The notes beneath the pieces were generated by a model. The model was not told the DNA's origin. It saw only the letters and a list, made by a program, of their open reading frames with translations, and ran no database searches. A stretch of DNA of 64,000 bases from Paramecium tetraurelia (Eukaryota): the NCBI GenBank assembly GCA_000165425.1, contig CT868219.1:128728-192727 (forward strand), in the 5' to 3' direction. The position numbers were made by a program, and so were the translations under genes. Below, in pieces: positions 1 to 64,000 of the stretch (positions within the stretch are counted from its first letter, which is position 1; every line of letters starts with the position of its first letter).

Positions 1-1122
1 TGCATCTATGGCTATGTATTAGTTTTTAATTTAAACACAATCTGCAGGATTAACACAAATTATAGAGTTGACAGATAAAGAAGGTAATAGAACTGGACAT
101 CTAGTTGGATTATTTAATAGAACATTGCAGTTTCTTGAGAATGGAATTAAACCTGTTTGGGTATTTGATGGAAAACCACCTTTATTAAAAAGTGGTGAAT
201 TGGCAAGAAGAAAAAAATTAAAAGAGGAGGCTAAAGTTAAAACTGAATTGGCTCTCGAATAGGGTGACATGCAATAGGCTTTACTTCAAAATCAAAGAAC
301 AACAACTATATCTAGTATTATGAAAGAAGATGCAATCAAAATGCTATAATTAATGGGATGTCCTGTTATTATAGCCCCATGTGAAGCAGAAGCTTAATGT
401 GCGGAATTATGTAGAGCAGGAAAAATATACGCTACAGCAACTGAGGATATGGATGCTTTGACATTCAGAACTCCAGTTTTATTGAGAGGGTTTAATACAA
501 AAAAGGAACCTATTTATGAAATCATTTATGATGATATGATCAAAGAATTAGAATTAACATATGAATAATTTGTAGATCTATGCATTTTAGTAAAACTTAA
601 TTTTATTCATTTTTAGTGTGGATGCGATTATACTGAAAAAATCGAAGGTATTGGACCTGGAACAGCATATAAACTCATTAAAGAATATAAAAGCATTGAG
701 GGAATTTTAGAGCACGTTCAGAAAGTAAATGCAGAAAGAGAAAAAAATAATTAAAATCCTAAATACACAGTGCCTTCAAAATTTTTGTATTAAGACAGTC
801 GAGAGTTGTTCATTACTCCATTAGTATAAAAGGGAGATGAACTTTAAGTAAAATTACAATATAACTCAAGTTAACTTGGAACAAGCCTGATGTAGATAAT
901 CTTAAGAAGTTTCTTATTGAAGAAAAAGGATTTGCAGAGTCTAGAATAGATAATGGATTAAAAAGAATAGCTAAAAAAGATCCCGCAGGTTTTTAAAGTA
1001 GACTGGAAAATTTCTTTGGTAAAACAACAAAAATAATTCATCCAAATAATAGCAAAGCAAAAGCTAAATCGAATAAAAAGACTGAGCAGCCTTAAAAATC
1101 TGGTGGAAAGAAAAAAATTTGA
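1..1122 (+). CDS. FEN1: Flap endonuclease 1 (5'-truncated by window)
   Basis: [63 protein letters not shown]-terminal PIP box QSRLENFF. Introns 590-616 and 848-870; TGA 1120-1122. Confidence 0.97.
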
Positions 1123-1387
1123 TATATTTTAATATCTTTATTATAGTTATATTTATAATATTAGAAGAATCTATTTAAAATTATAATCATTTAAATTTAA
1201 GTAAAATTAATTGTCTGAAAGGATGCATGAAATTTGCTATTAAAAATAGAATTATGAAAATCTAAAATCGATAATTTAGTTTTAATAAAGTACCAACGTA
1301 TCATTTGGAACTTTGGAGTTTTTTTGATTACCATTCTTAAACTCTAACATCAAAATAATTTTTTTAAGTTTAAATTTAATCATAAAA

Positions 1388-3440
1388 ATGATTGAAGCTA
1401 AATAGCAAATACAAAAGTCTGTTTATAAATATTCTTACCTTCTAAATGATATCTTAGGGGAGGGCTATTCTTCTAAGGTGTATAAGGGGATTCATAATGA
1501 TACAGGATAGGTTGTAGCGATAAAAGTTATAAACCTTTAAACTTTAGTTACTCCAATCTCATAGAGTTTGCTAAAAAATGAGATAAGCATAATCAAGTAA
1601 TTAAACCATGAGAATCTAATGAAAGTGTATGAGGCCTTTCAGACAAGAAACAACACCTATATCATATGCGAATTCTGTTGTGATGGGGATTTAGCCAATA
1701 TTTTAAGATCAACTAACTTAACAATAAAAGAGATTATTGATATATTTACTCAAATATCGAGAGGAGTGAAGGCCCTTCATGATCAAAGTAACTGCATTCC
1801 TATATAATTTAGAAATAATACATAGAGATATAAAGCCTGCAAACATTTTAAGATTGAATGGCATATATAAATTGTCAGATTTTGGATTTGCGATTGTAGA
1901 AAATGATTTCGAGAGCATAATTAAGAAGTTTCATGTAGGAACTCCAGTATATATGGCACCAGAAACTGTTCAGTTAAATCAGTATTCTGAAAAATCTGAC
2001 ATATGGTCGTTAGGAGTAGTTCTTTACTTGATGATATTTAAAGAATTGCCATTTAATTAAAAAAAAGAAGAAGATATAAGGAATAGACAGTAGGAGGTGT
2101 ATGCAAAAATTAGAAATGAAAGAAACCTGCCTAAAAATATCTAATATATTCTGATTGGAATGTTGGAGATAGATCCTCAAAAAAGACTTTCCATAGAATA
2201 GATACTAACTCAATTATAAAGTTAAAAGAAATTGCAATGCACCTCACATCAGAATATAGTATGTAAGATTTTGAGGAGATCGAGTGCTCATGAGGATTAT
2301 CACAGCCCTAATTAATTCTCAAAACCTCTGAAAACATTACCAAATGAAGAGATTGAATAATAGATAGAACCTAACTCATGTAGACATTATCAAATATAGC
2401 ATAAAATAAATTTGTATGATCAAGAATTTAAAGAGTTGGCTAAAGGATTTTGTTCATAATAATAAACAGACAATAAAATAAAAGAAAATACAAAATCTTC
2501 AAAACGAAAAGTTTAAATTCAAATTCCAATTGTCTAATCAAATTACATACAAAAATTAGAAAAGCCTAAGATTTCTGAAAATAGTGATTTATAATAAAAC
2601 GCAAAATCTAGTAGTACAAATGAAACAGTCAAAAACTCTTACTCTTCCAATCGTTAAGTTTAGAATGAATATACCATTGCTAATACTCTATTTGGCAATA
2701 TTGAAAATGCATTAATTGATACTAAAGATAACAAACTATCGCCGATTTGTTATACTTCTAAGAAAAAAAAATTGATAGATTCTCCTAAAAGATAACTTAA
2801 GACTGTTTCATCTTACTAAAATTTATTAGATTAAAATACCTATAGCAATACTAATAGGCCTTTTAATTAGAATAATACCATCTCATAATAGAAAGTAAGA
2901 ACTTCGACTTCAGTGAGTAAGTTCCAAGATTCTGAAAAGAAGATGAAGATTAAAGACAAACCAACATTAAATCAAAATAGCGAATCTTTATCGGCTACAA
3001 TATTACCCACTTACAAGTTTTTGGTGTTCTTAAATTAGGTTCTCAAAAATTTTGATTAGATTAATACTGAGGAGAAATAAAAGTGTTTTTTTTTATTGAG
3101 GAAATTGTTGGCTTTGAAGGCCAATGCCATTAAAAAGTTTTGTCCTCTCAATTTTCAAGAGACTCTCTTTCAATGGATTGAAAGCTTCGAACAATATTAT
3201 CTAAAGGTGGTTCCTGTTTTTTATACCAATCAGGATAGAAAATTTAATCAATACTTCAATAATGATTTAGAATAGTTCACAAAGGGATTTTCGAAATAAC
3301 TCTATTAGAACTTAGAACAAGTGAATAAACAATTGAATTCAAAGGATCTATTGATAATTCAAGATGTGATCAATGATAATCTTAAATAATTTAATGATCC
3401 CATCTTGTTTGCAAGGAGATGGGAAAATGGTTAATTGTGA
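1388..3440 (+). CDS. Ser/Thr protein kinase (ULK/CAMK-like N-terminal domain, long S/Q/N-rich tail)
   Basis: LGEGYSSKVY, VAIK, HRDIKPAN, DFG, GTPVYMAPE, SDIWSLG. Intron 1788-1812; TGA 3438-3440. Confidence 0.92.
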
Positions 3441-3515
3441 AAGTTATATCTATTTCTATATGAATAATTATTAATTTTTTGTTTTAATAAATAAATTAGT
3501 TTAAATTTATATTGA

Positions 3516-3885
3516 ATGACTGACAACCAATTTGATAATTAAAATGAATTCGACGAAATGGTTAACTTCAACTTTGTGATTCGTAAGAATGATAATTAAT
3601 AATAGATATTCATTTGAAAAAGAGAAGTGCTAGAAAAACCTAAACAATTATTGTTGGCATCCCAGATGAATTCGATTTAAATAAAATTATTAGATTTTGG
3701 AAAAAAGTAAATGAAATAACTAGTTATAGTAATTTAATTGTACAGGTGGTATTATTTCAAAGGATGAAGATTATGGAGATTAAGTAACAATTAGATTGAC
3801 CGGAGATAATAGATAACAAATTGCCAAGTTTTTAGTGGAAGAAGGAATAGCGTTATAAGATAACATTAAAGTTCATGGTATTTGA
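3516..3885 (+). CDS. SUI1: Translation initiation factor eIF1/SUI1
   Basis: IHIHLKKRSARKTQTIIVGIPDEFDLNKIIRFWKKQFNCTG..IRLTGDNRQQIAKFL..IKVHGI*. Introns 3583-3605 and 3707-3729. Confidence 0.93.
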
Positions 3886-4173
3886 TCTATCAAATAAGAT
3901 GTTTTAAATCTATTTATTTATTTATTGCTAATCCTATCAATAATCATCATAAGGATATCTAAGAGAATTTTTATAAACAGATTAACAACTAGGCATTCTC
4001 TTTACTATTTCTATCCAGAATAGTTGAAACTTGCAGTTAAAATATGAGATATCTATAATTGAAGATGAACCAGATTAATTATTTAAATACGAGTAAGAAT
4101 TGATCATAAATTTAGAAGGGATTGCATTAGAATTTGCGAACATACATTATTTCATTTATTATTTTATATCATT

Positions 4174-5168
4174 ATGAATTTATATAATGTCGACGATGAA
4201 AAGTTAACTAACCTTAATATAACATCTCATGTAATAATGAATATTGAGTATTTCTGGACTGATGAAAGAGTCAGAAGACTTTGCTAAGCCATCTAAAACT
4301 TGGATGATATTTAAATCAATTTAGACTTGTTTTAGTAAAATATATAATAATGTCAAGGCCAAGATCTTGCACTTTAATTACTGATTAATGTTTCTAATAT
4401 TTCGGCAATTTAGCACCTACAAACTTATTGGAACTCTCCTTAAGTAATTGGGGAAATCAAAATTATAACATCTCTGACGTTGCTTTCATTCATTTGGGAA
4501 AGGCCTTTACAAATCTAAAGATCCTCAGGTTAAATCTTCAATAGTGGGGACACAAGGGTTGCAAGATATCAAACATTGGGGTAGTCTAATTATTTAAGAG
4601 CCTTCCACAATAAATTTAGGAATTGGAGCTAAATCTTAACAAGTATGATTGACAAGATTTCAAGATTAGGATATAGAAATCAAAACATTACAGGACATTC
4701 ATTTGTGGCTATGGGTGATTTCATAGAAAAGTTGGAGAATTTAAAAAATTTAACTTTGAATTTGGCAGAGTACTTCTAATTTTTAATTATAATATTAGTT
4801 GGGGAAATGATTATAATAAATCATTAGAATTATTTTATAATGAAGATCTCTAGTACTTGATTGAAAAGATATTCACTTTGGAATTAGAAAAACTTCACTT
4901 GGACTTAACCGGTCTTGGAATGAATGGTAGTAAAATTACTGAGGAAAGTGCATTCTTCCTCCTACAACATTTATAATTAGCAGAGATATATGACTTAAAT
5001 ATAGTATTACAAGGTTGGATATGCGATGTGGGTGTGAAAAATTAGATTTTGAAGATGGCAAAGGAGAAATAATAGTTGAAAAAATAAATGTACTAATTAC
5101 TAGCATTCAAATCTTTGGAGGTTTCAACTTAGGATAGAATGCTTGAGGATATATTTGCAAAATTATGA
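4174..5168 (+). CDS. Leucine-rich-repeat-like protein (LxLNLxxW repeats)
   Basis: Repeated LKILRLNLQQWG, LELNLNK, LKNLTLNLAE, LEKLHLDLTG motifs; several short introns; TGA 5166-5168. Confidence 0.7.
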
Positions 5169-5455
5169 ATTGATTATTAATTAGATATAGCCTTGATTTA
5201 TGATTAATTTAATTTAACAAATTATCAATAAAAGATAATGAATAATAGTTATATATATTTAGATTAATTTTATTTCTATTAATTTTTATATCAAAATAAA
5301 TTAATATAATCAGAAGTGTATTTTCAATGACACTTTAATGTAATAATATGAGTAGATATATTAAATTAACATACTATTTATTAGTATATAAAAATAAGAA
5401 AAATATGAATAAATTCATATATATATAGTCAATGTAATATTTGAAAATTTGGAGT

Positions 5456-6159
5456 TCATTATTGTTAAGCATATAATTTATCAATTTCATCCCATTATTC
5501 CTTAAGATCACGTTGAACCTTGATTCTTTTATAATAAATTTCGCAATCTCGATTACTACATAAGATATCTCCTAATAAAGATCCTTGGCAACTCTAACAG
5601 GTTGTCCAATATTTGTGATAATTGATTTACAGTTCTTAAAGTTTCTAGAAATTAATAATAAAATTACAATTGAAGATTTAGTCATCATTTCTAATGTCTT
5701 ATCCAAACAAAAATTGCATAAAGCTTCATTATCTTTGATAACTTTCTTGCAGTTCAAACAGGCTGTTTTTTTCTATACAAATTTTCCCAAGGCAGAATTG
5801 ATATTTACTTTTGGTATATATCTTGACATGGTGTGATCACCTACAAAGATGCTCTCTGGATTTGGTATAACAAATTCAAATAATCTCATGATAGGTTTTT
5901 TGATTTGATTATTGACATAGTAATCAAAATCAATAGGGAAATCTTTTTCCAAGACTTCTACTGGATCTTCTGCATTTTCATAAGTTTTAGTTCCTTTAGC
6001 TCCTTAAATGATGATGTAAGCAATTCTATCACCGGCAGATGGAGCATTGGATGCATCTCTATTCTGCATTTTTTCAGCAACAACAACATGTGCTTATTTT
6101 TGTTTATAATTTTTAGTTAATTTATTTCCATCATCTTCATTTTGATTTTTCTTTTTTTC

Positions 6160-6194
<35 letters not shown>

Positions 6195-8729
6195 CCTTAT
6201 CCTCCTTTTTGCTATTAAGGGATTTAGTGATAACCAATTCAGAGATGTCAACTTTATTTAAATACAAATTTCTGATCTATTCTTTTGTGTATTGAACAGC
6301 TGATTTTTCATCTTGTTTAATGAGAAGGAAGTTCAGGATCTCTGTAACCATTTTTCGAATAAGAAAACAATTATCTCTCCTAACACTCTCTATACCTTTA
6401 GTATCAATTTTATCTGGTTTATCAGGCTTGGTCCATAATTATCCAGCATATCTCTTTCTATTCATCAATAAATATGGGTAATAGACCTTTTCAAATTCAA
6501 GTTTGATAGGTTAAATGAACTTTTTTGAGATCAAAGCTGCTGCCTCTCTTCCCAAAGCCATAGCTTTTTCAACTGAATAATCACCAAATTTGACCATAAC
6601 TGAATCAGTATCTCCATAAATAACTTCTGCATCGAATTCAGCTCCATTTTTCTTACTATAATGTTCAAGAACTGTATCTCTTGTAAATTGAATCATTTGT
6701 CTACCAAAACTGGTAATTGATGCTGATATTTCCAAACAGGGCAGTTGACCAACTTAAGCTCCAGTGAATCCATAAACTGAATTAGCTGATATTTTCAAGG
6801 CAAGTTGTCTACCATCTAATACTGCCTTCTTAAAAGGATCAGTCTCTTATGCTAATTGATTCTTTGCTTTCTTTCTCGCATTAATAAGATCCTCAAGAAT
6901 CAATGGAAGCATTCCTTTTCTAACATTTGGCTTAACAAATATAGCATTAGTTTCTGGAGATACTGTAACTTGCTCATCAGCTAAGCCTACCTTAAAAGGA
7001 GACGTATTTAACAAGGTACTGTAACACATGTTATGAGCCATCATGATACTTGGATACAAAGAGGCAAAGTCAAGAGTGGCAATTGGAACCTTGTAAAAGT
7101 TCTTCACTGGATCCAATACGAATGCTCCTTAATACTCCTAGTCTGTAGATTTGAAATGTTCAGTTGGGATTATGAAATCATAATGTTTGGCTTTTCTCAA
7201 TAACTAAGATGCCACCTTTATCTGTTAACCTCTCATAAATAGATAATTGACTGGTACACCTGTGACTCTTGCCATTTCCGCATAGTTATAAAGACAACAT
7301 AATTTATCCATCAATAATATTGGCAATTCAGCGTCTTTTAGACAATATACTGCTATTCTTTTTCTTGTCTCTGGGTTTTCTAAAGGATTATAAAATGAAA
7401 TTAATTACTATTTTGAAGAGTATAAATAATTGAATAATGCACATCTTCTTTTTATTGTTTTAAGAATTAAAAACTAACATTATTCAATGAAAATGAAGAC
7501 AGTTTGTGTTCTTTCATCATGTGAATCATCATATCCAATTGGATTCTCCCTTCAATGTTAATGTCTTTGGTTTCTCTCATTCCCATAGCCTTACTCAAGA
7601 ATTTGCCATTCTTAATTGTTGATTAGTCTGTTGGAATTCTACCAAATTTACCGTAATTCTTCAACTTCAAATTTTGGGCCCTATTCAATATGTAAGGTAT
7701 ATCAAAATTCTAAATATTATAACCAATTATAATATCAGGGTCTAACCCTTAAAAGAACACTTAAAATTCATTTAGTAAATCTTCTTCTTTCTAAAAGGAC
7801 TTAACCCAGGCTCCTGGAATCTTCTCGCAATCACCCAGTGTAAATACAACTCTGATTAATTCCTCATTTCGATTATGCACTTTGACAATACAGGCAATCT
7901 AGATTATGGGATCATGTTCCTCATTTGGAAATCCCTTCTCAGCTGCACACTCAATATCAAATGATAAAATTCGCAAGGGAGCAATCTCTGATTTTTCATC
8001 CAAAGGAATGGCTTTTACAAATTAGCAATCTATATTCACTTCTATCTAGCAAGATGATATTTTGTTTTTATTCTCTCTTATTATGTAATCCTTCAACTCT
8101 ATCCAACCCATACCTACGATATCATATTCAATCATAAATCTTAATGCATATGGTATGTTTGATTCAAATGTCAATTGTGGTAACTCCATATCACACACCA
8201 TTCTATTATCACTTTTTAAGAAGTTTCTTATTTATGCAACAAAAGTTGGTTGGACCACGTATATTTTTAAATAATTTTATTTTTTATTATCTCCTTTGTA
8301 GTATCTTATTGACTCTTTCTGACACACTTCTATCTTTACTATTGGTTCTTTGCCACCAAAATTTTTTTGCTTTGCTAATAAAACATTCAATTCTTTTTAA
8401 AATTATTGGATGTGTTAAGGCTCTAACAACAATTCGACTGGTGCTTGCATATAAAAAAAAGATAAAAAATTAAAAACATGACATAGGATGGAATTACCTT
8501 CAGCTGTAACACCGAACATTCTTATAATGCTCTATCCTCCTAAAGTATAATAATCACATTCTAGTTGCATAAACTGAATGGGTTATTAAGAATTGACTTT
8601 TGGCTCGGGTCGAGAAAACAATTACCAGCCACTTTCTTTAAATCTTGCTTCCATTTTTTATTGCTCCTCATAAATCCTTTAGATATTTTATTGATCCAAA
8701 AAGGCTCCTGCATCTTCATCCTGTTCCAT
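5456..8729 (-). CDS. POLD1: DNA polymerase delta catalytic subunit
   Basis: ILSFDIEC exonuclease, [26 protein letters not shown], CysA (CLNC..CNFC) and CysB (CQSC..CSNRDC). Introns 7380-7408 and 5645-5667. Confidence 0.98.
6163..6192. repeat. (ATT)10 microsatellite encoding poly-Asn inside POLD1
   Basis: Perfect trinucleotide run, read as AAT x10 on the minus strand and in frame. Confidence 0.9.
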
Positions 8730-8779
8730 TCGAACTAAGAAAATAGCACTTTTTAAAATAATTTTTATATTTAAGATAA

Positions 8780-8787
8780 CCGCGAAA
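8780..8787 (-). promoter_or_regulatory. Candidate E2F/DP-binding element TTTCGCGG about 50 bp upstream of the POLD1 ATG
   Basis: Matches TTTSSCGS; CpG-containing words are rare in this AT-rich intergenic DNA. Confidence 0.5.
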
Positions 8788-9031
8788 TTTCGTCCACCAA
8801 TATATATTAGTTAAGAATTTGGGTACATTTTTAACATCAATTTTTTTAGGAAACAAAAACACTATATTACCCTTAAAAATAAGTTAAATTAAAAAAAAGG
8901 AAATATGGCTAGATATTTATAGATATCGCCATTATTATGCACCTTAATACTTACTAATTACTTAGTTAAAGATACTGGAAATATAAAATTTAAACATTTA
9001 TATATTAAAATGAGTGATCACATCTTTATAT

Positions 9032-11155
9032 TCAATCTTTATCAAGATTCTCATTGTCTTACGCCTCAATGACATTTGGATTATCTTGCTCTTCTTATTC
9101 TTATTCAATTTCTTAATTTTCCTATTACCTAGACTTAATTTGATCCTCTAAATTAATAATAGTCATAATTTTATTATCCTCCTAATTTCTAAGATTGCTA
9201 TCATCATTTTAAAATGAAGTTTTCATTATATTTTTTGGACTCTCTAAATTCTTCTCTTAATCTACTTCAACTTCTTATTAAATATTCTCTTCCTGATTTT
9301 ATTACTTAGATTCCAATTCTCTTTCTATTGTATCAACCTTCTATTATTCGCTTATTATTTAGTTTTGATTTTTCTCATCAGAAATTACAATATTTTAAAT
9401 TTCCACTTCTTTAATCTCTTAATCTTGAATTTATTCATTATCTTTATTAACTTCCTATACTTCAACATTAGGATTAGGTTCTTTCTTTTCTTATTCAATT
9501 TCTATTTCTTGACTTTAAATTTGAGCCTATTGATTTTATTCAATAACAATTGATTTCTCATTATGCTCAACTTAATCTTAAACCAATTATTGATTTTGTT
9601 CTTTTTCCTCTGCATCTTGTTAATTCTCATCTTAAATTGTCTATTAATTATTATGTTTCTAGGAATCATTATTTTAATTATGTTATTATTCTACATTGTT
9701 AATATTTATAAGATTATTTTCTCCCTTCTCTTGCTTTTCAATTATTTCTTCTGATTATTATACTTATACTTTCTCAATTTCCTTATCTTATGGAACAACT
9801 TGATTAATTTGTTCTCCTCTTTCACTTGAATATTAATCACCTCTTTATTCAACCAATAACTAAGTAGGCAATTAAGGAGAACTCTATTTTGATTTATTAC
9901 TTTAAGCAATAATTTACTATTCTATTTGTTCTTCTTAATTTTAAACAATCATTTACTACTATTATATTTGTTCTTCTTGAATATGGTTAGTAATTAACTT
10001 TTCTCTCTTCTAAATTTCCTAAATCTCCTAAACTTGATTTTAATTTTCTGAGTTTTCCTTTTGTTCTCTATTAGTTTCCTATTTCTAATTGTCCTCTTAT
10101 TCAATTCTTTGATCTGCTCCATTTACAACTTAATTGTGTTATTATTAATTGTTTGTATTTTCTTTATTCTCTTAAACATGATTATGTTGGGCTTATTGAT
10201 CGTGCACTGCCATATCTACTTCCTATTCTTATTCTTCTTCCTCATCTGAATCTTATTTATTGATCATGCTCATTCTTTCTTTATTTCTTTCTTCAATTTG
10301 CTCTTTCTGCACTTTTACTTTCTTCTATATGTCCAATTCAAATTCCTCCATTTCGCGCTCTGATTCTTTTACATCAAATCTTTTTCGTTTTGTCAGTTGA
10401 TCTTAACATGCTAATATTTATGCCTTAGCCTTTTACAGTTCTGTATTGGTTAATAGATTTACAGATATGATATTCTCGCATTATGAAACAAGTGTTTTTC
10501 TCAATACATCTTGTTCAACATTATTATTTTCTCTTTCTTTTGCATCTTAAGTGTTCTGAGTGCTTTGGTCTCTTAATTATTATAAAACAATCAGATAACC
10601 GTATTTGATATTTCTCCCTTCATTTGCCCATTTACAAAAATATCTATGTTCTTGAAATACATCAAATTCTTCTTCTACTATTTGACATTTCCTCCCACAA
10701 AATTTGCACAATAAAATTTGGTCCTACTTTATCCAACCAAATATTGCCAAGACTTATTTTGGATTTTATACCAAAAAGTTAAGATTTTGAGGCACCTTAT
10801 CCAAATAAGTCTTTTTCAATTCGATCGGGTCTTTCCAAGATGCAAGACATTCATCATAATATGCCATTCCATACGAATGCAAAAATTCTTATGTGATTTT
10901 AAACTTGATTGCCATAGCTTGACAGTATTGGTCATGTTAATTGATAGCCCTCTCTAAAATGACATCACTAGGTAGTATCTAGTCATCAATCATTATTTTC
11001 TTTTAACAATAAAAGCATTAGAGAGAGTCTTCATGACAAATATATCCTATAGAAGCCATTTTCGAAGGTTTAAGCTTAGAGTCTCTATATGGCCAATTCA
11101 GGAAATTGTAGGAAAATAATCTCTCACAATAATCATCAAAATATTATTGGTACAT
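9032..11155 (-). CDS. NIPA/ZC3HC1/Pml39-like protein (two BIR-like C3HC modules plus long E/Q-rich acidic tail)
   Basis: Intronless 707-aa ORF. ERLFSY..NWP..KPSKMASIGY..LQCFYC..HDQYC and VLAIFGW..LLCKFCGR..FDVFQEHRYFCKW. Confidence 0.75.
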
Positions 11156-11973
11156 TTATAATAAAAATATTAGAATAAAATTAAGCTTTTCTTATATACA
11201 ATTATCATTTTAATTAATTCCCTATCAATTTACTAGAGCTTTAAATGGAGAGTATGTAATTCACCTATCTAAGGCAATAGGTGAAGAATAAAATAATTAA
11301 ATTATTAACTGCTTAACCCAATTTATCTGAATTATTTTATTAAACAATTCTATGGGTATAACTTCTTTTTATTATCCTAAATATATTGATTTATTTTTCC
11401 CAACGATAAATAATTATTAGGAGTACTGTCAATTACATGTGATTAATCAGTGTCTCATTTGATTTCCCTTTATTATTTAAATCTCTTTAATTAATTATGT
11501 TATAGCTTTACGATTGATATTAATAGTAAACCTAAATGATAGTGGATTAAATTGAATTTAATTAATATTAATATAAATATAATGGAAGTCAAATATCGCC
11601 CACCACTTAATGATGTGTATGATAAATAAGCTTAGATTTTAGTAATGAATGCAATTGGTTAGAAAAAAACTTTGTATCATGTTTGAAGGAGAAGAGTGTG
11701 AAAGATGATCTACCAAAGAGAGTATGCAAAGTTGAGAATGTAAGGATAAATGAAATTAAAATATAGATTCTCTGGTTTTTTTTGGAATGCCCTGAGAGAT
11801 CTGGACCTTACGAAGATGCAAATTAATTAAGGAATATTTATATAAAACAAAAATTAGCAGATTTGAATCCAACTGTGCCTGAGCCAAGAAAAAGAAAATG
11901 AGATTGCATTTCACAACAATAATAATAATAATAATAATATAATAAAAATAATTATGAAGCAATCTCTATGAAA

Positions 11974-13807
11974 TCATAAAACTTTAGATTGGAGCAAAGA
12001 TGAGAATTCTTCTAATGAAATTTTGCCATCATTATCATTATCGCATTCCTTTAAAATTTGTATCCAAATCTGGTTAAATTACACTTAAATACCTCATCAT
12101 CAATATCACCCATAACATTTTGTAATTCTGCTTTGGAAATATAATTATCACCATCCAAATCAATAACTTTGAATGCCTATTCCATTTTTTGAACTGACAG
12201 AAACTTTTCTTAATTCATAGCAGCAATCAGAAATTCTAAAAATAGAGAATAGTATTACCAGTGAAATCAACTTCCCCTGAACGATTGATATCAACCAACT
12301 CCATAATGTGATCAACCTAGATGATTGCTAATTCTTAATTATTAGTAACTTGAGTATAACCATCAATTAACTCTTATCTTGATAATTTACCATCTCCATT
12401 TTTGTCAATAGCTTTAAAAGTCTTATTTAATTCATCCTATTCTTGTTGAGTAATGATTTGAGTAGCCATAAAGGTCAGAACTGCCTATTTGAATTTGCTT
12501 TTGGCATGAAATTACTATAGATTTTGCAATGCTCTTTAGTTAATGACATTGGAAGGTGCATTATTTTAAATCCATTTGTCATTGTAGGCTTCTTCAGCAC
12601 TTAGACGTTTAGCCGGGTTGGGATTGAGCATATTCTTGATAAGATTTTGAGCATCCTAACTAATGTGAGCCCAATCTTCATGGTCAAATTTTAATTGAGC
12701 TGCCTTAACTCTCTTGAGAATCTCAGATTCACTTCGACCAGAGAAAGGAGGATATCCACATAATAAAATGTACAGAATTATGCCACAGGACCAGACATCG
12801 CATTTTTCATTGTAATTCTCCAATAGGACTTCAGGTGCAATGTAATAGGGAGTGCCTAATCTCTTAGTCATTCTCTTTCCATTTTCAAATTTTCTAGAAG
12901 TTCCAAAGTCGATTACTTTAAGATCAGCATCAGGGGAATCGGAGACGAAGAGTAGGTTCTCTGGTTTGAGATCTCGGTGTACGATCTTCTGGTTGTGACA
13001 ATACCAAACAGCACTAAGGATTTGTCTCATTAGTTCTGCAGCCTTCTTTTCACTAAAGAAGTTCAAGCTCTTGATTCGATCAAATAGTTCTCCCCCAGAA
13101 CAATACCTATCCTCAATGAATTTAGTACTTACTCGGTTACCAGATAGTAATTCTTGTCATCTTCGAATAATTCATACAATTTTACAATGTGTGGATGGTC
13201 TAAATTCTTCAGTATATTCATTTCCGAGAACAATTTTTCTTTGTCTTCCTTCAATATCGAAGTCTTCTTTAATTATTTCATGGCACGATCCAATTTGGTC
13301 TTTTTGTGAGTCACTTTCCACACTTTTCCAAAGGCACCTTCTCCCAATACCTTACCAGTAATGTAATGATCTGAGATTTGACCTTTCTTCAATTATACAA
13401 AAACATCAACATTTATGTGCAACTTTTGATCCATTTCTAAGATAACTCATGACACATCATACTTTATAGAGATTGCTATTCAAGAATTTTCTTTCGATCA
13501 GTGTCAGAATTCTATCGCTCCAATAATTATTCCAATTCTTTTGATACCTTCATTGAAACTTTCTTTGGCTCCTCATACACTTCCTTTGCATCATCAGATA
13601 GGTTTTGTTTCAATCCTAAACCGAAAGTTTATGCTGGAATATATGCTTAACGTTTGCTAGCAGTTGTTTGCTTAACAACCCTCTTTTAAGATCCTTAGTC
13701 ATTATCTCCAAAAGCTGCTGATTGAACTGAAAGTTCTATAAATCAAATCGATTATTGTTAATACCATCTTGAGTTTGCAAATTTGTCTTACAACAAGTTG
13801 CTCCCAT
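11974..13807 (-). CDS. Calcium-dependent protein kinase (kinase + 4 EF-hands; N-terminal MGATCC acylation motif)
   Basis: [31 protein letters not shown]-hands DKNGDGKLS, DINRSGEVD, DLDGDNYIS, DNDNDGKIS. Confidence 0.96.
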
Positions 13808-15524
13808 TATTTAATTAATTTATTTCTAAACAATTTATATATAACCATATCCTCAATTTATTTAATAAGTATCAACAATTTAACTAATTTTATATACACT
13901 CCACTCCAATCAATCATATGAAACATACAAACATCAGAAACCCTTGGATATTGTAGTGCAGTATATCTATTTGTTTAAAGAATTGAAAGCAACATAATTT
14001 CACCACTGTCCTTATTTTTAATTCAGTAAGCAAGTAGGAAAAGAGGCTCAGATATGAAGTCAGTCCTAAATCAATTTTAATATATATATTAGGATTCAAA
14101 TAATGAATCAGAGAGGATGCAATAGAAAATGGTTATTTTATAAAATAGAATATAACAAAATTGTGAGGATTAATAATTACATAAAATAAAATGATTATTA
14201 TAAATTTATGTTCAAGTATAAGTTATTCTGGTGATTGTATGCTTAAAGCATAGTGTTAATTAAATAGTAACTGGCTACATGTGTATTAAGTATTTAAACT
14301 TTACTTTTTCGGATATAGAATACGAATATGGATGGCTTTATTTAGGATTGGCATCTAGTCGGTTATTTCACCTTTGATGATAAAAGTGACTAGATTCAAA
14401 ATTATGTGGATTAACAATATGATGTAGGTTATCGAAATTATTGATTTATGCAATGAAGACTACACTTCTTGATTAATCTATAAGATACTTAGATGCATGA
14501 TAGGGATAGTTGTCAGGTTTGATTTATTGTTAACAATTAGATTTATAAGAGAATAAGTAGGATGGGAAGAAGGTAGATCCCTCTATCTAAACAGCAATCC
14601 ACTGCTTTGCGGGACTTTGTTAAGACTTTGTTATATTAAGAAGTAGAATTTGGAGGATGGATAAATTATAATTAGTCGTATTGTTATACTGACAAATTCA
14701 ATTAGATTTGTTCTCATTCCTTACAGTATGTATTAAACAATATCTAGAGTATTATAACAGAAAATTCAAGAGCCTCAAAATAGAGTGATTATTAAGAACT
14801 AATTTTCAGGTAATATCAAAGAGAGATATATACTTTTACTTATCTAACAATGAAAAATAAAATCAATAAAATAGAAGAACAATCACATTATTTGGTTTTC
14901 AATATTGTAAGCGTTTTATAGGATGTGCAATTTTAGCAATTCTATCATGGTTCCAAATTAGTAATCAAACTATCAATTAAATGCTTCTAATGTTTTTGAA
15001 CAACCATAACGCTATTTTATTCATGCCTTTGTTACATTTTCTGTTCTTAGTCAAATAATCTTTAGAAAATTTAGTATCATTTTGATATAATCCTATATGT
15101 GAGAAACGTTATGATTGTTTTCAATGTAATATTGTTTATTTTGAGTATGCTTCCGTTTATTGCATTTAAATTTGAATTGTTTAAAGATGAATTATCTATA
15201 TTACTTTTGCAATGCTATATTATTGCAGCACTTATTTCATTCATCTTACTTAATAATTATCTATAAAGGTTTTTCATATACAGTAAATTTGACTTTGTTT
15301 CTTTGTGTAGTGTATAGCAAATTGATTACTTGTATGATTGTAAGGATTAGGAAAAAACAATTTTTCTTTTACTTTAGATTTACTTAGACGATATTGAATG
15401 TTTTGTGTTTCCCTATTCTGTTGAAACTGAGGAATTCGAGACCACTTAGAGAATGTACAATTAATAGGGTTATGATTGAAATTCGTTTTATTATCAAAAT
15501 TAAAATATATAATATTTGATATAT

Positions 15525-16924
15525 ATGATCAAGTAATCGCACTCCACGTATGCTGTTATATGTTTGGTGGCATTCTCTCAAGGAGTAATAAACCTCTCTG
15601 AATTGGCCATATCATACTTGTTGAAAGAGGATTATGGAATGAACCCCACAGAAATGACATATATATAAGGCATCATCAGCATACCTTGGGTAATAAAACC
15701 TGTATGGGGTCTCTGTACAGATTTGCTTCCGATTTGCAGTTATCGCAGGAAGAGCTATCTGTTCATATTTGGTCTGATGGGATTTGTTTTATTTTATGCT
15801 CTCTCCATATATGGTACAAAAGATGCGGTTGCAGGAGTCTCAATTTTGTTGAGCATTCAGGTTTGTATAGCATTTTGTAATGTGGTTGCAGGTATTGTTA
15901 TTCTTCAATAAAGAGGCTCTATTGGTTGAGATCTCGACTGGCAATGATAGTTCAACCAACAACGTCAGTTTATTTTTTGGATTTAAAGCTTTCGGAACCC
16001 TCATGACTAGCTATCTTAGTGGTTACTCCTTAAAATACTTGCAGAAGCAATAAAGTAAGGAGAGCGCCTATTTTAGTTTTTAGGATAACATCAATATTTC
16101 CATTGATAATTGCTGGAGCTTCTCTATTTTTAAATGAGGGTTAGCATAAAGATACTGATATTAAGAAGTAATTACAAGAATTGCATCGTTTTTTGAACAT
16201 CAAAGCCATATACAAGCCGATTGTGTTTATATTTTGCTTTATGTTGCAACCATCGACATCGACAGCAATGTTTTATTTTTAAACAGTGTATTTGCATTAC
16301 ACAGCTGAATTTTTGGGTAAGATTAAGTTTCTATTTGCTTTGGCAAACATCACAGCTGTGAGTATATTTAATAGATATCTAAAAAACTATTCATTCAAAT
16401 CTGTGTTCTTTGTTACGACATTAACGTATAGTGTTGTAAATGCCCTACAGATTTTATAGGTGACTAGAAGGAATGTGGAGTTGGGAATAAAAGATGAAGC
16501 ATTTTCATTATGTGATACATTGCTAATGCAATTGGTGGCTGAATTGAACATGCTTCCTATTTTGGTTCTGGCATGCAAGATATGTCCGTCCAAAATAGAA
16601 GGCACCATGTATGCATTGTTGATGTCCACAATCAATTTAGGTTAACTGGTGGCCAGATAGATTGGAGGCATATTGATGTACTTTTTGAGTATGAATATCA
16701 GTTGATTTATCATAGATATAAACGAGGCCTCGTTTGAGAATCTGTGGATGATGATAACAATGACTAGTGTGTACATTTTGATCTTGTTGCCCTTTCTATC
16801 CACAATAAAGGAGAAGGAGATGATTGAATCGAAGGACTTGTATAACAAGCAAGACGTGGAGGAGGAGGAGGATATTGTGGGCAAAGGATACTAGAGATTA
16901 AGTTTGTCATTTGTGGATAGTTGA
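15525..16924 (+). CDS. Folate/biopterin transporter (BT1/FBT family, MFS)
   Basis: PWVIKPVWGLCTDLLPICSYRRKSY and CPSKIEGTMYALLMST signatures; many TM segments; short introns. Confidence 0.92.
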
Positions 16925-16949
16925 TAATTTTTATATTACTAAATTAATA

Positions 16950-19900
16950 ATGTTTAAGTAGGCACATTCCACTAATTTACTAATAGAGATGGTCGAGCGA
17001 GTCGATGATGACAAATTCCTGGATCGCAAACTGGAGTAGGAGTGCGATAGTCTCAACGAGAAAATAGGTATGCCATATCTACAATTCAGATACAAGAAGT
17101 CTAATTTTGAAGGCAATTGATATCTTTGGGAAACAGAAAGTTAGTTAAGATGCACGGATAATAGAGATCACTGGAGAGAAACAGCCTCAATCCATTCCAA
17201 ATATTGTCAAGAATCAAAAGTATAGCATCATCACCTTCATCCCTATTGTGCTGTTTGATCAATTTAGGTACTTCTTTAATTTGTTTTTCCTCCTAATCAC
17301 TCTATCTCAATTCATAGAGCCCTTGAAAGTGGGATTCCTATTTTCTTATGTGGCTCCACTTGTGTTTGTAAGCATTATTGATTCTATTCAAGGTCCTCAC
17401 TCTCACTCTAATCAAAGAGGCCTACGATGATTTCAAACGATTTCTAAGAGACAGGGAAGCTAATTCGTAATTGTATAGTAAGATCTTATAGAATGATGTG
17501 GTTTCAATTAAATCATCCTAATTACGAGTTGGAGATGTAATAGAAGTGCATGCAAATCAAAGAGTGCCAGCGGATTGTGTGTTGTTGAGGACTTCAGAAA
17601 AGACAGGGACAGTGTTCATAAGGACTGATCAATTGGATGGAGAGACAGATTGGAAATTGAGGAGTGCATTAAAATTAACTTAATTGGGATAGTTTTTTGG
17701 CAGCACTTTGATAGTGGAGGCTCCTAAATTGGATATCTACGATTTTAAAGGTAGGATTAAGATAGAGGAGGACAAGGAGTCTGTATCAATTGATAATACT
17801 TTATGGGCAAATACATATGTGGCAGCTGGGAAAGTGACATGTGTTGTCATCTATACAGGTAGGGAGTGCAGATCATCGATGAATTAAAGAAAGAGCAGAT
17901 TTAAGATGGGCAGATTGGATAAGGAATTAAACTTTTTGTCTAAAGTATTGTTTGGTTTCATGTGTATCTTAGCAGGTGGTATATTGATACTTACACCTGA
18001 TAATGATGTCTTTATCAACCTATTATAATTCTTTAGATATGTGTTGTTATTGTCAAGCATAATACCGATCTCCTTGAGAGTCAATCTTGACTTCTCTAAA
18101 TTGGTATTTTCAATGAAGATCAATTCCGATAAAGATATAGCTGGAGCCATGGCAAGGAATTCCTAAATTCCTGAAGAATTGGGAAGAGTGCATTACATAC
18201 TCAGTGATAAAACAGGTACTCTGACCTAGAATTGCATGACATTCAAGAAATTAGCATTGGAAAGCAATACCTATACAACCAAGGATTTGAATGTTGTTAA
18301 TAAAATATTGAAGAGATAATTTTCAGCTAATCCTGTTCCTTTGCATGATATCATAACTGGGAAAACGAAGAGAAATTCTAGAAGGAATAAAGATGTAGTG
18401 CTTAGAGATTTGATCTAATGTTTGTCTCTATGTCACAATGTCACTCCCATCATAGAGGATGGAATCAGATCGTTTTAGGCTAGTAGTCCTGATGAAATAG
18501 CATTAGTGTAAATCAGTGAATAAATGGGTATTTAATTGATTTCGAGAAATGCTGAATAAATGGTTATTTAAACACCTAATAAGGTTGAAAACTTTAAAAT
18601 TGTCTACGAATTCCCTTTTAGCAGCGAAAGAAAACGAATGGGAATTATTGTTCAATCTGATTCAATCGATGGATACTTCTTTTATCTCAAAGGGGCTGAT
18701 TAAATCATCAAGAATAAAGTACCGGAGGTTTAGAGAGGATTCCTTATGGACGAGGCAGAAATGCTTAGCAGAGAGGGATTACGTACTTTGGTGATGACAT
18801 AGAAATATATAACATCTGAGGAGTTCAAGAAATGGCAAGTTGAATATGAGGAGGCAAAGTCATCTATGGATGATAGAGAAATCAAAGTTAACCATGCTTT
18901 GGAGTAATTGGAATAAGGGATGGAATTTTTAGGAATATCTGGAGTGGAAGATTTATTGTAGGAAGATATTAATCATTGTATTGATTAACTGAGGAATGCA
19001 GGTATTAAGATTTGGATGTTGACTGGGGATAAAGTAGAAACTGCCTAATGTATAGCCATATCTGCTGGACTCAAAACTCCACAATAAGAGATGTTTACTA
19101 TCAAAGAAGCTGATTCTTTAAATCTTCAGAACCTTTTGAATTAATTTTCAGCCAAACACAATTCAATCTTGGTAATAGATGGAGTTTCATTGAGTCTTGC
19201 CTTTAATGATCATTTCGATTAATTTATGTATGTAACTAGTAGAGCACCTTGTGTGATATGTTGTCGATGTTCACCTACCCAAAAAGCTTAGGTTGTTGAA
19301 GCAATCAAGAAAAATACGAATTAGGTTACCTTGGCCATAGGTGATGGAGGAAATGATGTATCTATGATATAGGCAGCAGATGTAGGGATTGGAATAGTTG
19401 GGAAGGAAGGGAAGTAGGCAGCATTGGCCAGCGATTTTTCGATAATGAAATTTAAGGACTTGTCCACTCTTCTGTTGTGGCATGGAAGATTGGCTTATAA
19501 GAGATCTTCAGTGATGGCTTAGTTTGTTATGCATAGAGGATTAGTGATCTCAGTAATTCAGGCGATCTTCAGTTTCTTATTCTATGGGATTGCCATACCC
19601 ATATACAATGGCTATTTAATGCTTGGATATGCTACTGTATTCACAGTGTTGCCAGTGTTCTCTTTGATCTTCGATGAAGACATCACCAAGAACAAGGCTT
19701 TAGAATTCGCGGAACTCTACAAATCCTTGCAGAAAGGAAGGGAAGTAACAACCAAGACCTTCTTGATTTGGTTATGGAAGAGTATCTATTAAGGCACTGT
19801 GATTATGGCTTTATCCTTCTTGTGTTTTCAGAACACTTTTTTGTAACTTGTAACAGTCACTTTTACAGCTCTGATAGTGATAGAATTACTGAATGTAATT

Positions 19901-20143
19901 ACTGAGCTCAAGACCTTCAAATTCATTACTTTGGTCAGTTAGTTCATCTCAATTAGTTTATATTTGTGTTGCATATACTTTATGCGTGATGTCATCAATT
20001 TGAGTGAAATTACAGTCAATTTTGTTATGAATGTGGGATTGCTCGTACTTGCTAGTTGGTTGCCCTTGCATCTGGTGGAAAAGGCTATTCATAAGTACTA
20101 TCCTTCGGAGGCTGATAAAATAATGGAAAAGATTAATCATTGA
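16950..20143 (+). CDS. P4-type phospholipid-flipping ATPase (ATP9/NEO1-like)
   Basis: [77 protein letters not shown]. Confidence 0.96.
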
Positions 20144-20163
20144 ATTTTTATAATAAAATATTA

Positions 20164-23100
20164 ATGAAAATGTCCCTCCTTCAACTTGAGCGTTCCTATT
20201 TGGATGCTCTGTCTGAATTTGGTCAGCATGCACCGAAAACAATTCAAGCGTGTGTGACTCTCATAGAGACACTCAATCAAACAGGTCAATATTAAATAAA
20301 ACAGAATTAGCCAGGGGAGAAATACTTTTAAAGAGCAACTGAATTGGCTGCTGGATTGCAATCCGAAGAATTGCTCGATGTGAAGTACTTCACTTACATG
20401 TTGTATGCAGAGTATATGGAGCGCGATCACAATAATAAGTAAGCCTACAATCTACTCATCCAATTACTACCTTTGTAAAAAACAAATCAAAAACCCATCA
20501 TCATGACCTAAATCTAAATCCTGAATCATGTAATAGAGAATGGCCGACTTTGCAAAATAGCAAGTGTTGCGTCCTTGAATGAGAAATTGTTGAATCTGAT
20601 GGAAGAAATCGGATTGACATTTTACCTTCAAAAACAATTCTCAAAGAAGTTTTAATTAATTCTATTACAAGCACTCTCATTCTAAGCCAAAATATATCAT
20701 AAACAAAATAAAGACAGTTAAGCAGCATAGTTATATTTTCAATCGTTTCATCTCTCGGAATAGTTGCTTGGAATTCACGAGAAGAGAACTCAAGAATATA
20801 AAAAGCTATACGAATAATTAAGTGACAAGATCTCTGTCAACATCGAAATATAGAGTCAAGATGAATGCGAAGACGACCAACCCTAACAACTATAAGTTAC
20901 ACCTCGAGAAGAAATTCTTAAATCCTTTCGTCCCAAAATCACCTCATTCAACAATTACATTATCAACGTAGACTCCGCTAGAGCTCCCAAACCCTCCAAA
21001 AAGGTCGACAAATCAAATAAATTAACCACTTCTTCATCCAACAACAAACCTACTATTTTAATCAAACCCACCCCCTTGTCCTCCTTATTCATTATTAAGG
21101 ATCATTCCAAAAGACCTACTAGTTCCTAAGGCACCACAAAGTTGACTAGTCCTACCAGAGGTGCCTCCTTTCTATCCAAAAAAAACACTGAAAGATTTCA
21201 TCATAAGATGCCTTCTCTGGAATAGAGTGCCATCAAAGAATTAGATGACACACTGCCTCCCAATCTCACTAATGAATTGCTCATCACTAGACCCTAATAT
21301 GAAGTCAAACCATACAAAAGAATTGAATTCTATAAATAACACACCTCCAGACAAACCACATCCACTTACTAAATCTAACTCACCATTCCAACTAGACCCC
21401 AAATCAGAGAACCCTCCAAAAACACCATTACTTCTAAAATGGATGTTAAGAAGATATCTAATACTCCCAGCACCCAAAAAATTGAAAGGCCTTCATAAAA
21501 AAAAATCTTAGCTCCTGAAATCTAACCAACCGTCCTTAATATCAAACCCATAGGCAGTACTAAAAATTTAACCAATGACAACGATGAAGATATCACTAAA
21601 TAAGAGGAGAACAAAGTCTTATCCTTTGAAGGCGATGAACCTATTAAAGTAATTTCTCCCCAGGATTCGATTATAGCGAAATATTTAGAAACTCATCCTA
21701 TGGAAAAATTGTTGGAGGCTGTGGAGAGAATAAAAGGAAAACTAAGAAAATACGTTTAATACTCTCATAATAGGAAAATAGAAATGTAGGAAAGAAAACA
21801 TTAGCATTCTCCCGGTAGAGTCATTATGAGCAATAAATAGTAACAGTTAAATAGATCCAATACTTTAATTGATATTGTTGAAAAAAAACTCCTTGAAAAC
21901 GAAGCTAGTAAAATCATTTATAAGTTTTTCTAATCATCAAATACTATGGAATGGTATCCTGTTCATTTTTACGATAAGTTATTCACAGATTTCGAAACAT
22001 CTAAATGGACTCTTGAAAATCCCAGAATAAGAGGGCAATTCCTACACAAATCATCAAAAACTGATGATTGTCAATAAATTAATCTTGAATAGATATAAAA
22101 TATTCTCTTTAATCTGTAAAGACATTCAACCCTTTAAGTAATTGGATCAATTGAAATCTCTAATCACACAAGAAAAATTCAATTTCGATTTATAATAGAC
22201 ACACTAGTTGAACATTATAAAGATATACAAACTTACGATGACATGATGGATCTATTTGATTAACTATTGAACATATACTTGATGCAAGAAGATTTATTCA
22301 GTGAATGGCTGGACAACCGAAAAGAGTAGACACTTTACAGAGTAAGTAAGGGTAGGGTTTCATAGGCAGGTTAAAAGAGATAAAGCATCAATATTGAGTT
22401 TACCAAAGAAAGAAGAATTGAGCTACAAGATAATATGCAATTCTATTAATATCTTTTGTCGAAGGTTCTGTTTCTGATCAAAAGAATGAGTTACATTAAA
22501 ACAATGAATGGCTATAAATTTAAGTCAGTTCCCTAGAATCAACAAGTCTCCATTTAACAATATAACAATTAGATTTATTATAAAAAGTTAGAAAGAATTA
22601 GCAATTATTTTCAGTATTTAGACTGCGAAATTTAACATTAGAGAAGCAAGCCAATTTTGAGTCAAAAGAGACATCGCAAAAGGAATAAAGATAGGCATCT
22701 ATTTATTGCTCAGGAGAGGAAACAAACAATAATAAGAGAAGCCACATCTCCTGCTTAAGATGACGAATCTCAACAGCATTCATAACGAGGCAGTCCCTAC
22801 ATCTCCTTAAAGGATACTGGCATTATCATAGGTAATGAATTATAATCTCGATAATTAATATTGGGAGGAGAAACTCCACTCATTCAACCCTAATTGAAAC
22901 AACCAGGCAAATCAAACTGGAAGAACATTGCCCATTAAGAGGCACCTCCTTAATTGATAGACATATTTACTTTAGAAACCTAAGATTACTTGTAAAGGTA
23001 CTTTCCAGAATTCAGACTCAACACTCCTCCTATTGACTACCATCCTAGCCCAGCTCCAAACATTAAGAAATTATTAACAGAATCTCAATATCATTTTAGA

Positions 23101-25620
23101 TAGGAAGTACCAAGTAAGAAATACGTTAAATTGGAATACAAGCCAATTCACTTGGAGAATTATTTAATTCTGACATAAGTGGTTAAAATTGATTAACAAT
23201 TTTATTATCTCACCTTGACTGACAAATTGTAATTAAAATAAATTTTTGGAAAGGATCTATGGGAAGACCAATTAGAAATCCAATTGAAAGAATTGATCAA
23301 TTACAATGTCGGAAGAACTGGATACATTATAGATTTAATAGAATTATAAAATATATTATAATCGAAGCTCCAAATTGTTAATTGTCGGATTTAAATCAAA
23401 TAGGATGAGACTGATAATTCATATCAAAAAAAATTAAATAAAATCCTCAGAGTAAATAAAAGACTTTATTAAGTTATTCAATCAATTGAGTTCATCGAGG
23501 AAGGACTCAAAGAAATGTCATAGGAGAGTAATAGTCAATAGGAAGATGGTGTTGAATTGATTGAAGAACAAAAGAGGGAACCACTTATTGATATTGTGTT
23601 TATACTTGGGATCTTAAACAACAATAACTATGTAGAATACATGAATTATTTGCCCAGTTGTTATCTATTAAAAAATTCAAATGGAAAATTTATGTTGTAA
23701 GACCCTGAATAACCTAGGAAACCTAAATTCCCTTATAGATTAATCTTATCTCATGAAGATATGAACAAACACATTTCTAGAACGAACGAATAAACAATCA
23801 ATGCAAAAGATATCACATTATTTCCTCATTACAATTCAGTATTTCTAATTAGATAACAATAATTCATTTATAAACCAATTGGAGTGAAATTACGTATTCT
23901 AACAGATCTAAAAAAATTGCATCAAGATTTTAGAAATGGCCAATCGAAGGCTCATCTATTAATTTACTATAACAATCATAAGAAAATATTCCTTAAACTT
24001 AATTCCGAATAGACAGAAAAATGGGCTCATCTATTTCAGATCGATGGATGCATGCGTTGGCATATTTTAAATTATAAAACTAAATTAAAAAAGACATTAG
24101 TGGGATTTAAGTTGTATTAAAATGAGAATCGGGTTTCATAATCGAAAGATCCGAGATTCTTATTGATGCAAGATAAGCTTACTCAAGCAAAACAGTATTT
24201 TATTTAAACAAAAATTAAATCCATTGGATGTGTTTTTGTTTGTGTAAAGATTCACTCTTCAATAATGTTAATGAGAATAATGCCAGCTGGAAACAAGAGC
24301 AAATCTCATCTCTTTATATTTTAAATTGATTAATAAGATCCTATTAAATTGACCTATACTTTATGTAAATAATTTATTCTAAAAACAACCTAGACTTATT
24401 CCAAATTAGAGCTCATGCCTATCACAAAAAACTAAATACGTAAGCAATACCTCTTATCAAATTAATACCATGATAACAATGTGTTGATTGGTTAAAAATC
24501 ATATTCAAGAGTGGTTTATAAATAAGTTAAAAAAATAGATAAAAGCTATTTCATAATAACAGTTACCTTAATCAAAAATTATTTCTAGATTTATCTCTAC
24601 AACCAAAATACATGCAGAAGATTTTATTTTACAATTCACAGATCAGATTTCCTAATTATGAACTAATACTTTTTAGATTCGATCTTCCCAGAATAACCAC
24701 ATGAAGTTGTTGAATAATTCTTCAGGCCTTGGAAGTTGAATGAAATCTTAAAGATCTATTCTCTAATTAAAAAAGCTCCAGAAACTTTTAGAAATAGAAC
24801 CTAACTCTATCTTCAATAGATGTCACAAACCAAAAAACTACTTAAAAGATCTGCAACATCTAATTTCTCAAGTGCTAGTGTCATTTAGAGATAATCGACA
24901 CTACAACTGAATCAATTGCTCGAAGAACTTAATGAAGATAAATTAAATAAGTCATGTTGGTTATTTGACAAGTTGTTATTACGTAAATCCAACAGTGTAT
25001 TTGAGAATAAGTTATGGATGGAAATAATCAAGTAGATGAACATCAACCAAAATCAAATTGTTTTGGACACTTTTAAGACAGTTTTATCTGAACTTGTGTA
25101 TTTCAATGATAGAACTTGCAATTTTCTTTGTTATATTCCATGCCAAGAGATCTAATAGTCTTTTAGGTGGTAACCAATTAGATTGCGAATTCATTCATAT
25201 GACACTTGCAAAACTATTGATGTCCCTTTAAATATAAGAGGCAAACAAGTTCAAGTCTATAAGTTAGGCAGTTCTTTGTATTTGAACTACCAAAGTAAAT
25301 AAGAAATACCAAGCAATCAGGAAATTATGAAGGTCAATAAAAATAACGATTCCGAGTATATCAAATATTAATTACTTTATAAGGGGGCATTTATGAAGCA
25401 TAAGATGCTCTTCATAACTATATATTTATACAATGAAGTATTTCGGATTAGAATCTTCAGCTAAACTAACTCTATATCTAGGAAATTGGATGTGAACTAG
25501 GTCGAATTAAAGATTCCGTATATTAGATAATTATTAATACTGAATCCCTATGAAGCTGGACGTAGATTGAGCATCATCTATAGGAATAATTTCATTCATG
25601 CTTCATTTTTAAAATTGTGA
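20164..25620 (+). CDS. Large (about 1818 aa) uncharacterised protein with N-terminal TPR-like helices and S/P/K-rich region
   Basis: ATG 20164 and TGA 25618-25620 are in frame; TPR-like AAQLYFQSFHLSEQLLGIH segment. Confidence 0.8.
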
Positions 25621-25784
25621 TGTTTTTATTCATATAAATTTCTGTATATAGCAATTAAATTAATTTATAATGTCAATTGAGATTTAATATATTGAGATTA
25701 TTTAGAAATTTGAGTTAGCAACATGTTGAAATTCAAGTAAACTAAAATGTGTAGTGTAAATATTTATTTTAATTTTTAATCGAT

Positions 25785-28470
25785 TCAATTTTTAAGTTAC
25801 TTTGTCGAATCATTCGGATTCTTGAATCTTATATAGAAATCCTGTTAGTCATATTAATTTAAGAGTTTTTCTTTATTGTATCCATCATCCATTCTCTCTA
25901 GTAACCATTAAAACAACTATTTTTCTGATCCGAAATCACTAAGATAAGCTAACAATTAATAAATAATCGATACTTTAACATAATGGATGGATAATAATTT
26001 CTTATTCAATAACATCAAGACAGACATACTTGAGGATAAATTGTTTTATGTAACATTAGATGTATTATTAAACACTCTTTTCCTCTAAGTATTGCAATTC
26101 AGAAGTCAAGCCAATAGAAGCATCCTAGTATTCTTCAGTAAAAATGAAAATCAACCCTCTTGTATCAAGAGTAAGGATTCTAGGGTCATTATTAGGTAAT
26201 TAATGAAAATTCGGAGCGGGTTTATTTTTTCTCAACATTCCATGTTTAATTTGAGGTAGGGTAGTGATTAATTTGTTTATAGAATATGCGAAATCTACTT
26301 TTTTTGGATGTGGTGGTAAGATAGAACCAATAATGGTTTTTAGTATGGACTTAGGTTCTTCTTTGACTCCTTTCTTTTAGAGTTTATTAACAAAGTATTC
26401 GGTTAAAGATCTATTGGTTTTAATATATATATTATTACTGATGAAATCTCATCAATTAGAAAATATTAACATAGGCTGCTAATTTCTTTTCTTATGAATA
26501 ATCAATCATTGTTGATTTTTATAATTCAGTTGTTAAATGAGTTAATTAAAAATACTCCTTAAATCCTTATTCTAGAATGTCCTCCTTGATGGTATTTTTA
26601 TCAACAAATTTCTTTTGAAATTCTTTAAATTTCTTAAACAATTTGTCTAGAATTTCCATGAGATCTGAAGAATTTCCTGTATATTTTTAGTAATTGTTTG
26701 CAGCTATAAATTATAGGAAAATTGGGAAAGAATAATATTAATTAGGAGTTAAATCTTTTTGAGATTCTAATGGTATTATTAATTAAGATTCAAGTAAATG
26801 TTAGCCAATCTATTGGATTTCCAATTAATTCTTGCAAGTGTTTTAAAGATAACTAAAAATGTCCTGACCTAATACACCAATATATTCACTAAACTTACTA
26901 AATATTTTACATTTAATTGACGAATCCATAAATCACTTTTCTTAATTATATTTTTTCTATCATATCTGCAGAAATAGCAATATAATTTTCATCCTGTACT
27001 TATTCAGTTGTTTCAGGTTATAATTAAGGGCCCAATTACAATCGTTTGACTGATATTAAATTGGCTAACAATAATTGATTATTTAATACTTTCATTTGGA
27101 TGGTCTTTATAAAATTAATTAATTTTTTCCTCAATACACGGAATAGCTGCTAAGTCTTCAACGGTTGGCCTGTTATTGGGATCCTTCTATAAAGTCTTCT
27201 CAATTAGCAATTGGAGATCTTAATCAACAGATTAATCCATATCATAAGGCTTATTCTATATCATTTCAAAAATAATTTGGATGTTATCATGTTAAAATGG
27301 TCGTTTCAACATAACCAATTCATATAAAGCACATCCTAATGCCCAAATATCAGATTTTTTGCCATAAGGTTAGCCTCTGATGACTTCAGGTGACATGAAA
27401 TAAGGAGTTCCTAAAAAGGTTTATGCAAAATTGGCATGTGTTCCTAATGCTTTTGAAATTCCAAAATCTCCCAATTTGATAACTGATTCTATTTAAAAAT
27501 ATGATAAAATTTAAACCTTTATTTAGAAACATATTTTAAGTTTTGATATCTCTGTGGAGGATGTTTTTAGAATGCATAAAATGAATTGCAATAACCAATT
27601 GAGCCATCCAAGCTAAAATTTAGTCCTTTGGAACCTAAGTGCCATATCTTTGGTATTCAGATATTTTCTCAGTCAAAGACCCTCCTTCTGCATATTCCAT
27701 TATTATATTCAAAGACTCATTTTCAGTGAAACTTTCATAATATTTAATAATTGTTGGAGCAGTTAGTACTCTTAATAAACTCACCTCATTTTCAGCATTT
27801 TTCCTTTCTTATTCATTCATGAAAAATGTTGGAATTACCTATGTTCATTTATTATCTTACTTTCATAGCATATAATTCTTAATCAGTACTTTTCCTTACT
27901 AATTCGACAGAACCAGAAGCACCTTTGCCGATATTTCTCACAATTGTGTAATAGCCTTTCTCGTTTTAGTTGCTCTAATTAAAATTGATATAGTTTTATA
28001 CATTTCTTGGCTTAGGCTTTTTTTTTACGAATGTTTAAAGTCCTTGAAGTTTTTTAAAATTGACAGGTTTTACCATATAATCTTCTGCTCCTGCATTTAA
28101 ACAAGCAGCAACTGTTTCTGTCTCATCATCACCACTCATCATTATCACTGGAACATCTTTCAATTTATCAATACTTGAAGCTCAAATAAAGACTTACGCT
28201 TTTATAATTTACAAAAGTTCCAGGCCCGTCATCTCAGGCAAACCCAAATCAAGCAAAATCAGATCAAACTCATTTTCTGTTTTCAGCAGTTCATCCCTTG
28301 CTTAAATACCTGTTTCACACGCCACTACTTGATAATTACATAATTGCAATAAATCAATTAAAGCTATTCCTAATAAATAGATTTCTATTGAGACTTTAGA
28401 TAGGAGCATCTTCGGCTAGGAGTACATTTATTATCTCTTTAGCTTATTCATCTCTTTTCACCCTTTACAT
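25785..28470 (-). CDS. Response-regulator receiver - NEK (NIMA-related) kinase - DEP - DUF547 fusion protein
   Basis: REC: VLLAED, FDLILLDLGLPEMTG, VIMMSG, MVKPV. NEK: IGKGASGSV, HRDIKTQN, KLGDFGISK, GTPYFMSPE. DEP-like EYIGVLGQDIFSYL..IGQHLLESQLI..YYSF. DUF547-like EKKLAAYVNIFQLMRFH..IKHGMLRKN..NDPR..YLSDFG. Confidence 0.9.
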
Positions 28471-29163
28471 AAAATTATTTAATAATTAATTCAATTCAAG
28501 ACTAGAATATACTTGTAAATCATTCAATAATCATTTTTATAAACTATTAGATCCTTTAATTTTAGAAATAATCAACAAACTAAATGACAGTACTTGACTA
28601 AAAATTTTTAGTATTTATGAGGTTTAAAATTTAATCTTTTTTAACTCGAGAATTTAAACAGAGTATTAATAACAACTAAAAAACTAATTTAGATTATGAG
28701 AATTCGTAAATTTATTTTTCAAAAATATTATGATTCAATCTCTCTTAATCAAATTACTATATTTTAATTGTGATCACTTTATTTTGACAGTAAAAATTAA
28801 TTTTATCTTGTTTTTTAATAATTCTTGATTGATTTTAGCGAATCTGTAAATTTATAATAAATTCAAATTATTTATAAATATGTAATAATTGGGTTTTTTA
28901 AAGTAAAAATAATCCAATTTTTAATAAATGATATATAAAATTTATACTAAATATATTATTCTTGCAGTTATCTTTCCTTATTGCAAGTTTCCATTTATTC
29001 GAGTAATCACATGATTCCATGATCAAACAACACTTTTAAGATCTACATAAAATATAACTATTAGTAGTATTAACAAGAAGAAACATTTATTTAGAAATTA
29101 AAGATAATTACTATATTTCATTTTAAATAAAGTAATTTCTTATAATAATTTATTTTTTTTAAA

Positions 29164-30230
29164 TCATTAAAGAAGTTTCTATTAAAACTAACTAGAATTG
29201 AATTTTTTTTTAGCAAGGTCATTCTACAAATCCTTAAATTTCTTTAAGATCATCAAAAAATCATTATCAATAGATTCTAAAAATGATTTTTGTAAAATTA
29301 ATTCATTTTTTTATTCCCCAAATTATTTCTATAGCTCCAAATAATTTTACTCTATTTGCATAACTGTTATTTTATTCTCATCGCTAATTCTGGTTAAGTC
29401 TTAAGAAAAACAGCTATTTTCTATAATTAGTACTTTTACTTAATTTCCTAACGCACTTATTATAAATGAGTTAAAAACCCTCTTTAATTTTCAGTTATCT
29501 CTTAATTAGTTGAATACACTTATTTAAATAACTTCTCATTTTAAATAAGTCTATCTTGACAATCTTTTAATTGAACATTTATTTGTTGTTCAATTTTTTT
29601 GGAAAACTAAGTTTCTTTTTATGACATTTTGTTAACTTGTTCTGTTAATACTTTTATCTTTTTATCAAATTATTCAATTTTCTGCAATATTCCTTCTTCA
29701 TTCATTTTAGTCTTAGATTCAGTTCTCATTAATTCAGTATTAGCTCTACCCACTTAAGAGCGAGATCTTAGAGGTTTTTGTGATTTTATCAATTATACAT
29801 CTTACTGATGCACTGCTTCAGGAGAATAAATGTCTATGTCAGATTATTGACTGAATTTTCCTAGATAAACAACTTTTATACTTTATTTGATTTAATCGGA
29901 TTGTGTATCATCATTTTATTTTTAGGTAGAATATTAGTCTGGCGGTTTGAATTGGATTAATTGAGTATTTATCCATTTGATTTCTTCTCTATTGTCTAAT
30001 CTTTATTCTAATTCTAACAATTTATCTTCGATCATTTTCAAAATTTGAGCAAATAATTATTTGGCAATTACTTCTTACTAACAATTAGCTTCTAAAAATA
30101 ATGAAAATCCTAAAGGGTTGAATTATTAAAATTCAGCAGATTCTTTAAGAATACATTTATTTGGATCCTATTCCTGTATAGATTATCCTTGGAGCATGAA
30201 TTCATTTAGAGTATAATTTGTTTATTACAT
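29164..30230 (-). CDS. Hypothetical coiled-coil protein
   Basis: Long ciliate-code ORF from ATG 30230 (alternative ATG 30197); heptad-rich; at least one short intron near 29420. Confidence 0.65.
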
Positions 30231-30240
30231 AAAATTTATT

Positions 30241-32436
30241 ATGGGAAATTTTGTCAAGAATTAAGAAGTAATTTAGAGAAATTTGGATGAAAGTAAAAGA
30301 CAATAATAAAATTTCTAGTTATACAGAGTTAAGTCTAAGAATCTCCAAATATTCTGATTAAGCAATCTAAAATTGGGAATGTGGAAATTATAAAATTGAA
30401 TATGTAAATAATCGAAGTCGAGTTAATCTATGATTCAGTCGATAAAATTTAAGTGGATTTAACATATAGTAGTTAGGTAAATTGTTCATTATCCTTCTAC
30501 ACCTATATAACAGAGATCAAGGGGTCTAAATCACAGAGGTTTAGTTAATAATAATACTATTTAGATTTGAGAGAACCATGTAAGAGAGCATAATTTAGAA
30601 GTTCAAATGTCCCTAAGGTTTGAACCATCAATTTCCTTCTAGATTCGTTGAATTTATGATTACAGATTTGCTAAAATTTAACAGAATAAAGGCTACTCCT
30701 GAAGTTTCACATCACACTCTTATAATTGAGATGGTAAACAAATATATTTATATAGACAGAAAAGTCTTACATCTAAAAGCTTTTAGATAATATACTTTTA
30801 CAGGATAGATTGTAATGAATAGACTTTTAGATGTGAATTAATAAACACTAAACAAATTATCGTTTACAAAAATCGTATGTATGAAATTCACGAATTGTAT
30901 GGGGTTAAAAACACTCCCTTTAATCCAGAATGGAATCCAAATACTATTGAGGATAAAGAATGTGTAATATGCTTTTGTAACATCATAAACACTGTCCTAT
31001 TACCATGCAAACATATGTGCACTTGTTCAATATGTGCTGATCATATACTAATGAGTTAAAAAGTAAAATAATGTCCATTGTGCAGAATTGACATTGATAA
31101 TTATTTAACATTAGAAATTAAAGATAAAGTAAAGTAAGATTTATAATTACGATAATTTTAAGAAGAGTAATAGAAATATTTAGAAGCTATTAAGGAGAAA
31201 AAGGACTAGTAAGCTATAAAATAAAGTACAATAATGGAATAATTAAAATCTAAGGTTCATTAAGATTAAATGTAAAAATTAAAATTGTTTAATGACATCG
31301 ATGATTTTCAAAGAAATAATTAAGTTGTTGAAGGTCTTTATAATAATGAAATCTGCTATTCAAATGAAGAAAATTTAAGTGATCGTGATAACAATTAAAA
31401 TTAAAATTCGTTTCATGATAAAATCAAGTAATTTAGTGAGGAAGATAACTTAAAGGCTATGCAATTTAGTGAGGATGATAAATAGCGCTATTCATCAAAT
31501 TAAAGAATGAGTAGTTATGATTTAAAATAGGAAAGAGGGATTATTAGTAGTTTTTAGCATTCTTAAGAAAAGTAAAACGACTAATAATAATAACAATCTG
31601 ATGATAGCGATGTTTCTCAAGAGTTTCCATAAATTTCATCCTCAAAATAATAATAGTATTAATATTCATTTGATTATTAAAATTATGATGAATAGTCTCA
31701 TTATAATTCTTAGTAGTAATTAACAAATACAGATAGGCAATTTGTTTCGAAGCAACCATAATAATTTAATTAGGGGACTGATAAAGCACTTCCTACTATT
31801 CCTGAATATTTTAAGGAAAGTTCCGATTTTTTTTAGTAGATTATTAATAATGATAAAGATGATAACATTAAATAAAATAATATTGGTATTTAATAAAATA
31901 AATATTTGGATGAATTTCCTTAGATATAATCATAAGAATTAAACAAATCTTAATTATCTTAGTAATAATAATAATAATAGTAATAATAATAATTGTCATT
32001 TAGATAATTAAAGAAATAAAAAAATTAACAAATATAGTTTAGTTAATTATAATAAAATGATTATGAATAAGAGGATGTATTAATGAATTAATTTATCTAA
32101 AATGATGTTTATAAAGAAGCTGAAAATGATTTTTAACAATAATATCAATTTTAAAATGATCTTCCTTAAGAACAACTAATTAATGGCTAAGTTTTAAAAA
32201 ATAGATAATAAGATGATGAAGTTTATAATAATTGCATTTAGGAAGTGGATGTTAATAAGCAGTAGGAAGATAATGAAGATTTTGGGTTAGTTTAGAAAAA
32301 TGATAATTTATAGTAAATTATTTATGAAGAGAGGTCTTCGTAAAATTAATTACAATAATAAATTTAAGAGGAGAAGAATTATGCTTGTAATTAAGAATAA
32401 AAGAACGAATAAATTTCATTAATAGTTTTTGATTGA
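30241..32436 (+). CDS. MGRN1/RNF157/LOG2-like RING E3 ligase with very long Q/N/E-rich tail
   Basis: MGN N-terminus (possible myristoylation); MYEIHELYGV followed by CVICFC..LLPCKHMCTCSICA..CPLCR; TGA 32434-32436. Confidence 0.85.
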
Positions 32437-32467
32437 TAATGATTTTATTATGATATCAATGACACAC

Positions 32468-35400
32468 TCATATTTCAACTGCATCTTATTATTAAGGTTC
32501 TTCATCATCATCATAAATTTCAAGGAAACCTTCTTATCTTTGTGGAATGACTTTCTTTCCTTATTATGGGAAACAGAAGCATTAAGTAGTTGGCAAAACA
32601 AATTATTTATCTTACATCAATTACTTTCTTTTCTCTAATTCTTGAACAACGTTGTCAATATTAGTCAATGAAACATTTTCATATTAATCGCCAGCTAAAC
32701 AGATTGGACTATTGAAATAACAGAATTTAATACTCTTTCATTGGTGTGCAATCTTCGACTGGTTTAGGAGTTGGTTAATAAGTAATGTCACACAGCGAAC
32801 AAATTCAATCCTTGAATGAATCCTTAGAAAGCATCTGTCAATTGATCTTTTCCATAGTAAAGAATAAGTGATGGAGCAACATAATGATTGACATTCTTGA
32901 ATGATAAAGCTCCCTTTCCTTATGAGTGTTCAACAATGACATCAGCTTATCTACTCTTTCTAGAATAAGCAAAGTAAATATGGAACCAATCTTTGACAAA
33001 GGTCTTTCCTTCAACAATCTATCTAACTTCTGGGTTTCCAGATCTAATATTTAATATATATTAAGTACCCTAATTAATCAGTGTAGGTATATGTGTAGAA
33101 GTTAAGAGTCTAATCTCTGGTATCGAAGTAACAACTGAGTGTATCAAAATTGAGAGCATCTTCACCAGCAAGAGTAGATGTCAATCTGAATAATAATTAA
33201 TCTTTTCCAGATGTCTTACCATTCCATTTGAACCATCCTTGAACAGAGTATTATTCAGTTGTTCCAAATCTGTCACCAGAATTAACTGGATTTCCATTGA
33301 ATTATGAAGCCTTGGCTGAGACTGCTCTAATCAAACCTTTACTTGAACAATCCTTTTATGGTTGAGGATTGCAACTTAAACAGAATGGATTGTATTCTTC
33401 TAATGTATCAAAGAATGATCCTGATCCTAATCTTAAGACTGGTCTATGGAATTAACCATTGAATGAATAGTATCTATTTTATGGATCTTTTCCACCAACT
33501 TAGAATAACAATTATTCCATTCTTGGATGTGTAACCTTGGCTTCTAAGGTGATTGGAGCTTAATTTTCAATTTAATAGAATGCAATAGCCTTATATCTAG
33601 TGTAACTGAAATAGGTGTAAATCCAAACTCCTTCAATATCTCCAAATGGTTAAGCTAATTCAACTAATTTCTTAGCCTTATTATTAGCTGTGATGTAGAA
33701 GAAACCAACTTTTCCTTAGAAAATAGTTAATAAACCATCTCTAATATCTTTTGGTGTTTCCTTCTTGTTTGTAAGTCTGGCAATCAATGACCAATCTGGT
33801 CTTCCGCCTTCATATTATCCACCAGCCAAACCGGTATATCTGAACCAGAATCCATAACCATATTAAGTAGTGTCTTTCAAATCATCTTTGTGTAATTCGA
33901 CATGAACAACTGGACCTTTATCATATTTAGCATTGATGATTCTGTTTGGTCCTTCAACACATCTCTTTTTGGGGGGAGGTGGTGTTGGAACTGGTCTCAA
34001 AGCTGGCTTGACATTTGTTAAGTAAGATCCTTTGCAGAAGAATACTTCAAGGTAGGCCATGAATCCACTGTAGACTGGGAATTGTCTTTCTCTTCCAAAG
34101 TAGAAATAATGCTTTGGTGACACAAAGTGATTGACATTGACGAAACTCAAAGATTTGGCATGAACATGTTTGAATAAGACTTAAGCATATGCCTTTCTTT
34201 AATCTCTGCTGTATCCAAAGTAAACAAAATGCCAGTGTAAATGTTGATCTTAATGTTGGACATATTGATGAGCATTGGGATTACCAGATCCTTTTCATAT
34301 TAGCATATGAATATGTTGAGAAATGGATTTAACCTCCTTTTGGTTTACCTAACCAAGCAGACAAGACTCTTTCACCTAATAAGATTTATTATTTTCTTAT
34401 GGGTGTATTTGATAATCTGAACATAGTGTGCCAGTTCTCTTACAAATCTGTTTCTTCCCATTTGAACCAACCTTAAACTGCATATTCATCTGGTAACAAT
34501 AAATCAATAAATTCTTAGGTAGGTGGTGCATTATTATCTTCAATATCAACATATTTGGAATCTCTTACAAATTAATATGGAATCAATTTTTATGGTGCAA
34601 CATATGGTTGAGGATTGCATGAAATAGCATATTACAAGAATTCTTATTCATTGATTAAATATGTTCCAAAACCAATTGCTAAGACTGGTCTGCTTACTTG
34701 ACCATTGAATCCTGGGAAATTGAAATATTGACCTCCCAAAACAAATCTCAAATATTAAGGAGTTCCTTAAGATGCTGGTAATGTCACTTATTTAACTAAT
34801 TGACTGTTTGATTGTTTATAGAAACCGATAGCTTATTATTCAAAGGCTGAGTAACTGTAATAAACATATGTCCAAACGGCTTCAATATCTCCAAAAACTA
34901 TGGCAGCAGTGGCTTCTTTTCTTTCAGGTTTGTCATGTTAAGCACTGAAGATGTATTATTCTTGAGTTTAGAATATGGTCAACAATCTATCACCAATCTT
35001 ATCATCTCCATCCTATTAATTCTTTGTCAATTTAGCAACAAAGTAAGATTAGTCAGTTAAACCAGTTTACAATTATTCTGGATACAATGTTAAGAATCTC
35101 ATCCAAAAACCAAAACCATATTCATTAACGTCCTTCAATTTTTTAACTTCTGTTTCAACTGTTGGTTAATCAGCAGAGATAGAACTTGTTAATATGATAT
35201 CTGATCCAACAACGCATTTTGGTTATCTTTATTGTGGGAAAGGAATGTCACAACCTGCTTCTTCAGGTACTGGATGAGCATTTTATCTATAATTTCCTGG
35301 GACTACTCTTTGTTTAGACACTTTTCTTTATTGATATCTGTCACCACATTTATCTTTTTAGATAATAAATCTTTCTTTCTACTCTTTTATTCTCTATTGT

Positions 35401-36045
35401 GGTTATGCTTGAACTTATTAGGGTTGGGCTCTTGGTTGAGGTTATGTGGTTTATTAATATTGGTTTTGGACTCTAGAAATTTGTTTAAGGAGATATTCAA
35501 TCAATCCATATAACATAGCCAATTATGATCTCTTTTATTCGAAGGATCCTATTCGATCATTAATATGATATAATACTTGATTCAATAACTCTTCTGATTT
35601 AGTCTGAAATTTGTCTGCTTTATTCAAATAAGAATTTTCTTTGAGGACCATTGTATTAATTTTGGATTGTTTATAATTACTCGTCCAATTATCCTAATTA
35701 TTCATCGTATTGTTGATCTTCCATCAAATCATTTGGATTTGCTAACTTTTTAAGATAAATAATTACCTGATATCATTTCATTTGTGAAATCAGAAAGTTC
35801 TTGCAGTTACTTCATTTCTGCATCTAATTGCCCTCCTTATAATAATTCTATGATTTCACTCCATTAATCAAAGTCTTCAAGCATTTATACTAAATCCGTA
35901 TTCTCGCAGTCAACTTCATTTTGTTAATCCAGAAGTGTTGTCAAATCATAGTGCAATGCTTACACAAAGCAAACTAAACAGTTTTTAAAGATCTCATACC
36001 TTGCATTATAATAACACCTATTAAAACTAGATGTTTTGTTCTCAT
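32468..36045 (-). pseudogene. Secreted protein with signal peptide, helical N-region and four LamG/ConA-like domains; two +1 frameshifts (pseudogene or assembly error)
   Basis: MRTKHLVLIGVIIMQVCFVQA signal; domains start EYGFGFWMRF / EYAVQGWFKW / QYGYGFWFRY / QYSVQGWFKW; frame breaks at 34292-34295 and about 32793. Confidence 0.7.
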
Positions 36046-36131
36046 TTTATCCGTTTTAAAAAATAATTATTAATTATAAAATCCCATTAATATTTCATTA
36101 TAAAGTGGGTGATTATATTTTAGCCTACTCT

Positions 36132-36605
36132 ATGTAATAATAGTAACAAGTTTGTTGTCCCTTCAATAATTTGCACAAAATGGCTCCCAACAGGCTCATC
36201 TTCCACATTTCAAGGGAGTGCCAATAGCGTAAAATGAACAAGCACATGTATAGACACTGTCCCTACAATTTCCTGCATATATTTAGAGGAGAAGTATTTA
36301 ATAATCTAATCTAGGACATGGAACAACACATAATCACTTGTCCTGACAAAAAAGAACCCGATGTTCCCATCTAATTAGAGCAGAACAATACAGAAATCCA
36401 GTATCTGTAAGGAGATCCTAACTGGGGATTGAAAAATCCAAATAACATGGCAATTGAGATGCCAATTAACAATAATTAAGTTCAATAGGATAATTGCCTT
36501 ATAGATTAATTCAATAATCTTAAGTTGCAGAGACAGGATGATATCTGGGATCAATTATGGAAACACCAAAATAATAATGAAGATGATTTTGATATGGTAT
36601 AATGA
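36132..36605 (+). CDS. GTSF1: GTSF1/Asterix-like protein (two CHHC U11-48K zinc fingers + acidic Trp-containing tail), about 150 aa
   Basis: CPFNNLH-x9-H-x4-C and CPYNFLH-x9-H-x3-C (after removing intron 36294-36314); tail DPNWG..DDIWDQLW..EDDFD. Confidence 0.8.
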
Positions 36606-37163
36606 AACAACATATAATTCATAATAAAATATATTCAAATTATAATTATTCTCAATTTCTTTGAATTGTAAAAATTCTTGCGTAGATTTTATTTTCATTT
36701 TTATGAGTAGTAGTTCTATGAATGCTTACAAATGGTAGATAATTATGTATTAAACAATTGCTTATTGATTTTGAATATTAGAGAAATTAGGATTCTTTTA
36801 TTTGAATTCACCTAATTGATAAATATAGATATAGAAGTTTTAAAGATCATTAATGAGAATTTAAAATTTTAATTTATTCTTCAATATCCGATTACAAGTT
36901 GGTCAGCTATTATTAAATATGTCATATCTTTAGAATTTTGATATAAGAAATGATACATTTAGATCTTTAAAATTATTAATTTTGAACTTAATTTCATTTC
37001 AAAATTAATTACATTTATGTTAATCAAACTTATAAAATAGATATGTATTTATTTATGCATTTATTTCTTAAAATGTCTCTCCTAAATCAAATAAATATTA
37101 TTACAAAAAATAATAAGGATTTTCATTAAATGATTAGTTGGGAAAAGGTTTTCTTATTAAATA

Positions 37164-38147
37164 ATGATTTAAACTAATGAGTCGAACTCATTTTTGGATT
37201 TTTAGGAGATGGAATAAGAATCAGAACCTCGAACATCAAAAAAGGTTAGAAAAAACCCTATACAAAATGATGAAGATTCTTGGGAAGAAGATTTCTAATA
37301 TATATCTCAATTTAGAAGTAGCTTTAAAACAAGAGGAAAGCAAGTCTCATTAAAAGAAGTTTATTTAGAATAAATAGAAAACGATCCTATATTTTGGAAA
37401 TGTGTTCCTCATCCAAAATTATTAGAATACTTAGAGATTCATCATTATAATGATATTTACGATTATGTCAAATATTGCAATAAAAAGGGTCTCTTGCTAG
37501 ATTAACCAATCAAAAAATGTAAATTATTCATCAAATATTTAGTCTTTTAGGAGCCATTCGAAATCCCCAAATATAACTATTATTAAATGAAAGAAATTCA
37601 CGAGAAAAATTATACTCAGAGATGCATAGAAAGTTTGGTTGATGAAGTTAAGAAGTTGAAAATATCCAAAGTGTCTGAATTTCCAAAGACCAATAATGGA
37701 AATATAATTAAATTTTATGATTCAGAAGCATTAAAAGAATAATATCAAAGATAAGAATAGATTAAAAATAAGTAAAGAGAGTTAGGGAGATAGATTAAAG
37801 AGAGAAAATTATAAAATGATCTTAAAGCATAAGAACTTAAACCAATTTATGAAGAATTTCCACTTGATCAACCAATAAATGAAGAAACAATTAAAACTTG
37901 TATATTGGAATTCATCAAATTCAATTTTTCCATCGTCTAATAATTTGAACCTATAAAAAGATTGAAAGATCAAAGTTATGATGAAGACATCGATTATGAT
38001 TTTCTATCAGAGGATTCTTTGCAAGAGATTTGTTCCACACATCCTCGAGAAAGGAAGAACTTTTACACAATAAATTTCGCCAAAAGGGTTCAAGTGATCT
38101 AGGTTGTAAATCTTTTCAGTTTTTAGAAGGATGAAACTGTAGTTTGA
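37164..38147 (+). CDS. Hypothetical protein (327 aa)
   Basis: Uninterrupted ciliate-code ORF MIQTNESNSFLDF..KDETVV*. Confidence 0.7.
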
Positions 38148-38409
38148 TTTGAATAATATTTATGAAAATATTAAACAAAAGCTATCATATAGGGGAGTTT
38201 TGAAACAAAAAAATATACTTTTTGCTTATAAATGATTAATTTTATCATATTATTCCTTAGATGAATTTATACTCATCCTAAATTAATCTATGAAATGAGT
38301 TTCGAAGAAATGATAGTATAAAAAAGAATCATGCTCTATATATTAGGGGATGAAAATAATTTCTTATCACTAAATATTCAAAGTTTGCTCATAAAAATAA
38401 TTATTTATG

Positions 38410-38834
38410 TCATAATTTCTTTACTCCTTATAAGTAGTTTTAAAAGTCGTTTTATGATGATATGATATTTTCTATGTTACTTTTAATGATTTTTGACCTT
38501 CTTTAGAAGAGAATCTGCTTTTTTTCGTTCGTTTGTTAAAAATTTTCATATTGTGTAATCAATCTCTTAAACTAGATATTAATGCTAATTACACTTTTTA
38601 TTAGTCAATAATATTAGATTTGTTTTCTTATAACAATTCTATTGCTTCATTAAGCAATTCAACTAAAGACATCTCTCTCCAACTATTTAAAGGTACATTA
38701 ATTGATCTGTCAACCTTTTTGGTCTTTGTTTCAGTTAAGTAGATAGATGTATTTGATTCTTTTTAAGAGGTTTCTGACGGAAAGTTGAATGATTTGCCAA
38801 AACTTGATGATCTTTTAGGGGCTGATTAATTCAT
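38410..38834 (-). CDS. Small hypothetical protein
   Basis: MNQSAPKRSSSFGK..; needs one 23-nt intron near 38572-38594. Confidence 0.55.
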
Positions 38835-39594
38835 GTTTAACAGATAAATTTTTAATAGAAAACAATAAAAATATTACAATTGAACTAATGATTAAATAGA
38901 AAATGTTTAATAAATAAAAATCATATACTAATGTGTATAGATATAACAATAATTTAAACCAACAATTTTAAAATATAACATTTAATAATTTTGAAATTAT
39001 GTAGCTCTAACTATTCGTAGAGATAATAGATTAGTTTTATTTGAAAAGAACGATATAGAAAAATTGAACCAGACATATTTTTCTTTTTCATCTATTAATA
39101 TTCTTAATTTTGACGAAGGTTTTCATAACCTTATATGTTTTTAAGGAAAAATTGTACTAAAATACCTAATTTTGATTATTCTTTTAAAAATATATTACTA
39201 AAGAAGCCAAAGTTATAGAAATTATCTCATCCTATTAAATTAATCGCTTAAAATATTGGATTGTACAATAAAAATAATACAATATCATTTTTCCATCATT
39301 TGCTATTGATATTGCTTGTAATCGCTTTTAGATTTTATCTAGCATATTATTTGGGAAAGAATACTCGTTATTTAAAGATTTCTTAATTTATCATCCAGTA
39401 CTTCTTAAACAGTAAATAAGAAAATTTGATAATTATAATTTTTACTTTTCTATATCATTAGATTGGAAATAAATGGAAGCCTAATCATATTATAATACGT
39501 TTATTCTGTGAATAATTGAATTTTTATTATAAATTAGGCTGGTTTTACAGATTTTATGAGGGCATTTTATTAATTGTAAAAATTAATATTAAAA

Positions 39595-41304
39595 ATGGAT
39601 AAAAGTGTTGAATCTCTTTTTACGTCAGATTTTTGGAGATAAGTGAATCAATAATATTTTATGGTAGAAACACCAATCTCGTTGAGTGTTTAAAAAAAAT
39701 TATACAAAAAATGTAGGTGTTAATGTTAGTTTTAGCTTCTCATCTTGTAAGTATATAAACTTAAGGATTGATAGAAAAAATATTGAAACCTTCGAAAAAA
39801 AATAGATCCCAGGTTCAAAAGTTAAATGACAATAACTTGAGGATGCATTTAAGTTTAATGTTAATGTAAAGAGAAAAATCATTCGAGCCAATTCAAGAAT
39901 TAATTGATGATATGATTGATAAGATTTGCGAGTAAGAATTAAGAGACGGCTTGGTATCAAATAAGGCGTTGCTCAAAAATATGCATTAATTACCTTTAGA
40001 AAAATAAATGGAGATTTTATAATAAGAAGCGCAAATATTATAATGTATACAGCAATAGATAGATTGGCCTGATCAATTGGAATAAGTGATAATGGAATTG
40101 GAAGATGATTTGATCAGAGTTTAAGACAAGAATATCAAATAACTTAATAAGTAAGTTTTTTCTTAAGTTTTAGTCTTGCAGGACATTTGGAAGAAATCAA
40201 TAAATAACTACTATATGAATATACAATTAAACAAATAAGTTAATTTACATTAAGAATTTCAAGAAACCGAGTTCAACATCAATAGAATGAATTAGAGAAT
40301 CTAGAAAAATTGATCATACATTATTAAGATTATTAAGCAGCTGAGTCAATGGGAAAGGCCATTTATAATCCAGAAAGTAAAAATTTATACAAATCAATAG
40401 CAAACCTTGTGACTGTTACTTTCGATTCATTTTTAAGCAGAACTCCAATAGATTTAAAACTGGATTAATTTCAAAATTTCTAAAGACTTCGAGAAGTGCA
40501 ATTAGAGTTAAGCGTTTAGTAATAGGAAATATAAGAAGAGGCATAAACTATGGTTTCGATTCAAACTGAAATGTGTCATAGTTGTAGATAAATGATAGAA
40601 ATAACCAATTTATAATAATGTAAATACAATCATGTAAATATGAATTTACATTAATACAATGAGGAAATACTGATCTAATAGAGATATGCAATTACATAAA
40701 AATAAATGCAATAATTCTACATAGATCTTTATTCTGCTAATTATATTATAGAAAGTAAATACAAATATTTATTATAAGATAATTAAATCCAGTGTTAAAA
40801 ATATTTTTGTTTTAAATGCTTGAAGTATGAATTTGATTAATATGATATTTCTGAGCCCAACTGGATTTGTCCTTTATGCAAGGTATGCAATTTATGCTAT
40901 TTAAGGGATTATGCACATGTATTAGATGCTAAAGAACTGATTCTATTTACAAATTAAAGAGAACCTTTTTGGAGATTGGAGGTAACTTAGATACCATGTA
41001 TTAATAATCAATCTTTGAGATGTTAGTTGAAAACAAAAGAAAACTAATTTAAAATATTCCATTAGATTTCATAAATATTTAAAAATTGCAATCAGAAAAT
41101 GAAGAGACACTTACTCCAAAAGGTTTATGTTAGAACAAGAATAGGATAAATAAAAAGATCAAAAAAAAGAAGAGCAGTGAAACTACAATAGTTGGAAAAA
41201 CATAATCATTGATTATGGATACATCTTCATCATCAATTAAAATCAAGAAAATAAAGGAATATAAGCGACTTATTCCTAATGAAAGTACTATTTTTTTATA
41301 ATGA
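39595..41304 (+). CDS. zf-4CXXC_R1 (CDCA7/JPO1-type) zinc-finger protein
   Basis: CHSCRQ..C..(insertion)..CQKYFCFKCL..WICPLCKGLCTCIRCQR; multi-exon. Confidence 0.75.
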
Positions 41305-41359
41305 TCTATATTAATCTTTATTGCTAACATTATAAATTCAGTAAATAAATCAATATGAT

Positions 41360-42058
41360 TCAGATTTCTGTTAATAAATTATCAATCTTCTACATTGACT
41401 ACTGTCCAATTTTGGAGAACTAAGAGTTGTTAATTTGCTAAGGTACTCCATTGAAATTTTACGCAACGTATGGATTTTAATATTATTACATGTATTAAGA
41501 CGCTTAAAAATTTATTGGGGGAGGACTCTGAGAATATATGGGAACTTGATTCTGATGTTGAATGGGCAAGTTTTAATTTTATTACTGTAAGTAATTTTAT
41601 TACTATTGAGAGTAATTATAGTAATTATGATACTATCCATAGATATAAGGATCTATATAATCTAAAATATCCTTCTTCATGTTCGATATCATTAGCTCTT
41701 ATTTTTTTATTAATTGCTCTTCTAATTGTTTTAATTCTAGTTATCTCTACTCATTTTTTTTTCTTTCTTTTTCTTCTTTTTCTTCCTTTTTCTTTTATAA
41801 GCTCTTTTCATCCAGCATGTATTATTGCTAGTATGGATTAAAGTTCTGCATATAAGGTACAAATGTTTATGGTTATTATAGAGGGTAACCAGAAGGATTA
41901 TAGAATATTTAATTATTTAAGTGTTGAGGTTCCCTTGGCGGCATACCTTAAAAATTATAACCTTGCGGTGCTCTATGATTTAAGGTAAAGACTCTATCTT
42001 GTAATTCTTTAAGTCTTCTATCAAATTAGTATTACCCAAAATCAACTCCTAATGACAT
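41360..42058 (-). CDS. Hypothetical Q/P/Y-rich protein with central charged coiled coil
   Basis: Intronless 232-aa ORF MSLGVDFGQYQFDRR..LLTEI*. Confidence 0.7.
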
Positions 42059-42107
42059 TAAAATAAGTTATTAAAATTAACAATTACAAATTATAAGAAT
42101 AAATTAA

Positions 42108-43608
42108 TCAATTTAAGTATTTTGATAAGCATCGCTCCAATCGAGTAGCTGCATGTATAAAGTGTAATTCTATAATAAAACTAAAAAAGTACTTTCATAA
42201 GTTCTCCTTTGACCTTCTACTTTCATTCTCTATACAGTATATTCATCGGGATTATCTAGAAGTTTTGAATAATCCAACCATAAGAATTTAGGCCAGATAG
42301 TAATATTTCCTTCGTACTTTTGTATCAATAAATTAGACATTCTACACACCATTTTAGGCAGAAATCCTATACTCATAATTTACTGAATTCGGTATTTAAT
42401 TTCCCCTAAAATAAATTGCACTAATTTATCAGTAATCTTATGAATAATAGTATGGTCACTTCGATGAGATGTAAGAAAGGGGAAAACCCAAGGATTAGTT
42501 TGTGATACAATTGTATAATTGATGTTAAATTGTTCAGCCAATTATTACATAGGCAGATCTGCACTTATTGATCCATCTACATATTTGATTTCACCTTCAA
42601 AGATTTCCCCTTCTTCATTTTTATAGTATAAATGAGAGGCTCCATAAACTCCAGGTAGAGAGCAAGAACAACAAACTGCTGACCACACTATTACATTAGG
42701 AGAGTTAATATAATTAAGCAAGCAATCAGATGATGAACAATCCTTTCCAGTAACCATAATGTTCATAATTCTTCCTGTATTCTTATATGCTTCCAAAAAT
42801 GTGACATCTCCATAAGCTTTCTGTAAAAATTACTTCATTTGTTCCTTCTCTAACATGTAACCTTTTGTTAACAATCTACTTAACTTGTCTAGAATGTCAA
42901 ATTAGGTTTTTTGTTCAAACATGGAGTAATCATAATATTTTGGTTAAAAAATTGTTTGAATATCTGTTGCTGTTCCTACTAAACTGACTAATATAGCCCC
43001 TGCTGAACTACCAGTCATAACTTTAGGTAAAATATGCTGTTTATCCAAAATATTAGCTATTCCACAACTATACAATCCCATGATTGCTCCACCTGAAAAT
43101 AACAATGCAGTTTGACCAATGGCCTTTTGTAATTCTTGGAAAAATTGAGTTTTATTTGGAAATTCAGAGTTAAAAAGAAATTCTAAACATTTTTCATATT
43201 CCTAAGAATAGTTTAAGAATAATTTACTTCTTAAAATTCTTCTATTAAATTCTTTGTTTTTGTGAAAGCGTGAGAATAGAGTTTTGGATTGAGAATATTC
43301 CCTATATTTCTATTGGCATTTTATCTAAGCAGCTAGCAAATTAGAGGGATATTCTTTTCCTATTTTGCCATTCTCAACTTTTGACTCAAACTCTTAATGT
43401 ATTTGTATTGATATAAATTGGATTCCTCCTTTTATAACCACTACTATATATAATCTTATTAATCGTGTTCCTTCACTAATTACTGCCATTTCTCATAGTT
43501 CTCTTCTTTTTCGATTATTCTTAAAAACTTTTATCTTGCACGATTCTTTTCAAAAAGCATGGTGACACATTCCAGAAGATACTTGATTAGTTTAAAGATG
43601 ATGTTCAT
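42108..43608 (-). CDS. Patatin-like triacylglycerol lipase (SDP1/TGL type with DUF3336)
   Basis: TALLFSGGAIMG, GSSAG nucleophile, YVDGS, LLNYINSPNVIVWSAVCCSC, IVSQTNP. Confidence 0.92.
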
Positions 43609-43871
43609 TATATTAAATAATGGTTATTGGATAATCAATTATTGTGGTTTAAAACTTAATTTTATAATATTGTATATGATAATCTTATTTTAAATATTTG
43701 ATGACATTCAAGATTATTAATTTAAATATTTATATAAAACTAGGTTTTAGATGTACAGGACATTAATGCTATAAAGCAAATGAGAAGTATAATAAAAATG
43801 GAAATACTTCTAGATATCAAATTAAAATCTATATAAAATATTAATTACCCGTTTTTTATTATATTAAATAG

Positions 43872-45436
43872 ATGAAATAAATAGTGCTTTTTGCATTGTT
43901 GGCATGTGTTGTTCTCACACATAATGATATTAAGCATGTGCAAGAATTACTTTTTGAACTGAAGGAGGAAATTCATGAACAAATCGTAGCTTTAGATGCT
44001 GAATGGGTGTTGTAATAGAAAGTATTGATTATTAAATATGATAAAGATGAAATAAGCAAGCATTTAGGCATTAAGATAAACAAAGACTGATCAAGAGGCT
44101 GATTGTGATAGAAGAGATGAGAATGTAATCAATAAAAAAACAGAAATCTAAGAAATGTCTGATTTAATTGCATGGATTGAACACAGAATTCACGTCAATA
44201 ACAATAGAATTCAAACTATTGAAGATCTATAATGTAGACAATCTTTGAACTTTGTTGACACTATCAGAGATGACAAAATTTCATTAACAGTCTCAGTATT
44301 TGTTAAGGAATAACTTGAAAAAATTGTATCTGAAGGCACCTCATTTGCATAAAAATCATAAGCTATGAAAAATATCCTCTCATTCCTTTAAGACATAAAG
44401 GAGTAGAAATATGAATTTTTGGAATTGACAAGAACAATGGAAATTGAAAGAGAGGAAAATCCTAATATGATTGAAACACATATGGGTCCAATTGAAATGA
44501 AGAAGTTCTAAGAAGTTAGAAACGAAATCTTAGCAGTTTTGGATGAATTAGAGGCTCATATCAATTCTCATATTCCAGTTGCACAAGCTGATATGATCAG
44601 AGTTGGATTAGCTTATCTTGAATGGAAGTAAAGAATCCTCAAAGAAAATGAATTCTTTGAATAAAAGATTGTTGAATTAGGAAAACAATTAGTATATTAA
44701 ATTTATCTAACATTCTTAGGAAAACTTACGTGACTAATTGCTCGCTTTAGAATACAGTGCTCAACAATGCAGAGAAAGAGTAAAAGACATTGAAAGAGCT
44801 GTTGAAGTAGCAAAAAATGATGGTGTACTAGCTTATAATGATTATGTTGATGAACATCAAAGATTACTTAAACAATTAGCTATCTTCGCATAATTATATG
44901 AATTATATGATAAAGAAATTGACAACAAAACAACCGATGAAGAAAAAGAAGCATTGACAGTAATAATTTAACATTATCAATTAGCAAGAAAGAAATGATC
45001 ACATAATAGTTGGTGGAGATAAGAATTCATTACCTCCTTAATATAGAGACGAACCAGAGGAACCCCATATTTTAGGTGCAGACGAGAGTTCCCTACCTCC
45101 TTAATACAGAGATGAGCCAGAAGAACCTCTTATTGTGGGTGGTGACTCAAGCTCATTACCTCCTGAACATAGAGAAGAATCAGAAGAGGATATACACATT
45201 GTTGGAGGAGACTCAAGCTCATTGCCTCCTGAATACTAAGAACCTGTAGAAGTTCCTCAATTAGAAGAAACAGAAGATTAAGAATAAGTAATTTTGTTTC
45301 TTATATCCAGTTATTGATCAAAAAAGGTCCTTTAAAACTCAGAGAAATTGAAACAGCACCATCATACAAGAGATCCGATTTCATTTTACTCTAAATGAAA
45401 TAAAGAAAGACAGAATAGGATGAAGTAATTTTATGA
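43872..45436 (+). CDS. Trichocyst matrix/granule-lattice-like secreted coiled-coil precursor with C-terminal tandem repeats
   Basis: Signal MKQIVLFALLACVVLT; acidic heptads; IAWIEHRI..IEDLQCRQSLNFV pattern; four short introns. Confidence 0.7.
45000..45250 (+). repeat. Four about 63-nt coding repeats (xIVGGDxxSLPPxYRxEPEE)
   Basis: HIIVGGDKNSLPPQYRDEPEE / PHILGADESSLPPQYRDEPEE / PLIVGGDSSSLPPEHREESEE / IHIVGGDSSSLPPEYQEPVE. Confidence 0.9.
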
Positions 45437-45557
45437 TGATTTCCAATACCAATCATTATATAAATTAATTTGAATAATTTATCATAGAATTTAGTTCTTA
45501 GTTTGGCTATAAATATTTATCATGAAACTATATAGAATCACAAAAAAAGTAAAGTAA

Positions 45558-48556
45558 TCAGTTTCTTTTAAATGGCTTTTTTTGGCTCTCAGTAAATGTC
45601 AACTTCATTCGGCTTAGCTTTTCCTTTTATTATTATATTTCTAATCTTAAATCTTCTATTGTTTTATCCGTATTATCAATCTAAATCACTGTTTTATTTG
45701 GTGTTTTTATACCTGTATTAATATTAGGGCTTCCAAAGCTTTAAGATTTATTGCCTCAATAATAATATTAAATATTACTCAATTATGTAGTTTATCTATT
45801 TTAAATGGGTGATTTTTATATATTTCTATTTGGAGATTAAGATTTCATTTTGGTAGGCTGTTAAATGATATTTTCTAGTTGAGTGATTTACAATTAGTAA
45901 TCCTATTAAATTGAATCAACTTTTTTTTCTTATCTAAGTTTGAGCTCTTAGTATCTCTATTCAAAATATTATCTCTCCTTATTCATTGTATATTCAGAGA
46001 ACTGCTACTAAGATATTCTAAAATATTATGATAAAAATACAATTCTTCTTATTATTCTTTAATAAGTTTATTTAAGTTCATCAATTCTAGTTCATAATTT
46101 TACTTTTATTCAATGAATAGTTATTCTTGTAATTACAACTGTTTTTAGAACTCTTCATTTTCTTTATTAAGTAATGAAATTTGAGTTTTAAATTCGTTAT
46201 CATTAGCTTTAGACATTATCAATTATTCTATTTACTATTATTTTTATTTTAATTTAATTTAGCCTTCTTCATAAATTAATTATTCTGATTGCTTAAATTG
46301 TTTCTTTAAATTATCTAATTTTTTTTCCATTTCTAAGTTCAATTACTCAATTTCAAATTATTTATCATTTTCTATCATCTACAATTTATTTTCTGTTATC
46401 ATCAATTATTTTTTATAAAGATTTTGCATTATTAATTTACAATCACTTTCTAATTACTTATATTTATTTATGAGTGTATTCTTTAATTCTATTAGTTAGA
46501 TGGTTGTCAATTCCTTTTATCTACTTACAGTTCTAATTATTCTCTATTTTAGAGTTTTTTATTTAAATTTATATTCTTCAAGCTAAACTTATAATTGATT
46601 TTTTTCATGATTTAAAATACTGATTTGTTTTCCTATTTCATCACTCTACATTTTATCTTTCTTGATCATATCTTAAATCTCCTATTTGGCACATTCTAAT
46701 TAGTCATTATTTGATTCTAAATCTTAAATAATTTATTGATTTTAAATTTGTAAGAACTCTATTTAATTATTACTTTCAATTTGATCTTTTTACAATTCAA
46801 TAATAATTTTATTCTGCTCTTCAAATTTCAATTTAAATTCATTTCTTTATTTTCTATTCTCAGATTATTATTCTTATAATTAAGATTATATTTTGTTATT
46901 TTCTTCATTAAAATTATTTTGCAATAGCATTAATTTTTAATCTTTTTCTTATAATTCTATATTATGTAATTCTTCTTTCTTCTTAATTTCATCCAAACAT
47001 CGTTTAATATCATCCTTATGTTATCTCAATTTTTATTCTATTTCTTATCCTAATCTTTATAATGAGAATGATCCCTAAATTTAAATGTCTAATAGATGTT
47101 AGACATGTTATAAAAATTATTAATATTATTAGTTCTCCTTATCAATTTCAGCTATATAATCTTAGTTTTCTCTTATCGTGTTTAATGTTTATTCTTAAAA
47201 TATTTTAATATCATCCAATTCTGCCAATAAGGCTTTTAATTTTTAATCTTTTTTTGTGATATCCAATTCTAGATTTCTATTTTTATTCTCTAATTCCTAC
47301 TAGTCCTAAGTTTACTAATTTAATTCATCATTTAATTAATTAATTTCTTATTCAAGATTTTATTATTACCTTTACATTTTCTCCTGTTCCAAATTTTATT
47401 GATATAATTTATCTTTTAATATTTTGACTTCCTTAATAAGGTCTTAGATTTATTTATCTTTATCTATTACAACTTATTCAAAGGAAATGGTTAGATTTTC
47501 CTCTAGATTTAACTTTTCAACTAAGAATTATTGTTCCAAATCTTAAAATTATTTTGTATATTATTATTCCATCTATTTGAGATTTTATTTATGATTAGTT
47601 TATAATTAATTTAATTGATTTTCAGATTCTCTGATTAGTTCCTAAAATTCATCCAATTATTCTTATTAATATTACTAAATATTTTAAGCCTCTTTTAATC
47701 TATTTTTCAATTCATTAATTTTGTTATTACTTTTTTCTTTTAATTAATCAAGTAGTTCTTTTTACTTAGATAATTCTTGATGTTTTTTTGTCTTAAGTTT
47801 CTCAATTTCATTCTTATATAATTCTATTTCCTAATCCAATTAAATATTGAGATCCATTTACTGTTATGACTTTCTTTTCAATTCAGTCAATTCTTTTAAT
47901 GCACGTTCACATTCATTTTTAAAGTCTCTATTTTATCTATCTAACTATTGATTTTATTGGTTAAGAGAGTCATTTCTTGATCTCATATCATTTATATCGG
48001 AGTTTAATTGTTTATATCGTTAGTCACATTATTACAAATTTTCTTTGGTAAGTAAATTCTCTTTCAATAATTATTGTTCTTTGGATTGTAATTCCTTTAT
48101 TTGCTTATTGAACTTATCATTTTATTGTTAATATTTCTAATTTTGAAATTTAAATTTACTTGAAGTTATGTTTCTGAAGCTTCTAGCAAATCCTAAAGTT
48201 CCTAAATTTCTCTAATTTGTTATAATTGAAATTCTCTTTGCTTAGAATCAAACTCTTATATTATGGTCTCTTCCCTTTCCAAAAATTCTCGTTTTATCTA
48301 ATCATTCAGTGCCTATTCTTATCTTAATTCTGCTTATAAACGATGAATCTCATCTGTAAACTATTTGGAGAAGGCTTCAAGAGTGATTTCTTTGATTCTA
48401 TTAAACACTATGCTCTTGGAGTCCCTATTCGATTCAATAGCTTAGTCATGTAAAATCTTCGTTGAGATATCCAACAAGCACTCTAAGCAAACAATTTATA
48501 TGGATATTACATTCTAATTGAGATTGACTATTAAATAGTTTAGATGATGATAGCAT
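45558..48556 (-). CDS. Large Q/E/K-rich coiled-coil protein
   Basis: Roughly 950-1000 aa of heptad-rich sequence in the ciliate code; first intron near 48483-48510; ends KKPFKRN*. Confidence 0.75.
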
Positions 48557-49658
48557 GTTTAACGTATATATAAATATGAAAAAATTAATTGTTTTTTCAA
48601 TTAAGTATTCATTTTTAACATGCAAGCGAATTCGCATTAAGTTCCACCATCAACCAGCAGAAAATGATAATTAAAGCATATTTTAAGGTTGAGAATAAAT
48701 ATATAGAGCAGATAAATTAAAAATGAAGATGTCAAATAGAGTTGATTTTTGTATAATAGTTAAGGATGCTATAATTTACTCTTTATTAAATGATTATCCT
48801 CTTAAATCTGACATATGATATTATTTTATCAGTTTTACACACTAATAAAATAATTTAAAAACATCATAAAACAAGAAATTTTATCTTTAGATTCATTAAA
48901 CAAGACTTTGTATATTGGATCGTCTTCAAAAAATTTGTAATAAAGGAGGAGTTGAAATTTAAACATTGTTTATTTAGCAACCTTTCCAATACTCTCCTCT
49001 ACCTTAAGCTATTTTGAAAAATATGGAGGAAATCAAATAGAATTTAAGAATATTAATGAGAATTGTCAAATTCATGATTATTAAATAAAAAGTAAGGATA
49101 GACAAATTCAAGCTCTTTTTTTTATACAGATGAAGACCCAAATTAAATTGAGATTAGAATCAAAGATTGATAAAAATTTTAGAATTTCTTTTGCTTTTTA
49201 TATAAGTTAATGCTACATTACAATTTCTGTATTCTGAATAATTGCCATCTATTCTTCTTAAACAAAAACAATTAGATTATAAAATAAGTTTGGGTGAAAT
49301 CGATCAACATAAACTTACATTTATTGAGTCATTCCATATTTATTTGAATACTTATTGAGAGGATTTATCAAGGAATCTCTTCAACAAAAAGATGATTTAT
49401 AAAATAACATTAAAAAGATTGAATAATAATACATGATGAGAATGACAAAGAAAGAAACTCAAATTTTAAAAATACCAACATGTTAAGATTAGTTATTTTA
49501 AGAATAAATAATATTTGATTCAATATTTTAAATGTTATAAATTACAATGAAGATGCTAAAACAATTCTAAAGGATATAAGCTTTCCTTATATTTAGAAAA
49601 TACTCTTATCACTTTGAGTTATTTTATATTATAAAAATTAAATAAAAATCTTGTGACC

Positions 49659-52549
49659 ATGAATTTTTGGTGTTTTTTAATGTTGATTCTGCTTCAGCAA
49701 TCCTACTCTAGATTTTTTGGACTAACTAATAAATTGAGTAGTTAAAAACTAAAAGTAATAATATTACCTCACTCACATGATGATGTAGGTTGGTTAGATA
49801 CTGTTGATGAAATATATTTAAGAGGACCTGGTGTTAAAAACATTATTTCTTCATATATTAATGCATTGCTGGAAAATAAAGATAGGAAATTTGTTTAGGT
49901 GGAAATTGTATACTTTGAGAGATGGTGGAATGAGCAAAATGTTTTGATGTAATAGAAAGTAAAAGGCCTAGTTGAGAATGGTTAATTGAGTTTTGCTGCA
50001 GGAGGATTGGTGATGAATGATGAAGCCACACCATATTATGAAGACATTATAGATTAAATTACATATGGACATGAATTTTTATTCAAAACATTTAATTTTA
50101 TTCCAAAAGTGGGATGGCAAATTGATCCATTTGGACATTCAAATGCATAGAGCATATTATCGCATCTATTTGGTATGGAAGCATCTTTTTATGCGAGAAT
50201 TGATTATTAAGATAAAGAATAACGGTAGAAACATAAAGAATTAGAAATGATTCACGTCCCTTACACAACAAGCAAATAAAATTATCCAATCTTAATACAT
50301 GTCAATTATTTTCATTACTCAAGTCCTCCTCGTTTTGATTTCGATCCATTACGAAATTCAGGAGGTTATGTGAATGATCAAAATGTTTAATCAAAGGCTG
50401 ATGATCTAAATCAATATTTCGTAAGGCAAGGTTAATCTTACAGAGGCTAAATCATAACTCATACTCTAGGAGATGACAATGAATGGTCTAATTCGAAATC
50501 CTATTTTGAAAATATGGAGAAGGTGATTAATTACATAAACTCTCATCCAGAAAAGTACAATGTTGTAATTAAATTTGGAACTCCATAAGATTATGTCAAA
50601 GAAATCAATGAATATTCTGATGAAATCTTCTATCCAACCAAAAATGATGACTTTTTCCCTTATGCTGACAAATAACACTGTTATTGGACAGGGTATTTCA
50701 CAAGCAAAGTGGCATTTAAAGGTTTTGTGAGATACACTGGAAGATATTTCTAACAACTGAAAACCTTTGTTTCATATTAATTTGCTACAAAAAATTAAGA
50801 CATCTTAGATCTCAAACAACCACTCTTAAAAGCATTAAAAGAATTAGGCTATGCGTTAGGAGTATCTTAACATCATGATGCTGTTACAGGCACATCAAAG
50901 GATCACGTGACAAAAGATTACGTTAAGATTCTACATAGAGATTTGACCACAATGAACAAAGAATTCCATAGATTGTTGAAGATTGTGATTTAAAAGGATT
51001 TGGATGAGAAAAACATTGATTAACTCTATTAATATTCATACAATTCCACATCATCAGAATGTGCTGAAGTCTATGATAATCTATAGATCAATAAAACTAT
51101 TCTATTGACAGTTGTAGACACTAAAGTGAATGAAGGTGATTAAGATATCATCAAAATTAAGGTACCTAAAATACCACTTAATATAATTGATACTCAAAAC
51201 AAACCAATTCAAGGAGATGTTATCTGTAGTAATCCAAAAGATGAGTAAGATTGCACACTCTATTTCAATTACAAAATCAAAAAAGGAGTTCAATACTACA
51301 AAATCAAATAAGGTAAGAATAATGAAGAATCATCTGCAAAGATAATTGCTTCAGAAACTTTTACAAACATCACTGCTAATACTAAAATATCACTTGATAA
51401 TGGACCTGAGTTTTAGTTGCAATACAAATACTATGTTGCTTCTACTGATAATGTGTAACCAAGTGGTGCTTACATTTTTAGACCTTCAGGAGGAGCCTAA
51501 GTTTATGGATCCATCTAAGAAGTTAGAGTATTTAATGGAACTGTTGTGACTGAGTTGAATATTGAACGATCTAATGTTAATACATGGATAAGGAAATATA
51601 AGATATAGGACAATCAATATGAAGTGGAAACTTTTGTAGATTCTATTGCCAAAGAATAAAATAAAGGAAAGGAAGTTATCGTCATCTTTAAGAGCGAAGA
51701 CATTAAAAATCAAAAAGTATTCTACACTGATTCAAATGGAATGGATTTATAATAAAGAAAAATAGGGTTTCGGGAAACTTGGAGTCTTCAAAGTAATGAA
51801 TTTGTTGCTGAAAACTATTATCCCATAAATGGTATCATTTAAATTAAGGATCATGCCAGTCATAATGTTATGGCAGTAGTTAATGACAGATCTTAAGGTG
51901 GATCCAGTTTCAACGATGGAGAAATTGAAATTATGATTCATAGAAGAATGTATTCAGATGACAGAAGGGGAGTTGCTGAAGCATTAAATGAAGAAGAAGA
52001 TAATCCATAATGTAAAAATTCAGCGTAATAAAACTGTTCCAAAGTGGTTGGACTTAGATAAAACATTATTCATAAATTATTATTCTTTGATCAAGAGAAG
52101 AATCCAAATCTAGCAAGAAAAGCTTAATTATATTTAGATTTTCAACCAATTAAGGTTTTTGCAATTGATTCTTAAGAATCATTCACTGAAAATCTAGAAA
52201 TACAACCAACCTAATCTCTATTGAACTAAATTTAAGTTGTTAATCCAAATGGAGATGCTATTATCAAACTTTACTTGATACCAAGAGAGGAGAATAATGA
52301 ATATTTACTTAGAATCCATAATATGTAAGAGTAATCCAATGTCAAAATCTCATTCCCTAATGATATTTCAACATAAGAAACAATTTTGAGTGGTCTTAGA
52401 TAATGGTCAGAATAATAAAAATTAAGATTCGGTAATTACTATAAATATTTATTTTAGTTTGGAAAAAAAATGAGGTTTAAGATTCTATTTATGTACCATT
52501 AGATGAGGTTGCTCCATAGCAAATTAAGACATTTGTAATTAAAATTTGA
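49659..52549 (+). CDS. Lysosomal-type alpha-mannosidase (GH38)
   Basis: Signal peptide; PHSHDDVGWL, GWQIDPFGHS, ARIDYQ, DDFFPYAD..YWTGYFTS, QHHDAVTGT, FYTDSNG, NDRSQGGSS. Confidence 0.96.
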
Positions 52550-53784
52550 AATGGATATATTATAATGTGATTATTAAAAAAATACATTTAATTTCGAAAA
52601 CTTCTTCTTCTTATTTAATTCAAGGTAATCCTAACCTTATTTATAATTGAAATAAGTTAATAAATTATATTCATTAATTATTATTATTCCAAAAATTTGG
52701 AAAATTAAGATCACTTAGGATTAGCATTCTGCTACCCTTTCATTTATTATTCCTAATCAAATGGAGGATTTTAAATAGTTTACTGTGTTCGAATCCTATT
52801 AAACTTATTATACTAAATTTTGAACTTGTTGATTTTTTTTCTCAAGTTCTTTTAACTTGATGATAATTATATTTATTTAAAGGCTACTTCTTTGATTTTT
52901 ATAGTCTTAATTGGATGCCTTTTCCAATTTAATTAAATTTAAGTTTAATCCTTGATTTTATGCCTAATATTATTTTCTCTATCTCATTGAATTGTTTAAA
53001 TATTAGATTAATTTAATGATTCAAAATCTGTATAAGTTAATGGTATTAGCATCTTGTATTGATTATAAGATTTATTGCATTGGTATCAATTAATATTGCT
53101 AAGTTCAATGGCTAGATGATTATAATTTTTTTAATTCTTCCTTAAGAAATTATTAAAAAACAACCTAATACAATATATTAACCCAATTTCAGGTTGTTTT
53201 CTAAATAAAAAGAAAATTTTAATTAGTGTATAAGATTTTTCTAAATGTTGAATTATCAATTTAATTAATTCACTTCTATTTCTATTTGAAAAATTTATTA
53301 ATTCAATTTTTCTTTTACATTTATTCATTGAAAATTCAGTAACAGTACCAACATTTCTATTATATTTTCATTTATCTTAAGTCTGATTTCTCTTTACCTT
53401 TGTTTAAACTCCTATAGATAGGATCAACAATAGAACGTGCCATTCTAGAGAATTAAAATAATTATTCTAGATCGATATTAATTTATCCTGGATTGGAAAT
53501 TTAAATTGACATAGAAGGAAAATCAGCTTAAAAATTAAGTATAATAAAATATCCGTTTATTCTCTAATATTTGCAGTTGGTCTCATCATATATTAGAATA
53601 ATTCTTGAAATATTTAGAATCGACTATTTTGATTCCATCTCTTCTTTAAATGGGTTTATAAATTTTCTGCTCAGTTAAGATAAGTTCTAATATTCTTATA
53701 AACTAATATTTGCTAATTAAGTAAATAATAATGTTAATGGCATTCAAAATTTTAAGTAAACAAATTAAGAGATCATAACTTTAG

Positions 53785-54943
53785 TCATTTTTACATACAA
53801 CTTTCAGGGTCATAACAGTATTAGTTAAATTATTCTTAAATATTAATAATAATAATACCATTAAGAGTTTTATTTCTGAGAATAGCATAATTATCATCCT
53901 GAGGGGTTTCAATAGAATCAAATGAAGAACTAGATTTTGAAACAGATTTTGGCTTATAAGGGGCAAGCATTATCTTTTTTGATAATAAATTCCAATCAAA
54001 TTAGGAAAACCATGGATGGTTTTTAACATCATTAGGATTTTAAGTTCCTAATCTATTAATTGGTTTTCTTTAAATTAACTAATACTATAAATTTGAATTA
54101 CTTGATTGACAAAATCTGCAGCCTCAAGAGACCAAGCCACTGGCAAATCCATTCTTTTCACTTAAACCTGTTGACCAAGAATTTACTCTCGTATTTCCTA
54201 TCTTGTTTTCCCAACATAAGGTCGTTTACCAAGCATGCATTCATATACTATAACCCCAAGTGCAAAAAAGTCTACAGAAATCCCATGGTTTTATCTACAA
54301 ATTACTTCAGGAGCCATATAACCTGGGGTACCACTTATATCTGATGAGTTTTCAGGTCTCCAAATTCTTGCAATTCCCATATCTGTAAGCCTCAAGTATC
54401 CTTTATCATCAAACACGAGATTTTCTGGTTTTAGATCTCTATGGATGATTCCTTACTAATGTAAATAGTCTAAGCTGGTAATTATGCAAGCAGCAAAAAA
54501 TTCTAAAATGAACAAATTTTCATACTCACTTCTTATTCCGAGAACCTTTTGTTTCTATATATATGGCATCTTAAGTCACCCCCAGTTAACAAATCTAATA
54601 CCAGATATAGGTTTTCCTTATCTTGGAATGCAGAATGCATATTCACAATAAAAGGGTGTCTTAGTTAGATTAGAAGGTTTTTCTCATTCAAAATTGCTGT
54701 AATGCTTTTTTGATTAATGATTCTAGCTTCGTTTGTAATAAATACTTTGCCTTAGACATTTTTTTGATGGCAAACAGCTGATTATTCTTTTTTCTTCTGA
54801 CTTTGAGAACTCTTCCAAAACCACCTTTGCCTAAGACTTCTAGGATTTCGTAATTTCTTATAGATTACACTGAAAGTATATTTAATATCCTTACTAGCTT
54901 CTTAGAACTCTTCCTTTTGGCCTAGGACATTGCAATTTCCCAT
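53785..54943 (-). CDS. AGC-group Ser/Thr kinase (YANK/STK32-like), N-terminal MGNC acylation motif
   Basis: [41 protein letters not shown]; three short introns. Confidence 0.92.
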
Positions 54944-55009
54944 AAATATGAATATTAATTATTACAGTCTTAATCATATATTATATTTGTCATATTTAAA
55001 TGTAATAGA

Positions 55010-56484
55010 TCATTTTAGACCATTATTCAAAGTTTCTCCAATTAAACTAATCCATTTCTTAGCATTTTAAGACTAATAGACTAATTTTATATTTTTACTT
55101 TAAAAATATATTTTTATTTTTCATCTATTATGACAAATTTATCTTGTTTAAGCAATTAGTATTTCAAAAATTAAGTAACATGAATCACAGTCTTTTTGTC
55201 ATTCAACTTTGGATTTGTATAATGAATTGAAGGAATATCATTGATAATTTATAATACTAGGAGTCTTGGAGAGTAGTATGATATAAGGACTATTTTTAAA
55301 ATGATTATTTTAAATTTTACATCCGGAATCTTTTTCAACCATTTCCTAATAGATAATTTTTGATATTGGTTCTTGGACAAAGGTTTTTGATTTTCTTTGA
55401 TCTCTATGGATTTGAAGAGGTTAAGGTGGATTCATTTGCCATAAGGAATTAAAATCAATATCAGCAAAATAGGGGTGACTCTTGATTTTGGAGTAATCGA
55501 CCAATCTATCATTTAGATCCTTCTCTAAAAATAGCTTCATCAAATCCTGGGCTTATTAAGGAACGCTCTTGACAATAAATGAGTAATTTAAATACTTATG
55601 GAAATATAATTTGATCTGTCACAATTTTTTTATATAAGTCTTCTGAGTCTTCTTTGCTTTCTGTTTTGAATGGTATGGTTCCAGTGTACATCTTATACAT
55701 CATGATGGCTAATGCCCATAAATCTGTCCCTGGACCTACTGGTTTATCAGAAATCATCTCGGGAGTCAAATACGCATTTGTTCCTACAAAGCTATATTGT
55801 CTTCTTCTCTCTGTATCTACAAAGTCTTTTCTGTAATTCTCTATGGCTTACACTATTTTTTGTGGAACCTTTTCCTAATCATAGATGACTGCAGTTCCGA
55901 AATCTATTAATTTAAGATGCTTCTCCTCAGTGATTAATAAATTTTCAGGCTTGTCTTAAATTGTAAATATACTTTTATGTCTCTATGTACTATTCCTTTT
56001 GAATGGATATATTCTAGAATGGATACAATTTCAGCCGTATAAAATTTTATTATTTGATGAGTCAACTTTTAATCTATATTAAGATTGATTTAATACTGCC
56101 ATAGAGCTTTAAAAATTCACCAAAACAATCCGATGCCAATTCAACTAAAAAGTACAAATTATTTTTGTCTTAAAATGTAGAATGTAATTTAATTATTCCA
56201 TCATATTTTAGATATTAAAGCATCTCTTTCTCAATGTATGCATGATGTTGCTTTTTATTCTAACTACTAGATATAATCGATACCAATTTCATAAAATTTT
56301 TATCTATTATTTTTATTGCATAGACCGGACATTGATTACTATTGCCTTTTTAAACATCCTCCTTCTTTTGGCAACTGTATACAGTACTATAAGCCCCATC
56401 ACCCATCTATTAGATCTTGATAAAATCTTCAATGCTTATTTTCTTTTTGATTGGAGTCTCTGTTTCTTACGAATTTTATATCAT
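55010..56484 (-). CDS. PDK1: 3-phosphoinositide-dependent kinase-1-like (kinase + C-terminal PH-like domain)
   Basis: EDF..MGDGAYSTV, YAIKIIDK, HLKLIDFGTA, SFVGTNAYLTPE, DLWAL; C-terminal PRLLVL..AKKWISLI. May be fused to the upstream B-box gene. Confidence 0.8.
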
Positions 56485-57704
56485 TAATATTATTATAAAC
56501 TCTAATTAACAAAATCAGGTCTAGTATTATTCCGCACATGAGGTTCTTCATAGATTATTTGTGATTAAGCAAAATAATCGTTTTCTACTTCGCACTTAGG
56601 CGCTGGAGCAGAATGGAATTGGTTCTGATTTTAGTACACTCTTTAGCTGGATTACGGTATTTATTATTAATGGAATTGATACTAAGATGGCGCTTAATTG
56701 AAAGGTGTTAATGGAATAAAATAAGGTTGTTATTGATACTGAACCGGATTTCTAGCTGGAGAAGCAAATTATGGAACTATAACTTATTATTTCATAGGTT
56801 AAATAGGGAATTATGCTAATTATCCTTTTTCTTCTTGCAATGGCAATTAAATGATATATTTAAGTCCCTCATGTAGTTTTTGAACAAATTTCTCTATGGA
56901 TACCGAAAGGTTCTTATAATCTTATTTCCATTTGCTATCCACATAATCTAAAAACCCATTCACATCTTGAACCTCTTTGGAATTTAATGTTTCCATTTGC
57001 ATATCGAATAGTTTACAAAATTCAATAGTAAAAGCATTACTAAAATAGGTTTTTATCATTTTCATGTAGTTATCTTTCATTAAATTTAATAGATAAATTC
57101 TACAAATTATTTAATCGAATTTACTTTTTATTTACAATTTCAGCTTCCTTATTGTTTTTAAATTCATATTCTTTATGATTTACATAGGTTTATATCTTTT
57201 AGAATGCTTCTTCAATATCATTTCCCATATTTTCCGAAACTTTCAATTGTTGATTTAATTATTCTAATTCATTAATGACTTTATTCCTCTCTTCCTAGTT
57301 ACTTAATTTAATCTCCTTTTATTTCTCCAGAAACTCTTTTTTAAAAACATCCATCTTTTTTTATACAACCTTCAAATTTTTTTCTACAACACTTTAAAAA
57401 TAAGTATTCTCATTTCCAATTCGATTTTCTTCTTGAATTAACTCAGATTCGCCTTTAATTAAATATTTCAACCCAAGACCTACATTTCTGCTGTTACTTT
57501 AATAAGTTTACAAGACTCCATTTTCTAATAAATTTGAAAGTTCTTCTAACTTTTTAAATTACAATTCAAATTTACTTTATGTGATTTTTCATGAATCTTG
57601 ACTGCACATGGTGAACACATTACTCGTTGCTAACACTATTTTTCTAAACAAACCCAACTGATTTTTTATTTAGGATGTTGAGTGCATGTTTAATCGAATT
57701 CCAT
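56481..57704 (-). CDS. B-box zinc finger + coiled-coil + P/Q-rich protein
   Basis: CTQHPKQKISWVCLEKQCQQRVMCSPCAVKIHEKSH; two introns (26 and 25 nt); frame traced to TGA 56483-56481. Confidence 0.75.
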
Positions 57705-57814
57705 TTTGTTAATGATAATTTATTATAAATTGTTTTATACAATTAACTGTCACCACTTTATAACCCAGTTTATTTTAATCTATTTAATTAATTTCAACAG
57801 CTAATTTTTATCAA

Positions 57815-58540
57815 ATGGATCCCAATCACTCAAGAAAGCCATCTCAAAATGCCAGAGCTTTGACTCTTGCTGATCTAGACTAACAATCAATATCAGAGGA
57901 CTCTGCTATGGACTTGGATTAATCACAATTGCACAGATTGGGAATCGATATTAGCAATATATAAGCAGCTGATGTGACTCAGAATGATGAACCTAGCAAA
58001 TCAATTATGCACTTTTCTAAGAAGAATAGCGATTCAACTACCAATGTTGACTTAACTTAGCACATATTCTAATTCAAGCAAAAAATTTAGGATCTGCAAC
58101 TGGAATTAGGATCTGATCGATCTGATCCTTATGAAATTTCTATACATTCATTTAAGAATCAAGAAGACAATTCGCAAAATAAAGGGTTGTGTGTTTCAGA
58201 AGCACTCGGTACAAACATTAACTCTTAAAATTAACTGAAAAATTAAGATTAATAAAATTCAACGTCGTATTAATTCAAGGCTCCAAACACATCTTTATCA
58301 TCTGGGGGTCTTAGTTATAATCTCCCGCATCTAAATTCAACTGGGAATAAAGCTCCTCTTAATGCTAATCCAATTGGAAACCTATATGAATAGTTAGAGT
58401 ATCATAGATTGAAATTTTATGATTCCTACATGCCAGAACAACATAAGGTACTCAATAATCCACTCAAATTCCTTAAATATAAATTGCATTAACAAAATAG
58501 ATATGCATTCGATCATTGTTTAGATTGCTTAATTCATTGA
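57815..58540 (+). CDS. Hypothetical protein (241 aa, S/N/Q-rich)
   Basis: Intronless ciliate-code ORF MDPNHSRKPS..DCLIH*. Confidence 0.7.
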
Positions 58541-59004
58541 AAATGATATATACAATTAATTAACTTTATGTAAATCTTATTTCCATTTTTATTAGTAATT
58601 TCTTAATTTAGATTTCTCAAGCTTAGCCTATTCTATTAGTTTTTCTTATACCAAATTATCAAAATGATGTCAATAACAATTATTGGATATTTTTTTACTA
58701 TTATTTCTAAGAAAAACAAATATTTAGAACAAAATTGTTTAAAGATAATAATTTCAACTTTTCCTTAAAGTTTCATTCCAGGAGTTTTTGTCATATTTAT
58801 TCATTTAATCAAAATTATTAGGAATTCGGTATTTCGTTAAGTGCAATTGCGAAAAAGGGGATTGCTCGATAGAGAGGTGTTGGGAAATGACAAACTAATT
58901 ATCAATTCGATTTGAAAAATAAATAAAAATTAGAAGTTAATTTGTCCATATTTTAAATTAAATTTGATTTAATACAATTTTGATATAATATGAAAAGATC
59001 ATAA

Positions 59005-59816
59005 TCAAGGATAAGGTCTATAATATGAAGGCATCATTTGTGACATCTAGAAATGAGGTGATAATTCATACCATCTATTATAATTGGTTATATTAATAAG
59101 TTAATTAGGAGTAGTTCTGAGTTAATTATTATTTTTCCTATTGCAATTACTGTACTCGGCCTTATAATAATAAATTCTAATATTTATTAATTTAAGTTTA
59201 TTTACCTATGTGTTTAATTATTAAATAAATAGAGCTTAACTCCTATTGGTCTCTTCTGCTTATAGATAAAGATTTGTGTCTAAATTATCTTACACCACAT
59301 CAGCTTTTTTCGGTAGTGATTCACCATAATTTGGTTTATCTGAAGTGGCTAAAAATTTAAAATTTGTAATTACTTTGGTTTAGAATTTCTTACTTGGTTT
59401 ATAAGGTTTTCTTGTTCTCTCTCTTTATTTTCTTTGAAGTGCGACCCTCCTTTCTATAAATTTGCATAATTGCCTTTGCAGTTGAAAAATTAATATTTAA
59501 TTCCTTAGCTGCGCTTTTTATAGTACAGCCTGTTGTAGACACTTGCTTTATCAACTTCTGTCGCTATTCATTTGATATTTTGGCATATTTTAGGCCATGC
59601 TTTCCTATGACTTTATTTTTTAAACTTACCTCTATATTTATAGAGAAGCTCCTTCTCCTCTTCAGGAGTTCTCTTGGACGAGGGCTTTTAGTTTAAGTCC
59701 TGCGCGAAATCATATGAAGAGTCAGAAGAATCTGATCCATGTGATGAAGTTGAAGAATCATCTTTTAGCATTTATTAGGGATCCTCTACCTTGGAAAGCT
59801 GCTCTATTGATGCCAT
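59005..59816 (-). CDS. Helix-turn-helix DNA-binding protein with C-terminal leucine-zipper-like coil
   Basis: YAKISNEQRQKLIKQV..TIKSAAKELNINFSTAKAIMQIYRKEGR; LQGRVQQLQQEKQQL heptads; introns. Confidence 0.8.
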
Positions 59817-60289
59817 ACAATTTGAACGTATCAATTTAAAACAATAATTGAAAAAAAATGTTGATATATCGGCATTTATATTCTGAAAATTTAATGTATG
59901 CTTATAAAAGATATGATAATATAAAAGTCTCTATTAATTCATATAAATATAATTAATTGCATTTCAAATTGAGGACGCAATCTATTCTGATAAAGTGAAT
60001 TGATTATTAGACTCCATCTTATATATTGTTGAAATGACAATAAAAAATATGTAATAGTCTCACACTTTACGTATTTAGATGGAATTTTCTACAGACATAT
60101 TTACGAAACTAAAAAGCAAATAGACAAGTTTTAAATCCCTCGAAGCACAAAGTCTACGTAGATTAGATAAAAACTAGCAATTTATATTTTTATAAGAATT
60201 AATTTAAACCATTCTTTTTTTTAAAAAAACTAAGAAACTTTCGAGCTTGTTAAAGTAATTGTCCAATATAATTTAGTTAAATAAAATGA

Positions 60290-61257
60290 TCAACTTTTCT
60301 AATGCAGTCCACGCTTACTTGTTTTCGTTTAATTCAACTTCAAATTTTTTTTATCAATTGGTTTTTTATTAGATGGTGAACGACTTAGTGATTTTTTGCT
60401 GTTATTTTTTTTATCTGTTTTAAGATTGTCTTTGGCTGATAATTTAGGTTTCATTATAGATTCTCCTTCTGATTGTTAAGCTACTGATTTTCTTGATTGT
60501 CTTTAAGGTTGTACTTAAGATAAAACTTTCTAATGATTAAAATCAGAATGTAAATTTTGCACATTACTCTTTAAGACATCTTGATCTTTTAATAGATTAT
60601 CCATAAGTAATTTCAAATCGCTTAACTATTATTCTACTATCTTATCATGATGCTGTCTTTCAGTATCTTGAATCTTGATTTAAGGATCTGGTTGTTATTC
60701 AAGTTTTGCTATACGTTGCTCTAATTTCTAATAATCTACTTTTAATGCGCTCTATCGAATTTCACTCATCATAACATCGATTTTACGATTTATGGATTTC
60801 TCAAACTACTCAAAAGCTGGTTATTAATCTTTTATTTAAGTAGCTTCCAATAACTCTAATCGATATTGGGTTTCATGTAATTGTTGATTAACGTTTCTCA
60901 ATTCATTATGATATAATTCCTCCATTTTTGTATTTATGTGCCTAGTAATCTTACCGTTTTCTTATTCTTAAGTCTCTGCAAAATTTTACAATAGTTTAAT
61001 TAACTTAATGAAGTTCTTCAACTTTTCATCATGATCTTCAATTAATTATTCTATGCCTCTCATTCTCTATTCATATTTCTTATGAACCATGGTTGCTGCC
61101 TACAAATTACAAATACTTATACTTTTTCCAATTGTTGCTCAAGATATTAAATATAATTTTCTTTATTGTGATGGAGCATTTTCCTATCTTCACTTGTTGT
61201 CTTTAAAATGGGGGACACGCTCCTTCTGTGCTTATCAGAGTAGTTAGAGTGATTCAT
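60290..61257 (-). CDS. Hypothetical coiled-coil protein with basic tail
   Basis: MNHSNYSDKHRRSVSP..NYIQYLEQQLEK..; one intron near 61100-61122. Confidence 0.7.
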
Positions 61258-61352
61258 CAAAATATCTGAATTAAATTACTGTTATTATTATTAGTTTGTT
61301 AAGAAATATTAAGCATATTTATTATTAAAATAATCAAAGAAAATAAAAATAT

Positions 61353-62291
61353 TCAATTTTTAGTTTATTAATTTTGAAACAATTATTAGGCAATACCCAG
61401 GATTCCAAAAATCTATAATTTATTCTTACTCAACACTTTCAAGTAATCCATAGATTTATGGGATTCCAAGATTAATTCCTCCTAAAATTAAAATTCAATT
61501 TTACTTCTTCTGAATTTGTCAATTGAGTCTTAACCAAAAGAAAGGGAAACTTAATTTTTTCTTATTCATTGATTTATCTTTCTTTATTAAACCTAATCAA
61601 GTTTTGAAGTGCCTCCTGCTTTTTTATAGAGTTTGTTAACTATTCTTTCTTTTATAATAATAATTCCTTTAATTTTTACTGTTAAATTAAATAATTAAAT
61701 ATACTTTTCGAATTATCAAATTCTACTTTGTTATGTTGACTTAGTTTTTTGTATTCTTTCTCATCAACTTCTTCTCCTTAACTACTATTCCAACGGAAAT
61801 CATGACATTTAAAGCATCATAAACTCTCCTCCTTAAATTTTTGACATCTTTTAATCCATAATCTTAATGGCCTTCCATTTCCTTTGTCATTTCATCCGTT
61901 AGCTTTTAGCATATTTCTGAGTATCCGACAGTATGATTTTGGAGTTCCTTTTCCACTCTCTTGCTTATGTATTTCAGACTCCATTTTTTCAATGATTTTG
62001 GAGAATTAAATTAACATTTACTAATTTCGAATGGCTCACTCTAGACAAACAATTTCTTATTAGTATTAGCTTGAGAATCGCAGGGGTCTTCAAAATCTAA
62101 AATATATAAATTTGCCACCAAATTATAGTATAAGCGCCAAAAATAGTGCGCGTTTATATATGGATTAATTGATTCAATTCATGAGATAAGTGTTAAGATT
62201 TTATACCTTTAATAGTGCCCTTTACAGGTGTCTGAAATACATTGAAATTCAAAGAATCCTCATCAAGTCTGAATTACCCTGTAAAGTCCAT
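61353..62291 (-). CDS. E2F dimerisation partner (DP/TFDP family) transcription factor
   Basis: WSLKYISKRV..YSEICQKL..KNLRRRVYDALNVMISVGIV (DEF box); NLIRFN..IKFPFLLV marked-box-like. Introns 62097-62206 plus two short ones. Confidence 0.92.
62134..62141 (-). promoter_or_regulatory. Canonical E2F site TTTGGCGC inside the DP first intron
   Basis: Exact TTTSSCGC match, flanked by AAACGCGC and TTTGGTGGC words. Confidence 0.55.
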
Positions 62292-62528
62292 AATGGATTA
62301 ATAAATTATATTAATAATATTTTACTAATTAAATACTATTAAAAAGGTTTTTATGCATTTATATTTAGATTTTTTAAGGAAATTTGATCTTCTTTTTACG
62401 CTGATTCTTGATAACCAAAAAGGATAGTTGGAGAATTAAAGAAGAATTGAGAATGAGAAACATTCATTTTTCTAATTATTATATAATATGTTCTTAAATA
62501 TAATAATAATACTAATAAATTGATGATT

Positions 62529-64000
62529 TCATTTTCTTGGCTTCTCTTAGTTAGCTAACATAATATATTAAAATAATACGATCGAATCCAAATTAAATGG
62601 ATGAGGTCTAAAGGAATCCTACTTAATTTGTTTAAGGCGTTTGACCAAAGAATCCGCCTAAGGTGTTGGGCAAACCTTGACTCTGTAGATTACTAAAATT
62701 AATTTCTAAAGTAATAGGGTATTGATACTTTATTAAGGTGGTGGAGCTGTATTCTTTTAGTCGAATACACTACTTGTACTTCCAAAAGTGGATGAATTAA
62801 TTATAAGAGGCCCAGGTTGACTTTATTACTAAATTCCTATAGAATTTTGCATTCCTTAAAATGGTTAATTGCTACAATTTAAAAATAAAGAAGTAGGTTG
62901 GGTTTAAGAGTAAGTGTTAAAATTTACATCTTACTTTTATGAGTTAAACATCGAAGAACCTAGTTATAAAGGAGCTTATGCTTATGGTTAGATTTAAGGT
63001 TCCTGTTAAGTCACATTATTGGCTGGTGTTACTTAAATTTCACTTGGTTAACCAAAAGTAAATAAAGTTGTTTGCTATGGTACTGGGGCTGGGGCTGGTG
63101 CAGGTGTAGATGTCTTTGGAATTTGATTTTATTCTTAATTTTCTGGTTTTTATAGATTTTATAATAGACTTTGAGATTCCTTCTTTGAATTTAAAAGCGA
63201 AGAATCTTCTTACTTCTTTTTACTTTACTCATTTTGTGCAGCATCTTTGGTTTCAGTTTTTATTCCTAAAAAGCTGCTGGCAGACTCTACATTAGGAGTA
63301 AGCGAGGAGAAAAGTAATTTTCCATCTCCAAAATTAGTATTAAATAGAGGAGGCTGACTCGGTTTTTATTATTATTTTTCAGTAGGGTTTTCGTTTGAAT
63401 TTAGGTTAAGCAGTTTATTTGAATTTTAAGTCTGTTGGGAAGTAAGTTATCCAAAAATATTTGATTCTACAGCGGGTTTATCTTAATTGGTTTTATCCTT
63501 TTCATTGGGTGTTTGTTGCTTTAAAATATTTGAATTCTGAGCAGATGCACCTGATTTATCATCTAGTTTTAGGTCTTTAAATAATCCAGTAGTATTATTT
63601 AGAGTTTGTTAACCAAACATGCTTTTTTCTTAATTACCTTCTGTTTTCAAAGGTTATCCAAATATGGCTTTTTCTTAATTGGCTTCTGTTTTTAGAGGTT
63701 ATCCAAATAAGGGTTTAGTGGATTCTTTAAGATTATCTTTTTGTTTGGAGGGATCAATTATTTGAGATTCTACCATATTCATTTCCCGCACACTTTAGAA
63801 GTCTGATTTAAAAGGATTTATTGATTCTTAATCTGATTCTTGACTTAAGAAGCCCCCCTTTGTTCTAGTCATCCCCTTATTATTGATATCGAATAATTAT
63901 TATTATGAATTGGCATCGCTTTTCTTTTCTAAACCCTTATCATTATCATCAAACAACTTATTATTTTTCTTTGATGTATCACTTGATTTATCTTTTCTTT
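62529..64000 (-). CDS. FG-repeat nucleoporin, C-terminal part (5' end outside window)
   Basis: LFGQ, IFGQ, MFGQ, NFG, TFGQ, FFGQ, QFG in an S/T/Q/P-rich background; ends EKPRK*; two introns. Confidence 0.75.
63610..63712 (-). repeat. 45-nt coding tandem repeat (xFGQPLKTExNQEKx)
   Basis: LFGQPLKTEANQEKA IFGQPLKTEGNQEKS MFGQ. Confidence 0.8.

Follow-up and report, generated by a model that had tools for sequence, protein, structure and literature searches.

Can a two-component input be wired directly to a Ser/Thr kinase output within one polypeptide? The question is raised by a gene of Paramecium tetraurelia lying in contig CT868219.1, of which a stretch of 64,000 nucleotides (the window) was analysed. 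In a model built from the window alone, the minus strand at 28470..25785 reads as one gene, with ten exons and nine GT-AG introns of 22-28 nt each; its 2460-nt frame closes with a single terminal stop under table 6 and encodes 819 aa. The model is letter-identical to the stored protein P0009 (GSPATT00011440001 / XP_001443237.1), which is uncharacterised, and it carries a receiver (REC), a NEK-type kinase, a DEP domain and a DUF547 unit in that order, as the first-pass annotation had proposed for a single spliced ORF (Table 1). The gene is transcribed, two oligo-dT runs giving reads on one strand across it, and, for three introns out of the nine (2, 3 and 4), loose read ends are consistent with their being spliced out.

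Table 1. Features of the gene, in window coordinates; residue numbers are those of P0009.
Feature	Position	Strand	Basis and remarks
Whole gene	25785..28470	(-)	10 exons, table 6; identity to GSPATT00011440001 and stranded RNA depth
REC domain, residues 14-131	28029..28431	(-)	Pfam and fold; E20, D21, D66, S96, Y115, K118, P119
Predicted phospho-acceptor Asp66 codon	28248..28250	(-)	Asp in 24/24 receiver-bearing metagenome loci
REC-kinase linker, residues 132-148	27951..28028	(-)	Short; carries intron 28001-27975
NEK-type Ser/Thr kinase, residues 149-405	27130..27950	(-)	GxGxxG, K178, E196, HRDIKTQN, DFG, activation-loop T309
Family-specific alphaC-beta4 loop	27752..27769	(-)	V202, A205, T207; family V-x-x-G-P-T; exon-table coordinates
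DEP domain, residues 443-529	26711..26993	(-)	Fold matches and family profile; Pfam weak in this copy
DUF547-containing helical unit, residues 530-810	25815..26710	(-)	Pfam core 600-697; cysteine pair absent
Intron 1	28370..28394	(-)	25 nt; from gene model
Intron 2	28174..28197	(-)	24 nt, contains in-frame TGA; loose read end n=6, 1 mismatch/14
Intron 3, in REC-kinase linker	27975..28001	(-)	27 nt; spliced junction exact (0 mismatches), 3 reads of run X21
Intron 4	27839..27860	(-)	22 nt; loose ends in 4/4 runs; X21 consensus 3 mismatches/21, probably ohnologue reads
Intron 5	27489..27516	(-)	28 nt; from gene model
Intron 6, separating kinase from DEP	27065..27089	(-)	25 nt; from gene model
Intron 7	26889..26910	(-)	22 nt; from gene model
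Intron 8	26411..26438	(-)	28 nt; from gene model
Intron 9	25949..25973	(-)	25 nt; from gene model

Both profile and fold identify the receiver: Pfam Response_reg covers residues 16-126 (E 6.3e-23, 81.5 bits against a cut-off of 30.2), and the fold matches a solved receiver with Z 21.2 and rmsd 1.5 over 121 aligned residues. ARR1 was among the closest solved receivers, as the top match for one exon piece and the eighth for the other. The receiver had been described as intact, and the acidic pair (LLAED, 28422-28408), the phospho-acceptor Asp (LILLDLGLP, 28262-28236), the Ser (IMMSG, 28145-28131) and the Lys (VKP, 28073-28065) are indeed all in place, together with the aromatic Y115 and P119. 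Like the Asp, a Ser/Thr at position 96 was kept in all 24 receiver-bearing metagenome loci, while the acidic pair (E20, D21) was kept in 20/20 and K118 with P119 in 19/19 of the family loci that cover them. Because the Asp, the Ser/Thr, the Lys and the acidic pair are kept across the family, the receiver chemistry has been maintained by long-term selection. Conservation over the receiver columns had a median of 0.71 and reached at least 0.95 in 31 of 111. The exposed alpha1 helix, the docking face of receivers for His-donor domains, was also kept (F24 in 20/21, Q25 in 21/21, R26 in 20/21). P0009 itself differs from the family consensus at A22, P23 and I24, beside the acidic pair, and at G68 and N121. 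Variability at REC positions 98-106 makes an OmpR-type alpha4-beta5-alpha5 dimer less likely.

The distance between the receiver KP and the kinase glycine loop is 36-41 residues in P0009, P0004, P0010, P0011, P0167 and P0168, 45 in P0132 and 28 in P0135. The kinase that follows (Pfam Pkinase, residues 149-400, E 3.7e-67) had been called catalytically complete and NEK-type, and both parts of that description held: G156/G158/G161, K178, E196, H273-R274-D275 (HRDIKTQN, 27556-27533), K277, N280, D293-F294-G295 (DFG, 27468-27460), E320, D332 and R392 are all present, and the best solved matches, by sequence and by fold, are NEKs. Among solved structures, the 16 best distinct PDB sequence matches were NEK1, NEK7 or NEK2 constructs (204-155 bits; NEK1 204, NEK7 and NEK2 155-162), the first non-NEK being PLK2 at 144 bits. 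All 17 kinase motif positions checked were kept in the covering family loci, except for one E-to-Q change and two TGA codons, and the activation-loop Thr was invariant (26/26 family loci), as in other NEK-like kinases.

What sets these kinases apart is the alphaC-beta4 loop, in which the family and other NEK-like loci differ at V (25/25 versus 1/54), G (23/25 versus 0/54) and T (25/25 versus 0/54). Among the loci compared, the REC-NEK family is alone in having replaced the usual loop; a receiver match was found in none of the 54 other metagenome kinase loci. The NEK7-type tyrosine has an autoinhibitory role, and alignment to solved NEKs places it at Y211 of P0009. We dropped this hold-off as a family trait because, of 25 loci, 19 have Phe at this position and 4 have Tyr.

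The C-terminal modules are more divergent. For P0009, the Pfam match to DEP was confined to an exon piece (E 0.009, 16.3 bits against a cut-off of 32.7), and DUF547 matched at residues 600-697 (E 1.2e-4, 22.5 bits against 27). While both assignments thus fell below cut-off in P0009 itself, the earlier proposal of a DEP-DUF547 tail was upheld by fold (for DEP) and by relatives that score above cut-off. The predicted fold of residues 443-529 resembles the DEP domains of pleckstrin (Z 8.9, rmsd 2.8, 84 aligned), Dishevelled (Z 8.8) and P-Rex1 (Z 8.3); in a wide fold search, 10 of the best 11 rows were DEP-bearing (Z 6.8-8.9, rmsd 2.4-3.0, model residues 1-87), the eleventh being Sec62. A family profile matched DEPTOR (E 9e-6) and P-Rex, and the orthologue P0168 exceeded the Pfam cut-off with 36.1 bits. 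DUF547 was above cut-off in the paralogues P0010 (37.9 bits) and P0132 (41.2 bits), and ranged from 37.9 to 62.8 bits across P0010, P0132, P0135 and the orthologues P0167 and P0168. DEP and DUF547 were predicted as one confident body (pLDDT 86.3, pTM 0.86). Fold searches with the DUF547 part gave no clear solved relative (best helical matches Z <7), which does not imply a new fold. DEP domains have been proposed to target proteins to membrane sites (available text of PMC13621322), and an Arabidopsis DUF547 protein that lacks any membrane helix is placed at a polar plasma-membrane domain in the available text of 10.64898/2026.08.17.745151. In the Paramecium DEP, acidic residues outnumber basic ones (8 D+E, 5 K+R), a balance that does not point to direct acidic-lipid binding.

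A search for the four-domain combination across ciliates, suggested by the first-pass annotation, found it in several classes. Full-length transcript-derived proteins of Pseudomicrothorax and Nyctotherus have the same fusion, and relatives occur in Tetrahymena and Ichthyophthirius. All four domains were present in 22 of 80 metagenome loci, five of which are complete gene-sized (telomere-to-telomere) chromosomes in one frame; in two family loci from the metagenomes, TGA seems to encode arginine. Queried with the C-terminal part, word-index protein searches returned only the aurelia cluster, and the other ciliates were reached by exhaustive HMMER search and a motif scan; a single-protein metagenome scan found nothing, and NCBIfam gave sub-cut-off bacterial matches only. 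To judge from its distribution, the fusion is old within ciliates.

A kinase tree that also contained 38 other NEK-like rows separated all 32 family kinases from them by a branch with SH-aLRT 100; these controls carry no subfamily names, and the family has no named sister there. This shows a single origin within the kinase sample tested. Comparison with the ohnologue (identity 99% in the receiver, 97% in the kinase, 89% in DEP and 84% in DUF547) marks receiver and kinase as the slow-evolving parts. A tblastn search of the window found no remnant of the tandem paralogue that adjoins the ohnologue. Some family members may be decayed or mis-modelled, because the Ser96 column is Leu in Nyctotherus P0167 and in the T. 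malaccensis model P0135 the glycine loop and DFG are missing along with half the receiver.

We consider it probable that the gene belongs to an old ciliate NEK subfamily and encodes a putative terminal response regulator with a NEK kinase as its output. In the proposed mechanism, a membrane hybrid histidine kinase would pass phosphate, probably via an HPt protein, to Asp66. The receiver, tethered by its short linker, would then alter its contact with the kinase N-lobe, with the family-specific alphaC-beta4 loop as the likeliest point of contact, and thereby switch the kinase; we prefer a release of inhibition followed by Thr309 autophosphorylation, although the opposite sign is possible. The DEP-DUF547 body would be non-catalytic and serve either to position the kinase at the membrane or cortex or to bind its substrate. 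The full-length predicted model (pTM 0.49) does not fix the relative placement of the domains, and a complex prediction of the receiver with the rest of the protein, which did not use the alignment, scored 0.00 twice and is evidence neither way. The 22 long frames of the window include no HPt or histidine kinase.

Phosphorylation of Asp66 might instead set the location, binding or lifetime of the protein, or make the receiver a phosphate sink or feedback tap, with activity governed solely by activation-loop phosphorylation. This reading draws on the same receiver conservation, on an activation-loop Thr as constant as in other NEK-like kinases and on a receiver left unplaced relative to the kinase in the full-length model. 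Cis coupling is the better fit, because the linker is short and length-conserved and the N-lobe loop accompanies the receiver, and we regard the alternative as rather unlikely. That the receiver is not phosphorylated in vivo at all, but is structural, dimerising or metal-binding in the manner of a pseudo-receiver while the kinase answers other inputs, would agree with the loss of the Ser/Thr switch residue in one member, P0167. Pseudo-receivers typically lose the Asp, whereas here it is constant in the 24 loci and its equivalent is kept in the Paramecium, Ichthyophthirius, Pseudomicrothorax and Nyctotherus proteins, which makes this reading improbable.

The tail could also have inherited a redox function, making the protein a redox-linked kinase, since class IV glutaredoxins (Grx-DEP-DUF547; Arabidopsis GRX-like 1 and 2) share its C-terminal order of DEP then DUF547 (available text of PMC13621322; P0162; Atlas). 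In many metagenome members a single Cys is kept at position -2 relative to the canonical first Cys, and in 24 of 26 family loci a Cys stands at position +2 from the activation-loop Thr. P0009, however, has neither of these, nor the IHFxLxCG..CP pair, nor a Pfam match to Grx, which was present in the control P0162; a receiver and kinase stand in front instead. The pair occurs in 3 of 25 covering rows (P0155, P0156 and P0162, the three highest-scoring DUF547 rows fetched, P0162 being a Grx-DEP-DUF547 relative), none of them kinase-fused, and in 0 of 18 covering metagenome family loci. A 25-row, midpoint-rooted tree separates the ciliate DEP-DUF547 units from the Cys-bearing rows (branch 100/98). 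The earlier idea that REC-kinase occupies the place of the Grx module is therefore right as to domain order, but the cysteine pair is lost from P0009 and the covering kinase-fused members; because it is gone, the link to class IV glutaredoxins is a shared module only, and a redox-linked kinase is very improbable. Least credible, to the point of being almost negligible, is an annotation artefact fusing two adjacent genes. The receiver-kinase linker intron is spliced in reads; among the reads and contigs listed for this copy none spans the join of kinase and DEP or that of DEP and DUF547, two contig runs gave short pieces only, without joints, and depth is very low at 26664-26787. Against an artefact, the gene reads as one stop-free frame, and the same architecture recurs in the ohnologue and paralogues, in two transcript-assembly proteins and, in a single frame, in the five telomere-to-telomere gene-sized contigs.

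With a receiver linked to a NEK output preferred, the family can be set beside known systems. RegA and Ssk1 are terminal response regulators that act through an enzyme or a kinase cascade. An intact receiver with an expected His-Asp relay input is common to Dictyostelium RegA, yeast Ssk1-Ssk2, plant ARR1 and the present protein, whose output is not a phosphodiesterase, a DNA-binding domain or a separate MAP3K but a Ser/Thr kinase within the receiver's own polypeptide. Fungal Rim15-type receivers are C-terminal and degenerate, and the ascomycete receiver kinases of ~1250 aa are presumably Rim15-like. Besides these, Atlas lists bacterial clusters and chlorophyte cNMP-kinase-REC proteins that combine receiver and ePK (PF00072 with PF00069); no DEP or DUF547 appears among the domain families given for any of them, of which at most three are shown each. 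Receiver-Ser/Thr-kinase fusion as such is therefore not unique; no description of the REC-NEK-DEP-DUF547 protein was found in the literature, though kinome supplements may list it, and no experiments on any family member were found there. Eukaryotic response regulators work as transcription factors or control MAPK, cAMP or Raf-like elements (available text of PMC6324907). With human NEK1, NEK2 and NEK7 and the Tetrahymena NRKs, the protein has in common HRDIKxxN, the activation-loop Thr and a C-terminal interaction module; it differs in its alphaC-beta4 loop and in the receiver (14-131) that displaces the kinase from the N-terminus. The available text of PMC2031824 gives NEK kinase domains as N-terminal, with rare exceptions all from Tetrahymena, and names no receiver.

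In T. thermophila, 70 histidine kinases, all but one hybrid, are reported (available text of PMC6324907), another count being 83 (available text of PMC1557398), and no response regulator or output for ciliate histidine kinases was found named in the literature. Because the fusion recurs with intact switch residues in several ciliate classes, the REC-NEK family is a strong candidate for this missing output. With one of the larger eukaryotic histidine-kinase sets (70-83 in Tetrahymena), ciliates thereby gain a concrete conserved output candidate, present in two genetic model organisms and resting on one residue, Asp66, that carries the whole idea. DUF547, for its part, would be placed outside glutaredoxins, in a setting that can do without its cysteine pair. 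More tentatively, REC-NEK could be the chief conserved terminus of two-component signalling in ciliates, at which dozens of membrane histidine kinases would act through a phosphorelay on a cortex-held (DEP-DUF547) NEK that adjusts cilia, basal bodies or division. If so, a direct His-Asp switch on a kinase of cilia and cell-cycle type would lie within one polypeptide, a mode of NEK regulation that we have not found described, and it would have persisted from the ancestor shared by the oligohymenophorean, nassophorean, armophorean and, by inference, spirotrich lines.

The window has the base composition of AT-rich ciliate DNA, and in the exon model derived from it the minus-strand gene has 10 exons and nine GT-AG introns, each 22-28 nt long. 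The joined exons form a 2460-nt frame with one stop, at its end (table 6), and the 819-residue product is identical to the uncharacterised protein GSPATT00011440001 (P0009, whose residue numbering is used here). The first-pass annotation's single spliced frame with four modules is upheld. Two oligo-dT runs placed 117 and 211 reads over the gene. Their first mates map to the plus strand, the pattern that most stranded libraries give for minus-strand RNA. Depth filled all bins across 25672-28523 in run X22 and had gaps over the 3′ part of the gene in run X21; neither run had depth upstream of 28524. Loose read ends compatible with splicing were found at introns 2, 3 and 4 (three of nine). The junction in the receiver-kinase linker matched the window's copy exactly, including a Pro codon where the ohnologue GSPATT00011221001 (P0004, 92% identical to the window's protein) has Gln; junction reads at the other two introns carried 1 and 3 mismatches and may derive from the ohnologue. 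No kinase-DEP or DEP-DUF547 joint was listed.

The third P. tetraurelia copy is GSPATT00011220001 (P0132), a member of a second subfamily; its gene number adjoins that of the ohnologue, and both lie on the ohnologous scaffold. The search beside the window's gene revealed neither a second, tandem copy nor a remnant of one. The intergenic region upstream of the gene (28471-29250) is long by the window's standard. The public models of the close relatives P0003, P0005 and P0132 are mis-spliced at intron 1, the former two lacking 15 residues and the latter gaining 9, which breaks the receiver alpha1 helix on paper. The neighbouring genes across 2-63998 are ordinary by Pfam.

Neighbours of the REC-NEK gene in the window
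Feature	Coordinates	Basis
FEN1-type nuclease	2-1324	Pfam
Kinase	1770-3437	Pfam
DNA polymerase delta	5110-9017	Pfam
zf-C3HC protein	9035-11224	Pfam
Kinase with EF hands	12230-13156	Pfam
P4-type ATPase	17327-20140	Pfam
1834-aa frame, converging on the REC-NEK gene	20116-25617	without Pfam match
RING protein	30730-32433	Pfam
Patatin	41363-43492	Pfam
Alpha-mannosidase	49551-52820	Pfam
Kinase	53589-54575	Pfam

The receiver is canonical by sequence and fold (Pfam E 6.3e-23; fold search Z 21.2, rmsd 1.5) and carries E20, D21, D66, S96, Y115, K118 and P119, as expected of the intact domain initially proposed. The kinase is complete: the top 16 solved sequences were NEK1, NEK7 or NEK2 constructs and NEKs also headed the fold search, in agreement with its assignment as a catalytically complete NEK-type enzyme. 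The DEP and DUF547 modules of the window's copy both score under the Pfam cut-offs. Residues 443-812 modelled alone (pLDDT 86.3, pTM 0.86) open with 87 residues resembling the DEP domains of pleckstrin, Dishevelled, P-Rex1, RGS7/9 and Epac (Z 6.8-8.9), the family profile matches DEPTOR (E 9e-6), and DEP+DUF547 clusters ranked first in the Atlas (0.91, 205 shared features); fold searches gave no clear solved relative for the rest of this model. The full-length model (pLDDT 73.6, pTM 0.49) does not fix the mutual placement of the domains.

The architecture sought across ciliates was recovered well beyond Paramecium. A query with the first 200 residues returned 169 matches; among the 120 listed, three clusters combined receiver and kinase (two from Paramecium, and Ichthyophthirius IMG5_014920). 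The C-terminal part, used in an exhaustive search, yielded 30 proteins, with DUF547 in 28 of 29 scanned. Cluster look-ups for 10 of the 30 named Tetrahymena malaccensis, Furgasonia, Nyctotherus and Pseudomicrothorax, the named relatives including the classes Nassophorea and Armophorea. All four domains occur in transcript-assembly proteins of Nyctotherus (P0167, 811 aa) and Pseudomicrothorax (P0168, 867 aa), and in 22 of the 80 metagenome loci analysed (the best 80 of 546 confirmed stretches); four further loci are family fragments truncated at contig ends and the other 54, used as controls, contain the kinase only. Five loci (L001, L003, L004, L006, L009) are complete from one telomere to the other and hold all four domains in a single frame, content that Pfam confirmed in the three scanned, and their C4A4 telomeres suggest that these contigs come from spirotrichs or armophoreans. 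In a quick kinase tree with a midpoint root (70 rows), a branch of SH-aLRT 100 separated the 32 family rows from 38 other NEK-like rows (16 of the 54 controls, more than 80% alike, were dropped). Together, the transcript proteins and the telomere-to-telomere loci practically exclude that the four-domain protein is a mis-annotation. No heterotrich member was seen in these searches, and the available text of a Stentor kinome study does not mention a receiver (10.1101/168187). The T. malaccensis model (P0135) keeps HRD and lacks the glycine loop, DFG and half of the receiver; either the gene model is faulty or this paralogue is a pseudokinase.

Among receiver-bearing loci, D66 and S/T96 are each conserved in 24/24, E20 and D21 in 20/20 covering loci, and K118 and P119 in 19/19, compared with a median of 71% over receiver columns. 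The alpha1 helix (F24, Q25, R26, D31) is almost invariant and the alpha4 region variable. Exceptions are Leu in place of Ser96 in the Nyctotherus protein and the residues beside the acidic pair in the window's copy, which depart from the family. Kinase catalytic residues are retained throughout, and eight kinase positions distinguish the family from controls. The alphaC-beta4 loop holds three of these (V, 25/25 versus 1/54; G, 23/25 versus 0/54; T, 25/25 versus 0/54); it is an N-lobe surface near the linker entry, known as a site where kinase regulators dock.

We infer that the protein is probably a terminal response regulator that acts through its kinase: a histidine-kinase relay would place phosphate onto Asp66, the receiver would dock on the kinase N-lobe and switch the kinase, and the DEP-DUF547 body would position it. 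Upstream parts are numerous in ciliates: 70 histidine kinases, 69 of them hybrid, are reported for T. thermophila (PMC6324907), whose genome paper counts 83 (PMC1557398), and histidine kinases are likewise expanded in Ichthyophthirius (PMC3341644); hybrid kinases usually require an HPt (PMC6324907). That phosphorylation instead governs location or partners, leaving catalysis alone, is a distinctly weaker prospect; such a reading shares the conserved phospho-acceptor, but the short linker of conserved length and the family-specific N-lobe loop favour coupling within the chain. A receiver that is never phosphorylated appears improbable beside an Asp66 retained in every receiver-bearing locus, the Leu96 of Nyctotherus being the one departure at the switch Ser. 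A redox role, by analogy with class IV glutaredoxins, is very improbable. The three top-scoring rows, which include a Grx-DEP-DUF547 protein, carry the DUF547 Cys pair; it is missing from the window's protein and every kinase-fused row (pair in 3 of 25 covering rows; 0 of 18 covering metagenome loci). Many metagenome loci retain one Cys two residues before the pair's position. Separately, a Cys two residues past the Thr of the activation loop (window 27412-27420) occurs in 24/26 metagenome family members versus 2/54 controls, a possible redox input in other ciliates; Paramecium has Leu there.

Two metagenome loci, L005 (2-2383) and L007 (1-2370), on contigs ending in a G4T4 telomere, share 78% protein and 71% DNA identity and carry the gene in a single frame containing TAA, TAG and TGA. 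In-frame TGA occurs 11 times in L005 and 8 times in L007, four positions being common, and falls in both at the invariant HRD Arg and at one DEP Arg; at the remaining positions the partner's codon is Arg in 9/11 (Arg share, 3%). TGG stands opposite Trp and TGY opposite Cys as usual, and CpG (o/e 0.38 and 0.71) is not depleted relative to sister loci (0.49-0.78), which together argue against C-to-T damage. The frame apparently ends at a TAA right before the telomere, at the family's usual end. This pattern, in one gene on two contigs, suggests UAA/UAG = Gln and UGA = Arg with context-dependent stops, as a lead and not proof. Such a code would possibly be unreported in ciliates: a 2024 survey gives UGA as Cys or Trp, and the word 'arginine' is absent from its available text (PMC11687900). 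A plain NEK-like locus, L068 (55-865), has TAG and one TGA in frame within its kinase match.

Its catalytic domain makes the window's protein a NEK, but it departs from the N-terminal kinase of that group, and it falls outside the class IV glutaredoxins (PMC13621322). Receiver-kinase fusions also occur in bacteria, chlorophytes and ascomycetes (Atlas); the two best Atlas clusters (~865 aa, 138 and 81 members, taxa unrecorded) are probably the REC-NEK family. DUF547 is also a module of an Entamoeba PTEN (10.1101/2021.11.29.470399) and of an Arabidopsis polar plasma-membrane protein (10.64898/2026.08.17.745151). No description of the architecture was found in full-text literature searched with gene identifiers included; a kinome survey outside that literature may mention it in passing. 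REC-NEK-DEP-DUF547 is a real, conserved variation on known kinds, whose mechanism we infer; by analogy with the functions of other NEKs (PMC2031824), it may act at cilia or in division.
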